The notes beneath the pieces are model-generated. The model did not search any database and was not told the DNA's origin. It saw nothing but the letters and a program-made list of their open reading frames with translations. A stretch of 64,000 nucleotides of DNA from a virus. Positions 1-64,000 of this stretch are shown piece by piece (within the stretch, counting starts at the first letter, position 1; the number at the start of each line of letters is the position of its first letter). The translations under genes and the position numbers were made by a program. The stretch lies in the IMG/VR virus record IMGVR_UViG_3300038760_000073, positions 1-64,000 of that record; one strand, written 5' to 3'.

Positions 1-2097
1 ACTACTAAGGGCATCCAGGGGGCGACTAATCAAATTGTTATCGGCGATACTGCCGAATCTATCGGAGCTAATAGTGTCGTCCTAGGTAATGATTCCATTG
101 TAACAACGGCTCTCAAGGGTAACGTAGGCATCGGTACGACGACACCAGTGGGGTTGTTCTCAGTAAAACCTCACGCTAGCTACCCAGGGCAAATGAGCAT
201 TGGTATGTCTGGAAATGGGAGCGTCGGCCCCTACCTCATATTCGGCCACTACAACAACACCAGCCTGACTTCCTCCTTTAAGCTGGGGAATAACAACTCC
301 GGACAACTGAGCCTGTTGTCACCCAATAACACTGAACTGTTTACGGCGAGCAACAGCGGGGTGAACTTTCTTAGGATTAGAGTCGATAGTTACGGGGCGT
401 TATATCAACCATCAATTCAGTTAACAAGTAATGCATCCGGGGTAATCGGACTCTACGTTCCCGGAGGGACGGGGGCCCAGAATCTAGGATTTATTACTTC
501 TAGTCTAGAACGCGCCAGATTCGACGGCGCTGGGAATTTCGGCATCGGCACCACAACGCCAGGCCACGTTCTTGATGTAGTCGGCTCCGTTAATGTAGAT
601 TCAGCTAGCTCTTATAAGAAGGATGGCACAACGATCTTAGACTATGACGCTACGCTGTTTAATGTCGCTGTGGGCGAAGGAGCATTAGCGAGTGCGTCGC
701 TGACTGGCACATATAACGTAGCTATCGGATACCAGAGCCTTTACCTTAACACAACAGGCAGTAGCAACATAGCCAGCGGGTACCGGAGCCTTTACCTTAA
801 CACAACAGGCAGTAACAACATAGCCAGCGGATACCATAGCCTCTACGCTAACACAACAGGTAGTAGCAACATAGCTAGCGGATACCAGAGCCTTAAATCT
901 AACACAACAGGCAATCAGAACACAGCCACCGGTACCAATAGCCTTTACGCTAACACAACAGGTATTAACAATGTAGCCAGCGGATCCCATAGCCTTTACT
1001 CTAACACAACAGGCGGCCACAATACAGCCAGCGGATTCCGGAGCCTTTACTCTAACACAATAGGCGGCCACAATACAGCCAGCGGCGCCTATAGCCTTTA
1101 CGCTAACACAACAGGCAATTATAATGTAGCCAGCGGCGCATATAGCCTTCGCTATAACACAACAGGTAGTAGCAACGTAGCCAGCGGCTACTATAGCCTT
1201 TATCAGAACACAACAGGTGGTAGCAACACAGCCAGCGGCTATCAGAGCCTTATCAGTAACACAACAGGTGGTAGCAACACAGCCACCGGGAGCCAGAACC
1301 TTTTCTATAACACAACTGGTAGTATCAACACAGCCACCGGGAGATCTAACCTTTATCAGAACACAACAGGCGGTTATAACATAGCCACTGGATACCAGAA
1401 CCTCTTCTCTAACACAACAGGCGGCTACAATACAGCCAGTGGGATGCGGAGCCTTTTTAGTAACACAACAGGTAATTACAACATAGCCACCGGCACCACT
1501 AGCCTTTACTCTAACACAACAGGTAATTACAACATAGCTAGCGGATACCAGAGCCTTTACTATAACACAACAGGCACCTACAACACAGCCAGCGGTATAG
1601 AGAGCCTTTACTCTAACACAACAGGTAGTTACAACATAGCCAACGGATATCAAGCTGGTCGTTTCCAAGCAGACGGTACCACAGCCTTAACTGTCGCCGA
1701 TGACTCAATCTTCATTGGCAAAGACACCCGGGGTGTTGATAGCGCCACTAACCAGATCGTCATTGGTGACACTGCTATAGGGCTAGGGTCTAATACAGTG
1801 GTTCTAGGAGCCGATACGATCACCACTACAGCGCTCAAGGGCGACGTGGGAATTGGCACCACAACACCGAGTGAAAAACTTGACGTCGTTGGAAATATCA
1901 CGGCATCGGGAACCGTCAAAACGACTCCTACCACTGTTGCTTTACTACCTGCAGCAGCAACAGCAGGCGCGGGGGCAAGAACCTTTGTTACTGATTCAGC
2001 TAACACGCTAGCTAGCCATCACGGTCAGACTGTTGCGGGTGGTGGTAGTGATTTTGTACCAGTCTTTAGCGACGGAACTAACTGGATTATCGGGTAA
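1..2097 (+). CDS. Tail fibre/adhesin-like protein with 17-aa repeats (5'-truncated by window edge)
   Basis: Frame is open from base 1 (TTKGIQGATNQIVIGD...), so it starts upstream. GNVGIGTTTP modules, Asn/Thr/Gly-rich repeats, visibly GC-rich relative to the rest of the window. Confidence 0.8.
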   Translation, partial: TTKGIQGATNQIVIGDTAESIGANSVVLGNDSIVTTALKGNVGIGTTTPVGLFSVKPHASYPGQMSIGMSGNGSVGPYLIFGHYNNTSLTSSFKLGNNNSGQLSLLSPNNTELFTASNSGVNFLRIRVDSYGALYQPSIQLTSNASGVIGLYVPGGTGAQNLGFITSSLERARFDGAGNFGIGTTTPGHVLDVVGSVNVDSASSYKKDGTTILDYDATLFNVAVGEGALASASLTGTYNVAIGYQSLYLNTTGSSNIASGYRSLYLNTTGSNNIASGYHSLYANTTGSSNIASGYQSLKSNTTGNQNTATGTNSLYANTTGINNVASGSHSLYSNTTGGHNTASGFRSLYSNTIGGHNTASGAYSLYANTTGNYNVASGAYSLRYNTTGSSNVASGYYSLYQNTTGGSNTASGYQSLISNTTGGSNTATGSQNLFYNTTGSINTATGRSNLYQNTTGGYNIATGYQNLFSNTTGGYNTASGMRSLFSNTTGNYNIATGTTSLYSNTTGNYNIASGYQSLYYNTTGTYNTASGIESLYSNTTGSYNIANGYQAGRFQADGTTALTVADDSIFIGKDTRGVDSATNQIVIGDTAIGLGSNTVVLGADTITTTALKGDVGIGTTTPSEKLDVVGNITASGTVKTTPTTVALLPAAATAGAGARTFVTDSANTLASHHGQTVAGGGSDFVPVFSDGTNWIIG
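748..1660 (+). repeat. About 18 tandem 51-bp coding repeats (NTTGxxNxAxGxxSLYx)
   Basis: AACACAACAGG-type motif recurs at 748, 799 and onward to 1615 with a 51-bp period. Confidence 0.95.
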
Positions 2098-2254
2098 CAT
2101 TGTATAAATATGCCTAACACTATTGCAAGATCCCCGGTTGTTATGGACTCTAAAAATAAAGACGAAAATCATACAATAAGTATAGTCTCAAATATAAAGT
2201 AATTGGCTTGTTTATTTTATATATCAACCACCACACTATAAATAATAATATAAT

Positions 2255-4930
2255 ATGCCAGGTATAAAAATTAGCGATTTAGTTGTGGCACCTGTAATTG
2301 CCGGGGATATTGTAATCACTCAGCGTGGTAGTGCGAATTATGGTGGTACTCTTGGTAATCAGATTACCGCTATTGAATCATTAATAGAGGCTTTTCAAAG
2401 CGATACATCAACTGCGGCACTCAGCATTAAGGTCGACCAAAATAATATATACACAAATTCAACAGCATCTATATTGTTTGACAACAATAACGGAACAACT
2501 GTTGGTCGTATATTATGGGATGAGACGTCATCGACATTTAATTTAGGTTATGGTGCAAACAGTCACTTAACTATTAAATCCAGCGGCAACGTCGGCATCG
2601 GCACAACGACACCCACCGCAGCACTGCAGGTTGTCGGGAATGTCCATGCGGGGCTGAGTACCACAGGGACTAATTGTAACTTTATCGGCTCGGGTGCGGG
2701 AGAAAGTAATAGTGGACATAATAGCTCTGGGTTCGGGTACCAGTCGCTCCGGAACAATACCGGAGACCACAACACCGCTAGCGGCTACTATTCGCTCCGC
2801 GGCAACACCGGAAATTACAACACCGCTAGCGGCAACTGGTCACTCTACGGCAACACCGGAGCCAACAACACGGCTAGCGGTTACGTGTCGCTTCTCAATA
2901 ACACTGGGAGCGGCAATACCGCAACCGGGCGACAGGCCCTGCAGGCCAACACAGGGGACAATAACACAGCGGCCGGATATTTGGCCCTTTATCTTAACAT
3001 TGGATCATCCAACACCGCTAGCGGCTACAATTCAGGCCGCTTCCAGTCAGGTGGCACTACCAGCCTGACGACAGCGTCTAATTCTGTCTTTATTGGAGCG
3101 ACGACTAAAGGCGTTCAAGGGGCCGCTAACCAGTTGGTGCTCGGATATGCTGCCGAATCTCTTGGGGCCAACACTGTCGTCCTAGGTAATGACTCTATTG
3201 TCACTACAGCTCTCAAGGGAAATGTCGGTATCGGTACGGTCATCCCGACGCATGACCTGGAGATCGAGACAACGAAGATTAGCTCGACCCGGTTCAAAAA
3301 CGTTACCCCAACTAGTGCACTAGTTAGTAGGTTTCATAATTCGGCGGATGATGGTCTGAGCCTCACCGTTTACGGGCCCACGTATGCTGTCGGGTCGATT
3401 GGGAACGTAGGGCCTGGGGGAGCTGCTGTAGTAAATACCGGAGGGGCGCTCGCCATTGGGACCCGGGATGCAGGGGACGTGCACCTCTTGTCTAACGATA
3501 CAATCAGGATGACCATGGTCAGCGGTGGTAACGTCGGCATCGGGACGAACAGTCCTGCCGCCGCTTTGCATGTCGTGTCCGGGACGGACAACGTCAATAC
3601 CCTGCTCCTATCTGACATCACAGCCGATGCCTCGATCAAAGACGGGTTCGTGACTTCGCAGCACTACACGAATGCTCAAGAACCTATCGCTATGATTCAG
3701 GGGCGTGCGGAGTCTGGCGCCAACCGCATCCTCATTGGTGGATCGCACTCGGCCTATAACACTGCGACCTCGATCGAGCTTTATACTGCCGCAACGTCTA
3801 CGACCACGAACGAGGTCGAGCGTATGCGGATCACAAGTGCCGGCAACGTCGGCATCGGTACGACCTCGCCCTCAGTACCCCTGCACGTCACATTGGGAGC
3901 CGAAGTAGGGATAGCAGCTGCTGGTGAGATTGCGATGTTCCAGAATGGGGGCACCACGACAGATAATGCTGATATAACGTTGTTGTCGGGAAATATCGGC
4001 CGTTCTAGGATTAACCTAGGTGACACAGGGGATAGGGACGCTGGATATATTAACTTTGATCACACAACGGATAATCTGCACTTTGGTCACGTCGGAACAC
4101 AAGATGATCTGACGATCGACTCATCAGGCAACGTCGGCATCGGCACAACGACACCAGGGGCTGAGTTGGACGTTGCCGGTGGTATTATAACAACTAGCGG
4201 GGTTGCGACAACAGGCAACCGGCTTAGATTGACCAACCCAGGAGGAGGCAGCACTGGAGGCAGTAGTACCCAAGTTGGAGCTATTAAAGTAACCTTACCT
4301 GTGACCTGGACTAGAACCATGCTTAGGATGACCATCAAGGTGTATGATTTTGCAACTAACGAATCCTTTACTGTTGTGTGTGGGGGGTACACTTACGCAC
4401 CCACCACCCAATGGCTCAATCATTTTGCATACATAGAATCTGCTGCAAGTAAAGATACTAATTTTACAGTTAGATTTGGCCATGATGGCACAAAATGCTG
4501 CATCTATATAGGCGAATTAACTTCGGTTTGGAGACATCCACACGTGTATGTGACTGAAGTAGAAGCTGGTTATTTGGGCTACGATGCCGCAAACTGGCAA
4601 GATGGTTGGGCTGTGGGATTTGAGGCCAGCGCTTTTGGAGCGGTTACTAAAACCCAAACAGATACTCAGATAAACAATTGGTCTCGGAGCGGGCAGGATG
4701 TTCACTTCTCGTCTGGCACCGGCAACGTCGGCATCGGCACGACGACACCAAACGCCAGCGCGGCCCTAGACGTCTCCTCGACGACTAAAGCCTTTCTGCC
4801 GCCTCGCATGACCACGACGCAGAAGAATGCTATTGCGTCACCAGCGGCGGGCATGGTAGTCTACGATACAACCCTGAGTAAGCTCGCTGTCTATACGGGC
4901 TCGGCTTGGGAAACAATTACGAGCGCTTAA
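2255..4930 (+). CDS. Modular tail fibre protein
   Basis: Six GNVGIGT modules, about 7 units of a 16-aa repeat, C-terminal LPPRMTTTQKNAIASPAAGMVVYDT fibre-type motif; TATAAATA upstream. Confidence 0.8.
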   Translation: MPGIKISDLVVAPVIAGDIVITQRGSANYGGTLGNQITAIESLIEAFQSDTSTAALSIKVDQNNIYTNSTASILFDNNNGTTVGRILWDETSSTFNLGYGANSHLTIKSSGNVGIGTTTPTAALQVVGNVHAGLSTTGTNCNFIGSGAGESNSGHNSSGFGYQSLRNNTGDHNTASGYYSLRGNTGNYNTASGNWSLYGNTGANNTASGYVSLLNNTGSGNTATGRQALQANTGDNNTAAGYLALYLNIGSSNTASGYNSGRFQSGGTTSLTTASNSVFIGATTKGVQGAANQLVLGYAAESLGANTVVLGNDSIVTTALKGNVGIGTVIPTHDLEIETTKISSTRFKNVTPTSALVSRFHNSADDGLSLTVYGPTYAVGSIGNVGPGGAAVVNTGGALAIGTRDAGDVHLLSNDTIRMTMVSGGNVGIGTNSPAAALHVVSGTDNVNTLLLSDITADASIKDGFVTSQHYTNAQEPIAMIQGRAESGANRILIGGSHSAYNTATSIELYTAATSTTTNEVERMRITSAGNVGIGTTSPSVPLHVTLGAEVGIAAAGEIAMFQNGGTTTDNADITLLSGNIGRSRINLGDTGDRDAGYINFDHTTDNLHFGHVGTQDDLTIDSSGNVGIGTTTPGAELDVAGGIITTSGVATTGNRLRLTNPGGGSTGGSSTQVGAIKVTLPVTWTRTMLRMTIKVYDFATNESFTVVCGGYTYAPTTQWLNHFAYIESAASKDTNFTVRFGHDGTKCCIYIGELTSVWRHPHVYVTEVEAGYLGYDAANWQDGWAVGFEASAFGAVTKTQTDTQINNWSRSGQDVHFSSGTGNVGIGTTTPNASAALDVSSTTKAFLPPRMTTTQKNAIASPAAGMVVYDTTLSKLAVYTGSAWETITSA

Positions 4931-4946
4931 TCACACACACAATCTT

Positions 4947-5318
4947 ATGTCAACAACCATTACATTACAAGACAAGCCCGCTGCTCCAGTGGAATTAACT
5001 GAAGATCAACGTACGGCCAAGCAGCTGCTAAGCGATTCTGACCTCGCGTTGAACCGTCTCGCCGCGTCCGTCCAATCGGGCTTCGAGCTTCTATGGGGCA
5101 CGAAGGAGAACCCGAAATCTAAAGAAGCAGCGCAAGCCGCCTTGACCGCACTAGGTGAAGACGTTGCTCCCCTATTCACGAGGCATGCCGCCATGGTCGC
5201 CTTTCTGGCAACTGAGGGTATGGCGACGTTCGAGCCTTGGGAGACTGTCACGGCCTATGTTGTGGGAGAAGATGGATTGCTAGGTGATCTTGCTCCTGAG
5301 TGGGCTCCTGTCATCTAA
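4947..5318 (+). CDS. Putative tail fibre assembly/chaperone protein
   Basis: Small helical ORF directly after the fibre gene with the same GC-rich composition; positional inference. Confidence 0.45.
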   Translation: MSTTITLQDKPAAPVELTEDQRTAKQLLSDSDLALNRLAASVQSGFELLWGTKENPKSKEAAQAALTALGEDVAPLFTRHAAMVAFLATEGMATFEPWETVTAYVVGEDGLLGDLAPEWAPVI

Positions 5319-5421
5319 CTCGCGCCATTACTACCCGAGGTACCCATCACATGTGTTTTAATGTACGCTCTCTAAAGCTCTCTAAAGATATATTCCACGG
5401 TATACTATCATATTAAAACAT

Positions 5422-5456
5422 AAAAAAGCGTAGACAACCTAGGTTGTCTACGCTTT
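5422..5456. terminator. Intrinsic terminator (32-bp perfect palindrome) between convergent genes
   Basis: AAAGCGTAGACAACCTAGGTTGTCTACGCTTT at 5425-5456, with an A-run giving a U-tract on the minus strand. Confidence 0.85.
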
Positions 5457-5473
5457 ATATGGGTATATGTTAA

Positions 5474-5689
5474 TTAGCTACCGTCGTCATCGGCGACAGC
5501 TGTGATAGGTGAGTTACCTAGTTTTTGTTGAGCCTGTTTAACAGCTGCAATAATTCGATCTTGAATGGGAAGAGCCACACGAGCAACCGGAGAGCCTTTC
5601 TGTTTAATACCCTCTTCTAAACACTCTACGACGAGTGCAGCTTCCGGATTATCTTGTGATGCGTTTAGAGTAATTGTAATGTCTGACAT
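5474..5689 (-). CDS. Hypothetical protein
   Basis: 71-aa ORF ending just before the terminator. Confidence 0.6.
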   Translation of the reverse strand: MSDITITLNASQDNPEAALVVECLEEGIKQKGSPVARVALPIQDRIIAAVKQAQQKLGNSPITAVADDDGS

Positions 5690-5736
5690 ATGTAATATTA
5701 CTTACATAAATCTCGTTATAATGCAACGGTATTTAT

Positions 5737-6153
5737 TTAAAGAAGTCCTAGAACTACTTTTCGACGAACTTCAGGCCCAGTTACGTGGTGACCTGATTGA
5801 GATAAAGTAATAGAACCGTCAGTACCACCAACAGGGATGGTATATAAAGCGGTATAACGATCTGTATTAGTAACAGCTATTGTTGCACCTGCAGATAGTC
5901 TGCATTGAATAACTGTATTAGTCCCACCATGGGGTGAGTATAAAGTAATTGATGAGAGGGGGCCAAGTGCTGTATCAGGTTGTTCATCAAACAATATACC
6001 CACAACGTCACTACCGTTAAGTGTGCCTGTTGTACTACTAGCACTAAGAACAACCTGATTTGATGTACCACTTAAAGAGTAGCTCAACGGGGCTGGTGAA
6101 CCGTATTTCGACGCATCGTATACACCAGCATTAAAAGAATAGATATCTGCCAT
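5737..6153 (-). CDS. Virion structural protein, possible capsid decoration
   Basis: Ser/Thr/Gly beta-rich ORF downstream of gp23; TAAATA-N5-ATG late promoter at 6159-6164. Confidence 0.5.
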   Translation of the reverse strand: MADIYSFNAGVYDASKYGSPAPLSYSLSGTSNQVVLSASSTTGTLNGSDVVGILFDEQPDTALGPLSSITLYSPHGGTNTVIQCRLSAGATIAVTNTDRYTALYTIPVGGTDGSITLSQSGHHVTGPEVRRKVVLGLL

Positions 6154-6198
6154 ATTATTATTTATGGTATTATATAAACATTTTTAATATAATATACC

Positions 6199-6233
6199 AA
6201 AAAAAAGCCTAACGGCCCGAAGGCCGTTAGGCT
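6199..6233 (-). terminator. Rho-independent terminator with CUUCGG tetraloop after gp23
   Basis: Minus strand reads AGCCTAACGGCC-TTCG-GGCCGTTAGGCT-TTTTTTT, a typical T4-type hairpin. Confidence 0.92.
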
Positions 6234-6252
6234 AAAGTTGTTAATTTCTATT

Positions 6253-7746
6253 TTAGAAATATACAGATTGACTACTAGGAGTAAATGCTGTACCGAGACC
6301 TTGAACAATAACAACATGGTAGTAGAGATTAGCACCAAAGATGTTATCAACTACGCCGTAACGGGTAAGCAACCCGACGCGTGGTGAGAAATCATTTGGA
6401 CCAATTGTTCTCTGAACCATGACTGGAATGTAAGGACAATAGATGATACCTGTATCATAAAACTCTGGACCCTTGTAACCAAGGAGAGCATATTCAACAC
6501 CGGTGGTTTTAGCACCACCAGGACCATTACCATACTTAGATGACTGATCATATGTACCTGCGTTGGCATAACCAACTTCAGTACGGGTATCACGGTAAAC
6601 ACTAAACCTACCACCAAGTGAACCAATCTTAGCAATACCAACAGGTTGCGTATTAACGTCACCTTGGACTTGTACCCACTGAAATTCAGGGAGCATTTCC
6701 AAGATAGCGCAAACACGTGGTGTAGCTACAACAAAGTTAGCAGCACCGCGCCTGTTACGTACAGCGATTCGATTGGCCTCAATGATTAGTTTCTGATAGA
6801 AATCACGATTACGTTCAACGAGCCAACGCCCATCAGCAGATGCAGGATGCCAGATAGAGTATCCAGCACCGGCGCCTGCGCCAAGAGCAGATTGAATCAT
6901 TCTCATGAGCATTTCACGGTCAATCTCAGCTTGGATCTCATATGACATAGCATTTGTGATCTCAGCATCGACGTCGATACCGTTCATGTTCTTGAGGTCT
7001 TGTTCTAGTTCAACAGACCAACGGGCGCCCAACCTACGGGTACCAGCTTCAACGGCTGTTTTCTCGAATTTAACTTCAACTTGCGGAATGTTACCTGTAA
7101 TCTCAAAGTTCTTGAGAATCTCAGCAACACCACCGTCTTGAGCAGCAAAATCCCAAACACCCGCCGCACCACTTAAAGCAGTGGAGGATGCACCAGTGAA
7201 CCTTGTGTCAAGCAGTTGATAACCAAGCTCATCGTTATAATCCGGAGCAACGTTATCAGCGTTACCGCCGTAGGTTCCTCCCGCATTCCAGTTCGAACCT
7301 TCACCGCCACCAGTTGCTCCACCATCAATACCACTACCGAGATCTGCACCTTGGTAGGAGTAACGTAGAGCAAAAGCTAGACCAACAGGACCGGACATGG
7401 GCTGAACACCAACAATATCGTTGGAGATGAGCTCAGGGAACGTACGTCGTATCATAGGGATAAGTACTTTTGGGAGACGAGCATCGCCTGAAGCATAATT
7501 ATCAGAGGAGTTGGGGGTATTGGGATTATAAAGCCCTCCACCACCTAGGGACCCATCCTGCCCGGCTGTGTTTCCTTCTTCAACACACCATTTCTCTTGA
7601 TTTTCAAGAAGAATTGCTGTGTTGAGACGGACTGTGTCGTCTTCAATAGACTTAACGCTATCAGATGAATAATCTAGAACAGGTGCCCATTTCTCTAAGA
7701 GAGTATCGGCTCTGTTCTTATCAATAAAAGATTGTGGTTTATTCAT
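6253..7746 (-). CDS. gp23: Major capsid protein (T4 gp23 family)
   Basis: LLEKWAPVL, TAILLENQ, GVQPMSGPVGLAFALR, WSVELEQDLK, YCPYIP motifs; start set at MNKPQ after SD-like GAAAGGA. Confidence 0.97.
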   Translation of the reverse strand: MNKPQSFIDKNRADTLLEKWAPVLDYSSDSVKSIEDDTVRLNTAILLENQEKWCVEEGNTAGQDGSLGGGGLYNPNTPNSSDNYASGDARLPKVLIPMIRRTFPELISNDIVGVQPMSGPVGLAFALRYSYQGADLGSGIDGGATGGGEGSNWNAGGTYGGNADNVAPDYNDELGYQLLDTRFTGASSTALSGAAGVWDFAAQDGGVAEILKNFEITGNIPQVEVKFEKTAVEAGTRRLGARWSVELEQDLKNMNGIDVDAEITNAMSYEIQAEIDREMLMRMIQSALGAGAGAGYSIWHPASADGRWLVERNRDFYQKLIIEANRIAVRNRRGAANFVVATPRVCAILEMLPEFQWVQVQGDVNTQPVGIAKIGSLGGRFSVYRDTRTEVGYANAGTYDQSSKYGNGPGGAKTTGVEYALLGYKGPEFYDTGIIYCPYIPVMVQRTIGPNDFSPRVGLLTRYGVVDNIFGANLYYHVVIVQGLGTAFTPSSQSVYF

Positions 7747-7837
7747 AATTTTTTGTTTCCTTTCTTTTTTTTCGACCTTCATGGAGTCATGCTCCAGGAT
7801 ATTCAGGCATTTAAATGCCTCATTGTTCAGTGAGAAA

Positions 7838-8686
7838 TTATTTCATTCGCTGTAGACCTTCTAGATACGGGTTTGCTACCTCTCTAGGCTGTTGAGGACT
7901 TAGTCGCTTAGGTACATCAGCTTTAACTTGTCGTTGTGAATAAGCCTCTTCTTTAATGACTTTCAGTCTTTCGCTTGATTTTTTATCAAACAATCTAGCT
8001 GTATAGTCGAAATTCTCTTCAATAAATTCAGGTGATTTATCATGTAAAATCTTGTGGAGATATTGAGCTTTCTTTTCTGGGAGACCTGATGTCCTAGTCT
8101 CTAGCAGTAGATCTGTTTTAGTCTTGTTATAAGCTTCTTTAATAATAACGTTTTCACGTTCAGCTTTTTCTAATTTATCAGATAGGTGAGTGATTTGCGC
8201 CTTCCCATCAACTACAGCGTCTTTAACTGACTCGCTCATCAACGATGAATCTACAGCTAATACTTTGCGGAGATTAGTAAGAACTTCCATAGCGGTCCGA
8301 TTTTGAGTTGCTTCTAAAATCTCTTTCTGTGGAATTGATTCATCAATATACTCTTCGAGATAGTTTGAAATCGATTCAACTAGTGTAGTTTTAAAATCCT
8401 TTGCAGATCCATGTAACTCTTTCTCATATCTGTTGATTACTTTGACTAATTTCTTAGAATTGCCAAGATCAACTGATTCCACAACCCGGTTGAGTTTCTG
8501 TGAATGATCTTTATCAATTGCGGAAACTAATTCATTGAGTTTTTTGGCATAAAGGTCGTCTTGTTCGGTAAGTGCTGCTTCAACAGAGAGTGATAATTTT
8601 TCTCTAATGGCGCTCTCAACAGATGCAATCGAATCTTCAGTCAAGACCTCTTTAACGCTTTCTGGTAGGATTGTTTTTCTAGTCAT
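7838..8686 (-). CDS. gp22: Prohead core scaffold protein
   Basis: Coiled-coil acidic protein between protease and capsid genes; LVESISNYLEEYIDE motif. Confidence 0.85.
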   Translation of the reverse strand: MTRKTILPESVKEVLTEDSIASVESAIREKLSLSVEAALTEQDDLYAKKLNELVSAIDKDHSQKLNRVVESVDLGNSKKLVKVINRYEKELHGSAKDFKTTLVESISNYLEEYIDESIPQKEILEATQNRTAMEVLTNLRKVLAVDSSLMSESVKDAVVDGKAQITHLSDKLEKAERENVIIKEAYNKTKTDLLLETRTSGLPEKKAQYLHKILHDKSPEFIEENFDYTARLFDKKSSERLKVIKEEAYSQRQVKADVPKRLSPQQPREVANPYLEGLQRMK

Positions 8687-8963
8687 TTTTAAAAAGTGGT
8701 TGTTCTGTTGCACCATTAACTCTATCTACTAATTTAGTTTCAACAGCGCTCTTTAAATATTTATGTGCACTAGCGTAATTTTTATCAGAAATTGCTGATA
8801 TAAAATGACTTAGTTTAGTATTCATAGAAACCTCTTCATCTTCTTCTCCGGTGATCTCTTCTTTCCCCGTTTTTCGAACCTTTTTATTGTGTTTCCGCTT
8901 TTGTTGCTTATTGGTATGTTTATTATAATCAACTTTTACGTTATCTTTTTTTGATCTAGGCAT
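8679..8963 (-). CDS. Small prohead core protein (gp67/68-like position)
   Basis: Charged 94-aa ORF in the head operon with TATAAATA upstream. Confidence 0.5.
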   Translation of the reverse strand: MPRSKKDNVKVDYNKHTNKQQKRKHNKKVRKTGKEEITGEEDEEVSMNTKLSHFISAISDKNYASAHKYLKSAVETKLVDRVNGATEQPLFKND

Positions 8964-8982
8964 ACTAAATTATATTTATACC

Positions 8983-9648
8983 TTAAAGGTTGTTTATGAA
9001 GGATAAAAACCGCTCTCTTAGATATTCATCTACACCTTTTTTAGGTAGGTTAGAAATACTCTCTTCAAATTTATCGTATATTTCCTCATACACCCCGTTT
9101 TCCGCTAAGACCCATTGTTTAGATTCTAATATACCATTAACAAACGCAGAGGAATATGAAGGATCAGCCACACAATCAATAGCAACCAACTTTAAATTGT
9201 TCACTTGATTATAATCTACCTTTTCTTCAAGGGTACCAAGTGCTCTTGAAGACATGCCAATTTTAACACCATCATTAATTAAGGATCGTACAACTTGGCC
9301 ACATGGAGTGGTTAGTACCTTAGACTTGCCATAAAATACATTACCATCTTGTGTAATTTCAGTAACTATATGGCATGCCCGTTCTAAATCTACATCAGCG
9401 GATGATGGGTGGTTGAGTTCTCCCATCGCGCGCCCGGGCTTAATCATCTCTTCATTATATCTCTGAACTTCACGTTCAAGCTCATTGAGTGGGTAATATC
9501 TATTATTCCTATTAACACCCTCTGCCATCATATATGGCCCCTTTATATACAGGTTAGATGGTGTATTTTTATTTGTCTCTTCTTCAATAATTTCAAACTG
9601 ATCCGCAATATCAGGATTTTCTACAACCAAATTTAGTTTTAGAGCCAT
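8983..9648 (-). CDS. gp21: Prohead core protease
   Basis: LYIKGPYMMAE, NRNNRYY, AMGELNHP, GMSSRALG, DCVADPS motifs. Confidence 0.96.
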   Translation of the reverse strand: MALKLNLVVENPDIADQFEIIEEETNKNTPSNLYIKGPYMMAEGVNRNNRYYPLNELEREVQRYNEEMIKPGRAMGELNHPSSADVDLERACHIVTEITQDGNVFYGKSKVLTTPCGQVVRSLINDGVKIGMSSRALGTLEEKVDYNQVNNLKLVAIDCVADPSYSSAFVNGILESKQWVLAENGVYEEIYDKFEESISNLPKKGVDEYLRERFLSFINNL

Positions 9649-9700
9649 ATATATGTATTTATACTATACTGCACATTTATTGCACTATAATATTATTTAA

Positions 9701-10027
9701 TTACCTAGACATTGTAATACTATAATACTGTGTTCTATAGTAAAGGAGACCTGTACCAGAAGTTGTTTTAGCGCTCACTTGCTCAGAATTTGTAACACCT
9801 CTTATAGTTACAACATCATTATCATCAAGTACCAAGCCATTCGAAGCACCTGCGTGATTCGAGTCATATATAGATACCTCCTGCCCGGATTTGTTATATA
9901 TAATAACTTCTGAACAAACCTGAGAAGATAGGCCTACAAGAGCTGTTGTTAGTGGTTGATTATATGACCTACACTCATTAACGTTAATGTATGTAGAGCC
10001 AAAATTATCAGTATAGTTTACAGGCAT
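9701..10027 (-). CDS. Hypothetical beta-rich structural protein
   Basis: 108 aa in the head/neck module with a TAAATA-N5-ATG promoter. Confidence 0.55.
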   Translation of the reverse strand: MPVNYTDNFGSTYINVNECRSYNQPLTTALVGLSSQVCSEVIIYNKSGQEVSIYDSNHAGASNGLVLDDNDVVTIRGVTNSEQVSAKTTSGTGLLYYRTQYYSITMSR

Positions 10028-10039
10028 ATTATTATTTAT

Positions 10040-10474
10040 TTAGTTAAGGTCTTTTTCTGTTAAAATTATAAATTCATAGCCCTTTTTCAGACTATACTTC
10101 TTAGCAGCTTCCCATTTAGCTGTATTAATTACATAAGCCCGTTGTTCATATATCAGATGAGACCTCTTTTTATATTTTGTTGTCGGCTTTTTTGTCTGTC
10201 TAGATGGTTTAATCTCTATTAGATATTTTTTAATATGTGTACCTTCTTTAATTACAACATAATTGTCTACAAAATACCTATGTATCTTGTTATCTAACGG
10301 GCTATAGTATGGTACTACGATATTTTCACTCCCCCATTTAATTACGTTTTCATTTAAATCACAGAACCTAAAAAATTTAAGCTCCAGTCCAGACCTAAAA
10401 ACAGCCTTGGTTCCAATAAATTTATTTGGATTTGTAGGTGTAAAAATACCCTGCCTGTATTTTTTGGATGCCAT
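10040..10474 (-). CDS. gp4: Head completion nuclease (TnsA-like)
   Basis: FRSGLELKFF, WGSE, PYYSPLDNKIHRYFVD, IEIKP, AKWEAA motifs. Confidence 0.93.
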   Translation of the reverse strand: MASKKYRQGIFTPTNPNKFIGTKAVFRSGLELKFFRFCDLNENVIKWGSENIVVPYYSPLDNKIHRYFVDNYVVIKEGTHIKKYLIEIKPSRQTKKPTTKYKKRSHLIYEQRAYVINTAKWEAAKKYSLKKGYEFIILTEKDLN

Positions 10475-10495
10475 TCTATTAATAAGTAATTAAAA

Positions 10496-11650
10496 CTAAC
10501 CGACAAGAAATTCAACTGGGTCACCATCCCCAAATCCTGCTGATGCACCTTCCAGCAACTTTGTTTCTAAAGCCTCTTTTCGAGTTAGCCCTTCATTAAT
10601 CATATCATAGTTTAAAGTACCACCCCCTAAGAGATTTACACCAGTAAACTTACCTCTCACTCTACCAATAGTAACCATAGTTAGTGCTAATACATACTCA
10701 TATACCCACTGCTCTTTAATTATATCACGAATAGGTCGTTCCACATAGCTTGATATTACACCATAGAACCTACTATTGGGTTTAGGTTGAGGATACATCT
10801 GCATGTATTGTGTTCGAGGATCAAATTTAAGATCCCTTCTAGTAGCTAATACTTTCTCACGAGTATCAATCCACTCCTTTAATGTGTACCAAGATACCAG
10901 ATCGAACCCATAGTTACCCATAGCGTAAGAAAAATATGTTTGCTGAGCCATTGTTTGCTCCAGCGTGAATAGAGTATTAATGCCACTAGATGAACCTTCT
11001 TCAAAATCTGTTACATCAACAACCTTTCTATAGTCCATTACATCATAATCGAATACATTTTGAAATGTTATAGCTTCAGATGATATTCCTTGATATGATA
11101 ACGTCTTTCTTACATTCTCAGTAAAGTTAGCGGTTAATGATTGATTGAATGATGTAATTGATCCATATAATGTACTATCGAACACCTCAAACTGAGCTAT
11201 ACCGTCAGAAAATGTAGCAGATAAAGCTGATGAACTAGAAAATTGTGTTCCTTGTACACTAGATGTTGTAACAAAAATGGTCTCTGGTGTTTCACCATAA
11301 AACTGTGAACCAGGACCTAGAGGGTTTGTGCCGGCTACCTTCTGTGCGTTGGTCTCTAAGTCAGTATTTGCTAATGTATATAACAGATCAAGCCTAATAC
11401 CTCTTTTATGTTCATATAAGTTTGAATCAAAAATTAAATATTCTTGAGTAAAACCTGCATATTTAGTAAAATACTCTACCGCAATTTGTATATTTTCTCG
11501 AAGTTGGTCAGTATGAATTTCGAGCGAGATTAGCGGCCAGCCTAAAGACCTCTTAACCCTATCACCCAGTCTATCATAGGTGTCTATCTTATTATTAAGG
11601 TTTGTTGATAAAAAAGCAGATAGGGGTGTTATTTCACAAACAGCTGGCAT
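10496..11650 (-). CDS. gp13: Neck protein
   Basis: RSLGWPLISLEI, WVYEYVLAL, GKFTGVNLLGGGTLN motifs. Confidence 0.85.
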   Translation of the reverse strand: MPAVCEITPLSAFLSTNLNNKIDTYDRLGDRVKRSLGWPLISLEIHTDQLRENIQIAVEYFTKYAGFTQEYLIFDSNLYEHKRGIRLDLLYTLANTDLETNAQKVAGTNPLGPGSQFYGETPETIFVTTSSVQGTQFSSSSALSATFSDGIAQFEVFDSTLYGSITSFNQSLTANFTENVRKTLSYQGISSEAITFQNVFDYDVMDYRKVVDVTDFEEGSSSGINTLFTLEQTMAQQTYFSYAMGNYGFDLVSWYTLKEWIDTREKVLATRRDLKFDPRTQYMQMYPQPKPNSRFYGVISSYVERPIRDIIKEQWVYEYVLALTMVTIGRVRGKFTGVNLLGGGTLNYDMINEGLTRKEALETKLLEGASAGFGDGDPVEFLVG

Positions 11651-11691
11651 GAGTATATTTATTCAAATTTGTGTTATATACTGAATAATTA

Positions 11692-13476
11692 TTACTCTAT
11701 AGGCTCTACATCAACCGGCTCTTCATCTATTTCTAATTCAACATCTCCCTCTGCAGCTGGACCACCACCGAATTCAGGTATACCCTCCAAACCACCTCCA
11801 CCTCCTAGATCACCACCCATATCTTCACCTTCAGTAGCACCTAAATTACCTGCTGCTAGCTGCTCTTTCCATGCAGGGCCGGCTGCTTGAATTTGCGATA
11901 GCTCCCATTGCATCTCTGCATCTTTTCTAAGAAACTCTCTATTTGCAAGTATGTCTCTATCCTTCCATCCAAGATATTTCTTCTGCGCATATGTAGCGCT
12001 TACAAATTCATTTGATGCTAAGTTGTTAAAGTTAGTAGCTTTAAGTTCTAACCGCTGACTCTCTCTGAGTTCGAAAAAATTTGTAGGGACATTAAAAATT
12101 ATATCGAAATTTGTTTCACTAAGATCATACTTATCCCACATATTTCTTAATTTAAGGTGGGTAATAAATCCTTTCTTAATACCGGCAGCGAAACGTTGCT
12201 GCTGTCGTATAACAAATTTAGCAAATTTTAACTCTTCTCGTAACGTGGTTGATGTATCGACTGTGCGATCTTCTGGATCGATTCTGGTGGTGGGTACCTT
12301 TAATGCTTTATAAAGTTTCTTAATAAAATACATTAGATCGGCTAACTCGCCTAGGTTCGCACCACCTGGTAATTGTGTTACAGATGTACCTTCAGATCCT
12401 TGTCTTTTGGCGAACCAAAATGCATCAAGCATGGATTGAGGGTTAAACTTTTTAACCACGTCACTTTGATCCATATCAAATGTTTTTCTAGACCAGTAAT
12501 TTTGTATAAGCTTTCTAAGATACGCTTCGGCCTTTGGTGGTGCCATGTTACCGACATCAACATTGAACACCAATCGCTCCGGAGCGCGCACAAGTCTGTA
12601 AATAACAATAGCGTCCTCAATTAATGATAACTGTCGGAACGGTCTACGAGCGTTTTCTAAAAATGGTGTAACAAATTCTTTTGTTTCGTTATAAACACCT
12701 GAATTAATATATACGATTTGATTTGAATCCATAGGGATAAAATCATACCGTTCAACTTTATTTGGTTGAGTCTCACTAAAGATAGGTTTTTTGTAAATAT
12801 AACCTTTAACAAGCATATTTTGTATATTATTGTATACCGGGTCTATAAGCTCTGCCGGCAAATTTATCGACCCTAATACACCTTCATGAGTATATTCATC
12901 ATGCAAAATAAGCTCAAAAAATACTTCACCTTCAATTAAAAGCTGTCTAAAATACTGCCAACCTTTTTGTTTAAGGTCGAATAAATCTATAAACTTATAA
13001 AATTCATCTTCAACATTTTTTTTATCAGCAACATCTAAATCAATATTCTCAAAATTAATTTTAGCTATTTCACCTACATCATTTTCGTTAATAGTTTCGT
13101 CACATATTTCATCTAAAGCTTCAGCAACCTCCGAGTAAGCGGATATAATTCGATAGTCTCTAACACGACCAGTTTTATCCTCCTGCAGGTTTGCATACAT
13201 TATGTCTGCGAAGGACGAGTCCTTACCAAACTCACCGATCGCTACATTATTATAACTATTCGAAGATGAGACAGATGTTTTCGCTAAAGCTTCTGCGCGA
13301 CGACCTCCCGTTTTATTAAAATATTTATATTTGGGATTTAGACTATCATCATCCTTAACGGTGTTGGTATATGGCAGCCTGTTCTGTATATATTGAACTA
13401 GATTTCTACCGAATGTAGAAGATTTACCATCGTTACTCACGTAAGAACGATTTTGATTAGGAGATGTATCTGCCAT
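11692..13476 (-). CDS. gp20: Portal protein
   Basis: EDAIVIYRLVRAPERLVFNVDVGNM, LPGGANLGELADLMYF, REELKFAKFV motifs. Confidence 0.97.
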   Translation of the reverse strand: MADTSPNQNRSYVSNDGKSSTFGRNLVQYIQNRLPYTNTVKDDDSLNPKYKYFNKTGGRRAEALAKTSVSSSNSYNNVAIGEFGKDSSFADIMYANLQEDKTGRVRDYRIISAYSEVAEALDEICDETINENDVGEIAKINFENIDLDVADKKNVEDEFYKFIDLFDLKQKGWQYFRQLLIEGEVFFELILHDEYTHEGVLGSINLPAELIDPVYNNIQNMLVKGYIYKKPIFSETQPNKVERYDFIPMDSNQIVYINSGVYNETKEFVTPFLENARRPFRQLSLIEDAIVIYRLVRAPERLVFNVDVGNMAPPKAEAYLRKLIQNYWSRKTFDMDQSDVVKKFNPQSMLDAFWFAKRQGSEGTSVTQLPGGANLGELADLMYFIKKLYKALKVPTTRIDPEDRTVDTSTTLREELKFAKFVIRQQQRFAAGIKKGFITHLKLRNMWDKYDLSETNFDIIFNVPTNFFELRESQRLELKATNFNNLASNEFVSATYAQKKYLGWKDRDILANREFLRKDAEMQWELSQIQAAGPAWKEQLAAGNLGATEGEDMGGDLGGGGGLEGIPEFGGGPAAEGDVELEIDEEPVDVEPIE

Positions 13477-13494
13477 TGTATGTTATAATGTTAT

Positions 13495-14622
13495 TTATTC
13501 TGCGGTAAAGTATAAACCACTTATACTACTCGACGATCCCCATCCAGCTGGATTTTTAACTATAATATCAAAATTTCCGGAGCCGGATAGGTAAGGTATA
13601 TTTATTGTTAACACCTCATCATTTAGTATTTTATAGTTATTTGGATCAACAACAAATCCGGAGACCGGTCCCGTATATGTTGTGTCTATAGCTGTAAAAT
13701 TATTTGTTAATGATGTGTTGTTTGCACTCAATAAGATGAGATCTGTTTTGAGAAAATTCGTACCGAGTATATTATAATTATACATATTATACGCAGACAC
13801 GTGCTTATTCAATGTTATAGGATTGATAACATCTAAAACTGTGCCGGTTGTAGTATGGTATATATTTGTAATACTAGGTATCGCTGATAGTATAAATGTG
13901 TCTATATCACACTCTGCTGTTAGACTATTAAAAAAGTTTTCATAATCTAGGGTGGTCAGCGGTTGTGTTAAATTATAATTTTTGGATGAATTAATAAAGT
14001 TTTGCTCAATAAAGTAAATTGGTGCAGAGGCTGTATTTTTATTTCTAAATAACCAACCCTTTATTGTAAAGTTGGTATCTGCAACAACTCTGAATTTATC
14101 TGTGTAGGTTAGGTCTGTAGGTTGATTTAATGATATGCTTTGGCTCCATTCAACTTCAGTTCTAATTTCTACAGTATCACCTGTTTCAGATGGCTCTTTC
14201 CACGCTATGATAATATATGGATTTGAATACGGAACAAAATTTGTTAATATTTGCTCCATATCCTGCATATATCTAGATATTATTGAAAAATTAACCTCCA
14301 AATTAATAGGTACAGGCATCCGTATTTCTGTACTATCTGTAGAATTTGTGTAGTTGTATATGTTATTAATCTTATTAAACACCCTGTCTTTATCATATGA
14401 TACAGATGTTAGATCTATAGCAACTACTGGTAAAGTAAGGTTTTGTGCTTTGTTAACAATGTCATACATCACTCGCTGTTTAGGCGCAAAAACATACCTA
14501 ACTTCGACATTTTGTCGAGCATTATTATTTTTATCGTATCTCTTAATGACTGTATCATCAAATGCTGCCACAAATTGTGTAAGCATATCTTTGATTTCAA
14601 ACGAATATGTATAGTTTTTGAT
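13495..14622 (-). CDS. gp15: Tail sheath stabiliser/terminator
   Basis: FAPKQR, LPVVAIDLTSVSYD, PVPINLEVNFSI, MEQIL, FTIKGWLF motifs. Frame stays open upstream of Met 14586 (KNYTYSFEIKD); start uncertain. Confidence 0.8.
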   Translation of the reverse strand: MKNYTYSFEIKDMLTQFVAAFDDTVIKRYDKNNNARQNVEVRYVFAPKQRVMYDIVNKAQNLTLPVVAIDLTSVSYDKDRVFNKINNIYNYTNSTDSTEIRMPVPINLEVNFSIISRYMQDMEQILTNFVPYSNPYIIIAWKEPSETGDTVEIRTEVEWSQSISLNQPTDLTYTDKFRVVADTNFTIKGWLFRNKNTASAPIYFIEQNFINSSKNYNLTQPLTTLDYENFFNSLTAECDIDTFILSAIPSITNIYHTTTGTVLDVINPITLNKHVSAYNMYNYNILGTNFLKTDLILLSANNTSLTNNFTAIDTTYTGPVSGFVVDPNNYKILNDEVLTINIPYLSGSGNFDIIVKNPAGWGSSSSISGLYFTAE

Positions 14623-14633
14623 ACATATATTTA

Positions 14634-16268
14634 TTACAAAAATCTCTCAATAAAATATTTTGGTAATTTATGCCTATTTTTAATGATATTTTCTGTAATT
14701 GCACCGTCTAAAATATAAGTTATACAATAGTCTTTCTTCGATCTAATACCCCTACCGCATGATTGAATTAAGGTACAGAGCATTTTATTTTGATACCAAT
14801 TAAAATTATCCTTCATTAACCTCTCAATTCTAACATCCTTAGTTGGTAGAAAGGGAGCCTTAACAATAATTTGAAACCGAGCTAAATCATCCTTTAAATC
14901 TACCCCAAATGTCATTGATGGTGATATGAGAACAGTTGGGTCATCTGTTGAAGTATGTTGTTCTAAGATATCCTCATTTCTCACTCCAGGTTCCCGAATT
15001 AAGAACCTGTCTGATGTTAATTCGTTCGCTATACCTTTGGTAATAGTATTATTATGTGTATGTATAATGCCCTTATCATTTTTATGGTGATCACATATTT
15101 CTACGATCTGCTTTATAACTTTAGGTAAATTATTTTTAAGATTATAATAATTTAATTTAAATTTAGTGTTACAAACGATAGGTGCATTTTTAGGCTCAAA
15201 TGTAGATTCAGCCTCCACATATTTAAAGTTATCAATACCGAGTGATTTGCAAAAATTGTCGGGGTCAATAATTGTAGCTGACATCAATATAACACCATCC
15301 GCATAATCAAACAGCTTGTGGGCTAGCTTATTTACCTTAAGTGGCATAAAGGTTACCCCCTCACGATCTCTATCAAAGACATATTCTGACTCGCTCCATG
15401 ATTCTATAACGAGGTTAATCCTACTATGAATGTTGCGAAGTCTAATTATCTCACCCTTGAGGTCAATTAACATCCGCTTATTTGATGTACCTTTTTTGGC
15501 TATTAATAAATCCTTAATATTATTAATTCTTTCATTGATATTTGCAGATAAGGTATTTAACCATTTATAGCCATCCGTCCTACTAGTATAGGGTGTGTAA
15601 TCGATATTAGAACTTTTAATAACTTTATATTCTACTTTACATGAGAACTCCTTAACTAACTGATCTTCAAGTTCTGAGGCTTCATCACATATTAAAAACT
15701 GTCTCTTCTTAAGGTGTTCTGGTAAAGCGAAGAACATACTATAATTAAGCGTATTAAACTGTGCAGTTAGTGTAGTATTTCTCTGCTCATAATATGGGCA
15801 GCATTTTTTTGCCCAACACTCCTCTTTTATTTTTGGTAAGTGTAAGCAAGGAGCTACTTCAACCGAAAAGTTAGGATCTATCGCACATTGATAATTTGAT
15901 TTACCTTTAAGAACTTCAACATCATTAAAAAGCTCTTTATATTGATCCTGAAGAGATTTGGTAATTGTTAAGGCAGTACAACCAAATGATGGCTCTTCTT
16001 CACACTCATCACTATGTACGTATCCTCCACCATGCATCTGCCTATAGGCAAGATATGAAGTAATTACATCTCTAAAATTATTAGAACATTTTTTCGATAT
16101 GTTACCTACAGTCTTCGAAATGAATGATTTACCACTCCCAGTCGGCGCATTACACACCACAAACTTATAACCATCATTAAATGCTTTATCTATACAACTA
16201 AGAAGCTCAACTTGTTGAGAATTAGGAGTATACTTAGGCGGGAAATGAGTTAATATATTAGGTATCAC
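14634..16268 (-). CDS. DinG/XPD-like SF2 helicase with Fe-S cysteines
   Basis: APTGSGKS, DEAS, MSAT, QSCGRGIRS motifs; four-Cys cluster CAID..PC..EC..CPYY. Confidence 0.9.
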   Translation of the reverse strand: MIPNILTHFPPKYTPNSQQVELLSCIDKAFNDGYKFVVCNAPTGSGKSFISKTVGNISKKCSNNFRDVITSYLAYRQMHGGGYVHSDECEEEPSFGCTALTITKSLQDQYKELFNDVEVLKGKSNYQCAIDPNFSVEVAPCLHLPKIKEECWAKKCCPYYEQRNTTLTAQFNTLNYSMFFALPEHLKKRQFLICDEASELEDQLVKEFSCKVEYKVIKSSNIDYTPYTSRTDGYKWLNTLSANINERINNIKDLLIAKKGTSNKRMLIDLKGEIIRLRNIHSRINLVIESWSESEYVFDRDREGVTFMPLKVNKLAHKLFDYADGVILMSATIIDPDNFCKSLGIDNFKYVEAESTFEPKNAPIVCNTKFKLNYYNLKNNLPKVIKQIVEICDHHKNDKGIIHTHNNTITKGIANELTSDRFLIREPGVRNEDILEQHTSTDDPTVLISPSMTFGVDLKDDLARFQIIVKAPFLPTKDVRIERLMKDNFNWYQNKMLCTLIQSCGRGIRSKKDYCITYILDGAITENIIKNRHKLPKYFIERFL

Positions 16269-16274
16269 ATATAC

Positions 16275-16302
16275 ATTATATGCCCTACTCTGCAGAAGTC
16301 AA
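16275..16302 (-). promoter_or_regulatory. Sigma70-type early promoter
   Basis: TTGACT-N16-TATAAT-N6-GTG. Confidence 0.75.
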
Positions 16303-16629
16303 TATGTATACGAAATTATTATACAATTTAGATGTTTGTGATAGATCTAGAAACTTTGACTGTAATATTAGATCACTATCTTTTAAAAACGAGCTCAATT
16401 TATAATTAAACACTGTTATATTATCTATTTTTTCAACATTAAATGGGTATGGCATCTCGTACATTTTGAGATGACCATCTACTTCAATCATAAATCTAAT
16501 ATAATGTTGCTTTATTTGAAATATTTTAAATTTACCTTTCTTAAGAATCTTCTTATCTGTTCTTATTACAATATTTGATAATAGAAAGGGTTTAACATAA
16601 TTAGCTACATTTTCTAGACAGTTATTCAT
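16285..16629 (-). CDS. Hypothetical protein
   Basis: 114-aa ORF coupled to neighbours. Confidence 0.65.
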   Translation of the reverse strand: MNNCLENVANYVKPFLLSNIVIRTDKKILKKGKFKIFQIKQHYIRFMIEVDGHLKMYEMPYPFNVEKIDNITVFNYKLSSFLKDSDLILQSKFLDLSQTSKLYNNFVYILTSAE

Positions 16630-17003
16630 GTGTTCATAAAGTTTGCTTTTTGGTCACCGGACATTGGATATATATTATCATTAAAATATGTCCAAAATTC
16701 CTCTGATACCGGTATCTTTTCAATTAAATCGCATTGACCCATATTAATATTCCTATAATTCTGCATTAATATGTCCCACACATTAATAATGTTATCTTTA
16801 GCTTCATTAATTTGTGATGGGCGTGTAGGGGGCTTATAGTTAAGTGTAATTCTACCATTTGTAGAATTTAATAAACTATATGATTTTGTACAAAGCATGC
16901 GCCTGGTTGGTGGTGCACCTGCTTTGGGTATCTTTCTAACAAATCGAATATCACATACATTTGATAGAAGTATACTATCAAGAGTTGATCTTTGTACTAT
17001 CAC
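16626..17003 (-). CDS. SH3-barrel (DUF2693/WYL-like) phage protein
   Basis: IRFVRK..RRMLCT..VWDILMQNYRNI pattern. Confidence 0.6.
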   Translation of the reverse strand: MIVQRSTLDSILLSNVCDIRFVRKIPKAGAPPTRRMLCTKSYSLLNSTNGRITLNYKPPTRPSQINEAKDNIINVWDILMQNYRNINMGQCDLIEKIPVSEEFWTYFNDNIYPMSGDQKANFMNT

Positions 17004-17394
17004 TTTTTAATTTACAAATACCAAACAGCCTATCCTCATTTAAAAAGATACCTTTCTTAACCTTCCCGATACCTTCAACATCAATATTTGCTACAGTAAC
17101 TCCTAGGTTATTTGGAAAGATTACAATATCACCCACTTTAGCAGTTACAACTTTAGGACCTGCTAGTAGGATTTTAGCTTTACGCCAGGCTCGAGTAATA
17201 GCATTTGTTGGTACTACAATACCATTCCTCTCAATTTCACCTTCTTCCGTCTCATCAATATATTCTACTAGTAGAATATCATCAAAAATGGCAGACAATT
17301 CAAAGTCATCAGTAAGACCTACATCACCAGTACTATTCGGTGATAGATCAATTAAATGCTTTTCCGGTGTTAATTTATTAATATCTGCAGGCAT
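16978..17394 (-). CDS. GroES-like co-chaperonin (gp31-like)
   Basis: DILLVE..GIVVP..KILLAGP..KVGDIVIF..LNEDRLFG pattern. Confidence 0.8.
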   Translation of the reverse strand: MPADINKLTPEKHLIDLSPNSTGDVGLTDDFELSAIFDDILLVEYIDETEEGEIERNGIVVPTNAITRAWRKAKILLAGPKVVTAKVGDIVIFPNNLGVTVANIDVEGIGKVKKGIFLNEDRLFGICKLKSDSTKINS

Positions 17395-17424
17395 ATAAAT
17401 TATATATACCGACACTGCAGAATA

Positions 17425-17790
17425 TCAAGTCAGTTCATTTAAATATTGTTGCAACTCCCTAACCGAAATTTGGTTATTACTAGCAATAAGTGCTAGATTA
17501 TCAGTCTCTTCAGTTACAGCTTTTTTATTTTTCTTAATGTACTGTATACGTTTGAATTTAAGTCTAGGTATCAGGTAGTAGTATAGCTTATACATTTCCT
17601 GCTTACTTTCAAACAATGAGTGAAACTTATTTAAAGTCTCATTTGTAAAATTTACAGTATCTTTCCCGTAAAATGATAACCACCTATTAAAGAGAAATGG
17701 TACAAAGCTCTGCTCACCTTCTAGATCTAATACACCTGCGTCATCTTTTTTAGAAAAGAAAAGCTTATTTTGTGTTTGGAAGAAATTCAT
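17425..17790 (-). CDS. gp62: Clamp loader small subunit
   Basis: PFLFNRWLSF..NETLN..YYYLIPRLKFKRIQYIKK; start coupled by TAATG overlap. Confidence 0.75.
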   Translation of the reverse strand: MNFFQTQNKLFFSKKDDAGVLDLEGEQSFVPFLFNRWLSFYGKDTVNFTNETLNKFHSLFESKQEMYKLYYYLIPRLKFKRIQYIKKNKKAVTEETDNLALIASNNQISVRELQQYLNELT

Positions 17791-18371
17791 TATACCAAAA
17801 TTTTCGACGTCGCGACCCACTGATCCAACACTTCATTATTGAAATAATTAATTACAGATGTCATAAATGATTCAATTTGAGTATCGCTTAAATGTGTCGA
17901 ATATGCAAATCCCGGAGCTTTTCTACCAGCGTTAATATTAATACCAGTATGCCCGAGAGCTACGCTATCTTTACTATACGTAATAGATACACTTACTTTA
18001 CCAGAGTCTCTAACCTTATCATCTGACCCAATAAACTTATCCTGCACCATTAAATCATCACCATCAACTATAATTGGCATTGATAAAATATTAGACAAAA
18101 TATTTGCAATAGCTGTGTTAAATAATCTTTGAAAAGATACTGCACCTAAGGGGCACATATTTGGAATTTCCCAGCAAAAGTTAACTGCATCCTCAGAGTA
18201 AATATAGTCATTTGAGAGAGCATCCTCTAGATCAATTAAGTTATCACTCACATACATAGGCGCCCGAAATGCTATAATATTACCAACTGGACTTACTACC
18301 TTTTTAAAGAACTTATACGCGAACCTATCATGGATCAAATTACCTTCATACACTTGCTGACTAATAATCAT
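17790..18371 (-). CDS. DUF366 family protein (biotin/lipoate ligase-like fold)
   Basis: IIAFRAP, LIDLED, IYSEDAVNF, FQRL, GDDL, KVSVSI, HTGINI motifs. Confidence 0.75.
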   Translation of the reverse strand: MIISQQVYEGNLIHDRFAYKFFKKVVSPVGNIIAFRAPMYVSDNLIDLEDALSNDYIYSEDAVNFCWEIPNMCPLGAVSFQRLFNTAIANILSNILSMPIIVDGDDLMVQDKFIGSDDKVRDSGKVSVSITYSKDSVALGHTGININAGRKAPGFAYSTHLSDTQIESFMTSVINYFNNEVLDQWVATSKILV

Positions 18372-18379
18372 ATAGTGTA

Positions 18380-19405
18380 TTATATATACACTTGAGAATT
18401 AATCCAGGCAAATGTTGTCTCAATACCATATTTAAGAGATTGTGTTGGCTCCCAATTCATATGCTCCCTATATAAATTGTTATCAGAATTGCGGCCTCTG
18501 ACACCCTCCGGACACTCAAAACCATATTTATCAATAAAATCATTACCTGAGAGATTTTGTATTTTATTATCTTTACCGGCAGCATCTAAGGCCAATTGAG
18601 CGAGTTCATTGATAGAGACCATCTCTTCTGAACCAATATTAACAGGGCCTAAAAATTTATCTTGTCTCATAAATCTTAAAACTGCTTCCACACATTCATC
18701 TACATACAAAAAAGATCTAGTCTGTAGACCATCTCCCCAAACCTCAAGCCCTTCTCCTTCCTTAAGCTCAGCCGCTTTTCGACACATCGCAGCAGGAGCC
18801 TTTTCTTTACCACCTTGCCATGTACCCAACGGGCCGAAAATATTATGAAATCTCGCAATCCTAACATCTAATTTATGATTTTTACTAAATGCCAAATATA
18901 ATCTCTCACTAAATAATTTTTCCCAACCATATTCGCTATCCGGGCTGGCAGGATACGCGGATGATTCTTCACAATTTGGGTTATTTGGATCAAGTTGATT
19001 GTGCTCTGGATACATACACGCGCTTGAGGAATAAAAAACCTTACCAACCGTAAAGTTAACACATGCCTCAGCAACATTAAGATTAATTAATGCCGAATTA
19101 TGCATTATAGCTGCGTCGTTATTACCTGTAAAAATATAACCGGCTCCACCCATATCAGCTGCCAGTTGGTATACTTCATCAAATCCCCCACGTTGAGTTT
19201 GAGATTGATCCGGAGCAAAAAATACCTTACTCACTAGACTAGTATTTTTTAAATCGCCCAGTATAAATTCATCCGCATTCGACGATTCTTGATATTCCGG
19301 GTATTTTAAGTCGACGCCACGCACCCAATAACCTTCACTCTTCAATCTATTTACTAAATGATTGCCTATGAATCCACCGGCTCCTAATACTAAAGCTCTT
19401 TTCAT
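18380..19405 (-). CDS. GDP-mannose 3,5-epimerase-like NAD-dependent epimerase
   Basis: GAGGFIG, LAADMGGAGYI, SSSACMYP, YGWEK, GGKEKAPAAMCRK, GVRGRNSDN motifs. Confidence 0.92.
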   Translation of the reverse strand: MKRALVLGAGGFIGNHLVNRLKSEGYWVRGVDLKYPEYQESSNADEFILGDLKNTSLVSKVFFAPDQSQTQRGGFDEVYQLAADMGGAGYIFTGNNDAAIMHNSALINLNVAEACVNFTVGKVFYSSSACMYPEHNQLDPNNPNCEESSAYPASPDSEYGWEKLFSERLYLAFSKNHKLDVRIARFHNIFGPLGTWQGGKEKAPAAMCRKAAELKEGEGLEVWGDGLQTRSFLYVDECVEAVLRFMRQDKFLGPVNIGSEEMVSINELAQLALDAAGKDNKIQNLSGNDFIDKYGFECPEGVRGRNSDNNLYREHMNWEPTQSLKYGIETTFAWINSQVYI

Positions 19406-19429
19406 AATATATTTATATAAAATACCGAA

Positions 19430-19565
19430 TCAACTTCTATTACCCCTATAGCCACCCATCAAAGTTTTTCAGCTGGTATACATATATTTAGTAAATTATA
19501 ATCAACTATCAACACTATATTTATCTGATGGTTTAGAACTCCATCAACGTCTAATATTATTATAT
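19430..19565 (-). pseudogene. Remnant of HAD phosphatase (GmhB/KdsC-like)
   Basis: Minus strand 19563-19531 reads IIILDVDGVLN (HAD motif I) with no start codon and no intact ORF. Confidence 0.6.
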
Positions 19566-19577
19566 ATATAAAGTTTC

Positions 19578-20324
19578 TTAATTTGCAAGGTTGTGTATAT
19601 CTTCTTTAGTTAATACATATGTACCTAATTTTGTGACAGTATAACTAGCTAGTCTATTAGCTGTATGAATAGCTGATTTAATATTTTTATTCATACTAAA
19701 TTTATACACTAAAGCAGATAAGAAAACATCTCCAGCTCCACATACATCGTACACTTCTACTTTTTTTGTTTTATATATTTGATTCTTATAAAGTGCACCT
19801 TCACCGCCTAATGTTACTATCAGTTCGCAATTTTTGTTATAGTCTTCTAATGATTCATATTCAATATTATTAATTTTTATATAGCAATTGCTAAAGCACT
19901 TTAAATCTTTCTTTTTAGTATCTACAAAAATAGGAATATCTTTATAAAAAGTACAAATATATTTTGCTACATCGTAAGTAATAAAACCTTTATTATAATC
20001 ACTTATTACTACAATATCATAACCCTTCTGAAGTTTTTTTAATTCAAGTGGTTTAATATTTTTCTCTCCAATATCATATCTAATTAATTGCTGTCTATAA
20101 GTTAAATCAACTATTCTATGTTTCTCTATTTGTTCATTATTTTTTAAATGAGTAACGGCGGCGCCTAGACTCAATAAATTTTCATAAACATTCGAGCTCA
20201 TACCTTCTCTAGTTTCAAAATAATCTTCTTCTAATATAGGTACCGGTGCTTCTGGGTTTATACGCTTACATTTACCATAATGGTAAATATCTTTGCAACT
20301 ATCACCTATTAATAAAATTTTCAT
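19578..20324 (-). CDS. PfkB-family heptose-7-phosphate kinase (HldE kinase domain/HldA-like)
   Basis: IGDSCKD, RINPEAPVP, ISDYNKG, DVCGAGDVF motifs. Confidence 0.88.
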   Translation of the reverse strand: MKILLIGDSCKDIYHYGKCKRINPEAPVPILEEDYFETREGMSSNVYENLLSLGAAVTHLKNNEQIEKHRIVDLTYRQQLIRYDIGEKNIKPLELKKLQKGYDIVVISDYNKGFITYDVAKYICTFYKDIPIFVDTKKKDLKCFSNCYIKINNIEYESLEDYNKNCELIVTLGGEGALYKNQIYKTKKVEVYDVCGAGDVFLSALVYKFSMNKNIKSAIHTANRLASYTVTKLGTYVLTKEDIHNLAN

Positions 20325-20449
20325 ATTTTAGTTAGTTTATTAATAATATCACTACTAGCATGCTCTACTAGTCTAGGTAAAAATTTAATTTATTTAGCAT
20401 ATTTTTCACCTACTATATCTCTACCTTCCTAGTCACTACCCAATAACAT
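20321..20449 (-). pseudogene. C-terminal remnant of heptose adenylyltransferase (HldE domain II/HldC-like)
   Basis: Reads MLLGSD*EGRDIVGEKYAK*IKFLPRLVEHASSDIINKL with two in-frame stops; its TGA overlaps the kinase ATG. Confidence 0.75.
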
Positions 20450-20574
20450 TCTTTAAATATATTAATAAAAAGATCGCAATTATCAATAGTTACTTTAACA
20501 ATTTTATCCTTATATTGTTAATGCTTTTTAAAATTGTTTCCGATAAATCCTTCAACACCTGTAATTATAATCAT
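20450..20574 (-). pseudogene. N-terminal remnant of SDR epimerase (HldD/RfaD-like)
   Basis: Reads MIIITGVEGFIGNNFKKH*QYKD; Rossmann start, premature stop, ATG coupled to the upstream TGA. Confidence 0.7.
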
Positions 20575-21161
20575 GAATTTATCTTTTTATTAATAGAAAA
20601 TTTCGCCATCTGCTCTCTACTTTTTGTCGAAGCAACAAGAATGTAATTACTTTTATTAGAATGAATATATTCCATTCGTATATTATAATCTTTATTTATT
20701 TCTTTAATCTTAGCAATTAGCTCAGGTATTGTATTATTAAAATAAAGGGGTATATCATCGATAATAATAGTACTTGCTTTATCTGCAAATAACTCTTTTA
20801 TTAAGGCTAATTCATCGAATGTAGGTACACCACCACCTTCGTCATGGGCATCAAGCCAAAACGTGGCGTCTGTATCAATAATAGGCAACAGCTTTTTAAA
20901 GAAATCCAAAGAACTAGAATGATCAATTCTTAGTACATCACATTTACTACTTAACTCTGATAAACAATGATCTACTCTCACTTTGTTAATATCACAGGAG
21001 TATAAATTTTTATAACCACCATTTATTGCATGAGTAAGGCTACCACCAAAATGACAGCCAGTTTCAATAAAGGTATTACTCTTAGATTTATAAGCTTTAA
21101 AAATACTAAAAGCATTTTTATTAACGGGATCTAAAGTTTTAAAATAATTTGCTGCTATCAT
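20571..21161 (-). CDS. Class I SAM-dependent methyltransferase-like protein
   Basis: FIETGCHFG, FWLDAH, IIIDD motifs. Confidence 0.75.
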   Translation of the reverse strand: MIAANYFKTLDPVNKNAFSIFKAYKSKSNTFIETGCHFGGSLTHAINGGYKNLYSCDINKVRVDHCLSELSSKCDVLRIDHSSSLDFFKKLLPIIDTDATFWLDAHDEGGGVPTFDELALIKELFADKASTIIIDDIPLYFNNTIPELIAKIKEINKDYNIRMEYIHSNKSNYILVASTKSREQMAKFSINKKINS

Positions 21162-21166
21162 AATTT

Positions 21167-22561
21167 TTAAAGGTTTAACCACTCTTCCTCAACTATACCA
21201 TAGTCACCATGCGATATATACAAATCCGGGTTAGACTTAGGATATATATCCACCCATTGTGGATCTATATTTTTTACATTTAAAGAGTCATTATGTATTA
21301 ATATTACATCATCTAAATGTATATAAACTACTGTATAGTTGAATTTTTCTCCTAATTCTTTTAAAGCTAGAGGACTAGCACCATACCACCTATCACCTCT
21401 CCAGAAATAATCTGCATGATATTTTTGTACTTTCTTAACATTAGGTTCAAATCGTACACAAGCTTCAATCATTATTACACGAGGTGTATACTTTTCTAAA
21501 ATAGAAGAAAGTAACCAATAATCGTTACCATCTATATCAATAGATATAAAATCAAAATGATTTTGTACTTTATATTTTTTAAAAGTATCACAGATATTTT
21601 CTTTAGTTAATTGCTCGTTATGTAAATTTATTTGAGGGTCTGAAGGCATAGAGGGATCACCCTCTAACAATAAACCATTCCACTTTTGCTGCGTTCTAAG
21701 AAAGTAGGTATTACTGCTTCTAACACCATCAACAGCTCCGAATTCAATAAAATATTTATTAGTAGTGCCTATTTTATTAAAAATATAATCTATATATGAA
21801 TCTTGACCTTTTTGCGATTGGCCTAAGATTTTACATTCAACTTCCTTAAAGTTTAAAAATTTTGGGTTATTATAATAGTGCCATGGTTTATTGAATAAAT
21901 GACTAACATTATCAAAGGTAATATTTTCAAATCTGCTATAACAAAATAATTTATCAGTTGTATCTAGTGTTTCAAGTATAAACAATAAACTTGTATCAAC
22001 AGTATGAATTTGAGATGCTTTTTCAAAAACCTTACACCAATCAAAAATTGTAAACCCGGGTATAGGTCTAAGCTCAACTATATTATCTAATTTACCTATA
22101 TCGATATGCTTGCAGACCTGCTGATTAGGTAGAGAGCCAAAAAACTTATTAACTAAGGTAAAATTAGATGGAGGATTTATTAGTTTAAATAGCTCATCTT
22201 CCTTTTCTGTATTTCTATTAAATTTTAAATATTTACTCCAATCACTAAATCCTAACCCTATAAATTTATATTTTGAATCCATCATACAAAGACCAGGGTA
22301 ATATTGATCTGCACTTTGTAATGGTAAAAATATATCTTCATTTACTTTTTTATATTCTTTTGAAGAATAAAATTCCTTTAAGGGAAAATTACTATCAAGC
22401 GAACAAAAATTTGGTCCTGAAATATAATCTCCTAGCCATTCTGCACAACCGTCTACTGGCCACCATACTTCATACCCATCGTTTAATAATTTATAAACAA
22501 TTTTTTGACAAAATAAAATATCCCCTATACCTGCAGGTTGTCTTATTAAACATTTTTTCAT
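21167..22561 (-). CDS. Glycosyltransferase-like domain fused to FkbM-type methyltransferase
   Basis: N-terminal GIGDILF..IHTVDTS; C-terminal SQKGQD, FIEFGAVDG, SIDIDGNDYW. Confidence 0.75.
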   Translation of the reverse strand: MKKCLIRQPAGIGDILFCQKIVYKLLNDGYEVWWPVDGCAEWLGDYISGPNFCSLDSNFPLKEFYSSKEYKKVNEDIFLPLQSADQYYPGLCMMDSKYKFIGLGFSDWSKYLKFNRNTEKEDELFKLINPPSNFTLVNKFFGSLPNQQVCKHIDIGKLDNIVELRPIPGFTIFDWCKVFEKASQIHTVDTSLLFILETLDTTDKLFCYSRFENITFDNVSHLFNKPWHYYNNPKFLNFKEVECKILGQSQKGQDSYIDYIFNKIGTTNKYFIEFGAVDGVRSSNTYFLRTQQKWNGLLLEGDPSMPSDPQINLHNEQLTKENICDTFKKYKVQNHFDFISIDIDGNDYWLLSSILEKYTPRVIMIEACVRFEPNVKKVQKYHADYFWRGDRWYGASPLALKELGEKFNYTVVYIHLDDVILIHNDSLNVKNIDPQWVDIYPKSNPDLYISHGDYGIVEEEWLNL

Positions 22562-23757
22562 TAGAAACGACTCTTTCTCTCAACAACCATTACAGGTCGT
22601 GAAGATAATCTTGCATAATTATATGCATCCACTACATCTTGTGATGTCTCCGGATCAAATATAGGGAAAGTAACCATTTCCCTAAAAGTGCTAGTAAAAT
22701 CTTGTGAATGTGTAGGGCCAGAATAAAAAGGACCCCCATCAGCTACAACCGTTCGTAATGTGATAGGTGTTTTAAATTCACCATGAGATATTCTCTCAAT
22801 ATAATTCATATGATTTCCAATTGCATCTGCTGCTACTAACATAAAATCATGACGTTCATAATATACTACCGGCTTAAATCCTTCAAAGGACATTCCTATA
22901 GCTAAACCTGCCATTAAATTTTCCGCTACTGGTGTTTCAAGTTTTTGATCATCTGGCACATTTGCAAGATTACCCATAGCATTTCCATATAAAACATTAT
23001 ACCCGATAAAGATAGTATTTTTATCTGCACCTAGACTATCCATACTATCATTAATAGCATCTTTATAACCACCGGTAAATTTATTTTTAGGTAATTTAAT
23101 ATTTTCGTCTTCCAATACAGGAAAATATTCATCATCAGTAAGTTTTGTAGCCTTAGATAAATCAATTATACCTGGAGTTCTAGCATGAGGGTACTTCGGA
23201 TCATAAACATACCGCTGTACACATTTAGGGTGGCTAGGTTCTAAAGCTTTACCCCATCTATCGATAGTAGGCGTATCAACTGATCGTCTATTATCTTCAA
23301 CAATAAAATTACAAGGTAAATCCCAACCATCAACATATCTTGCGGCCTCATGTAAATGCCCTGAATCTTCATTACCATCTCCTAAAAAGCACCACACCTT
23401 TTGTTTAGATTTTTTTCTTTTTAAAGCCCACGCTATACCAGCTGCAATAGCTGGTAACCCTCCAATAATAGCAGAAGTAAAGAAATTTCTTTCTCTATCA
23501 AAAATAAACATACTACGACCGTTTAATATACGATCTCTTACTGTGTTTTGGGGTATACCATGAAGTATTGCATGGTAATGATTTCTATGATTTGATAAAA
23601 CATAATCACCAGGTTTTATATCTTTAAATATCTTTACTAGTTCTTCTTCATTACCCCCGGATAGATGAAAAAGAAAGGGTAATTTATTTTGAAAGTAGAG
23701 GTCTACTATACTATCTTCAAAGTTAATTAAATCTTGCTCTGTAAGTTGGTTGCTCAT
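22561..23757 (-). CDS. ThDP-dependent enzyme, fused E1-alpha-like and truncated E1-beta-like domains
   Basis: HLSGGNEE, HRNH, GDG..EDN ThDP motif; ETPVAENLMAGLAIG, GPTHSQ; no beta C-terminal domain. Confidence 0.85.
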   Translation of the reverse strand: MSNQLTEQDLINFEDSIVDLYFQNKLPFLFHLSGGNEEELVKIFKDIKPGDYVLSNHRNHYHAILHGIPQNTVRDRILNGRSMFIFDRERNFFTSAIIGGLPAIAAGIAWALKRKKSKQKVWCFLGDGNEDSGHLHEAARYVDGWDLPCNFIVEDNRRSVDTPTIDRWGKALEPSHPKCVQRYVYDPKYPHARTPGIIDLSKATKLTDDEYFPVLEDENIKLPKNKFTGGYKDAINDSMDSLGADKNTIFIGYNVLYGNAMGNLANVPDDQKLETPVAENLMAGLAIGMSFEGFKPVVYYERHDFMLVAADAIGNHMNYIERISHGEFKTPITLRTVVADGGPFYSGPTHSQDFTSTFREMVTFPIFDPETSQDVVDAYNYARLSSRPVMVVERKSRF

Positions 23758-24779
23758 AAGTCTATTAGTATTCTGCCCGCCTGGCTCTGACGGATCAAAT
23801 CTAAAGCATCGTTTATATTATGTAATGAAGTTCTGTGAGTAATCAACGGATCAATATCTATCAACCCAGCTTCTGCTAACTTAATATAGCGAGGTATATC
23901 CTCTTGCGGGCAAGTTTTGCCACCTTGTGTAGCTCTTAGTAATTTACCCTTTCCAAAAAACATATCAACAGCATTAGGTATCTCTAGAGTTTTATTAGGT
24001 GGTAGATGACCCACCATAATATATCTACCCTTGTTAGATAATAGTGATATAGCTTCTGATATTAACTCTGCTGATCCTACTGTATCAGTAATAATATCAA
24101 CATCCTGTAAGTGATTACTAAATTTACTTTCTGTTAAATTAATAAAATGAGTAGCACCTAATTTCATAGCTATATCCTTTTTATTATTATTGATATCAAC
24201 AGCATAAATAGGATAACAGCAATTCATTTTAGCACCCTGTATTAAGTTTAACCCAACACCACCACAGCCTATAACCATTAAGCTCTCACCAAATTTTACA
24301 TCACATTCGTTATTAACTACACCTAAACCTGTAGTTAATCCACAACCTAAAAGAGCTCCTAGATCTTTGTTTGTATTTGAACTTACCTTTGTAAGTCTAT
24401 TTTCAGATATAATAGCATATTCAGCAAACGTGGTAACTTTACCCCCTCCAATCCGAATACCTTTACATTTATATGTTGGAAAGGGGGCCTCGATACCCTC
24501 ACCTACCATCCAATGAGCGACTACACTATCATCAGGCTTTAAAGTAGTTACACCAGGCCCTATCTCAACTACATTACCGGAGCCTTCATGTCCCATCATA
24601 TGAGGCATAAATTTAGCATTACCCTTATGACCTTTTATTTCTAAAAGTTGAGCCCCACATATACCACTAGCATGTAATTTAATTAGAACTTGTCCTACAT
24701 CTAGAGGCTTATCTATTTCAACCTCTTCAACTATAAGGGGGTTATCTACTTTGTATGCTATTGCTGCTTTAAATTTCAT
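23754..24779 (-). CDS. Zinc-dependent alcohol dehydrogenase (MDR family)
   Basis: GICGAQ, GHEGSG, LLGCG, GCGGVG motifs. Confidence 0.9.
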   Translation of the reverse strand: MKFKAAIAYKVDNPLIVEEVEIDKPLDVGQVLIKLHASGICGAQLLEIKGHKGNAKFMPHMMGHEGSGNVVEIGPGVTTLKPDDSVVAHWMVGEGIEAPFPTYKCKGIRIGGGKVTTFAEYAIISENRLTKVSSNTNKDLGALLGCGLTTGLGVVNNECDVKFGESLMVIGCGGVGLNLIQGAKMNCCYPIYAVDINNNKKDIAMKLGATHFINLTESKFSNHLQDVDIITDTVGSAELISEAISLLSNKGRYIMVGHLPPNKTLEIPNAVDMFFGKGKLLRATQGGKTCPQEDIPRYIKLAEAGLIDIDPLITHRTSLHNINDALDLIRQSQAGRILIDL

Positions 24780-25591
24780 TTAAATAAAAATCTATAATTA
24801 TTATAGATCCAATCTTCCGGAATTCTATATTTTTCTACCAATTTAAAGTTATTGGCTACGGCTGCTTTTTTAGACTCGAATATAGCCTCACCGTTAACTT
24901 TAAGATCTTCTAATATCTCACCTAATTCTTCTTGGTTGTTAAAATATATAATACCATCCTCGTCGAAAAAATCACTCACAGAATCATCACCCCAAAAAAT
25001 AGGTATTGTTTTGGTAGCAAAACAATCAACAATTTTCTCTGTCCAATATCCAGGTTGTCTACAATTTTCTATAGTTACAGAATACATATACTTGGATAAT
25101 GAATCTTCTTTATTTTCTACAGGGTTATAACCATATCCAAACACTTCTATATCTGTAAACTTATCAATTACTTTATGTCTTAACTGATGACCTTCAGTGA
25201 AGTTCTTTGATGATGCAATAATAGAAACTTTATTATCTTTATGCATATCTACGTAATTATTAATCCAACATCTACCATGTGGATAATAGAGGTAGTTCTG
25301 ACCTTTGCTTATAAGATTTTCATCAAAAGTTAAAACAAAATCAAACAATCGATTATTTTTCTCTATCCATTCATAATATTGCGGGTGAATTGCTCGTGGT
25401 TCTAAAATCCATGCTACCTTCCGCTTAATACCGGAAGCTTTATGAATATCATTCAAGCACATATCCGTAATAAAGCAAGTATCACTAACAGGGGTGTTTG
25501 TAAAATTCCACTTTACATGCTTGTTAATACCTTTATGACATGACGACGGTTCACCACCGAAATTTTTATCTCTAATATTTATTTCTACCAC
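24776..25591 (-). CDS. GT10 (fucosyltransferase-like) glycosyltransferase
   Basis: YMYSVTIENCRQPGYWTEKIVDCFATKTIPIFWG motif. Confidence 0.85.
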   Translation of the reverse strand: MVEINIRDKNFGGEPSSCHKGINKHVKWNFTNTPVSDTCFITDMCLNDIHKASGIKRKVAWILEPRAIHPQYYEWIEKNNRLFDFVLTFDENLISKGQNYLYYPHGRCWINNYVDMHKDNKVSIIASSKNFTEGHQLRHKVIDKFTDIEVFGYGYNPVENKEDSLSKYMYSVTIENCRQPGYWTEKIVDCFATKTIPIFWGDDSVSDFFDEDGIIYFNNQEELGEILEDLKVNGEAIFESKKAAVANNFKLVEKYRIPEDWIYNNYRFLFK

Positions 25592-27189
25592 GATTCTATA
25601 TATGTCTCCATCTGTTTTTTATTAAATCTCTCAACCTTCTGAACCAACTGTTCGTTATGCTTATAAAATTTATGATTGCTCTTATCGGTTAACGCTACTT
25701 TATATGAATCTTCATGAGGTAAGTGAAATAGAAAGTATTTACTATCTGTTGAAGTGACGCTAGTAACTGTCTTACCTAATATTTTAGCTCGTGATATAAT
25801 CTCATTATCTTCATATCCCCAACCTTTAAAGTTTGGATTAAACCCGTTTATATCTTTAAATGTATTACGCTTAGCAATAAGGCAACCACCAACAGCATTT
25901 ACATTACCAACTGTATATAAATCAGTCGTATAAAGATTTCTAATATTAGATACATCTACGGTTGATTGCAAATGTTCAAACAGCTTAGGTATATTACCGT
26001 TTGCAGATCCCGTACCGGTAATCTGTTTTTTAAGTTTATATTCAGCATAAATTGCTACCCCATTATACCCTATACAAATAGAATTGTCTATATTACTAAT
26101 CGTCTCTATAGATCTAGATAAACTATCAATACTAACAATACAATCTATATCTAAAAAGCAAACTATATTATTAATAGCATTCTCAAGACCTATATTATAA
26201 CCTATACATTTATTATAAATAGCATCACTTTTGTGAAAAATATACTGATCGTTACCCCGTACAATATGTTCTATAGTTTTTTCCGGCCCATCTTCTACAA
26301 ATACAAATTCACAATTTGGATATATTGCCTTATAGTAGTTATAAATAATTTTAAAATTCTTTCTACGCTCTTCTGTATCTTCTCTATAATGTACAACAAA
26401 CGATATAGGCTCCGTAGGCTTGCGTATCTTTAATATATTTAAAACTTCTGTTAAATTTAAATTCGGTACCCCTACAGGACTTACACCATGCTTCTCTAGA
26501 AAGACCTTCGCAGCTTTTTGAATATTACTCTGCCAGTCCTGCCTGGGCCTAATAGATGAGCTATGTTCTGAACATGCTTGTTCGTTTACGTAATCTAAAC
26601 TGTTTGGTATATCTGCCCACCACCAGTAAGGTGTACTATAACCTGCTTTAGCTAATCTGTAAGAATGCTCCACATGTTCAAAAGCATTTACTAGCTTCTC
26701 ATCATATAAACCTACATTCTCTAAGCATTCTCTAGTATAAAAAGTAACTGCCCCAACACAATGTAAATTGAGAGCTACTTTAATATCACCATAGTCAATA
26801 ATTTTTCTAGGTTTAGGAGGACCTCCACTAACACCACCCTTATTTGCCGGTCCATGATAACCAAACATAAAGTGATGTATACCTGTTTTTTTATGAGCTG
26901 CTATATATGCCTTAAATAGGTTATCTGTAAATACCATATCATCCTCTACAAGAATAATATACTCACACCCATTATCTAACAAGCATTTTATTGCGAGATT
27001 TTTAGCATGACCAACTCCTTTACCACCACTGTTAATAACAATATCATCTGAGGAACGAGTTACCGGTATATTACCATCATCTACGGTTATAATTTTATCA
27101 TACCACCCCGGCTTAATTGAGTTAATGCATTTATTATAAAAGGCCGGCCTATCACATGTTATAACTGCGCACCCAACCTTCTCACTCAT
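25585..27189 (-). CDS. Two-domain glycosyltransferase (GT2 plus GT7-like)
   Basis: VEDDM and FLDIDC DxD motifs; INGFNPNFKGWGYED. Confidence 0.85.
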   Translation of the reverse strand: MSEKVGCAVITCDRPAFYNKCINSIKPGWYDKIITVDDGNIPVTRSSDDIVINSGGKGVGHAKNLAIKCLLDNGCEYIILVEDDMVFTDNLFKAYIAAHKKTGIHHFMFGYHGPANKGGVSGGPPKPRKIIDYGDIKVALNLHCVGAVTFYTRECLENVGLYDEKLVNAFEHVEHSYRLAKAGYSTPYWWWADIPNSLDYVNEQACSEHSSSIRPRQDWQSNIQKAAKVFLEKHGVSPVGVPNLNLTEVLNILKIRKPTEPISFVVHYREDTEERRKNFKIIYNYYKAIYPNCEFVFVEDGPEKTIEHIVRGNDQYIFHKSDAIYNKCIGYNIGLENAINNIVCFLDIDCIVSIDSLSRSIETISNIDNSICIGYNGVAIYAEYKLKKQITGTGSANGNIPKLFEHLQSTVDVSNIRNLYTTDLYTVGNVNAVGGCLIAKRNTFKDINGFNPNFKGWGYEDNEIISRAKILGKTVTSVTSTDSKYFLFHLPHEDSYKVALTDKSNHKFYKHNEQLVQKVERFNKKQMETYIESW

Positions 27190-27230
27190 TATAATATATA
27201 ATGAGAGTTATGCATAATTCAACTGCATTC

Positions 27231-27422
27231 CTACTGCTTGTGCCTGTTTTCCATATTTGAATAATATTGCGGATCTTCAACGAGATGCTGCTTTGCTATA
27301 ATTTTAGCAATCGATTTATATGGTGTATGTTCTAGCTCAACTTGTATACCTTTAATTAACTCCTCAGGATCAAACTGTAGTGTATCATCTATAGGTTTAA
27401 AAAAATTCTTAAAAGCTCTCAT
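27231..27422 (-). CDS. DUF5661-like small protein
   Basis: KGIQVELEHT..AKIIAKQHLVEDPQYY motif; TATAAATA-N5-ATG. Confidence 0.7.
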   Translation of the reverse strand: MRAFKNFFKPIDDTLQFDPEELIKGIQVELEHTPYKSIAKIIAKQHLVEDPQYYSNMENRHKQ

Positions 27423-27427
27423 ATTTT

Positions 27428-27459
27428 TATTTATAAACGAAACAAATAGACTATAAATA
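27428..27459. promoter_or_regulatory. Back-to-back T4-type late promoters
   Basis: TATAAATA at 27452-27459 (+) and 27435-27428 (-), each exactly 5 nt before an ATG. Confidence 0.8.
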
Positions 27460-27464
27460 TTGTT

Positions 27465-29141
27465 ATGCCTTATATCGACGATGATAAGTTAATTTATAAT
27501 ATACGAGAATTGCCGGAATCGTTTTCAATAACATCAGGGGACCTACTAGTAGTTGAAGATACAGAAGGAACAAAGACAATTGATTTTGATAATATCATAA
27601 TTGGATTAGATAATACTACTTTTGGTACCACCATCACTCAAAACGCTACAGATATTGTTGCTCTCTCTGCAACTAATAATAATCTTACAACAGCTATAGC
27701 TACAAACACTGCAAATATACTATCTTTGTCCGCGAATACTGTTGTCGTAACAAATGAGACTGAGTTAATAGCGGCGGTAGCTGCCGCTGAACCCCACATA
27801 ACATTCGCAGCCGTGATAACGTTAACGTCCAAGATCGTCGTCCCGGTAGGCACGACCCTGAAGATGCAAAACGGAACAGGTATTGACTTTCAGAACGCAC
27901 TGGACATGATGGAGTTTAATGGTGGAATTGATGTACCTGGGGATCACCAGGTATTCTTCAACACTCTACCATACCCCATGACCGGGATCAACATTGACGG
28001 GCCGGGCAGTCTTGTGGGTTCTTTTCATGGAACTAGACACGCAGGGTGGTGGGGACCGGCAGCTCTTGGAGGGGACCAAACTGACCAAAACGCACTGCAA
28101 TGCGCCGTCGACTCCGGCTTGATTTCCCGCGGCCATCCTGGCTTCCCTGATGTGCTCTATGGAGCCACCGCGTTTGAGGTGTATGCTCCTTTAGCCACTT
28201 ACTCAATGACAGACACTCTATGGTTTACAAATCGTAGATTGCGGTTTAGGGGAGACCTTTATACCCAGCTTAGGTTTAATATCCCCGCTGGATCTCAGGA
28301 CGCATGCATTGATATGTCGGACACAATAGCCTGGAATAATGTGTGGGACACTCAGCTGGTAGGATTTAGAATGAGCGACGACAGCACTAGGACCGACCTT
28401 ATTGGGATCAAGGGAAGCCTACTGGAAGAACGGTCTAAAATATCGGATATACATATTGCCAGTTATGGTTCTCATGGGATCTGGATGGCAAACGGCGGTG
28501 GAAATACAGGTCTGATCGAGAACTGTAATATAACAGGTCCCAAGTCCGATAAGCCAGTCGGAATTAGGATTACTGGGCTTAATGGGTCAATCACAGTTCG
28601 AAACTGCGCAGTAGTAAACCCTAATACTTACATCGCTTTTTGGCAGGACAGGAACGGCCAAGGGCCTGTTACTTTTATTAACTGCCATGAAGAGAGCGCT
28701 GACATTGGATATTTAATTGGACCGGACCCAGCAGTGCAACCAGCTTCTGTTGTTGTCACTACCGATCGGCAATCCAAGACAAGTATTATTGACTGCACGT
28801 CAAACACTAAGCATTCCGGAGAGCGTGCCGTTTGGATCACGTCAGGTACCGCAACGGTAAGGGTGTGTAACTTAAAATGCGAAAATAGCGACATAAATTC
28901 TATAATTCTTGATGACTATTGGCTTAACAATGGTGGAGCTAGCGATGAGTTTATCCCTCTTTCTTCAAGCCCGACCGGTCTTCCCTCTCATGCTGCTATC
29001 TCGGAGTTTAGGAGATGGCCAGTTATAGCATCTAGGTCGGCATCCTCTTATCGCAGGCCAAGCGACCCTACATTTGGAGTTGCTGCAAGTTATGGCGGCT
29101 GGAGAGTCCACCACATATTGGACTTATACGGAAACTGGTAA
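27465..29141 (+). CDS. Tail spike/depolymerase-like protein (pectin-lyase-type beta-helix)
   Basis: AT-rich N-terminal anchor plus coiled coil, then a GC-rich region with WWG..DQTDQNALQCAVD and beta-helix-like repeats. Confidence 0.72.
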   Translation: MPYIDDDKLIYNIRELPESFSITSGDLLVVEDTEGTKTIDFDNIIIGLDNTTFGTTITQNATDIVALSATNNNLTTAIATNTANILSLSANTVVVTNETELIAAVAAAEPHITFAAVITLTSKIVVPVGTTLKMQNGTGIDFQNALDMMEFNGGIDVPGDHQVFFNTLPYPMTGINIDGPGSLVGSFHGTRHAGWWGPAALGGDQTDQNALQCAVDSGLISRGHPGFPDVLYGATAFEVYAPLATYSMTDTLWFTNRRLRFRGDLYTQLRFNIPAGSQDACIDMSDTIAWNNVWDTQLVGFRMSDDSTRTDLIGIKGSLLEERSKISDIHIASYGSHGIWMANGGGNTGLIENCNITGPKSDKPVGIRITGLNGSITVRNCAVVNPNTYIAFWQDRNGQGPVTFINCHEESADIGYLIGPDPAVQPASVVVTTDRQSKTSIIDCTSNTKHSGERAVWITSGTATVRVCNLKCENSDINSIILDDYWLNNGGASDEFIPLSSSPTGLPSHAAISEFRRWPVIASRSASSYRRPSDPTFGVAASYGGWRVHHILDLYGNW

Positions 29142-29247
29142 AATGGTCTTACCTAATCAGGACTAGCACAAAATATTCCTGTTCTGCATGGTACCTTTGT
29201 ATTGACTAATGCATGCATCCGTAGTAACGTATTTGACACAAGTTATA

Positions 29248-29997
29248 TCACGTATTAGGAGATGACACCGGTAAATGAAACTTCTTAAGGAGCTCTTGTT
29301 GAGCCTCTTCACCCTCTTGAGCTGCTTTTTGCTGCATTACCAATTTCTCTAGATCTGCAATATTGTCTGGGTTGAGAATAGAATCTTCATCACCATACAT
29401 ATCACCTTCTGGTGTTACATATTCTTGAATAATATCAATTCTTTCTTGTTGTGTATGTGGTAGCTTAATTACACATGGTGAATCCCCTTTAGGAAAGAAT
29501 ATATCTGCATCTAAATTTTGAGTATATTGTTGAAAGATTGATTCAAATATATTATCAACCTCAACAATGTGATTTTTATTTGTGTCTCTTTGACCATCCT
29601 CAACTGGATCCAACTTACGGTTATATTTGCAAAGAAATACTATATCTAAAAATCTCATAGACTCCCTAACAATATTAATCTGATCAGTAATAAACCCATC
29701 ATCAAACCCGTCGTTACCTCTCTCACTAGACCAAATAGTGTATGCTAATACATCTAACGGGCACCTATCATATATAATGTTATCATCTACCTTGGTTTGT
29801 AACATTTGATCAACCATAGAATCTAATATCATTTTTTGCGTGCTAGGTATAGTTTTTGAGGAGTGTTGAATATTATCTACCTTAAGTTTTTCCCTATATG
29901 TTGATTTAGGGTTAATATAATTTGTCCAAGTATGTAAAAAACTACGAACTAGTGTAGATTTACCTGTATTTTGAGCTCCGGAAATTGCAATTCTCAT
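29248..29997 (-). CDS. P-loop kinase/ATPase (AAA_28, NadR-like)
   Basis: IAISGAQNTGKSTL and DRCPLD motifs. Confidence 0.8.
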   Translation of the reverse strand: MRIAISGAQNTGKSTLVRSFLHTWTNYINPKSTYREKLKVDNIQHSSKTIPSTQKMILDSMVDQMLQTKVDDNIIYDRCPLDVLAYTIWSSERGNDGFDDGFITDQINIVRESMRFLDIVFLCKYNRKLDPVEDGQRDTNKNHIVEVDNIFESIFQQYTQNLDADIFFPKGDSPCVIKLPHTQQERIDIIQEYVTPEGDMYGDEDSILNPDNIADLEKLVMQQKAAQEGEEAQQELLKKFHLPVSSPNT

Positions 29998-30035
29998 ATT
30001 TTTAATTTGTTATATTATAATCTGGTACATTAAAT

Positions 30036-30806
30036 TTAGACACGAAGGGCTTTATCCCACAGAAGTAAATGAAGTCTAGGCGAAAAATTTACATTCATCG
30101 ATTTAGCATATTCTGCTACAACCTCTGCCTTTTCAATGTGCTCATCTCTCGAGCCGCAGCAAGGCATAAACCATACTCTATTAAGAGGTACGTTAATATT
30201 CTTACTATCATTAATAAATTTACGCCAAATTTCATCGACATCCTCTGACCATGTTATAACAAATTTAAACCCGGATCCATTATCTTTATGCCATCTTAAA
30301 ACCTCAGGCTTATAAGTGCTCTCTGTAGGGTCTCCATTGGATGTGAGTTTAGGTGAGGTAGTAAAAGTGGCTTTATAATTATCAACCCATTCATTATCTG
30401 GTAAAATTGTAGCATTTGTCTCAAAATCAATTCGCGGTAAAAATTTATATCGTTCTATAAATGCTGCTGTAAACTTAAGCAATTGTTTTTGCCTTACCAT
30501 AGGTTCTCCACCAGTATATTTAAAAATGGCACCCGCTTTAAGATGTTCGATATATTTATTAGTTTCTAGCAAGGTAAAGAGATCGTTAAACGTCACTTTA
30601 TTTTTTTTAGACCAGGATATATAGGAATCACAGCCATATGGTGCATCCTCCGATATAAAACCTTTACATGTTAAGTTGCAGCCAAACAGTCTAAGAAAAA
30701 CAGATGGTCTACCTATAAATTCTCCTTCCCCCTCAATCGTGTAAAATACTTCTGGGATTTTATTTTCTCCAGCTAGTAGCAAATACTCTTTATCGCAATC
30801 TATCAT
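30036..30806 (-). CDS. queE: 7-carboxy-7-deazaguanine synthase (radical SAM)
   Basis: EVFYTIEGEG, PSVFLRLFGCNLTC, TGGEP, FETN, SPKL, SPRLH motifs. Confidence 0.9.
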   Translation of the reverse strand: MIDCDKEYLLLAGENKIPEVFYTIEGEGEFIGRPSVFLRLFGCNLTCKGFISEDAPYGCDSYISWSKKNKVTFNDLFTLLETNKYIEHLKAGAIFKYTGGEPMVRQKQLLKFTAAFIERYKFLPRIDFETNATILPDNEWVDNYKATFTTSPKLTSNGDPTESTYKPEVLRWHKDNGSGFKFVITWSEDVDEIWRKFINDSKNINVPLNRVWFMPCCGSRDEHIEKAEVVAEYAKSMNVNFSPRLHLLLWDKALRV

Positions 30807-30911
30807 TATAGTAATATAATATATCAAATTGAATTTTCAACTATTTTTCTACTAAATTTTAATGTTAATATAATATAACTGAACGAATTTTTCGGTATAA
30901 ATATTATTATA

Positions 30912-31658
30912 TTGAGTAAAAAAACAACTTCTACAAGACGGGAAGGTGTTAACTTTGATAGTAAGGTTAATGACTTTGATGTGAGTATTGACAATAATTG
31001 GATGTTTGGCTTTAAATTAAAAAATCCATTTTACTTTAACGAGAAACATAGCCAATTTTATGAGTGTCTTAAGGATACATCGACAAAAATGGCGTTTGTT
31101 GATGGGCCGGCCGGTACCATGAAAACATATATAGCTGTTTATGCTGCGTTAGAAATGATATATGACGGTCTATTTGATAAGCTTATATATATAAGATCAA
31201 TTGCAGAATCAGCTCAAAAAAGCTTAGGATCTCTACCGGGAGAAGTTGATGATAAGTTCTCACCGTATGCAATGCCATTATTAGAGAAGGTTCAAGAAAT
31301 TACTAATAATAGTACGAGCAATATGCTTAGACAGAAAGGTATTATAGACGCTATCCCGGTAAATTTTGTACGTGGATTAACATTTAATAAATCTATTGTC
31401 ATTGTTGATGAGGCTCAAAATCTTACTATAGGTGAATTAACAACAATTCTTACAAGATTTGGTCGAAATAGTAAATATATTATCGCTGGAGACTGTCAAC
31501 AAGCTGATATCGGTAATAAATCCGGATTTAATACTATCTTTAATAAATTTAATAAAGCTGAAAGTGTTGAAAAGGATATACACTCTTTCAAATTTGGTAA
31601 TTCGGAAATTATGAGAAGTAAAATTCTAAAGTATATATGTGCCACATTAGGTGCATAA
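30912..31658 (+). CDS. phoH: PhoH-family ATPase
   Basis: GPAGTMKT, LGSLPG, RGLTF, DEAQN, GDCQQAD motifs. Confidence 0.93.
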   Translation: MSKKTTSTRREGVNFDSKVNDFDVSIDNNWMFGFKLKNPFYFNEKHSQFYECLKDTSTKMAFVDGPAGTMKTYIAVYAALEMIYDGLFDKLIYIRSIAESAQKSLGSLPGEVDDKFSPYAMPLLEKVQEITNNSTSNMLRQKGIIDAIPVNFVRGLTFNKSIVIVDEAQNLTIGELTTILTRFGRNSKYIIAGDCQQADIGNKSGFNTIFNKFNKAESVEKDIHSFKFGNSEIMRSKILKYICATLGA

Positions 31659-31680
31659 GGCTTTTAATATAAATAACTCT

Positions 31681-31821
31681 ATACAATCCCTACCAGATAA
31701 TCTTAGGGTGGGTGGTGATCTATATTTAAGGGAAACACCTATATCTAAAATATATTCAGCAGATGAGATAAAAGATATGGTTGAGTATGTAGGCGGTAGA
31801 GTTATCACCAACTATAATTGA
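31681..31821 (+). pseudogene. Single-unit leucine-rich-repeat-like mini-ORF or remnant (ATA start)
   Basis: Reads IQSLPDNLRVGGDLYLRETPISK..., 5 nt after TATAAATA (31668-31675). Confidence 0.55.
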
Positions 31822-31833
31822 CAACCATAAATA

Positions 31834-32277
31834 TTAGTTAGCGGCACGATATTTTGCCTTATCAATTTTTTGCTTGAGACCTTCCTCAACATCAATTAAT
31901 TGTTGAGCGGATATTTGAGCTGGAACGCGTTGAGGTTGTTGTATTACCGGGTTAATCGGAGATGGTGCCTCGGTATCGGTATTATTTGCATTAAAACGAT
32001 TTTCAAATATTGCCCCGTTTGTCTCTTCCGGTATATTTACCACCGGCAACGTTGCCGGTTCATTAAAATCCATATCAATTCTAACAACATCCGATTTAAC
32101 AATAGCTAATTGCTTTATCATCTCATCGATCTTTGCATCTTGCAATCTTAAGACAGAATTTATGTCATCAACTTTACTAGACTTTTGCCACATAACTGTA
32201 AAAAACCCCATTATAGGGGTAGCTAATATAATACCTAGTAACGTTGTAATTACGTTATTAATGTTAATTCTTTGCAT
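31834..32277 (-). CDS. Membrane-anchored hypothetical protein
   Basis: N-terminal TM helix plus coiled coil; late promoter. Confidence 0.65.
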   Translation of the reverse strand: MQRININNVITTLLGIILATPIMGFFTVMWQKSSKVDDINSVLRLQDAKIDEMIKQLAIVKSDVVRIDMDFNEPATLPVVNIPEETNGAIFENRFNANNTDTEAPSPINPVIQQPQRVPAQISAQQLIDVEEGLKQKIDKAKYRAAN

Positions 32278-32287
32278 ATATGCATAT

Positions 32288-32938
32288 TTATCCCCAAGTA
32301 GTGCCTTTAAACCAATCTGACTTACCTTGTGTAACGTTATTACCTACTGGGGCAGCTGCCGCGGCCGGGGCAGGATTACGGTTAGTTACTGATGACTCCG
32401 GTGATACGTTCGGTGCTTTTTCTGCAGATATATTATCTTGCACCCCCTCTGATCGCTGATCAGTATACTTATCCCAATCGATTAATTTACTAGTATTTTT
32501 TTCATATGTGGCTGAATTATCATCATGCTCAAATACTTCAACTTTATCAACCCAACACCTACCAGACGTCTCCTTATCTATTATAGGATCAACTAATTTA
32601 TAAATCCATTCAGCGGTTTTTTCGATTCCAACATTATCCATAACTCTAAGATCAATAATTCCACGAGATGATAATTCTTCAAATATATCCATCTCAGGAT
32701 CGTCGCTAGCGACACATGTTGTATGATCAAATTGCTTCTGCAATATCTTTCTAATTTCTTTAAATCCACCAAAATCATAAGACCAGGTCTTATCATCAAG
32801 ATTGCTGCAGCCTATAGTAAATTCTGCTACTAAATTATACCCATGTAATTTGCAGCAGTGGCTGTGAGTAGCTCGCCATTGCCTGAAAGCACATGACCCT
32901 AGTGTTATACGTTTCTTTGATGTATGCTTATGACTCAT
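32288..32938 (-). CDS. queD: 6-carboxytetrahydropterin synthase
   Basis: HSHCCKLHGY, DFGG, FDHT, VFEHDDNSA motifs; disordered C-terminal tail. Confidence 0.9.
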   Translation of the reverse strand: MSHKHTSKKRITLGSCAFRQWRATHSHCCKLHGYNLVAEFTIGCSNLDDKTWSYDFGGFKEIRKILQKQFDHTTCVASDDPEMDIFEELSSRGIIDLRVMDNVGIEKTAEWIYKLVDPIIDKETSGRCWVDKVEVFEHDDNSATYEKNTSKLIDWDKYTDQRSEGVQDNISAEKAPNVSPESSVTNRNPAPAAAAAPVGNNVTQGKSDWFKGTTWG

Positions 32939-33114
32939 AATATTATTATAATATCTATATATATCTAAATCAACTATAAATTTACCTAATCACAGATACG
33001 CTAGACGGTCAGTTAATTAGGTTTTTCTTACTACCTATAGTCCATTTATTAAGTCTAGATCCAATTGCAACTGTCGCGAGGGTACATTAATTTAGCCAAT
33101 TTTCAAAAATATCA

Positions 33115-33142
33115 TTGACTTATTAAAAATATACATTATCAT
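33115..33142 (+). promoter_or_regulatory. Sigma70-type promoter of folE
   Basis: TTGACT-N16-TATCAT-N6-ATG. Confidence 0.7.
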
Positions 33143-33148
33143 TATATA

Positions 33149-33805
33149 ATGAGTGATCAAACTGCAATATTACCAACAGCTAGTAGTTCTCATCCAAGAA
33201 CATATGAGGAAAAACAAATTATAATTAAAAATGCAGCTGCAGCTTACGAAAAATATTTAGATGCATTAGGTTTTGATTGGAGGAACGATCCTAACTCTGA
33301 TAATACACCTATGCGTGTTGCAAAGGCATTTGTTAATGATATTGCTGCGGGGTGTTATAGTGATCCTCCGGAGGTGACTGTATTTCCAAGTGATGGGTAT
33401 GATGGTATTGTAGCTCAGACAGGTATACCTATTGTGAGCCTATGCTCACATCATCATATGTCATTCACTGGTGTAGCTCATGTAGCTTATATTCCCTCTA
33501 TAGATGGTAAGGTCGTTGGCCTATCTAAGCTTAATAGAATTGTTGAGTATTATGCAAGACGACCACAAGTTCAGGAACTCTTAACCATGCAAGTATCAAA
33601 AGCAATTGATGACATATGTGAAAATAATAGAGGAACTGCCCTAGTCATTAAAGCTCAACATACATGTGCATGTAACAGGGGTATTAAGCATCAAGGATGT
33701 GCTATGGTAACTAGTAAGTTGACTGGTGACTTTATGGATGATAATAAAACTAGGACAGAATTTTATAAGTTTGTAGATATGTGGGAAGCTAGCGCAAATC
33801 GATAA
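33149..33805 (+). CDS. folE: GTP cyclohydrolase I
   Basis: TPMRVAK, SLCSHH, GLSKLNR, RPQVQE, HTCACNRG motifs. Confidence 0.95.
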   Translation: MSDQTAILPTASSSHPRTYEEKQIIIKNAAAAYEKYLDALGFDWRNDPNSDNTPMRVAKAFVNDIAAGCYSDPPEVTVFPSDGYDGIVAQTGIPIVSLCSHHHMSFTGVAHVAYIPSIDGKVVGLSKLNRIVEYYARRPQVQELLTMQVSKAIDDICENNRGTALVIKAQHTCACNRGIKHQGCAMVTSKLTGDFMDDNKTRTEFYKFVDMWEASANR

Positions 33806-33860
33806 CCCCCACGTAAATCGGCTGATTGTATACTAGAAGGAAATTATATATAATATAGTT

Positions 33861-34394
33861 ATGAATATATTTGTAACTGATAATGACCCGATTCAAGCTG
33901 CTAAGAACTTATGTGATCAGCACGTACGTAGTAAAATGCAAATTGAGGGAGCTATTATGTTGGCTCATGCATTTTCACAGGAAATTCTTAATGATCCATC
34001 AACACCTAGAACATCCACCGGGAATCCGAGAAAAAGGGGTAAAGGTTATTATAAGCATCAATGCTCTATATGGGCTAGAGAGTCTATAGATAACTTTAAA
34101 TGGCTAGCTGAGCATACTTTAGAAATGTTTACTGAGCGGATGTATAGGTGGCCTGATTCAAAGGAGCATTACACTAAAACATTTATTGAATGGTGTATAG
34201 ATAATATTGATAAGACATTAATTAAAGATATACCGCTAACATCCTATGCTGTCGCTATTAATGATGAATGTGAGTGTCGCAAGACCGTTAAAGCATTTAA
34301 CAGCTTATCAGTTATTGATCAATATAGACATTATATTAAACTAGATAAAAAATTCGCTACATGGACTAAGCGAGAAGCGCCTAGCTGGTTTTAG
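33861..34394 (+). CDS. denV: Pyrimidine dimer DNA glycosylase (endonuclease V-like)
   Basis: MNIFVTD..CDQHV..KM..E, HQCSIWARES, YRHY..K..ATW pattern. Confidence 0.8.
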   Translation: MNIFVTDNDPIQAAKNLCDQHVRSKMQIEGAIMLAHAFSQEILNDPSTPRTSTGNPRKRGKGYYKHQCSIWARESIDNFKWLAEHTLEMFTERMYRWPDSKEHYTKTFIEWCIDNIDKTLIKDIPLTSYAVAINDECECRKTVKAFNSLSVIDQYRHYIKLDKKFATWTKREAPSWF

Positions 34395-34831
34395 GCATCA
34401 ACCTCTAAATTATCACCAGCAATATTTTCTGCACTAACATCAATTAGTGCATCTAATTCCCGTTCAATAAACTGTTTTCCAACCAATATCTTATAAATAT
34501 TGGTAGATCTATTGCCAATAGAAAATGGCACATTTGAGAATAATTTATCACCAACTTTGACGTCAAACTCAACAACAGGTCGATGTTCAGTATTACCAGC
34601 ACCAACATTAATTGTTACCTCACCGGTTTTATCTTTCAATAGTGTCTTACCGTTAACAGTTCTAAAAAACACCTTAGAGCCCTGCTCTTGCAAGTCCTCT
34701 CCATGGAGAACATTGTAAGCACCGTTACCAGAATCAAGCTTTGCTGGTACTATACCAATACCCTCTATATCAAAGAACTCAATTAAGCCTAAGATTACCC
34801 TTTCTTCAAAATATTGTTTAAACTTTACCAT
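34391..34831 (-). CDS. Retropepsin-like protease (RimK-associated/RimB-like) with putative capsid-targeting N-terminus
   Basis: AKLDSGN, RPVV, NRS..ILVG motifs; N-terminus MVKFKQYFEE. Confidence 0.8.
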   Translation of the reverse strand: MVKFKQYFEERVILGLIEFFDIEGIGIVPAKLDSGNGAYNVLHGEDLQEQGSKVFFRTVNGKTLLKDKTGEVTINVGAGNTEHRPVVEFDVKVGDKLFSNVPFSIGNRSTNIYKILVGKQFIERELDALIDVSAENIAGDNLEVDA

Positions 34832-34842
34832 GGTAATTACTG

Positions 34843-35232
34843 TTAATAATTTTCTGAATCTTCACTATGGTTAGGTACATCCTTATTTTCATCGTAATCT
34901 AACCAATGATAAACGGATGATAAATAATCAGATGCTTTAGTAATTTTTGCTGCCGTCCACCCCTCTAAACTATTTGCTGATTTGAGCATATTTTCTAACT
35001 CACTAGCATACTCTATAGTTTTTTTAAGTTCGGATAATGCCATATGAATTTCAGAAGAATCATGCTCCTCATGAGAACATTTTTTATCACCACTATACTC
35101 TTGATCTGAATGTTGTTTATTATTATCTGTATTAATACCTACGACAATATCATCTTTAACCGGTATACCGACTTGAGTCATATATGCTTCTGAAAGTAAA
35201 TCTTTATCCTTACCCCAATTGTTATGCTGCAT
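34843..35232 (-). CDS. Putative internal head protein
   Basis: DLLSEAY; LEGWTAAKITKASDYLSSVYHWL motif; late promoter. Confidence 0.6.
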   Translation of the reverse strand: MQHNNWGKDKDLLSEAYMTQVGIPVKDDIVVGINTDNNKQHSDQEYSGDKKCSHEEHDSSEIHMALSELKKTIEYASELENMLKSANSLEGWTAAKITKASDYLSSVYHWLDYDENKDVPNHSEDSENY

Positions 35233-35326
35233 AACAATATTTATGCTAAATTATAATACTCTCATACCTTTTAGCACTTTAGGTATTATTAATTAAGAAT
35301 AACACTCTACCACCCTACCACTTCTA

Positions 35327-35719
35327 TCACCAAGATTTGCAAGCCCAGTAACCTGCTGTCAACTTACTCTTTTTTTGATCACACTTATGTCTAGCTCTAA
35401 ATGATTTACGAGCTTTAGGATTACTCTTGCGTATTTTCATCGTCTTTTCACCCCGCTTTTTTGCAGATGTACCACCGTGACCAAAATTGACTTTCTTTAC
35501 ATTCCCAGTCTTTGGATCTTTAACATATACCTTAAACTTCTTAACATCTCCCCTGGTAGGCTTATTTAAGGTAACCTTGCGCCCCTGATACTCAGCATCC
35601 TCTTCCGGTAATCCACGACCAGGGAAATCTAACGACTCTGCCATATTTTGAATACCTATTTCAGAAATATCATCTGTTGTTGTTTCTAGTTGCTCAAAAT
35701 ATTCTTTAAAGGTTTTCAT
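35327..35719 (-). CDS. Conserved T4-like phage basic protein (DUF6321-like), putative internal head protein
   Basis: KKFKVYVKDP..VNFG..RKSFRARHKC..GYWAC; N-terminus MKTFKEYFEQ. Confidence 0.75.
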   Translation of the reverse strand: MKTFKEYFEQLETTTDDISEIGIQNMAESLDFPGRGLPEEDAEYQGRKVTLNKPTRGDVKKFKVYVKDPKTGNVKKVNFGHGGTSAKKRGEKTMKIRKSNPKARKSFRARHKCDQKKSKLTAGYWACKSW

Positions 35720-35778
35720 ATGTATTTTAACTATTGCTTAAATTGTTTTATAGTAACTACTATAAACTAAGAATATGG

Positions 35779-36087
35779 TCAAGCACCCTCGCCATCCTCG
35801 GCACCGGTATTAAACATACTATTACCTTGACCGGTCGTACCTGCCCCTAATTTACTAAGTACATCTGCTAATTGTGCTATTAATTCTGCAGCACGTGCTT
35901 GTAAATCACCTGATTGATCTAGATCATCACAGCAACATTCATCACAATTACCACATGTGCAGCTTTGAGGCTCTTGCGAACAACCACCAGCTATACCGGT
36001 ATCGATCTCAGTTACAGCTAATTCTGTAGGAGCAATGCTCTGCATATATGTTTCAGCAATTAAATCCATAGTGGGGTTGTTCTTCAT
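35779..36087 (-). CDS. Cys-rich hypothetical protein
   Basis: Start at MKNNP after TAAATA-N5; CTCGNCDECCC cluster. Confidence 0.6.
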   Translation of the reverse strand: MKNNPTMDLIAETYMQSIAPTELAVTEIDTGIAGGCSQEPQSCTCGNCDECCCDDLDQSGDLQARAAELIAQLADVLSKLGAGTTGQGNSMFNTGAEDGEGA

Positions 36088-36091
36088 AATG

Positions 36092-36640
36092 TTATTTATT
36101 GATAATAATCGATTTAACTGCTTCTTTATCTGTCTCAGACATGTCATCCGGTGTAAAATAGCTAATAGCCTCGTCAATATCACTATTAATGAGATGTCTA
36201 GTCTTAGTTCCGGATATACCTTCTGATTGAATTGGTATTTTTGCGATATTTACTAGTGGATATTTTTCAATATTTTTATTAAAACCATCATATCGCTTAA
36301 TATCTTCATCTTTAGCACCAGCACCAACAATAATACCGGTATGTTTATTATTATATGCAAATGCATATACAGATCTAACAGGGCTAACAGCTGATATATG
36401 AGTCTCGATAGGCTTTCCTAGGTATTTTGAGTATATTTCCCATATAGCCTTTGATTGTTCGGCTGTAATACCATCTCTTTCCTTCTTACCAATAAAAATA
36501 ATGCCTTTATCTGCACTATCTAAAATATATTTGAAGGCTTTAAAGTGTCCCTTAGTTGGTGGTTTAAAGCCACCGGGGAATAATGCAATATTCTCTGCTG
36601 GTCCCTGAACTTGTTCAAAATACTGTTTAAAATTTTTCAT
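36092..36640 (-). CDS. HxGH-family (cytidylyltransferase-like) nucleotidyltransferase
   Basis: PGGFKPPTKGH and ISGTKTR motifs; N-terminus MKNFKQYFEQ. Confidence 0.82.
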   Translation of the reverse strand: MKNFKQYFEQVQGPAENIALFPGGFKPPTKGHFKAFKYILDSADKGIIFIGKKERDGITAEQSKAIWEIYSKYLGKPIETHISAVSPVRSVYAFAYNNKHTGIIVGAGAKDEDIKRYDGFNKNIEKYPLVNIAKIPIQSEGISGTKTRHLINSDIDEAISYFTPDDMSETDKEAVKSIIINK

Positions 36641-37860
36641 TACTTAGTTATTGGTGTACTGGTTTGGCCTCCGGAGAAGTTTGCTCTACTAAACTCGAGT
36701 CTATCTACTAGCTTAACAGCGTTACCATCTCTACTGATGCTAACATATCCTTCAGGCGCAGTAACCTTAAGCGTCCCATCACCAGCATCTAGAAAATGCT
36801 TTGTTTTATATACTGCATTATTATATTTGTTAATAAATATCTGTTTTGCTTGTGAGATTAACTTACTAACCTTAAACACATTTACTATATCTTGTTCATT
36901 ACTCTCTATCTCTGAGAGTTTTTTCTTAAAACTCTCTTTAACTCGCTCTTTACCTTTAATACTCTTTCGTTTATCTATTTCCTTAGACATTCTATTTTTA
37001 ATCCATAGAACAAAATTTGCATATGATTCATCAGCATTTTCTAAAAATTTACCACCTTTAATCTCAGAATTTGTATATATATTGAGTAAATCTAGGGGAA
37101 GATCTTTATATTTAACTTTAATTGAGTCAGCAGTCTTAACATAATCCTTTACCTGCTTGACTTCATCAGTTGTTAATGTAACAACCCCTGTATCATCTTT
37201 AAAAAATGCATCATCTACCCACACACCAGGTACCTTGTTAAGTTTATTAACTTTAGCTCCAAAATTAGCTCCACTTTCTAGATCATTGTATTCAGTATGA
37301 AAAATAATGCCAAATACTGAACTACTAATAGATTTACCTAGATCTGAATCCGCTTCCACTGCATATTTTATAGTATTTGGCTTAAATGTATAGTGCATCA
37401 CCCCATCAATATTTTCTTTTGCTAATGTTGATGAATCAAACATAAAATCACCCTGTAGTATGTTTTTAATACCAAGTTTGGGTAGGTATTTGAGAGCCTT
37501 CTTAAGTTTATCTGCTAGACCAGGTGCATGTCCATGATTTAACTCAACATCATTATCAGTATAGTTAATTTTGGGGTCTCTATTAAAAATAGATTTGGTA
37601 CCTACAAAAAATTTACCTGTATCTGGGTGCCTCCCTACAAACATTGCGGGCGCGCCATCCCACTTAACTGTGGTACCAACCTTTCGTTTACTTTTGCCTT
37701 GTAAGTGTGATAGTAGGTCTGTTATAAAGCCTCTAGCTGTTGTGTATCCTTGCTCTCCCTTAGTTAGAACAAGTTCTTCCAGGTGGGTTAAGTGTGTGTT
37801 AGCTTTAGTTGCCTCCTCAATGAGCTTGTAAGCTTCAAAATATTGTTTATATGTTTTCAT
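36640..37860 (-). CDS. DUF6267-like protein with RNA-ligase-type nucleotidyltransferase motifs
   Basis: NTHLTHLEE, TVKWDG (motif I), QGDF, EGYV, VKLVDRLEFS; N-terminus MKTYKQYFEA. Confidence 0.75.
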   Translation of the reverse strand: MKTYKQYFEAYKLIEEATKANTHLTHLEELVLTKGEQGYTTARGFITDLLSHLQGKSKRKVGTTVKWDGAPAMFVGRHPDTGKFFVGTKSIFNRDPKINYTDNDVELNHGHAPGLADKLKKALKYLPKLGIKNILQGDFMFDSSTLAKENIDGVMHYTFKPNTIKYAVEADSDLGKSISSSVFGIIFHTEYNDLESGANFGAKVNKLNKVPGVWVDDAFFKDDTGVVTLTTDEVKQVKDYVKTADSIKVKYKDLPLDLLNIYTNSEIKGGKFLENADESYANFVLWIKNRMSKEIDKRKSIKGKERVKESFKKKLSEIESNEQDIVNVFKVSKLISQAKQIFINKYNNAVYKTKHFLDAGDGTLKVTAPEGYVSISRDGNAVKLVDRLEFSRANFSGGQTSTPITK

Positions 37861-39035
37861 TAGTTGATTAGTTTCATTCCACCCACTTCTTTTGCAGCAC
37901 CTGAGGCTGTTGTGCTACTACCAGGAAAGTACCCATAAACACCGTCACCGTCTATTCTAAATTTAATTAACTCTTGATCAATAGCTTGATTAATAATTTC
38001 TTGACTCTTTACATTGATGTAATTAGCTTTACTCCATGTACCCTCAGCAAACCTAGCAGGTCCTGTTCCGGATGCTTTCATACCATGCTGATATACTCCT
38101 AACCATATATCAAACTTATGGCCCCCTTCACCCATATTTTCATCATCTGGTGAACCGTTTCCATAAGCGTGCAGTAAACGACCACACATATGCTGTATTC
38201 GTACATTAATACCCGGGTATTTATTAACGATTTCTTCTAAGACTGTCCTTGTTAGACCTTTCTTACAAAAATCACTGCTCCAAGTACTTGTATTAATACC
38301 ATCGAGAGTATAACTATCATCCTCTGCTTCACCTGCTTTCAACCCACCATAATTCGCTATTTGTTCAATTTTTACTCTATCATCAGCAAATCCCCTACCA
38401 CGCGCACTTATAATCCTACCTAGACCTGTTTTTAATTCTATACTAGTATTACCTATCTGTAAATCACCAACGCTACCCTTTTTAGCTTCAGTTAAAAGAG
38501 CTAAAGCTAATTCTCCATTACCGACACTTACGTTACCTTCTTTAAAATCTCGCGCCCAAAGCATGTTATAAAACTTTAAATGATCTTCTACCGGCAAAAA
38601 CATCTCAAGCTGAGGCTTACATATACTATATAATTCCATACTACCTACCTTAGTAGTAAATTCAGGTAACAATACATTAAGGTTGTCTTTTTTATCAACC
38701 AGCTCTCTTAATCCGTCGTAATTAGCATTATTAAACTCTTGAAATAATAGTTTTAAGAACCGATCTTCTGTTTCAAAACCACTCTTTTCTGCTAGTTTTT
38801 GAATAATTTTATAATCCTCTTTAAGTATAAAGGATCCTTCAGCCTTACCTTGTAAATAATCAGCTACTCTAAATGCTGTCTTATCACTTATACCTTCAAG
38901 TGTTTGAGGTTTACCCTCATCATACTCAAAAGTAATCTTTGCTTCCCCATATACGCTTAAATGTCCACGTGGAGGTACTTCTTTACCTCTCACCTGATCA
39001 TATAAACTTGCTAAAGATCTTCTACTATAATTCAT
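37860..39035 (-). CDS. Hypothetical protein with PD-(D/E)xK nuclease-like motif
   Basis: GNGELAL...GDLQIGNTSIELKT. Confidence 0.55.
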   Translation of the reverse strand: MNYSRRSLASLYDQVRGKEVPPRGHLSVYGEAKITFEYDEGKPQTLEGISDKTAFRVADYLQGKAEGSFILKEDYKIIQKLAEKSGFETEDRFLKLLFQEFNNANYDGLRELVDKKDNLNVLLPEFTTKVGSMELYSICKPQLEMFLPVEDHLKFYNMLWARDFKEGNVSVGNGELALALLTEAKKGSVGDLQIGNTSIELKTGLGRIISARGRGFADDRVKIEQIANYGGLKAGEAEDDSYTLDGINTSTWSSDFCKKGLTRTVLEEIVNKYPGINVRIQHMCGRLLHAYGNGSPDDENMGEGGHKFDIWLGVYQHGMKASGTGPARFAEGTWSKANYINVKSQEIINQAIDQELIKFRIDGDGVYGYFPGSSTTASGAAKEVGGMKLIN

Positions 39036-39367
39036 GATCCAATATCTGTAATTTTATCTAGTTCTCTTTGTGTGTCAACAGGACTGATCTCTAAAAAGTT
39101 CTCAATAGTCTCAATAACTTCTTTTGGTTTATCATTTAATATTAATGACTGCAGCTCATTTACAATTTTACTCTCACTATCATCTGGTATATGTAAGAAT
39201 GCCTTGACAGCTAAATTAATTAAGAATTTTTCACCCTCTGATGTTAATGGTATAGGTGTCTCAGGGACAGGCTGTTCACTAATATCCGTAGCATCAGGCA
39301 TGTCTGGAGCTCCATCCTGTTCATTAATCTGTTTTAAATACTGTGTAATTAACTTGAGTGTTTTCAT
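39032..39367 (-). CDS. Hypothetical acidic protein
   Basis: Coupled ORF in the late operon. Confidence 0.65.
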   Translation of the reverse strand: MKTLKLITQYLKQINEQDGAPDMPDATDISEQPVPETPIPLTSEGEKFLINLAVKAFLHIPDDSESKIVNELQSLILNDKPKEVIETIENFLEISPVDTQRELDKITDIGS

Positions 39368-39705
39368 ATTTCAATCTTCTTTGCGGCTTTAACGAGTTTA
39401 TCTGCTAACTGTCTTTTAGCACTCTGAACTTTCCTTGCTGTTGAGCTCATCACCTGCTTACCTAGTTTTTGATCGGGTATAGACAAAACAGCTGCAGCTG
39501 TTTCTACTGTTTTGTCTATATCAGATTCTTGCTCTTCTTCTGGATGAACAGAGTTTTTAAGCTTACTAAATATATCCCACGCAAATTCAGTACCACTTAC
39601 ATCAACGCTATCGATAACCTCGCCGGTTGCTGTTTGTAATACAATACTATAATTACCCCGTTCTGGATTATTTTCCTCAACTAATTCGAGAAATTTACTA
39701 CTCAT
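39364..39705 (-). CDS. Hypothetical protein
   Basis: First gene after the late promoter at 39712-39717; N-terminus SKFLELVEE. Confidence 0.65.
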   Translation of the reverse strand: MSSKFLELVEENNPERGNYSIVLQTATGEVIDSVDVSGTEFAWDIFSKLKNSVHPEEEQESDIDKTVETAAAVLSIPDQKLGKQVMSSTARKVQSAKRQLADKLVKAAKKIEI

Positions 39706-39714
39706 GTATAATAT

Positions 39715-40185
39715 TTATGGTAGTAGAGATCGTTTTATGTTTATATTGCTTTTAAATTTTTTCTCTAACGCCTGTAACTTGTATCTACGAAGTAAATTAA
39801 AAAATCTCTGAAAGTTGGCAGTTGAAATATCCGTATCGTTAAAAGCAATATAGTCTCGCTCTGTCAAAAAATTCTCAAACTCATACACATCATATGTAAT
39901 ATTTGATGGTAAAGTATTAAAAATCCGCTTTACCAATCTTGACTCAATACTATCTGTGGTCTTGTAGTAAAACCACTTTTTAGAACCTACCTTAGAGCAT
40001 ACATTTAACAATTGGTTAATAATAAAATGTAATCCTAACTTATTTTTATCCGCTCTAGATAAGGTCAATTCATTCTCAGTTATATATAAAATATATTCTT
40101 TAAAAGAATTATTTAAATAGTGGTTAAGATTTATAAACGTAATATCCCTCTTTTGATCCTTAAAGTTGCTTACAGATAAGCTCAT
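39715..40185 (-). CDS. Hypothetical protein
   Basis: 156-aa ORF with no recognised motif. Confidence 0.6.
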   Translation of the reverse strand: MSLSVSNFKDQKRDITFINLNHYLNNSFKEYILYITENELTLSRADKNKLGLHFIINQLLNVCSKVGSKKWFYYKTTDSIESRLVKRIFNTLPSNITYDVYEFENFLTERDYIAFNDTDISTANFQRFFNLLRRYKLQALEKKFKSNINIKRSLLP

Positions 40186-40197
40186 ATTATATACTGA

Positions 40198-40623
40198 TTA
40201 TATAGATTTTCCTTTACCTATACGACAGTTTATTATACCATTATAGTACTCTTCCTTTAAGAGTACTTCCTCAGCGAATTGTATTTTCGCTTCTTCGTAA
40301 CTTAATTGCCATTTTGAATCACAAAATTTGATAATTTCAAACTTAAAGTTTTGTTTTCCCAACTCAATAATATCTATATTAAGCTTATTTGATGACGAAG
40401 TATACTCACGCCAATCTGTCTCTTTAATTGTATGCCTTTTATTTTTCTTTCCTTTGAGAGGAGGTCGTTTAAGTGTAGTTATGCATTGTTTCTTACCAAT
40501 ATATTTCTTACCAGACTGTAAGTTTGTTATTTTATATATAAATCCGAACGGTACTATACTATCTTCACATATAATATCTGATTCCCAATGACCAAAATCA
40601 ATTTGATTGCTCTTTATCGTCAT
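40198..40623 (-). CDS. GIY-YIG endonuclease
   Basis: GFIYKITN..KYIGKK..YTSS..E..YYNG pattern. Confidence 0.85.
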   Translation of the reverse strand: MTIKSNQIDFGHWESDIICEDSIVPFGFIYKITNLQSGKKYIGKKQCITTLKRPPLKGKKNKRHTIKETDWREYTSSSNKLNIDIIELGKQNFKFEIIKFCDSKWQLSYEEAKIQFAEEVLLKEEYYNGIINCRIGKGKSI

Positions 40624-40903
40624 GATTTGCTAGCACTACTGCTTTTTTTTTCTGTACACCTCGTAACTTTTTTACCTTCTTCTTTTTGTTTTTCTCTGTC
40701 TCTGTACTTAAGTCGGCGCGGCGCTGTATGCCACCCAATACTTTAGGATTTCTGGCATCTCCAGGAGCGTATGAGTCAGATGAATTAATATTACCATCCG
40801 GGTCAAACCCACCTGCAGAGCCACCTACAGTATTACTAGTAACCATATCTTCATGTAAATAGTATAAAAATATATGTTCAAATTTACTACTTGATTTTGA
40901 CAT
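40598..40903 (-). CDS. Hypothetical protein with basic tail
   Basis: TATAAATA-N5-ATG; DSYAPGDARNPK resembles gp23 DNYASGDARLPK. Confidence 0.6.
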   Translation of the reverse strand: MSKSSSKFEHIFLYYLHEDMVTSNTVGGSAGGFDPDGNINSSDSYAPGDARNPKVLGGIQRRADLSTETEKNKKKKVKKLRGVQKKKAVVLANHDDKEQSN

Positions 40904-40924
40904 ATAAGTATTTATATTATATAT

Positions 40925-41320
40925 ATGGAACTTCTTCAAAGATATATTAAAGAGGTTAGTGCAGATTTAGTAATTGATGATTTTAATCTCAAAAATGTAC
41001 AACTTAAACTACCTGCAACAAAACATTTTTGGGTAGCTAGACTAATCGAAGCTAAAATCGAGAAGGAATCTCTCATTAAAACAAAAAAGTCTAGCAAAAA
41101 GGCTATCATAAAGGATGTAATATACGCCGCACCAGTTAAAATATCACAAGCTGCAGCAGAACAAGCGGCTGAGCGCCATGATACGATCCTATCTATTACT
41201 AATAAAATTAGAGAGTATGATTTAGTAATTATGTATCTTGAAAAGGTTGAAAAGGTTTTACACCAAATGACATGGGACTGTAAAAATATTATAGAAATTA
41301 ATAGGCTTGAGCAATTATGA
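40925..41320 (+). CDS. uvsY: Recombination mediator
   Basis: Helical ORF immediately before uvsW; DLVID..WDCKNIIE pattern. Confidence 0.75.
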   Translation: MELLQRYIKEVSADLVIDDFNLKNVQLKLPATKHFWVARLIEAKIEKESLIKTKKSSKKAIIKDVIYAAPVKISQAAAEQAAERHDTILSITNKIREYDLVIMYLEKVEKVLHQMTWDCKNIIEINRLEQL

Positions 41321-42750
41321 TATTATTTGATTATATCAAAAATACAAATAGACTTGTTGTTAATTGTGAAGATGATAATATTTTTAATCAAATACGAGAG
41401 CACTTTAGTGTTAAAAATGATGATGCTAAATTTGCAAGACGGTTTAACAAGTTTGCTCCAAAGAGAAAATATGTTATAACACCAAATGGCACATGTGAGT
41501 TAGGACTATATTGGGATATACGCAAGTTTTTGCGGAGTAACCAGATCAATATAGATATACAGGTAACTGATAGTCTAGAAAAGGTAATTAACATTGGGGT
41601 GCCTGGTGTTATTTACAACAATTTTAAGTTTAACTTACGTGATTACCAGCTAGATGTAGTAGAACGTGCATTAAAGTTAGGTAGAGGTACATGTATATTA
41701 GGTACAGGAGCTGGTAAGACGTTTACAACTGCAGCTTTAATTGAAAATTTCTATAGAAAATCGCCGGATATAGATACTTTTAAGTGTCTAGTTATTGTAC
41801 CTGACCTAGGCCTAGTCGAACAGACATATAAAGAGTTTATAGAGTGTGGATCCACCTATAAACTTACTAGGTGGACTGGTAGTATTGATCCAGACCTTAC
41901 TGCAAACGTCATTATTGCAAATAATGGTATTATTCAAAGTAGATTTGATAAGAGTGATTGGATTAAATATATAGATTTATTAATAGTTGACGAGTGTCAT
42001 AAAATAACAGCAGCATCGAAATTAGCTAAGATAGTTAAGCAGATTAAAACACAGCATAAATTTGGGTTTACTGGTACATTATCTGAAAACTTGCTCAATC
42101 AATGGGCTGTTATAGGAAGATTAGGACCTATTATATATGAAAAGAATAGTTATGAGCTAAGACAAGCAGATCATCTTGTTAATGTATCAGTTAAAATCTT
42201 AAACATAAAGTATAACGCACCACTTCGCTATATAACTGACAATAAATATAAAGAAGAGCTAGATTTTATATATGACTCACCCGGTCGTAATGAACTTATA
42301 CTTAAACTATGTAGTAAGTTGAGTAATAATATACTGCTCTTAGTAAATCATATAAGACATGGTGATATTTTAGAACAATATCTCTCAAATATAAAGAATA
42401 AACAGGTATTTTTTATAAGAGGTGATGTAGGGGTAGATGAACGAGAAAAGATTAAAGAAATTATGGAGACTAATTCAAATGTTGTTTGTATTGCCATTAG
42501 TGCAATATTTTCAACAGGGGTTAATATTAAAAATCTGCATAATATTATATTTACCGCCGGTGGAAAGTCATTTATCCGAACAGTTCAATCAATTGGCCGA
42601 GGCCTTAGAAAACATGATACTAAAGAGGAGCTAATAATTTTAGATATATGTGATGATCTAATATATGGTATTAAACATAATACAAAACGAAAAGAAATTT
42701 ATGATAAAGAAAAAATACCATACACAGAGACAACTATTAGTGTTTTATAA
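41317..42750 (+). CDS. uvsW: UvsW SF2 helicase
   Basis: LRDYQ, GTGAGKT, DECH, GFTGT, QSIGRGLR motifs. Confidence 0.93.
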   Translation: MILFDYIKNTNRLVVNCEDDNIFNQIREHFSVKNDDAKFARRFNKFAPKRKYVITPNGTCELGLYWDIRKFLRSNQINIDIQVTDSLEKVINIGVPGVIYNNFKFNLRDYQLDVVERALKLGRGTCILGTGAGKTFTTAALIENFYRKSPDIDTFKCLVIVPDLGLVEQTYKEFIECGSTYKLTRWTGSIDPDLTANVIIANNGIIQSRFDKSDWIKYIDLLIVDECHKITAASKLAKIVKQIKTQHKFGFTGTLSENLLNQWAVIGRLGPIIYEKNSYELRQADHLVNVSVKILNIKYNAPLRYITDNKYKEELDFIYDSPGRNELILKLCSKLSNNILLLVNHIRHGDILEQYLSNIKNKQVFFIRGDVGVDEREKIKEIMETNSNVVCIAISAIFSTGVNIKNLHNIIFTAGGKSFIRTVQSIGRGLRKHDTKEELIILDICDDLIYGIKHNTKRKEIYDKEKIPYTETTISVL

Positions 42751-42751
42751 C

Positions 42752-42779
42752 TTGTTTTTAATCAAACATATACTATAAT
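42752..42779 (+). promoter_or_regulatory. Sigma70-type promoter of gp55
   Basis: TTGTTT-N16-TATAAT-N6-ATG. Confidence 0.7.
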
Positions 42780-42785
42780 AGTATA

Positions 42786-43217
42786 ATGTCCAAGGAAAAA
42801 GAAGAATATTATATTCAACCTAAGGTCTTTAAGGAGTCGTTACGCGCTTATTATGACACAGATAACTTAACTGATGATCTAGCGGAAAATATTAAAAAAA
42901 TTGCATATGGTTTGAGTTATAATTCATCATTTATAAATTATACATATAAAGATGACATGATAGGGGATGCACTTATTAAAATGTATTCCGCTTTAAAGTT
43001 TAAAAAATATCGGTTTGAAACAGGTTCGAACCCCTTTTCGTACTTTACAACAATTGCATACCATGCTTTTATCAACCGTATTAAGAAAGAGAAAAAGCAC
43101 CACGAAGCTATTTGCAATTATAAAGAAAAGATTTATGAAGAATATATGTCTGACCCAAATAACACATGCGGATATATATATGTAAAGCCAATAGATGATG
43201 ATTCCGACGATTACTAA
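42786..43217 (+). CDS. gp55: Late transcription sigma factor
   Basis: FINYTYKDDMIGD and NPFSYFTTIAYHAFINRIKKEKK motifs. Confidence 0.93.
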   Translation: MSKEKEEYYIQPKVFKESLRAYYDTDNLTDDLAENIKKIAYGLSYNSSFINYTYKDDMIGDALIKMYSALKFKKYRFETGSNPFSYFTTIAYHAFINRIKKEKKHHEAICNYKEKIYEEYMSDPNNTCGYIYVKPIDDDSDDY

Positions 43218-44262
43218 GCCTAGAGTAGCTATTATATCTGATTTACATCTCGGCGTACATGCAAATAGTTTGGAATGGCATAAAAATGCTATAGAGTGGG
43301 CAAATTGGTTTAAGGTAGAGTGTTTATCCAATAATATAGTAGATATTATTTTTTGTGGTGATTGGCACCATAACAGAAGTGAGATATCTGTAAGCACATT
43401 ACAGGTATCAGCTGATATTTTAGATATATTATCTGAATTTAATCTAATTATGATTATAGGTAATCATGATATATACTATAAATACAGAACTGATGTCAAT
43501 TCCCTATCTGTTTTTAGGAATAGAAAGAATGTAACAATCTTGGATAGGTATCAAACTGTTGAAACATTTAATAAAAAGATATCTTTCTGCCCATGGAATA
43601 CATCTATATCTGAAATAGAACAGAGTGATATAATATTTGGTCATTTTGAGATTGAAACATTTAAAATGAACGCATTTAAGGTGTGTGAAGAGGGTATTAA
43701 AATAAAGGAGCTCCTCAAAAGGTCGGATTTAATTATTTCCGGGCATTTCCACACAAGACATGAAAAGAACTTTGGGACAGGTACTATCTTATATGTAGGT
43801 AACCCATTTCAGATGGATTTTGGTGATACAGAGAACCAGAAAGGTTATTATATACTAGATATAACCACTAATAAGTATGATTTTGTGCCAAACAATGTAT
43901 CATCTAGGTATAAAAAGGTTAATTTAAGTTGTTTAGTTAAAGAAGAAACAATTACACCTAACATTATTAATATTATATCTAATAATCTAGTTAAGTTGAA
44001 GATTGATATGAATATATCACAGGAAGACATGGATATACTGTTAGCTGTGTTGTATAAGCTTAACCCCGAGTCATTGACCGTTGATTATGACATCAATTAT
44101 AATAGATTATTAAATGATACAGCAGATGTTGATGATCTGTCAGGTATCGATGTAGAACAAGCTATTCAAGAGTTTGTAAAGGTGCTTGATTTAGATAATA
44201 AGAATGATATTATAGAATATACATTAGATCTCTATGAAAAAAGTAAATTTCAAGCGAATTAG
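43195..44262 (+). CDS. gp47: Recombination nuclease subunit (Mre11-like)
   Basis: SDLHLG, GD, GNHD, GHFE, SGHFH motifs. Confidence 0.92.
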   Translation: MMIPTITKPRVAIISDLHLGVHANSLEWHKNAIEWANWFKVECLSNNIVDIIFCGDWHHNRSEISVSTLQVSADILDILSEFNLIMIIGNHDIYYKYRTDVNSLSVFRNRKNVTILDRYQTVETFNKKISFCPWNTSISEIEQSDIIFGHFEIETFKMNAFKVCEEGIKIKELLKRSDLIISGHFHTRHEKNFGTGTILYVGNPFQMDFGDTENQKGYYILDITTNKYDFVPNNVSSRYKKVNLSCLVKEETITPNIINIISNNLVKLKIDMNISQEDMDILLAVLYKLNPESLTVDYDINYNRLLNDTADVDDLSGIDVEQAIQEFVKVLDLDNKNDIIEYTLDLYEKSKFQAN

Positions 44263-46039
44263 TATATTAAATTTTTTATCCGTTGGTGATGAGGTAGTAT
44301 CAGTGGATTTTAAAACAGGTTTACATGTAATTACAGGTATTAATTACGACAAACCGGATCGAAGAAACGCAATTGGTAAAAGCACAATAGCTGATGCTAT
44401 ATATTTTGCAATTTTTGGCGAAACATTACGTGATATTAAAAAGGACCTTATATCAAATAATGTAACTAGTGGTAACACTCATGTTGAGCTGGATTTTGAA
44501 GTTATTACACCATCAGGGACTAATGAGTATAAGATAGTTCGAACGCTCGGACCATCAAAAGTCTTTATATACAAAAATAATAAAGACAAAACACGTGATA
44601 GTATATCAAACACCAACAAATATATATGTAATGTAACGAGCGCTTCCCCATCCATATTTAAAAACTGTGTAATTATGACAGTTAATAATGCTATACCGTT
44701 TATGGCTAAGAATAAGGTGGAAAAACGAAAGTTTATAGAAGATATATTTGGGATGGAAGTATTCTCGCAGATGTTATCCATTCTCCGCGCTGAGTATAAT
44801 GATGTTAAGAAAGAATATGAAATTGATCAATCAAAACTAGATGAATTACAGAAAACATATGCTGAATATATAAAGCAGCAGGATGACATATTAGCAGCGC
44901 GTAAATCTAAGAGGGGCATATATAAAAGTAGGCAGCAGAATAATATAGATGATCTAGCCAAGTTAAATAAAGAGCTTAGCCAATATAAAGAGGAAGACTT
45001 AGATAGCATTAAAAAATCAATTGAACAGCTTAACAACCTTTTACCTAAATGTGATGCTAGAATTACAGAATATGTAGAGACTATTAGTTCTGAAAAAGCA
45101 AAAACTGGTCATTTAAAAGATATACTTTCTAAAATTGGTACTGATAAAGATACATGTCCAGTATGCTTAAAAAGTATTCAGGACCACGATAAAGGGTATA
45201 TTAATAAGGAGAAGGAGCAGCTTAAAAACACCATAAAGTTGATGGTTGATGGTATTAAGACTGTTAATGACTACCTCAAGAAGTATAGAGGGGTTAGAGA
45301 GACAATTTGCAAAACTATTACAGATAACAACCAGCGATTATCAGATGCTATGTTATCTAAACAACGCGTTGGTAATATTAATGATAAAATTCAGCAGATA
45401 CATCAATGGCAAGATGAATTACAGGTAGATTTAGATGTTATAGAAAGTACTAACACTGATTTTGATAACTTAATCGAATCTTCAAATAGTAGAATAAATG
45501 ACTTATTGGAAAAAGTTAATAAGTTGAAGAAACATATAGCTAATCTAGATATTGTTAAGTATATTGTATCAGAGGAAGGCGTTAAATCCTACATTGTAAA
45601 TAGACTCCTTGAATTATTAAATAGTAAATTGCTACAATATCTAAAAAGATTAGATGCAAATTCTATTTGTATATTTAATGAGTATTTTGAAGAAGAAATA
45701 ATAAATGAAAAAAATAAAGTCTGCTCTTACTTTAATTTTTCAGGTGCAGAGAGGAAATCTATAGATCTTGCATGCTTATTTACCTTTTCTGACATTAGAA
45801 GATTGCAGGGTGGTGTTAAATATAATGTTGTTATATATGATGAGCTATTTGACAGCTCATTTGATGAGAAGGGTATTGAGATGGTTACACAGATATTACA
45901 AGATAGGGTTAAGGAGCTGGATGAGTGTTGTATTATTATATCACATCGAAAAGAGTCTATTAAAGCGGTCACCGGTGATGTTATATATTTAACTAAGCAA
46001 AATGGTATAACGAGACGCGTTGCATATACTGAAATCTAA
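44234..46039 (+). CDS. gp46: Recombination ATPase subunit (Rad50-like)
   Basis: NAIGKST, CPVC zinc hook, FSGAE, DELFDSSFD, ISH motifs. Confidence 0.93.
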   Translation: MKKVNFKRISILNFLSVGDEVVSVDFKTGLHVITGINYDKPDRRNAIGKSTIADAIYFAIFGETLRDIKKDLISNNVTSGNTHVELDFEVITPSGTNEYKIVRTLGPSKVFIYKNNKDKTRDSISNTNKYICNVTSASPSIFKNCVIMTVNNAIPFMAKNKVEKRKFIEDIFGMEVFSQMLSILRAEYNDVKKEYEIDQSKLDELQKTYAEYIKQQDDILAARKSKRGIYKSRQQNNIDDLAKLNKELSQYKEEDLDSIKKSIEQLNNLLPKCDARITEYVETISSEKAKTGHLKDILSKIGTDKDTCPVCLKSIQDHDKGYINKEKEQLKNTIKLMVDGIKTVNDYLKKYRGVRETICKTITDNNQRLSDAMLSKQRVGNINDKIQQIHQWQDELQVDLDVIESTNTDFDNLIESSNSRINDLLEKVNKLKKHIANLDIVKYIVSEEGVKSYIVNRLLELLNSKLLQYLKRLDANSICIFNEYFEEEIINEKNKVCSYFNFSGAERKSIDLACLFTFSDIRRLQGGVKYNVVIYDELFDSSFDEKGIEMVTQILQDRVKELDECCIIISHRKESIKAVTGDVIYLTKQNGITRRVAYTEI

Positions 46040-46053
46040 AATAAATAACATCG

Positions 46054-47283
46054 ATGCTTTCACCTCAACCCTTCTCACAACCCTTTGCGCAACCCTTTGC
46101 ATCACCGTTCCCGAGAACGGGTCCTGGATTTTCATCACAACGAAAAAATAACGCGCCCATGCCTCGAGAAATGTCGCTGCCTAGATATATTAACTATTTG
46201 GCTGACCTAAGTGGTTGTGGCCACTGGCGTGTGCTATGGCCAGAGCAAGTTATTAACGCGACCGGTCGAGGAATTTCTCACTCTATAACATCGATGGTAA
46301 CTGATCCAAGGTTTTATCAAAATGTTAAGGTAGTTAAACTGCAGAGACAAGCATCATCTGTTCAGAAAAAATTTGTTGAATTTCTCAAAAAGATACAACC
46401 TGATTATGGGTTTAAATTGATGTATGAAGTGGATGATGTTATCTTTAGGGAAGAAATACCTGATTATAATAAGTTTAAGTTTGCATTTGATAGTGAAGAA
46501 GTTCGAAATAACTGTATTGATATTATTAATATGGTTGATGAAGTTACTGTTACTTGTGATTTCATGCGAAGGTTATATTTAGACAAAACATCGCAGAAGA
46601 ATATAACAGTTATCCCCAACTTTGTACCAGATTTTTGGATGGGACATTTATACAATGGTAAGGAAGTTGTGCAGCAGTTCGATATAAATAAGAAGAAGCC
46701 AAGAATTTTATATACAGGGTCTGGAGCCCATTATGATGTAGAAAATAAGACTGGTGGTGAGGATGATTTTTCAGGCGTCCGTGATTTTGTTAGAAAGACT
46801 GTTGATAAGTATCAGTGGGTGTTTGTTGGCGCTTTTCCTCCCCAGTTAGCTGATCTAGTTAAGCAAAATAAAATTGAATTCTATCCATGGCAAAATTTAC
46901 TAAACTATCCTCGTGTAATTAGAAATCTAAATGTGCAGCTTATGGTAGCCCCCTTACAGGTTAATAATTTTAATAAAGCTAAATCAGATATTAAGTTTAT
47001 TGAAGCATGCACTTTAGGTATTCCGTGTTTGTGTCAAGATATGGAGACATATAGTAACGCACCACCATCACTTAAGTTTAGTAATAGTGAAGAATTTGGT
47101 GATAAAATTGATACTATACTAAAGTGGAAAAACAGAAGTAAGTATTATAAAAATGTAGAAGCTCTACATCAAATTGGTGCTGGTAGAATGCTTGAAAAAG
47201 AGTCAAATATTGGTGCCATTATGGAATCGTTAAACACACCATATGACTCACCTGATAGAAAATACGCCGTAGAGTGGAATTAA
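46054..47283 (+). CDS. GT-B-type glycosyltransferase
   Basis: GCGHWR, YEVDD, APLQVNNFNKAKSDIKFIE motifs; N-terminal QPF repeats. Confidence 0.8.
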   Translation: MLSPQPFSQPFAQPFASPFPRTGPGFSSQRKNNAPMPREMSLPRYINYLADLSGCGHWRVLWPEQVINATGRGISHSITSMVTDPRFYQNVKVVKLQRQASSVQKKFVEFLKKIQPDYGFKLMYEVDDVIFREEIPDYNKFKFAFDSEEVRNNCIDIINMVDEVTVTCDFMRRLYLDKTSQKNITVIPNFVPDFWMGHLYNGKEVVQQFDINKKKPRILYTGSGAHYDVENKTGGEDDFSGVRDFVRKTVDKYQWVFVGAFPPQLADLVKQNKIEFYPWQNLLNYPRVIRNLNVQLMVAPLQVNNFNKAKSDIKFIEACTLGIPCLCQDMETYSNAPPSLKFSNSEEFGDKIDTILKWKNRSKYYKNVEALHQIGAGRMLEKESNIGAIMESLNTPYDSPDRKYAVEWN

Positions 47284-47320
47284 TTGTAGATTAAAATAGG
47301 AACTGACATATAATCTATAT

Positions 47321-49885
47321 GTGGCTTATAGAAATGCAATTTATGATGGACGTGAAGGTGTAGTTAAATTATTTTGCTGGGATGAGGATGGTAATCGTAT
47401 TGTTACAACTACCTCTCATGAGCCTTACCTCTATGTTGAAAATCCAACCGGGGATAAGGTATCTATTTTTGGTACAGCAGTTAAAAAGAAGAGCTTTCAG
47501 AATGGGTATCTAAAGTCAAGATTTTTGAAGGATTCTGGCGTTAAGAGAATTTTTGAAAATATGCCACCCGTACAGCAATTCCTATTAGATGTATATTGGA
47601 AGGATAACGAAAAAGAAGACTTCAGTCAATTCCCACTAAAGTGCTGTTTTCTAGATATTGAAACATTCTCGGTTGATACTTTCCCTGATATTGACAATCC
47701 AACTCATACAATTAATGTCATTACATGTTATGATAACTTTAGTAAAAAGTTTTTTACCTTTGGGTTAAAACCATATACAGGTACGTTACAAGATAATGTT
47801 GTATATGTTCATTGTAAGGATGAAAAGGAATTGCTAATTAAATTTATTGAGTATATGGAATCAGACTACCCTGATATATTATCAGGGTGGAACTCTGAAG
47901 GTTTTGATATTCCATATATTATTAATAGAATGGAGAGAATTCTTGGTGAGGATTATGTTAAGAGGTTATCACCTGTTGGTAATGTATATTTTAGATTAAT
48001 GAGAGGCCAGTTTGGTCAGGAAAAGAAAAGGTATTTTATTACTGGTATTGCCTGCCTAGACTTCCTAGATGTTTATAAGAGGTTTTGTCTTAAGTTGAGA
48101 GAATCATATAAGTTAGATGCGATTGGTGGTGTAGAGCTCGGTGAAACCAAAGTGGATTATGAGGGTATGTCGCTAGCAGAACTATCAGAGAAAGATTGGA
48201 ATAAATTTATTGACTACAACATTCAAGATGTTAATCTACTAGTTAAGTTAGAAGAGAAACTTCAATATATACCACTCTTGAGAATGTTATCATATGTTGG
48301 GTTAACCAACCTCGAGGGTGCTATGGGTACAATTCAGGTTATTAATGGTGCGTTATGTGTTAGAGCTCGAAATAGGGGTGAGATTATATCTACGTTTGTT
48401 CGAAATGAGGGTGAAGGTAAAAATCCGGGTGCGTATGTAGCTGAACCTAAATCTGGATTTAAAAATCATATTGTATCATTTGATGCAAATTCACTATATC
48501 CAAATGTGATGATATCACTTAATACATCTCCGGAGACTAAAGTTGGTAAGGTTGATATTATTGATGATAAAGTTATAATTCAGCATGTTTCTGGTAAGCA
48601 GTTTAGTTTGGATAAACCTGCCTTCGCAAAATTTCTTAAAAAGGAAGAATGTTCATTATCCAAAGCTGGTTTTATGTTTACTCAAAAAAAGAAAGGTATC
48701 ATACCTGAATTTTTGGAATACTATTATAATCAACGTGTTGGTATTAAGAAGAAATTATTTATAGCAAAGCAGAAGCTTGAAAAAGATTCAACTAATACCA
48801 ATCTTAAGTATGAGGTTGAGAGACTTAATACCTCACAGATGGTAATTAAAATACTTATTAATTCCTGTTATGGTTATATGGGAAACAAAAAGGCCCCTAT
48901 TGGGGATGATGATATTGCATCATCTGTAACATTAACTGGTCAAGCAGTTATTAAGAAATCAAATGAGTTTATTAAAGAGTATATTAAGTCACGCGTACCG
49001 TCTCTTAGTGATCATCAACTTGAAGAGAATATCATTTACAACGATACAGATAGTTCGTACATCTCTATATCACCTATTATTGAAAGTGGTTTAATTAAGT
49101 TTTGGGATGGTGATCAAGTTCATCAAGAGACCTATGACGAAATTCAAAAAATTGAAGATTATCTTAATAAGAATATGGAAGGTTGGGCGAAGAAAGCCAT
49201 CCTCACTAAAAATAGTAGGTTTGTATTTAAGAGAGAGTGTATAGCTGATACTGGAGTGTTCTTACAGAAGAAGAGATATGTTATGCATATCTTAGACGAT
49301 GAAGGTATTAAGAAACAAAAGTTTAAGTATACTGGTGTTGAAGTAGTTCGAACTACAATGCCGGATGCAATTAAGCCATATGCTAAAAGGATCATTGAGA
49401 CAATGCTCTCTACACAGTCATTGAAGGAGACAAATAAAGTACTAAATGATACCTATGAAATATTTAAAACCTTAGCCCCAGAGCAAATAGCTTTTGTGAT
49501 GGGCGTGAAGGGGTATGAAAAATATGCTGTTCAGTGTAAGCAATTTAAAACTTGCAAGGGAATGCCTATACATGTTAAGTCTGCATATTTTTATAACATG
49601 ATGTTAGATATGCTAAATACAGGCAATAAGTATGAGAAGCTTAGTTCTGGTGATAAGGTAAGATATTTATACCTACAGCAACCAAATAAATATAGGTTAG
49701 ATACTATTGGATTTAAATACGAATTTCCAGCTGAGTTGGGTGAACTATTTAAAGTTGACTATGAAAAAATGTTTGAAAAAATTCTCTTTCAAGGTATCGA
49801 GAGGTTCTATAATAACGTTTCATGGGCTATTCGTCGACCAACAGCGAATGTTCAAACAGAACTATTTGATATTTTTGGCTCATAG
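47321..49885 (+). CDS. gp43: Family B DNA polymerase
   Basis: DIET, FDIPYI, FDANSLYP, KILINSCYG, YNDTDS, KKRY motifs; TAGATT-N16-TATAAT-N6-GTG upstream. Confidence 0.97.
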   Translation: MAYRNAIYDGREGVVKLFCWDEDGNRIVTTTSHEPYLYVENPTGDKVSIFGTAVKKKSFQNGYLKSRFLKDSGVKRIFENMPPVQQFLLDVYWKDNEKEDFSQFPLKCCFLDIETFSVDTFPDIDNPTHTINVITCYDNFSKKFFTFGLKPYTGTLQDNVVYVHCKDEKELLIKFIEYMESDYPDILSGWNSEGFDIPYIINRMERILGEDYVKRLSPVGNVYFRLMRGQFGQEKKRYFITGIACLDFLDVYKRFCLKLRESYKLDAIGGVELGETKVDYEGMSLAELSEKDWNKFIDYNIQDVNLLVKLEEKLQYIPLLRMLSYVGLTNLEGAMGTIQVINGALCVRARNRGEIISTFVRNEGEGKNPGAYVAEPKSGFKNHIVSFDANSLYPNVMISLNTSPETKVGKVDIIDDKVIIQHVSGKQFSLDKPAFAKFLKKEECSLSKAGFMFTQKKKGIIPEFLEYYYNQRVGIKKKLFIAKQKLEKDSTNTNLKYEVERLNTSQMVIKILINSCYGYMGNKKAPIGDDDIASSVTLTGQAVIKKSNEFIKEYIKSRVPSLSDHQLEENIIYNDTDSSYISISPIIESGLIKFWDGDQVHQETYDEIQKIEDYLNKNMEGWAKKAILTKNSRFVFKRECIADTGVFLQKKRYVMHILDDEGIKKQKFKYTGVEVVRTTMPDAIKPYAKRIIETMLSTQSLKETNKVLNDTYEIFKTLAPEQIAFVMGVKGYEKYAVQCKQFKTCKGMPIHVKSAYFYNMMLDMLNTGNKYEKLSSGDKVRYLYLQQPNKYRLDTIGFKYEFPAELGELFKVDYEKMFEKILFQGIERFYNNVSWAIRRPTANVQTELFDIFGS

Positions 49886-49902
49886 ACTATATATATGTAC
49901 AT

Positions 49903-50199
49903 ATGGAAAAATACCTAGACAGACCACAAGATGATGGAACACGTAATTCTCACCCATCGTACTGGAGAGGTAGAGCGAGAGGTACAGCAGAGATTTTAAA
50001 TATTATTAAAAATATTGCAGAGGGTAAAGATGTAGGTGATGACATAATTGCATCCCCAGTTGTTGAAGCCGCTAGACGTATTATACTAACATACAAAGAT
50101 ACCCTAACACACGCTTCGAAAAAATCTACATACCTAGCTAAACATGCAGGTATAGCTGTAGAAACAGCTGAGAAGTTAGCTGAGCAGATAAAGCTTTAA
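49903..50199 (+). CDS. Hypothetical phage protein
   Basis: DGTRNSHPSYWRG motif. Confidence 0.65.
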   Translation: MEKYLDRPQDDGTRNSHPSYWRGRARGTAEILNIIKNIAEGKDVGDDIIASPVVEAARRIILTYKDTLTHASKKSTYLAKHAGIAVETAEKLAEQIKL

Positions 50200-51899
50200 T
50201 TTTCTCTCCTGTCTTCAGGTTTGTAATGCATGATTCTATCATGCCATATTGGTGAGGCGAGTAGTATACCTGTTTTGAGTTCATCATCTACATTTTTTTG
50301 ATGCATGTATGACATCCATGTTTGCTCGTATGGGTGAGCCCATGTAGTATCAATAAACATCTTTTTATTACCTGCTTTACTAACAATCATCGGCCAGTTA
50401 GCATAATATACCTCCCCGTCGATGTATGATACACCATCCACATTACCTATATTATTAAATTTAGTTCTAGGGCAATTATTGTCTAGTCCATGTATTGGTA
50501 ACTGATCATAATGTGGCCATAATTTAGATCTTACATCTTGTGGTACATTATACCATGAACATTGCTTATCGTTATCAAAGTATACCTCTGTAAATGATAG
50601 TTTGAGAAAATCAAACTCTTCCTTTATCATTATTTTATGTAATATATCGTATAGACCAGGTATATATTTCTTAAACCCATTCCTACAAAATTGACCCTCT
50701 AATTCAGGTGGATTAACAGTCATATCATCCTCAAAAAAGAACATATAATCTGCATCTGACTTATCAAAATGTTCAGCCGCGGCTTGTCGTCCACCACATA
50801 TACCGGTATTACCGCCTAAATCAATATATTCAAACCCATACTCTTTACATGTTTGTTGGTTTTTAATTTTACTTTGTTCATCTGTCGAGTTATCTAGTAA
50901 AATTAAATCAGGCTTTTCTAACCACTCAGATGCCTTTTCCATTGTATTAATTGTATGTAGTGGCTGCTCAGGAAAATTAAATGTGAGCATATATAGATTG
51001 GTTTTTAGCTTACTAATATCATATGTACTACCAGTAGGTTGATCAGTAGCTTTACGCTCAGGTACCTCTTCTAGCTCTACGTGTTCCCCTTCCAAAGCAT
51101 TAACGAAGGTACCTATCATACCGTACTCTTCTAATGCAAATCTCCTATATTTCTCTGGGTGAGATTTGGCCATTATCGAGAAAACACTTTCCTCAGTACC
51201 CATGTAACCTTCACCTATAGTCCTATCTAATAACCCGTAGTATTCGCTATTTGCATCGGATATAGCATCCTTATGACCACCAAATAACCCTCCGCGGCAA
51301 ACATAATCTACCTTCTCACCTGCAAATTTATTCATAGCATTAAAATCAAATCCATGTATCTCATTCGCTGCTTTGTAGGGGTAAGATAAGAACAAAAACG
51401 GATCTAGATAATCCGTTATCTTAGATAAGGTATCTTCACTATACAAGGTATTTGCATTTACAGTCTGAGTAATACCTGCATCTAGCCAGATGAAATAATC
51501 AGTATCAAATGGATCCCATATTTTAGCGTCATGTAAAAAAGGCATTTTCGACATTACAATAGGATTATAATATTCATTCTTACACTGCGGTGAATTTTTA
51601 AGCCACCCACCTTCTCCTGTTATATTCTGCCACGCTTCACTAGTTCTTATATCTTGAACTCTATCCCAAAAAGGTAAAAACATATTAGTTTTAATATCCT
51701 CTAATTCATATATCTTAATTAGAGTGTTATCTCGAGATCGTCTTTCTAATACGAATGACTCTAAAGATTTCGGAATAAACAGAATCATGTTACACGGTAT
51801 TTTAAGAAACAAGTCAAAATGTTCTTCATACCTAGACCACTCACGCCCCTCTCTTCCAATATCCCATAAGCCAGAAACTATAGTCAGATTATTACTCAT
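50196..51899 (-). CDS. WlaTC/HtrL-like glycosyltransferase fused to GT-A domain
   Basis: TIVSGLWDIGR, WLDAG, GGLFGG, GTEE motifs; second domain with FFEDD. Confidence 0.78.
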   Translation of the reverse strand: MSNNLTIVSGLWDIGREGREWSRYEEHFDLFLKIPCNMILFIPKSLESFVLERRSRDNTLIKIYELEDIKTNMFLPFWDRVQDIRTSEAWQNITGEGGWLKNSPQCKNEYYNPIVMSKMPFLHDAKIWDPFDTDYFIWLDAGITQTVNANTLYSEDTLSKITDYLDPFLFLSYPYKAANEIHGFDFNAMNKFAGEKVDYVCRGGLFGGHKDAISDANSEYYGLLDRTIGEGYMGTEESVFSIMAKSHPEKYRRFALEEYGMIGTFVNALEGEHVELEEVPERKATDQPTGSTYDISKLKTNLYMLTFNFPEQPLHTINTMEKASEWLEKPDLILLDNSTDEQSKIKNQQTCKEYGFEYIDLGGNTGICGGRQAAAEHFDKSDADYMFFFEDDMTVNPPELEGQFCRNGFKKYIPGLYDILHKIMIKEEFDFLKLSFTEVYFDNDKQCSWYNVPQDVRSKLWPHYDQLPIHGLDNNCPRTKFNNIGNVDGVSYIDGEVYYANWPMIVSKAGNKKMFIDTTWAHPYEQTWMSYMHQKNVDDELKTGILLASPIWHDRIMHYKPEDRREN

Positions 51900-51907
51900 A
51901 AACCTTA

Positions 51908-52741
51908 TTAATAACCGTTATCAATAAATTTTTTGTATAGACAATCTTCACTGATGTTAAAGTTAGCAGCAGCTTCCGGTGATTGCCTATACACATTACA
52001 CCCTTCATACGATTCATGATTAGTGTGTCGTAATACAGGAAATGTTTCAACTCCCCCTCTCTCTCGCCAATCTTCTAAGGTAGGCAGATCAGGATCGTCA
52101 GGATGAAATGTCACGATTCTATTTCTTTTCTTGCTCGAGAAATAAGCTGATATTAACAAATCGTCATCCCATGTAAAATTGTCCTCAACAAAGTCTGTAA
52201 AGTCAGTCTCAAAATATTGTCTTTTGTAAGATACAGATTTGTAGTGCTGTATAATATCTACACGGCTATTTCTTTTATTGGAGGTATAATAGTAATCTCT
52301 AACATCACCGAAAAAATTATCTCTAGATCTTATCCCGTCATAACCGATAATATCATCAGTAAATAATGATTGGTTATTAACTTGCTCTCGAACTAGATCT
52401 GTATGATACACTAAATCATCATCTACTACGATAATAATATCATCCGGATTAGTTAGACGCTCGATAGTTGGTAATAATTTAGTAATAGGACCACTATCCT
52501 CGAGATTGTCAAATATAGTAAATTTGTTATTACTACCATGCGATAATTCTCGGATCCAATCTGGAATAATATATTCCTCTCCAGTGGATGTAAGTAACTT
52601 CGGGACATTTAAGTGTATTTCGTAATTATCATGCGATTGATTGAGTAGTGACAATAGGTTACTCTTAATACCTTCTTCATATGATTCAGGAGAATTTATC
52701 CTTGAAGGGATTGTTGTTAGTGTTAGTACCACGCGTTGCAT
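51908..52741 (-). CDS. GT-A glycosyltransferase
   Basis: LTTIPSR, DSGPITKLLP, VDDD, DDLLIS motifs. Confidence 0.8.
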   Translation of the reverse strand: MQRVVLTLTTIPSRINSPESYEEGIKSNLLSLLNQSHDNYEIHLNVPKLLTSTGEEYIIPDWIRELSHGSNNKFTIFDNLEDSGPITKLLPTIERLTNPDDIIIVVDDDLVYHTDLVREQVNNQSLFTDDIIGYDGIRSRDNFFGDVRDYYYTSNKRNSRVDIIQHYKSVSYKRQYFETDFTDFVEDNFTWDDDLLISAYFSSKKRNRIVTFHPDDPDLPTLEDWRERGGVETFPVLRHTNHESYEGCNVYRQSPEAAANFNISEDCLYKKFIDNGY

Positions 52742-52856
52742 ATGCATACTTATTAATAAATATGCATATGCAAGCAGCACTCATTTCTTATCTTTAAAGT
52801 GTTAAGGGTTGTAGTAATAACCATAATATTGTGATATGTCTTTAATTTAAAATCTA

Positions 52857-53882
52857 CTATAGAAATTTAAGGTCCTTAAAAATTCTATACCAACTATCTT
52901 CACCTCTCATAAAGGTTTTTGCATAATTAAAGTTATGTTCTATGGCTGGGAGCATTTTCTCATACGGATCCTCTTTATTTAGAAAATCTACTATATCTTT
53001 TAATTTATTACATAGTACGCGTTGATGAAACTCTTCTACAGGGCAATCAGGATCTGGTAATTCAACTCCCCTCATATTAAACTCAACAATACCATCCATA
53101 TTGATATTATCATCAAAAATCTTCGAGCCGCAATATATAGGAACGCACCCAGATAAAAAACAATCATATAGCTTTTCAGAATTAAACCCTGTTTGTTCAT
53201 ATGCATTCTCAATAATAATAACATACTTATAATCATAGTATGCTGTTCTAAATTCACATAAAGTATCGCGTTGAGATTCTTCTGAGCCGAGAGTAAGGAC
53301 CCCCCCACAAGGATCTTCATGAGGGTGGTGCTCTCTACCCGTTATTGTCTGGTTTTTGTTCCACATTGCTCCAGATCCATAGAAATCAACTAGACCGGTA
53401 TCATTTAAACTATTATATACAGCGTGACGGAGCCTGTGCCCTAGGCAATAATGTTTCCAAGAAAAGGGACACGATATCATTTTTGATTTTGGATGAAGTT
53501 TAATATTAGCTTCATCTAACCATGTTGTATAGGCACATTTACTTGAGTAATAAAACTTATCTGGCCTCTCTTCTAATAGATGTCCGAGTTTGTCCTTGTT
53601 GTGAGTAATTACTAAATCAAATTTTTCAAAGTCTGTTTGTATATAGTCATATACATCTGTCCAGGGCGGTGTACAATACGGCTCTAACAAGATACATACA
53701 TTCTTATTACCATCTACCGGGATATCGACCAGCTCTGATTTAATAAAATTATCTGTATATACGTTTATAGGCCTCCTTATACCATCTCTCATTTTAAGAA
53801 TATAGTCAGAAGGAGATAAGCATGGAGCTAACCACTCACTACACATAGTACTATCCCAAAAAGTTACATTAACTGGCGTCAT
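52857..53882 (-). CDS. GT10-like glycosyltransferase
   Basis: YKYVIIIEN..SEKLYDCFLSGCVPIYCG motif. Confidence 0.8.
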   Translation of the reverse strand: MTPVNVTFWDSTMCSEWLAPCLSPSDYILKMRDGIRRPINVYTDNFIKSELVDIPVDGNKNVCILLEPYCTPPWTDVYDYIQTDFEKFDLVITHNKDKLGHLLEERPDKFYYSSKCAYTTWLDEANIKLHPKSKMISCPFSWKHYCLGHRLRHAVYNSLNDTGLVDFYGSGAMWNKNQTITGREHHPHEDPCGGVLTLGSEESQRDTLCEFRTAYYDYKYVIIIENAYEQTGFNSEKLYDCFLSGCVPIYCGSKIFDDNINMDGIVEFNMRGVELPDPDCPVEEFHQRVLCNKLKDIVDFLNKEDPYEKMLPAIEHNFNYAKTFMRGEDSWYRIFKDLKFL

Positions 53883-53986
53883 CTTAAATATTTAATCAAA
53901 TATTATAGAGGCTCAACTAGTTGTATATTATAATACTTATGTTAAAAGTTTGCTATCAATGAGGGAGTAGATGAATATAAGTACGG

Positions 53987-54691
53987 CTATTCTTGAGGAA
54001 TTTTAATAAATACTGTTTGACGGCCCCACAATATTTTAATATAATCATTGTCCAACAGATATGGGGTTAATAATCTATCCTTACCTGCACTACCTGTATT
54101 AAAATCAGTATCATCTATAGATATCAAATGAACTGGTGCCATCTTACTTTCTGCAGCTTTAAAAGCCTCTAGATGATGTTCAGCATATCTATGAGTACCT
54201 TTATCCCACCCATCTAAATATAAAAGATCTATAGGCTTATCGAATTTTTCTAAAAATTCGATACCATCTTCCGGTATATGTATATATAAATTGTCTGGGA
54301 GAGGTTCTTTGATATGATATTTATATTGATTTTCTAACTGAGATTTACAGTGAGTATCTACATCTACCGTATATACATCAAATCCCTCCCGGGTCCAGAA
54401 GTATGTTGAATGTCCATCCTGACAACATGGAGGAGCGTCTTTACTTTGCAAATTATGCGAATTATTATAGTATTCAATACAGTTACTAGTTAGTTCCATT
54501 CTAGTAGATCCAATTTCTACTATAGTCTTACCATCAATCAATTTTAAGAGCTCAATAGTTTTAGCAATCCATGGAGCTGGGTAGTTTCTAATACTGTTTT
54601 CTTCATGAGTTAATACATCATGATCCCAGTAATAGCATGTATGTTTAAATTCATCACATGCCTTTAATACATTATAAAAATAATCTTTCAT
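53987..54691 (-). CDS. Class I SAM methyltransferase-like protein
   Basis: IVEIGS, IDLLYLD, IDDT motifs. Confidence 0.75.
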   Translation of the reverse strand: MKDYFYNVLKACDEFKHTCYYWDHDVLTHEENSIRNYPAPWIAKTIELLKLIDGKTIVEIGSTRMELTSNCIEYYNNSHNLQSKDAPPCCQDGHSTYFWTREGFDVYTVDVDTHCKSQLENQYKYHIKEPLPDNLYIHIPEDGIEFLEKFDKPIDLLYLDGWDKGTHRYAEHHLEAFKAAESKMAPVHLISIDDTDFNTGSAGKDRLLTPYLLDNDYIKILWGRQTVFIKIPQE

Positions 54692-54818
54692 ATATATATA
54701 TATATTTATTTTACTATCGCTATTATTCTATCATTAAATCTACGGGTGTATCGGGTAAAGTCATAGAGACTAAATGACTGTGCATTTTGATCTTTAGCTA
54801 AACTTTCCAGGCTTGCCG

Positions 54819-55397
54819 CTAATTAATGTCCGTAGTAACCTCGATCCACCATTGCCCGGGGTGTGTAATATTAGCTCTATTATTAAATATGGTATCGACA
54901 GCTCGTATAATATCAGGCCAATCTCGAGTATAATCATCCCCACAAATAATCCCACCCTTTCGTATCAATGGTAGCCAATTTATAATATCCTCCTTTACAG
55001 AATTGTAATCATGTGACGCATCAATATATACAATATCAAAAAAATTCTTGGGATAGTTTTTACTTTCTGTTACAGAATCGTTTTTAATTAATTTAATATT
55101 ATCGATTATAGGTTCAAGATAATGGTTAGCTAATTTCCAGTAATCTGTATGTGTATTATGCTCCGCGGAGCCCTTAAAATGGTCTATAGCATATTGCCTA
55201 CACTTAATATTATGATGTGTAAAATACTGATTAAATATAGTAGTTCCTTTACCCATATATACCCCAATCTCAGCAAATTTAATTTCATCTGATGTCAAGA
55301 TTTTTGTCTTGCTAATTACCGGCAAAATATCTGTTAGTAGATTATTAATTTGATCCTCTGATAAGAAGCCTGGTATAAGATTATGATTAGTTTTCAT
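54819..55397 (-). CDS. Methyltransferase (Methyltransf_24-like)
   Basis: EIGVYMG, YIDASHDY, GGIICGDDY motifs. Confidence 0.85.
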   Translation of the reverse strand: MKTNHNLIPGFLSEDQINNLLTDILPVISKTKILTSDEIKFAEIGVYMGKGTTIFNQYFTHHNIKCRQYAIDHFKGSAEHNTHTDYWKLANHYLEPIIDNIKLIKNDSVTESKNYPKNFFDIVYIDASHDYNSVKEDIINWLPLIRKGGIICGDDYTRDWPDIIRAVDTIFNNRANITHPGQWWIEVTTDIN

Positions 55398-56072
55398 TTA
55401 ATACTTATCACACTCATTGTAGTCCCAAATAGCTGGAAATAGTCGCTCAAGCGCGTGAGCATATCCCCATTCTGATCTATCACCTATTTGCTCGAGCAAA
55501 TTTTTCCACCATAATAAAGACTTATTATCTATACAGGCTGACTTATTGACTATAAATTGTATACCGGCGGGGAAATGTCTAACTAATTCGTTTTTATCTG
55601 TAAGCACTTTAACAGGTAAGCTTATTTCAGATGCAACAACATCTAACCCGTGCCCCCATTCAACAGATAGGCAGGTTGCCATATATCCTAACTCGACAAA
55701 ATTCCCCGCGACTCTACAGAACTGATCGTCATTTAAATCTTTGATAATATTATTATAATCTATTAGATTTTTGCACTTATAATTAACATACGGTACAGTA
55801 TGCGGACAATGATCAAATGGGTGTCCCTGTAGAAATGTAATTGTTTCATAATCTTTATCATAATATTTGCATATATGATAAACATGTGTATGAGCATCCC
55901 TACCACTAAAATTATTTGGTAAATGTTCAATAATAGTGTTTGGTATATCAGGTATATCGATACCTACTAAGTCCTCACTTTTATTATATATATAAATATC
56001 TACATCTTCTAACTGGTTAATCCAATTAATATCTTCATTATATCGCGCTATTACGACTGCATTTTTTTTCAT
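55398..56072 (-). CDS. DUF3431-like protein
   Basis: VIARYNED, GRDAHT, FLQGHPFDH, HALER motifs. Confidence 0.75.
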   Translation of the reverse strand: MKKNAVVIARYNEDINWINQLEDVDIYIYNKSEDLVGIDIPDIPNTIIEHLPNNFSGRDAHTHVYHICKYYDKDYETITFLQGHPFDHCPHTVPYVNYKCKNLIDYNNIIKDLNDDQFCRVAGNFVELGYMATCLSVEWGHGLDVVASEISLPVKVLTDKNELVRHFPAGIQFIVNKSACIDNKSLLWWKNLLEQIGDRSEWGYAHALERLFPAIWDYNECDKY

Positions 56073-57337
56073 AATTGTATTTCTGCTTTTTCAACCCAGC
56101 CTCTACTTTTACTTATAGCCCAATATACAACTTTAACTGGTATTTTTTCTGTCATAAACATCTCTTCGTAGTGAATTGGTTTACCATCCCTAACAAGATC
56201 TTCCAGTCTCTTATCATTAATATATGTTTGATGTATACCTATACCATCTTCATCATCAAATGACACTAACAGATTCTCATAATCATCACCCGGTAACATA
56301 TCTTTGGTTATATCCACTAAATAGTATATAGAATTTATAAAGGAGTCTTCCCACTCCTCCTCACTATTATAAGGGTATGGGTTTGGAGGAATTTTATTAT
56401 CTTTAGTATATTGCTGGAATGCTCGCCGCTTAAAATTTATACCAGCATACCTTTCATAATCCTTTAAAGATCGTGTTTTGCCTAAATCATACTCACCTAA
56501 ATCTAACAACCTCTCTTCTACACCAAGCAGCTGTCTAATTCTAGCACGAGCATCATTATTACCCCTCCACCACATATCGTCACCCCTACTGGACATGTCG
56601 TCCCATACTAACATATTACTTCTCTCTTCTCTCATTGTAGCATGCCAAATTACTACTCGATGCGGATGAAACAAATCATACCCATGGGTGAAAGATCTAA
56701 CTGTGAGATTAATCTCTTCACCAGCGAAGAAAATATTTGGATCATGTCTAATTTCTTTAGCCCACTTATTTGACCCAAACGAAAAGTGACCACTTAAAAA
56801 TCTAGCAGGGTATGGCTTTGTAAGTTCCTTCCAATCTCGAACACCTGTCGGTCTAATGAAGATAGTACCAAATGGGTAAAAGCAAGCCGCCTCTGATACC
56901 CATGGCTCTTGCACTCGTCCAGCCGGGTCATTAAAGGGATCATACATAGGTAGATAACCACCTATCACCGGATTGTATCCATCTTCAACTAGTTCATCAT
57001 ACCAACCAATTAAGGTACTATCCCAATTTTCTGTAAACCGGTGATGTGAGTCCAATTGTAATACAAAATCTTCATCTTCGAGTAACTCATCATTGATAAC
57101 TGCGCGCGCGTATGCTAAGCCTTTAGCTTCAGTATAAAGCATTTCTTTAACTTTAAACCTAGAATCGTCTTTAAATTCTGATAAGTCATCAAAACCATCT
57201 TTAGGGTTATATTGCCTACATATACCAAATCTAACCCTATTAGGAAATTCAGCGTTCGTTAGCGCATCCTTAATAGTAGGTATAAGCTCTGGATCTCTAT
57301 ATGCGGGCAAATGTATTAGTATAGTTCGTTCTGACAT
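56069..57337 (-). CDS. GT60-like (Skp1-type) GlcNAc transferase, paralog 2
   Basis: AYRDPEL, QLDSHHRF, FFAGEE, GYDLFHP motifs. Confidence 0.82.
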   Translation of the reverse strand: MSERTILIHLPAYRDPELIPTIKDALTNAEFPNRVRFGICRQYNPKDGFDDLSEFKDDSRFKVKEMLYTEAKGLAYARAVINDELLEDEDFVLQLDSHHRFTENWDSTLIGWYDELVEDGYNPVIGGYLPMYDPFNDPAGRVQEPWVSEAACFYPFGTIFIRPTGVRDWKELTKPYPARFLSGHFSFGSNKWAKEIRHDPNIFFAGEEINLTVRSFTHGYDLFHPHRVVIWHATMREERSNMLVWDDMSSRGDDMWWRGNNDARARIRQLLGVEERLLDLGEYDLGKTRSLKDYERYAGINFKRRAFQQYTKDNKIPPNPYPYNSEEEWEDSFINSIYYLVDITKDMLPGDDYENLLVSFDDEDGIGIHQTYINDKRLEDLVRDGKPIHYEEMFMTEKIPVKVVYWAISKSRGWVEKAEIQL

Positions 57338-57338
57338 A

Positions 57339-58691
57339 TTAATTGCATCTTGTAAATTCAATAATATTGTTTTCAGCTAGTTGAACCTTGTTATCCATCT
57401 CTACCTCTTCTAGTAATCTAGGACTAATTATACCCTCCAGCCTATCCATCCAACCTTGAGATTTAGAATTTGGCCATACAATCCATTTATAGGGCGGTAC
57501 ATCTGTATTAAACTGCCTCCATAGTTTGCAATAGTTGTCAGAGTCTTTCTTCATACGATCAATTTCGTCTGGTAAAGCATCCTCTCGATATATCTCATTA
57601 CCATCAACATCCTCAAATGCTACAGCCCAGCATGTATAATCATCGAGAGGCACTAGATCATACCCAATATCAATACAGTGTTTAAAGAAATTTAAGAACG
57701 AGCTATTATATTCCTGTTCAGTTGTGTAAGTTGGATTAGGTGGATATTTATTATCTAGAGTATATTGCTGTAATTGTCTCTTCTCAAATAATACTCCCGC
57801 ATATTTTTCATAATCTTCTAGAGTACGCTCATTACCCAAGCCATATTCACACTTATCCCCTTCAGCGATAAATTCACCATCTATACCCAATAACTTTCTA
57901 ACTTTGGTATGTGATTGTGTATCTAACTCTACCCACCCGTCATTATCACTCCAATGTCTAGGTTGATCTGATCTAGTATAGTAATGCCAGATTACAACTC
58001 GATGAGGGTGAAATAAATCATACCCATGGGTATACGCTCGAACTGCTAGACTTATTTCTTCACCGTGGAAGTATATCTCAGGGTCATGCTGAACTTCTTT
58101 AGAGAATATACCTAAAGTAAAGCAGAAATGTGCTGAGAGAAATCTAGCTGCAATAGGGGCATTATAGTTTACCCAGTTTGGAATTGTTTCTGGCTTAGTA
58201 TGTAGAGGACCTTCCGGGGCAAATCTATCAAATACCAAACGCCATGGATCATTTTCAGTTTTACCTGTTTTTGGATCATATGCCGGTACATATCCTGTTA
58301 ACAGAGGTTTTTTATGACCTTGTAGCTGCAGCATATAGATCATATTCTTTAGTGTAGTGTCCCAACCCTCTGTAAATCGGTGATGTGAATCTAAGTGAAG
58401 TGTAAAATCTTCATCATTATAATGTTGCTGAATTAAATTTCTAGCCCAACATACACCTTTAGCTTCCTTATAATCAATATCGATAATATTAATATTTTTG
58501 TGTTTGTTAAAACTAGTTAGTTTATCCCACTTGTCTTCTTTAGCATGTTGCCAAGCAACACACACCCGTAAATTATCAGGCTCATCAGCTTTCTCAAGCA
58601 TATCCTTTAATGTCTTTTTAAGTTCAGGGTCTCTATATGATGCAATCTGCACAAAAATTAGTTTACCCGTGTAAGGATTCATATTAATCAT
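57339..58691 (-). CDS. GT60-like (Skp1-type) GlcNAc transferase, paralog 1
   Basis: IFVQIASYRDPEL, GVCWAR, LDSHHRF, YFHGEE motifs. Confidence 0.85.
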   Translation of the reverse strand: MINMNPYTGKLIFVQIASYRDPELKKTLKDMLEKADEPDNLRVCVAWQHAKEDKWDKLTSFNKHKNINIIDIDYKEAKGVCWARNLIQQHYNDEDFTLHLDSHHRFTEGWDTTLKNMIYMLQLQGHKKPLLTGYVPAYDPKTGKTENDPWRLVFDRFAPEGPLHTKPETIPNWVNYNAPIAARFLSAHFCFTLGIFSKEVQHDPEIYFHGEEISLAVRAYTHGYDLFHPHRVVIWHYYTRSDQPRHWSDNDGWVELDTQSHTKVRKLLGIDGEFIAEGDKCEYGLGNERTLEDYEKYAGVLFEKRQLQQYTLDNKYPPNPTYTTEQEYNSSFLNFFKHCIDIGYDLVPLDDYTCWAVAFEDVDGNEIYREDALPDEIDRMKKDSDNYCKLWRQFNTDVPPYKWIVWPNSKSQGWMDRLEGIISPRLLEEVEMDNKVQLAENNIIEFTRCN

Positions 58692-58756
58692 TTAATCTGT
58701 TAAAAAATAAAATCCAGTAGTTGCATTATTAATAATTGACTATAATATATAACTAT

Positions 58757-59101
58757 ATGTCAAATATTACAACAATCGTCGATCAAGTCGGAAGAACAGT
58801 TATTGGTGTGGAAACTAAATCCACAAAAGATACTATTACACTAAATAATCCAGTTATTATTCATGTACAACCAAACTCAGAAAACGGTCAATTACAAGTA
58901 CAATCGTTTCCTTACCTGTTTATGGAGTTTATTAAAGGTGATAAAACAAAAAACAACTGGACATTCAATAAAGGTGCAATCGCTATCTCAGATGTTGAAT
59001 TGGATGATAAGATTATTGAGCAATACAATAATATTAATTCACCAGCAGCTACTGCTGCATCTCCAGAAGAGCCTAGTGTAATTAAACTGTTTGACGAATA
59101 A
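58757..59101 (+). CDS. Hypothetical protein (Sm-like fold possible)
   Basis: Beta-rich ORF typical of T4-like phages. Confidence 0.6.
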   Translation: MSNITTIVDQVGRTVIGVETKSTKDTITLNNPVIIHVQPNSENGQLQVQSFPYLFMEFIKGDKTKNNWTFNKGAIAISDVELDDKIIEQYNNINSPAATAASPEEPSVIKLFDE

Positions 59102-59116
59102 TTTAAGATAGCTCAT

Positions 59117-59188
59117 TCCGGTGTAGCATAATGGTAGTGCACGTGACTGTTAATCACGCAAGTGTTGGTTCGAACCCAACCACCGGAG
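59117..59188 (+). tRNA. tRNA-Asn (GTT)
   Basis: Acceptor TCCGGTG/CACCGGA; anticodon arm CGTGA-CTGTTAA-TCACG; T-loop GGTTCGAACC; CCA not encoded. Confidence 0.93.
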
Positions 59189-59229
59189 TTTATTGCAATT
59201 TACCATACTACAAACTAAATATATTTACT

Positions 59230-59655
59230 ATGAAACTAACTACAAATAAAAATAACATCCTATCAAATAACCCTATCGTTAATCTAGATAAAATATTTGA
59301 TAATATGTTTAATACAACACCATTATTTCATAATTTAAATGAAATATATAAAACAGGTGATCAGGTCAGGTTCTCACCTGATGATGAATCGCTTACAGTT
59401 CAAATTGATCTACCAGGAGTAAAGCGAGATGATATTGCAATCACCTCCGATACAGACCAGTCCGAGGTATATATTAAAGCGAAGAGAGACATTAAAACTC
59501 TAGACGGTACACAGGAACAAACATATAACCGTTCCTTTACAGTAGGACGTGAGTATGATATTAAGCAAATTACATTTGTCTATCAAGATGGTTTACTTGA
59601 AATTGATGTTCCACGGCGGCAAAAGGAACAATATCTTAGAACACATACACTATAA
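59230..59655 (+). CDS. Small heat shock protein Hsp20
   Basis: DLPGVKRDDI, RSF, YQDGLLEIDVP motifs; start corrected to lie downstream of the tRNA. Confidence 0.88.
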   Translation: MKLTTNKNNILSNNPIVNLDKIFDNMFNTTPLFHNLNEIYKTGDQVRFSPDDESLTVQIDLPGVKRDDIAITSDTDQSEVYIKAKRDIKTLDGTQEQTYNRSFTVGREYDIKQITFVYQDGLLEIDVPRRQKEQYLRTHTL

Positions 59656-59676
59656 CCTTTAACTTAAAATAATATT

Positions 59677-59715
59677 AAAGACCTCTATTGCATATTATGT
59701 GGTAGAGGTCTTTTT
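59677..59715 (+). terminator. Intrinsic terminator
   Basis: AAAGACCTCTA...TAGAGGTCTTTTT. Confidence 0.85.
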
Positions 59716-59774
59716 GTTTGTATTATACTTAAAAATAAGTTGTAAAGTAAGGATCTTAATATATAATATAGTAT

Positions 59775-60920
59775 ATGGATAAAGATATTGCAAGTGCGTT
59801 GGACGAAATTGATACTGTTAACCCCTTTGCAACATATCTAAGTGATAGTACACTTAGTAGAGTAGGTGGGTGGGTTGATACTGGGTCATATGTATTAAAT
59901 GCCATAATCTCCGGATCTCTTCATGGTGGTATACCTAAAGGTAGGGTAACTATGCTAGCTGGTGAGTCTATGACTGGTAAATCCCTGTTTGTTATGAAGA
60001 TATTAGCTGCAGCTCAAAAAAGTGGGTTAATACCAGTTATTTTTGATACGGAAAACGCGATTGACCCGGAAGGTGCTGAAAGACTTGGGTTAGATGTTAG
60101 CAAAGTTAAATATGTTCCTTGTATAAGTACAGAACAGACTAGAAATGCATTATATAAGTTCCTTACATCAGTTAAAGAGAAGGGATTGGAGGGTAAATTT
60201 ATCGTTGCTATTGATTCCTTAGGAAATTTACAGTCAGAACTGTCATTATCACGAATGAGTAAAGATAATACAGCAGCTGATATGGGTACAAATGCTCGAG
60301 CTATGAAATCTCTCATGCAGACATGTACTAATTTAGGAGCTGTCACACAAACAACTATTATATGCACTAACCATGTGTATGATAATCCTGCAGCTCTGTT
60401 CCCATCAATCGAGAAAAATATGCCTGGTGGTAAGTCATGTGTATATCTACCTTCAGTTACCGTTCAACTGGCTAGAAAGCCAATGAAAGCTGACGGTGGC
60501 AAAACAATGGATGGTGAAACTGCTGTAGCGCAAAAGAGTTATGCTGGCATTATCATTAGAGCTCTAACTCGAAAGAATCGATTTATTAAACAGTATCTAG
60601 AGGGTGAAATGTATCTATCATTCGCATCCGGTTTAGATAGATACTATGGCCTAATTGACTTAGCAGTTGGTTTAGGCGCCGTCATTCAAACTGGGGCAAC
60701 CTACCAACTTGAAGATGGTAAGAAGTTAGGATATTACAAGCAGTTTAGGAAAAATACTGATCTATGGGAAAATACCATCCTACCTATTGTAGAGGCTAGA
60801 ATGAAGGATGAGTGGAACTATTCAAACAAAGAAGAAGAACCACCTGATGAAGTAGCAGAAACGATAGTTGATCCAGTGTCGACCTCACTTAAGGATATAT
60901 TAGAATTAAAGGAAAAATAA
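59775..60920 (+). CDS. uvsX: RecA-like recombinase
   Basis: AGESMTGKS, FDTE, IDSLGNL, NHVY motifs; TTGTAA-N16-TATAAT upstream. Confidence 0.93.
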   Translation: MDKDIASALDEIDTVNPFATYLSDSTLSRVGGWVDTGSYVLNAIISGSLHGGIPKGRVTMLAGESMTGKSLFVMKILAAAQKSGLIPVIFDTENAIDPEGAERLGLDVSKVKYVPCISTEQTRNALYKFLTSVKEKGLEGKFIVAIDSLGNLQSELSLSRMSKDNTAADMGTNARAMKSLMQTCTNLGAVTQTTIICTNHVYDNPAALFPSIEKNMPGGKSCVYLPSVTVQLARKPMKADGGKTMDGETAVAQKSYAGIIIRALTRKNRFIKQYLEGEMYLSFASGLDRYYGLIDLAVGLGAVIQTGATYQLEDGKKLGYYKQFRKNTDLWENTILPIVEARMKDEWNYSNKEEEPPDEVAETIVDPVSTSLKDILELKEK

Positions 60921-61008
60921 TACTATATGCGACTCAGCTAAGAGGTTCTAACCCTATAGGTTATTGTGTTGCATCTTTGCTGTGAGATATTTGATAACAT
61001 CTGCAGCC

Positions 61009-61314
61009 TCAAATCATGTTCTCGTCGCGGTAGCCATGTTCATCTTTGACGATTTGCATGAATGTCTCAAATTGATGTTTACCTAGGTTCATTAAAAAAA
61101 CTAACCCAGCATCTCCAAGATTATCGACAAATACTTCAGCCTTTTTAACAAACTCGTCGAATTCACCTAGTGATTCATCTTCAGCTGGGTGTACATCACC
61201 TTCAGCCCCCATATGTGGAGGAGCCTCCTCTTGCTCGTAACTCTCGTTAAGAACTTTACCGGTCAAAACCTTAGTGTATTGCTCTGCCATTAAATCAAAC
61301 TCATTACGCTTCAT
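61009..61314 (-). CDS. Putative internal head protein
   Basis: TAAATA-N5-ATG; DLMAEQY and LNES motifs; acidic. Confidence 0.55.
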   Translation of the reverse strand: MKRNEFDLMAEQYTKVLTGKVLNESYEQEEAPPHMGAEGDVHPAEDESLGEFDEFVKKAEVFVDNLGDAGLVFLMNLGKHQFETFMQIVKDEHGYRDENMI

Positions 61315-61334
61315 AATATTATTTATGATACTAG

Positions 61335-61362
61335 TTGAATTTATATCAAAAGACATTATAAT
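61335..61362 (+). promoter_or_regulatory. Sigma70-type promoter of queC
   Basis: TTGAAT-N16-TATAAT-N6-ATG. Confidence 0.75.
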
Positions 61363-61368
61363 TATTTC

Positions 61369-62112
61369 ATGAATAAACGACTCCTATTATCTTTATCAGG
61401 TGGTGCAGACAGTGTTGTCCTCTTGCATATGGCTGTTGATCGTGGATATGAATATATTCATACTATATCGTTTGACTATGGGCAGAGACATAAGAGAGAG
61501 CTTGATTGTATACAGAAGCAGTTTAATGCTGTCAATGAAAAACATAGCGTTAAACTGTTTAACACTATTATTGATGCGAACTTTCTTAAACAGATATGCC
61601 ATACATCATCTCTCACCAATACTGATATCGAAAACCCCAATATCAGTAAGATTGCAGGAGATGCGCAGCCAGTATCATATGTACCATTCAGAAATCAGAT
61701 GTTTAATACCATAGCTTGTGCATATGCAGAGAGTAATGGTATCTCAGATGTTTGGTATGGTGCTGCACAAGTTGATTCCTTAGCTGGTTATCATGATGGC
61801 TCGCGAGAGCATATTGATGCATTTAATCAGTTGATAGCTCTTAATAGAGAACATAGGATAACGTTATCTGCACCACTATTAACAATGTCTAAAGCTGATA
61901 TTATCTTAGAGGGTGTAAGACTAGGTGTCAACTTCGCAGACACATGGACATGTTACAGTAACAGAGAAGATGGTTTAGCTGATGCTACAACACCATCAAG
62001 TAGCATGCGCTTAGCTGGTTTTATGCAAGCTGGTTATGTAGATCCTATCAAATATGTGCAGCAAAAGGCCCTAAATGATATATACGAACAAAAAGGGTGT
62101 AAAGAGATCTAA
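61369..62112 (+). CDS. queC: 7-cyano-7-deazaguanine synthase
   Basis: SGGADS, FDYGQRH, YVPFRN, TWTCY motifs. Confidence 0.92.
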   Translation: MNKRLLLSLSGGADSVVLLHMAVDRGYEYIHTISFDYGQRHKRELDCIQKQFNAVNEKHSVKLFNTIIDANFLKQICHTSSLTNTDIENPNISKIAGDAQPVSYVPFRNQMFNTIACAYAESNGISDVWYGAAQVDSLAGYHDGSREHIDAFNQLIALNREHRITLSAPLLTMSKADIILEGVRLGVNFADTWTCYSNREDGLADATTPSSSMRLAGFMQAGYVDPIKYVQQKALNDIYEQKGCKEI

Positions 62113-62115
62113 TTA

Positions 62116-62586
62116 TTATAGTAACTCTGCCTTAATTAACCAAACTATTACACTATATAATTGTCCGAAAGCTATTGATAACAGGCATATTTTTGTTATC
62201 CTTCTAGTTTTTCTGCTAGCTCCTAATGTTGGAGCTATAAATGCACGTATATGACAATACGCTGCAATAGTTGTCATTAATTGCCTAAAAATTATGTTTG
62301 GAAAAACACCAAATTCTATCAGATTGGTAGTAAAGGGCATCTCGAGATAATGTGAAGTCCATGGTATAAGCCAGTATAGGTTATCCACCGCGTTACCTAA
62401 AAATCCTATGGTTATCCCACAAATTATCCAACCCATTTGCGGTGTAATTTTATCATCAGTTCTACGTATTGCATGCCGTAGCGAATGACTACACTCATAT
62501 ATAATATATGCGCTTAATATTACTAATGGAAAGGTCCATGCAATAGATTGCAGCTCTATTATTGTTTGTATTTGATCGTAATACAT
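62116..62586 (-). CDS. Multi-pass membrane protein
   Basis: About 4 hydrophobic segments; late promoter. Confidence 0.65.
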   Translation of the reverse strand: MYYDQIQTIIELQSIAWTFPLVILSAYIIYECSHSLRHAIRRTDDKITPQMGWIICGITIGFLGNAVDNLYWLIPWTSHYLEMPFTTNLIEFGVFPNIIFRQLMTTIAAYCHIRAFIAPTLGASRKTRRITKICLLSIAFGQLYSVIVWLIKAELL

Positions 62587-62601
62587 AACAATAATATTTA
62601 G

Positions 62602-63018
62602 TTAGTTCCTACCATTACCCCTGCTAATTAATATATCTATCTTAGTCTTAATCGAGCTTACATCCTCTTTAATACTACCTATATCTTCCTTTATAGGTGT
62701 AGTTTCTTCCAATATAGCGAGCTTTAATTCAGGCTCTCTTATATGTAGTCCGGTATTACTCGAATGTTTCGACACTAAAGAGTCCATTCTGGTTATTATC
62801 GAAGCCACCCCTTTATGATGTGGTTCATATTTATGTTTTACAATATCATCTACAATTACAAATGTTGACCATAGGATAGTAATAGAGCCTATAGCAGCCC
62901 CAATAACGGTCACCCATCCTAATATTGTTGTAGGGGCAGCAAACTTTATTCGTTTCCTGGAAGCTATTTCAGCTATAGTTGCACCAACAACTAACTTTAT
63001 ATGATCTTCATCGGACAT
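62602..63018 (-). CDS. Membrane protein with C-terminal coiled coil
   Basis: TM helix and IKEDIGSIKEDVSSIK heptads. Confidence 0.6.
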   Translation of the reverse strand: MSDEDHIKLVVGATIAEIASRKRIKFAAPTTILGWVTVIGAAIGSITILWSTFVIVDDIVKHKYEPHHKGVASIITRMDSLVSKHSSNTGLHIREPELKLAILEETTPIKEDIGSIKEDVSSIKTKIDILISRGNGRN

Positions 63019-63031
63019 GACTTTTAATTAA

Positions 63032-64000
63032 TTATAGCCCGTAACTTCTGAGTTCTGCAAGCTGACCTATAGTTTTTGGTTTCATCTTGTCCTTAAATAA
63101 TATAAACTTTTCTTTCGGTTTAAGTAGCCGGTCCTTATGAGCCTGATCTGATAGATAAGATAAGGTGTAAGATTCGTTAACTGTATTCTCGTCCTCACCT
63201 CTTAGATGGCCAAGTTTAGCCTTAATAATACGGTACTTAGTGTTAAGTCTAGTTGCGGTTGTGTAATCTTTCCTATCAGTATAATATTCAATCTCTTTTC
63301 TCAACTCATGAAGCTTGAGCTCAAGCGCATCCGCTCGGTCTTCAGCCGGCTCCTCCAGTCTTTTTAGAAGCCTATCTTTAATAGCTCTATTATTAGCTAT
63401 ACGTGCCTGGGGATCATCACCATATTGCTGCTCAGTTAAGTAATGTGCAGTATAAGATTCATTAACTGTTTCCTCATCCTTACCTCTTAGATTTCCAAGT
63501 TTAGCCTTAATAATACGGTACTTGAAGTTAAGTCTATCTGCGGTTGTGTAATCTTTCTTATCACTATAATATTCAATCTCCTTTCTCAACTCATGAAGCT
63601 TAAGCTCAAGCGCAGCAACCCGATCTTCAACCGGTCCCTCTAGTCTTTTTAGAAGCCTATCTTTAATAGCTCTATTATTAGCTATACGTGCCTGGGGATC
63701 ATCACCATATTGCTGCTCAGTTAAGTAATGTGCAGTATAAGACTCTGTAACTGTTGTTTTATCTAGATAATGAGCTACGTCAGCATCTAACTCTTCTGCC
63801 TCCTCTGCCTCCTCTGCATCAAACTTATCAGGTTGTTGATCTACTACCGGCGGTTTAGTTGATGTAGAGTATGGGGTGCGATCTTGTTGAGCTCTATTTG
63901 CAGCCGGCCCAACTGGTTGAATATTAACATTACCTGGCTCGGTAATATATATTTCAAACCTATCTGTAAAACGCTCTATATCTTGTTGAAGTAAGTCATA
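63032..64000 (-). CDS. Repeat-containing protein (5'-truncated by window edge)
   Basis: Frame is open from 64000 (YDLLQQDIE...) to the stop at 63032. Confidence 0.75.
   Translation of the reverse strand, partial: YDLLQQDIERFTDRFEIYITEPGNVNIQPVGPAANRAQQDRTPYSTSTKPPVVDQQPDKFDAEEAEEAEELDADVAHYLDKTTVTESYTAHYLTEQQYGDDPQARIANNRAIKDRLLKRLEGPVEDRVAALELKLHELRKEIEYYSDKKDYTTADRLNFKYRIIKAKLGNLRGKDEETVNESYTAHYLTEQQYGDDPQARIANNRAIKDRLLKRLEEPAEDRADALELKLHELRKEIEYYTDRKDYTTATRLNTKYRIIKAKLGHLRGEDENTVNESYTLSYLSDQAHKDRLLKPKEKFILFKDKMKPKTIGQLAELRSYGL
63165..63755 (-). repeat. Tandem duplication of 285 bp (95 aa)
   Basis: Near-identical blocks at 63421 vs 63706 and at 63171 vs 63456. Confidence 0.92.

Follow-up and report, generated by a model that had tools for sequence, protein, structure and literature searches.

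Why do apparently unrelated proteins of one phage begin with nearly the same ten residues? The question arises from a gene cluster in the window, the whole 64,000-nucleotide stretch of viral DNA analyzed here (positions 1 to 64,000 of IMG/VR record IMGVR_UViG_3300038760_000073), where the products of four minus-strand genes between positions 34391 and 37860 all start with M-[KV]-x-[FY]-K-x-Y-F-E. The preliminary description had reported a near-identical decapeptide on four unrelated clustered proteins, and both ORFs and N-termini were found exactly as described. The similar peptide MRAFKNFF that it placed at position 27422 is also present and forms the start (MRAFKNFFKP) of a fifth protein, a 63-aa DUF5661 protein (27231..27422, minus strand) with its own TATAAATA box 5 nt upstream.

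Occurrence of the shared N-terminus

When ORFs of 40 aa or more were scanned across the complete 76,845-bp contig, only these five matched the pattern ^M..[FYW][KQ].[FY][FIL]. A closely related test motif was found five times at an N-terminus and never internally in the 92 called proteins (23,824 aa). Since about 0.004 N-terminal matches were expected (Poisson P ~7e-15) and internal matches were absent, chance is excluded. Pairwise BLASTP of the five tagged proteins without their first 12 residues revealed no significant similarity, the best pair being the basic protein and the protease-like protein (E 0.011). Judged by these comparisons, the five are unrelated beyond residue 12.

An equal frequency of the motif in early genes had been named beforehand as an observation that would speak against a packaging signal. 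This was not what we found. In a 197-kb relative (93% complete) the motif occurred on 3 of 243 proteins, all three in the syntenic cluster, to which the tag is confined.

The shared start might be a recombination scar, i.e., a short repeat aiding gene shuffling in a hyperplastic region, or the chance composition of a common type of Lys/Phe-rich start; either way it would be functionless in the protein. The content of the cluster does differ between relatives, and a few isolated MKxFKxYFE starts were found in unrelated small phages with genomes of 36-38 kb and no gp21 match, which we read as background. The statistics given above, together with the lack of internal matches, argue against such an origin. 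The flanking DNA is moreover unconserved, the DNA of the tag itself is variable, and the repeat always begins exactly at the ATG and in frame. We regard this explanation as extremely improbable.

Operon structure and conservation of the tag

Between 39705 and 36087 neighboring genes share 4, 4, 1, and 1 nt in turn, and a 4-nt gap separates the last pair, which confirmed the translational coupling proposed earlier for these genes. The promoter account needed a small correction. A late-promoter-like box CATAAATA (39712..39719, minus strand) is located 6 nt before ATG 39705 of the operon's first gene, and a second CATAAATA box (35238..35245, minus strand) is located 5 nt upstream of the 129-aa gene that starts at 35232, so late-type starts number at least two in the cluster. 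No clear box was seen for the basic-protein gene at 35719 itself. Of the 92 genes, 16 have ATAAATA no more than 20 nt from the ATG, when 0.5 would be expected. These include the gp21 and portal genes, where the arrangement is the same as the 5-6 nt spacing of CATAAATA at ATG 39705 and ATG 35232. No RNA run was found to contain the locus.

The operon's first gene (39364..39705, minus strand) encodes a 113-aa protein with the N-terminus MSSKFLELVEEN, whose relatives start MSKFLKLVEEN with a leader-like L-V-E site. The following gene, which overlaps it by 4 nt, encodes a 111-aa acidic protein (39032..39367, minus strand; N-terminus MKTLKLITQYLKQINEQ), and relatives of this protein start MKTLKLIEQYKxLLEQD. 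The untagged 391-aa protein (37860..39035, minus strand) is overlap-coupled on both sides and contains a GD...ELK motif. It had no Pfam or PHROG match, and a weak lead to restriction-endonuclease-like clusters had a score of 0.80, which is at chance level. Further downstream, a 102-aa acidic Cys-rich protein (35779..36087, minus strand) with the probable start ATG 36087 reads MKNNPTMDLIAE followed by TYMQS and has an I-A-E site. It is a paralogue of the 129-aa acidic protein (34843..35232, minus strand), which reads MQHNNWGKDKDLLSE followed by AYMT and belongs to a family that conserves an L-x-E-A-Y site.

Conservation of the motif in homologues had been left as a question in the preliminary description; the tag was found to be kept, with synonymous codon changes. 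In 92 tag copies the upstream DNA was unconserved (0.0-0.5 bits per position) and the codons of the tag varied synonymously (AAA/AAG/AGA, TTT/TTC 65:27, TAT/TAC, and GAA/GAG), which indicates that selection acts on the tag protein; all conservation counts refer to related sequences and not to independent events.

In IMG/VR the tag was found on about 20 unrelated protein bodies. Fusions of the NTase with the basic domain, or of DUF6267 with the NTase, carry a single tag each, at the N-terminus only, and in L003 and L049 the basic body is fused behind the NTase without a tag of its own. The same AKEAPKGKHY basic-protein body is preceded in homologues by MKSFKYYFFE or by MQFDELVKQILE. Cyanophage orthologues lack the tag and begin right with the conserved domain (S-PM2 MATQNKHLEHLE, P-HM2 MSKNTHLEHLE), with residues 4-5 of the cyanophage protein aligning to residue 21 of that from the window (BLAST). 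Tagged orthologues occur in the cultured Stenotrophomonas phage DLP_6 and Methylophilales phage Melnitz.

These data also bear on whether the shared start is an expression element, that is, about 10 A/T-rich unstructured codons that boost initiation on coupled or near-leaderless late mRNAs and carry no protein signal. The tag codons are indeed very A/T-rich (ATG AAA ACA TTT AAA GAA TAT TTT GAA), codon 4 is TTT in 90 of the 92 copies, and the late-promoter boxes lie 4-7 nt from the ATG, so the mRNA leaders are very short. However, the amino acids and not the bases are conserved, as seen from K/R encoded by AAA/AGA, from Y/F, and from the mixed use of TTT and TTC. In distant relatives the aromatic residues 4 and 7 and L-x-E are retained although the codons differ considerably, and the tag is absent from other late genes (gp23, gp21, and portal) as well as from the cyanophage orthologues. 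An expression element is thus a very unlikely explanation.

The tagged proteins

The 406-aa KWDG protein (36640..37860, minus strand) belongs to DUF6267 (Pfam PF19782, E 8.5e-96). Its leader is MKTYKQYFEAYKLIEE followed by ATKANTHL, with the tag codons (MKTYKQYFEA) at 37831..37860 on the minus strand. The AF2 model had a pLDDT of 90, with residues 1-20 at low confidence. The best long VIA-align matches were all RNA ligases, with Z scores of 7.2-8.2 over 177-210 residues, a possibly fortuitous range, and the best Foldseek match (E 0.1) was not significant. In a 69-sequence alignment K66, D68, G69, D138 (QGD), E370, G371 (EGYV), and K383 (VKLVD) were invariant, giving the motif I KxDG lysine and motifs III, IV, and V in ligase order. 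The nearest fold is that of the ATP-dependent RNA ligases NgrRnl/Rnl5 from Naegleria (5cot), archaeal Rnl3 (5d1o), fungal Trl1, and T4 Rnl1 and Rnl2, which share with DUF6267 the invariant KxDG as well as QGD, EG[YF]V, and VKLVD in that order. The Z scores are middling, however, and DUF6267 differs from these ligases by a large helical insertion (approximately residues 230-350), by the lack of a recognizable OB or C-terminal ligase domain, and by always being paired with or fused to a HIGH-family adenylyltransferase. DUF6267 appears to be an RNA-ligase-like covalent nucleotidyltransferase.

The adenylyltransferase partner is a 182-aa HIGH-family (TKGH) protein (36092..36640, minus strand), with the tag codons (MKNFKQYFEQ) at 36611..36640 on the minus strand and the leader MKNFKQYFEQVQGPAEN preceding the first strand of the fold. 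No Pfam match was found for it at E 0.01; PF01467 was found in two DUF6267 fusions (P0115 and P0120), within the transferase half of each. Foldseek with the AF2 model (pLDDT 90) returned PPAT/CoaD (E 1.3e-6, TM 0.60-0.67) and then NMNAT. Like CoaD and the NMN adenylyltransferases, the protein has a Rossmann-like HIGH-family fold with (T/H)xGH and ISGT-type motifs, but identity is only about 15-20% and an N-terminal leader is added. TKGH at residues 29-32 is nearly invariant in the family, and 109 of 120 homologues carry the tag. The leaders of both DUF6267 and the adenylyltransferase (the latter with a pLDDT of 54) are low-confidence helices detached from otherwise well-folded AF2 models.

The other two tagged proteins of the cluster are a 130-aa basic protein (phrog_7595; 35327..35719, minus strand; tag MKTFKEYFEQ) and a 146-aa retropepsin-like protein (34391..34831, minus strand; tag MVKFKQYFEE). 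The latter contains a D-S-G motif and matched Pfam PF05618 (retropepsin-like 'Zn_protease') with E 1.6e-4 and 22.1 bits, below the cut-off of 27, and PDB chain 9g58_A with E 9.4e-6 over residues 66-139. Its relatives start MKKFKQFF[IAV]EK, and 24 of 24 were tagged in a collection whose methods favored tagged genes. The labels ligase-like, HxGH transferase, and protease, assigned earlier, were broadly right for what we describe as the ligase-like DUF6267 protein, the PPAT/NMNAT-like adenylyltransferase, and the retropepsin-like protein.

Likeness to T4 leaders and a route into the head

The capsid-targeting tag of T4 is known from small inhibitors by which the phage disarms restriction enzymes. 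The T4 leaders, taken from NC_000866, are MKTFKEF(TS...) for IPI and MKTYQEFIAE for IPII/III, and are nearly identical to MKTFKEYFEQ and MKTYKQYFEA of the window. The capsid-targeting sequence (CTS) of IPI, IPII, and IPIII (Mullaney & Black 1996, reviewed in PMC9026906; for Tequatrovirus Ip proteins see PMC12373910) reportedly depends mainly on residues 4 and 7 for targeting and on residues 8 and 10 for processing (PMC9026906). All 92 distinct motif-selected tag copies have F/Y as residue 4 and Y/F as residue 7, and both positions are also aromatic in 109 of 120 NTase homologues, a set not selected by motif.

At positions 8-10 the window tags have F8-E9-x, against the canonical I/L8-x-E10 of T4 (I-A-E), and E10 is found only in MVKFKQYFEE of the protease-like protein, so that cleavage at the window tags is uncertain. 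Of 98 DUF6267 representatives extended by 9 aa or more, 94 have an [LIVMF]-x-E site no more than 12 aa before the domain, compared to a background of 13%. Twenty-seven DUF6267 representatives show the complete T4 arrangement, with aromatic residues at 4 and 7, a hydrophobic residue at 8, and Glu at 10. The DUF6267 protein of the window has L-I-E-E16 directly before the domain, and that of DLP_6 starts MMKFTQFLAE. T4 gene 61.1, a small gene in an early-gene neighborhood, starts MKTFKEFIKE and is not annotated as encoding a head protein, so the presence of the motif does not by itself prove packaging.

The window also encodes T4-type head proteins, all on the minus strand. A gp21-type prohead protease (8983..9648), 37% identical to T4 gp21, matched PF03420 (E 1e-33, at 9118-9567) and phrog_207 (E 1.6e-56) and is presumed to be the processing enzyme for the tags. 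A gp23-type major capsid protein (6253..7782) matched phrog_138 (E 8.7e-82) and T4 gp23 (BLASTP E 1e-38), and a gp20-type portal protein (11692..13476) matched phrog_213 (E 1.2e-98). The product of 7838..8716 is a probable gp22-type scaffold by its position and many [LIV]xE sites; it had no sequence match to T4 gp22 or PHROGs.

Thus, in T4 as in the phage of the window, proteins with no other relationship begin with a peptide of about 10 residues that has aromatic residues 4 and 7 and Glu at 9 or 10, or [LI]-x-E close behind. Common to both are also a gp21-type protease, a T4-type head, late-type promoter boxes, and a cargo set that differs between relatives. The tagged genes of the window form one overlap-coupled operon, unlike those of the T4 internal proteins, and the cargo is mostly enzyme-sized and enzyme-like (the 45-kDa ligase-like protein, the adenylyltransferase, and the protease-like protein), whereas that of T4 consists of 8-21 kDa inhibitor proteins. 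A folded 45-kDa enzyme such as DUF6267 is a bigger cargo than the natural T4 internal proteins, which counts against packaging. Unlike T4, the phage is an uncultured T4 relative from the ocean, related to pelagimyophages. Other enzymes known to travel inside the head are T4 Alt and, for example, the ejection proteins of SPN3US and phiKZ-like phages (PMC5694885), which the prohead protease matures and which are delivered with the DNA. Both termini of Alt are processed (PMC9026906), and the giant-phage ejection proteins use other propeptides. The literature searched contained no paper that describes the tag for T4-like phages of the sea or for enzymes as natural cargo.

Alternatively, the tag could be a docking or assembly peptide for a target other than the prohead, e.g., a cytoplasmic multi-enzyme complex or a partner encoded in the operon, such as the 113-, 111-, or 391-aa protein. 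This would fit the functional link between the enzymes, since other phages have fusions of DUF6267 and the NTase in either order, as well as the overlap-coupled genes and the prediction of the leaders as free amphipathic helices. It fits less well with a tag that is carried by about 20 unrelated bodies, very small proteins included, and is nearly identical to an experimentally defined T4 capsid signal. Protease-type [LIV]-x-E sites behind the tag across the family, and cyanophage versions of the same enzyme pair that work without a tag, also speak against it. Docking to another target is accordingly possible but unlikely.

We consider it likely, on the sequence data and the analogy to T4, that the decapeptide shared by these proteins serves as a T4-type capsid-targeting propeptide for enzyme cargo. 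This reading, put forward in the preliminary description, gained support, and every sequence-level prediction of it that could be tested held: likeness to the T4 internal proteins, presence of gp21 and a head module, late-type boxes, conservation in homologues, confinement to the cluster, and modularity. The four tagged proteins are probably packed in the capsid and injected together with the phage DNA. For docking, cleavage, packaging, injection, and the roles of the enzymes we infer the following steps. Late in infection the operon would be transcribed from gp55-type late promoters, and the amphipathic helix at the N-terminus, whose residues 4, 7, and 8 form an aromatic face, would dock the proteins to the scaffolding core of the prohead during assembly. 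The gp21-type protease would then cut after a nearby Glu, the candidate sites being E9/E10, E12 in the transferase, and L-I-E-E16 in DUF6267. The mature proteins would be freed inside the head and exit with the DNA at the next infection. Such cargo would comprise the RNA-ligase-like DUF6267 protein, its PPAT/NMNAT-like adenylyltransferase partner, the retropepsin-like protein, and the small basic protein, with other leader-bearing operon products as probable further cargo. Our guess is that the enzymes act at entry in nucleic-acid end sealing or repair or in nucleotide-cofactor supply.

Whether abundant marine T4-like phages and soil relatives such as DLP_6 use the T4 tag to load a conserved enzyme kit and inject it with the DNA seems to us evenly balanced. 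The kit would hold DUF6267, its adenylyltransferase partner and, in relatives, also P-loop kinases. If so, end repair or sealing, or nucleotide-cofactor chemistry, would begin before any phage gene is expressed, and aromatic 4, aromatic 7, hydrophobic 8, and Glu 9/10 would provide a sequence rule for the injected proteome of uncultured T4-like phages. If the tag works as in T4, some of the most abundant myophages of the ocean would deliver whole enzymes at infection, DUF6267 (thousands of sequences) and its fused partner would gain a biological setting, and the injected proteins of uncultured phages would become predictable from their genes.

A shared N-terminal decapeptide in unrelated proteins

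The full virus contig is 76,845 bp, with the window as its first 64 kb. In the minus-strand gene run from 39705 to 34391, four proteins were found to begin with nearly the same decapeptide: a 146-aa protease-like protein (MVKFKQYFEE, 34391-34831), a 130-aa basic protein (MKTFKEYFEQ, 35327-35719), a 182-aa adenylyltransferase (MKNFKQYFEQ, 36092-36640) and a 406-aa DUF6267 protein (MKTYKQYFEA, 36640-37860). A fifth, a DUF5661 protein on the same strand (27231-27422), has the tag-like start MRAFKNFF. Reading of the ORFs confirmed these starts, which the preliminary description had pointed out. When all start codons of the contig were scanned for ORFs of at least 40 aa, the motif was matched by these five ORFs only. 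It occurred five times N-terminally and never internally among the 92 called proteins (Poisson P ~7e-15), which rules out a chance or compositional origin; the tag is real. The tagged proteins had also been called unrelated to one another, and after removal of the first 12 residues no pairwise similarity was significant (best E 0.011).

The tag was found to be kept in homologues and not to be genome-wide. Aromatic residues at positions 4 and 7 were present in 109 of 120 transferase homologues, a set assembled without motif selection, while in a 197-kb relative (93% complete, the most complete one) the relaxed motif occurred in just 3 of the 243 proteins called, namely the orthologues of DUF6267, of the transferase and of the protease-like protein. 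The exact DNA pattern was found two to three times per contig in three large related contigs, each time within the syntenic cluster, with zero control matches. The 40 nt 5' of the tags held nearly no information (0.0-0.5 bits per position), and the tag codons varied synonymously or conservatively (AAA/AAG/AGA, TTT/TTC 65:27 at codon 8, TAT/TAC, GAA/GAG). These sequences indicate that conservation acts on the protein and is specific to the cluster. A conserved DNA cassette as the source of the tag was rejected, since the upstream DNA is unconserved and the tag codons vary. The tag could possibly be a recombination scar or a translation-enhancing opening; either fits less of the evidence than targeting to the capsid.

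Likeness to the capsid-targeting sequences of T4

T-even phages are well known to have a capsid-targeting sequence (CTS) and variable Ip proteins (PMC9026906, PMC12373910). According to a review of T4 head assembly, IPIII is incorporated on the strength of its first ten residues alone; residues 4 and 7 mainly govern targeting, and residues 8 and 10 processing (PMC9026906). As read from the T4 genome, the IPI leader is MKTFKEFTSTTTPVSTITEA, while IPII and IPIII start MKTYQEFIAEA. MKTFKEYFEQ of the window is identical to IPI at six of the first seven residues, and MKTYKQYFEA agrees with IPII/III over the first four. Residue 4 was F (Y once) and residue 7 Y or F in all 92 distinct tag copies from the phage and its relatives, a set chosen by a pattern demanding exactly those residues. 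Among the 120 closest homologues of DUF6267, the majority have the pattern M-x-x-F-K-x-[YF]-[YFH]. Whereas T4 has the canonical I/L8-x-E10, the window tags have F8-E9; E10 is present solely in MVKFKQYFEE, and the transferase has a conserved E12. Exactly where cleavage would occur in the window proteins is therefore uncertain.

Run on T4, the same pattern matched ipII, ipIII and gene 61.1 (NC_000866 18966-19130; minus strand, 667-831 of the T4 locus L259). The latter is a 54-aa hypothetical ORF beside the primase gene; its start, MKTFKEFIKE, has a perfect CTS architecture and it carries no head or internal-protein annotation. The motif alone is therefore no proof of packaging. Gene 61.1 may encode an overlooked head protein, or may be a warning against the motif as sole proof.

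The DUF6267 leaders were surveyed in the 150 best 50%-identity representatives, 107 of which had the start of the conserved domain at residue 80 or earlier. Of these 107, 27 showed the T4 architecture in full (aromatic 4, aromatic 7, hydrophobic 8, Glu 10) (for example MISFKQYLRE then AK, and MDNFKTFISE then AK) and 4 more had it offset by one residue; 18 had aromatic 4 and 7 alone, and in 8 the extension was absent. A protease-type site, [LIVMF]-x-E, was located at most 12 residues before the domain in 94 of the 98 representatives whose extension spans 9 residues or more, against 13% for random windows in the same proteins, the 94 being related sequences and not independent events. The site falls outside the Pfam model. 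Its counterpart in the window protein is K-L-I-E-E16, followed by ATKANTHL.

The site is missing in leaderless cyanophage forms. The DUF6267 orthologue of S-PM2 starts MATQNKHLEHLE and that of P-HM2 MSKNTHLEHLE, the P-HM2 transferase begins at its first strand, and residue 21 of the window DUF6267 protein aligned by BLAST to cyanophage residues 4-5. These untagged orthologues are annotated 'hypothetical protein' beside a labelled virion protein, and this annotation would be the sole basis for taking them to be absent from virions. In the AlphaFold models of DUF6267 and transferase (mean pLDDT 90), the leader forms a low-confidence helix apart from the fold. Another possible reading, in which the helix serves for docking into a complex in the cytoplasm, accounts for less of the evidence than does capsid targeting.

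The tag is also modular. A pattern scan of IMG/VR gave 91 stretches, almost all at ORF starts, and together with the earlier loci these put the tag on about 20 unrelated body families; the small background consisted of matches that were short or internal, some of them in phages of 36-38 kb that lack gp21. Transferase-basic domain fusions (L003, L049 and Methylophilales phage Melnitz) have a single N-terminal tag, the basic domain having lost its own, and DUF6267-transferase fusions (P0115, P0118, P0120) likewise have one. In homologous basic proteins the body AKEAPKGKHY is preceded by MKSFKYYFFE or by the other leader MQFDELVKQILE, which from the sequences is a natural leader swap ending at the same Glu.

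In related phages, basic-protein homologues (L024 2803-3237, L031 3290-3754, L038 3919-4386, L066 2188-2910 and others) were seen to start with another class of leader, M[EKQ]F[DN][DEN]LV..[LI]LE; the Glu-Ala junction at which it ends in L024 is also that of the MKxFK tag in L005. Other families of the operon also have leader-like starts, MSKFLKLVEEN in the 113-aa family and MKTLKLIEQYKxLLEQD in the 111-aa family. The 129-aa (34843-35232) and 102-aa (35779-36087) proteins, both minus strand, are acidic paralogues whose shared basic N-terminus ends in L-x-E before A/T-Y (...DL[LI]xE before AY), which may be a third propeptide type. Loci L001 (12540) and L097 (9764) belong to the same observation. 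Similar N-termini were observed on longer proteins of Pelagibacter phage HTVC008M (MTRYTKTMAEAY) and Melnitz (MTRYNKTMSEAL), the former being homologous by BLASTP to the 129-aa protein.

At 74 more distant DUF6267 loci from IMG/VR, T4-architecture starts were found on 45 of 771 genes, versus 8 Met-anchored internal matches. The tagged proteins included P-loop kinases (MKSFRDFIFE...GGPGSGKST), a transferase (MKTYQRFMTE), the basic protein and several of no known identity. Among cultured phages, DUF6267 of Stenotrophomonas phage DLP_6 starts MMKFTQFLAE then SK, and in Melnitz the transferase has MKKFSEIIEA and a 361-aa protein has MQGFKTFLSEA. Adenylate-kinase-like P-loop proteins (GGPGSGKST) with T4-architecture leaders like MKSFRDFIFE lie directly 3' of DUF6267 in L201 (4801), L206 (2954), L247 (1244), L238 (7182), L249 (5362) and L205 (3818), which suggests a ligase-like, transferase and kinase set in these phages. 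The IMG/VR contig G004 (138,655 bp; L111, L140, L165) encodes three paralogues starting MKDFKTYFE[SA] and an unrelated fourth protein starting MKSFKQYFEE; the contig, 67% complete, gave no match to gp21.

The proteins of the cluster

The DUF6267 protein belongs to PF19782 (E 8.5e-96). Its invariant residues, K66-x-D68-G69, D138 (QGD), E370-G371 (EGYV) and K383 (VKLVD), are arranged as in ligases (motifs I, III, IV and V in sequence). The best long structural matches were all ATP-dependent RNA ligases (5cot Z 8.2, 5d1o 7.7, Trl1 7.6, T4 Rnl1 7.3, Rnl2 7.2). In view of the middling Z values and of a Foldseek search against the PDB that gave no significant match, we call the protein RNA-ligase-like and stop short of naming it a ligase. 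The 182-aa protein belongs to the HIGH-family adenylyltransferases; its nearest match was PPAT/CoaD (E 1.3e-6, TM 0.60-0.67), followed by NMNAT. Elsewhere, DUF6267 is found fused to a HIGH-family nucleotidyltransferase in either order, in proteins as long as ~1,066 aa (P0115, P0118, P0120; P0121, P0123, P0125, P0126, P0129-P0131), and the two enzymes therefore probably act together. Some fusions with an N-terminal transferase start MSLSEWLVES or MNLGEWLVEQ.

The 146-aa protein matched the retropepsin-like family PF05618, with a score below the family cut-off, and PDB chain 9g58 (E 9.4e-6). The basic protein belongs to phrog_7595, a family without known function. Its gene has ~75% DNA identity over 95 nt (35482-35576) with the podovirus Pelagibacter phage HTVC111P, so the basic domain is not confined to T4-like phages. 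The untagged 391-aa protein (37860-39035, minus), coupled upstream of DUF6267, had no Pfam or PHROG match, and its family profile matched nothing in HTVC008M or Melnitz. It has a GD...(10 residues)...ELK stretch resembling a PD-(D/E)xK nuclease motif; a feature-based Atlas lead to restriction-endonuclease-like clusters scored 0.80, which is chance level, and was rejected.

Head genes, late promoters and a possible role of the tag

The contig represents part of the genome of a marine T4-like myophage with its closest named relatives in Kyanoviridae; its DUF6267 gene matched HTVC008M (39% identity), Melnitz and hundreds of cyanomyophages. The window encodes a major capsid protein (6253-7782), a gp21-type prohead protease (8983-9648; PF03420 E 1e-33, 37% identity to T4 gp21) and a T4-type portal (11692-13476), with a probable scaffold gene between the protease and capsid genes. 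Alignment of the capsid protein to T4 gp23 placed the gp21 cleavage region approximately, around ...CVEEGNTAGQ....

The T4-type late-promoter motif NATAAATA was found 4-15 nt 5' of the ATG in 19 of 92 genes, including gp21, portal and tail genes; counted within 20 nt, it preceded 16 genes versus 0.5 expected. Late-promoter-like boxes lie 6 nt upstream of the ATG at 39705 (the first cluster gene; CATAAATA), 5 nt upstream of that at 35232 (the 129-aa gene; CATAAATA) and 5 nt upstream of that at 27422 (the DUF5661 gene; TATAAATA). The six genes from 39705 to 36087 have successive overlaps of 4, 4, 1 and 1 nt, then a 4-nt gap. The proposed operon, translationally coupled and preceded by a late-type promoter, thus holds, and 35232 adds a second late-type start. 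Within the cluster, predicted sigma-70-type promoters and terminators did not exceed chance level. The boxes predict late timing of the cluster. Many NATAAATA boxes stand just 4-7 nt before the start, with no visible Shine-Dalgarno (window 5737-13476 and 27422-40903), and late mRNAs of the phage may thus be nearly leaderless. Just upstream of the cluster, a 141-aa ORF (40198-40623, minus) has the GIY-YIG-like start FGFIYKITNLQSGKKYIGK and may be a homing endonuclease bordering a variable region.

We found no description of a capsid-targeting tag in the cyanophage or pelagimyophage literature, and our literature search found no paper mentioning DUF6267. The preliminary description had proposed an enzyme cargo packaged in the head by a T4-type peptide. 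Judged from sequence, this proposal is supported, and the tag is probably a capsid-targeting propeptide. We have less confidence that the tagged proteins would be injected, and still less in any particular function of the cargo. As a guess, the cargo might on entry serve nucleic-acid end sealing and repair, or nucleotide-cofactor chemistry.
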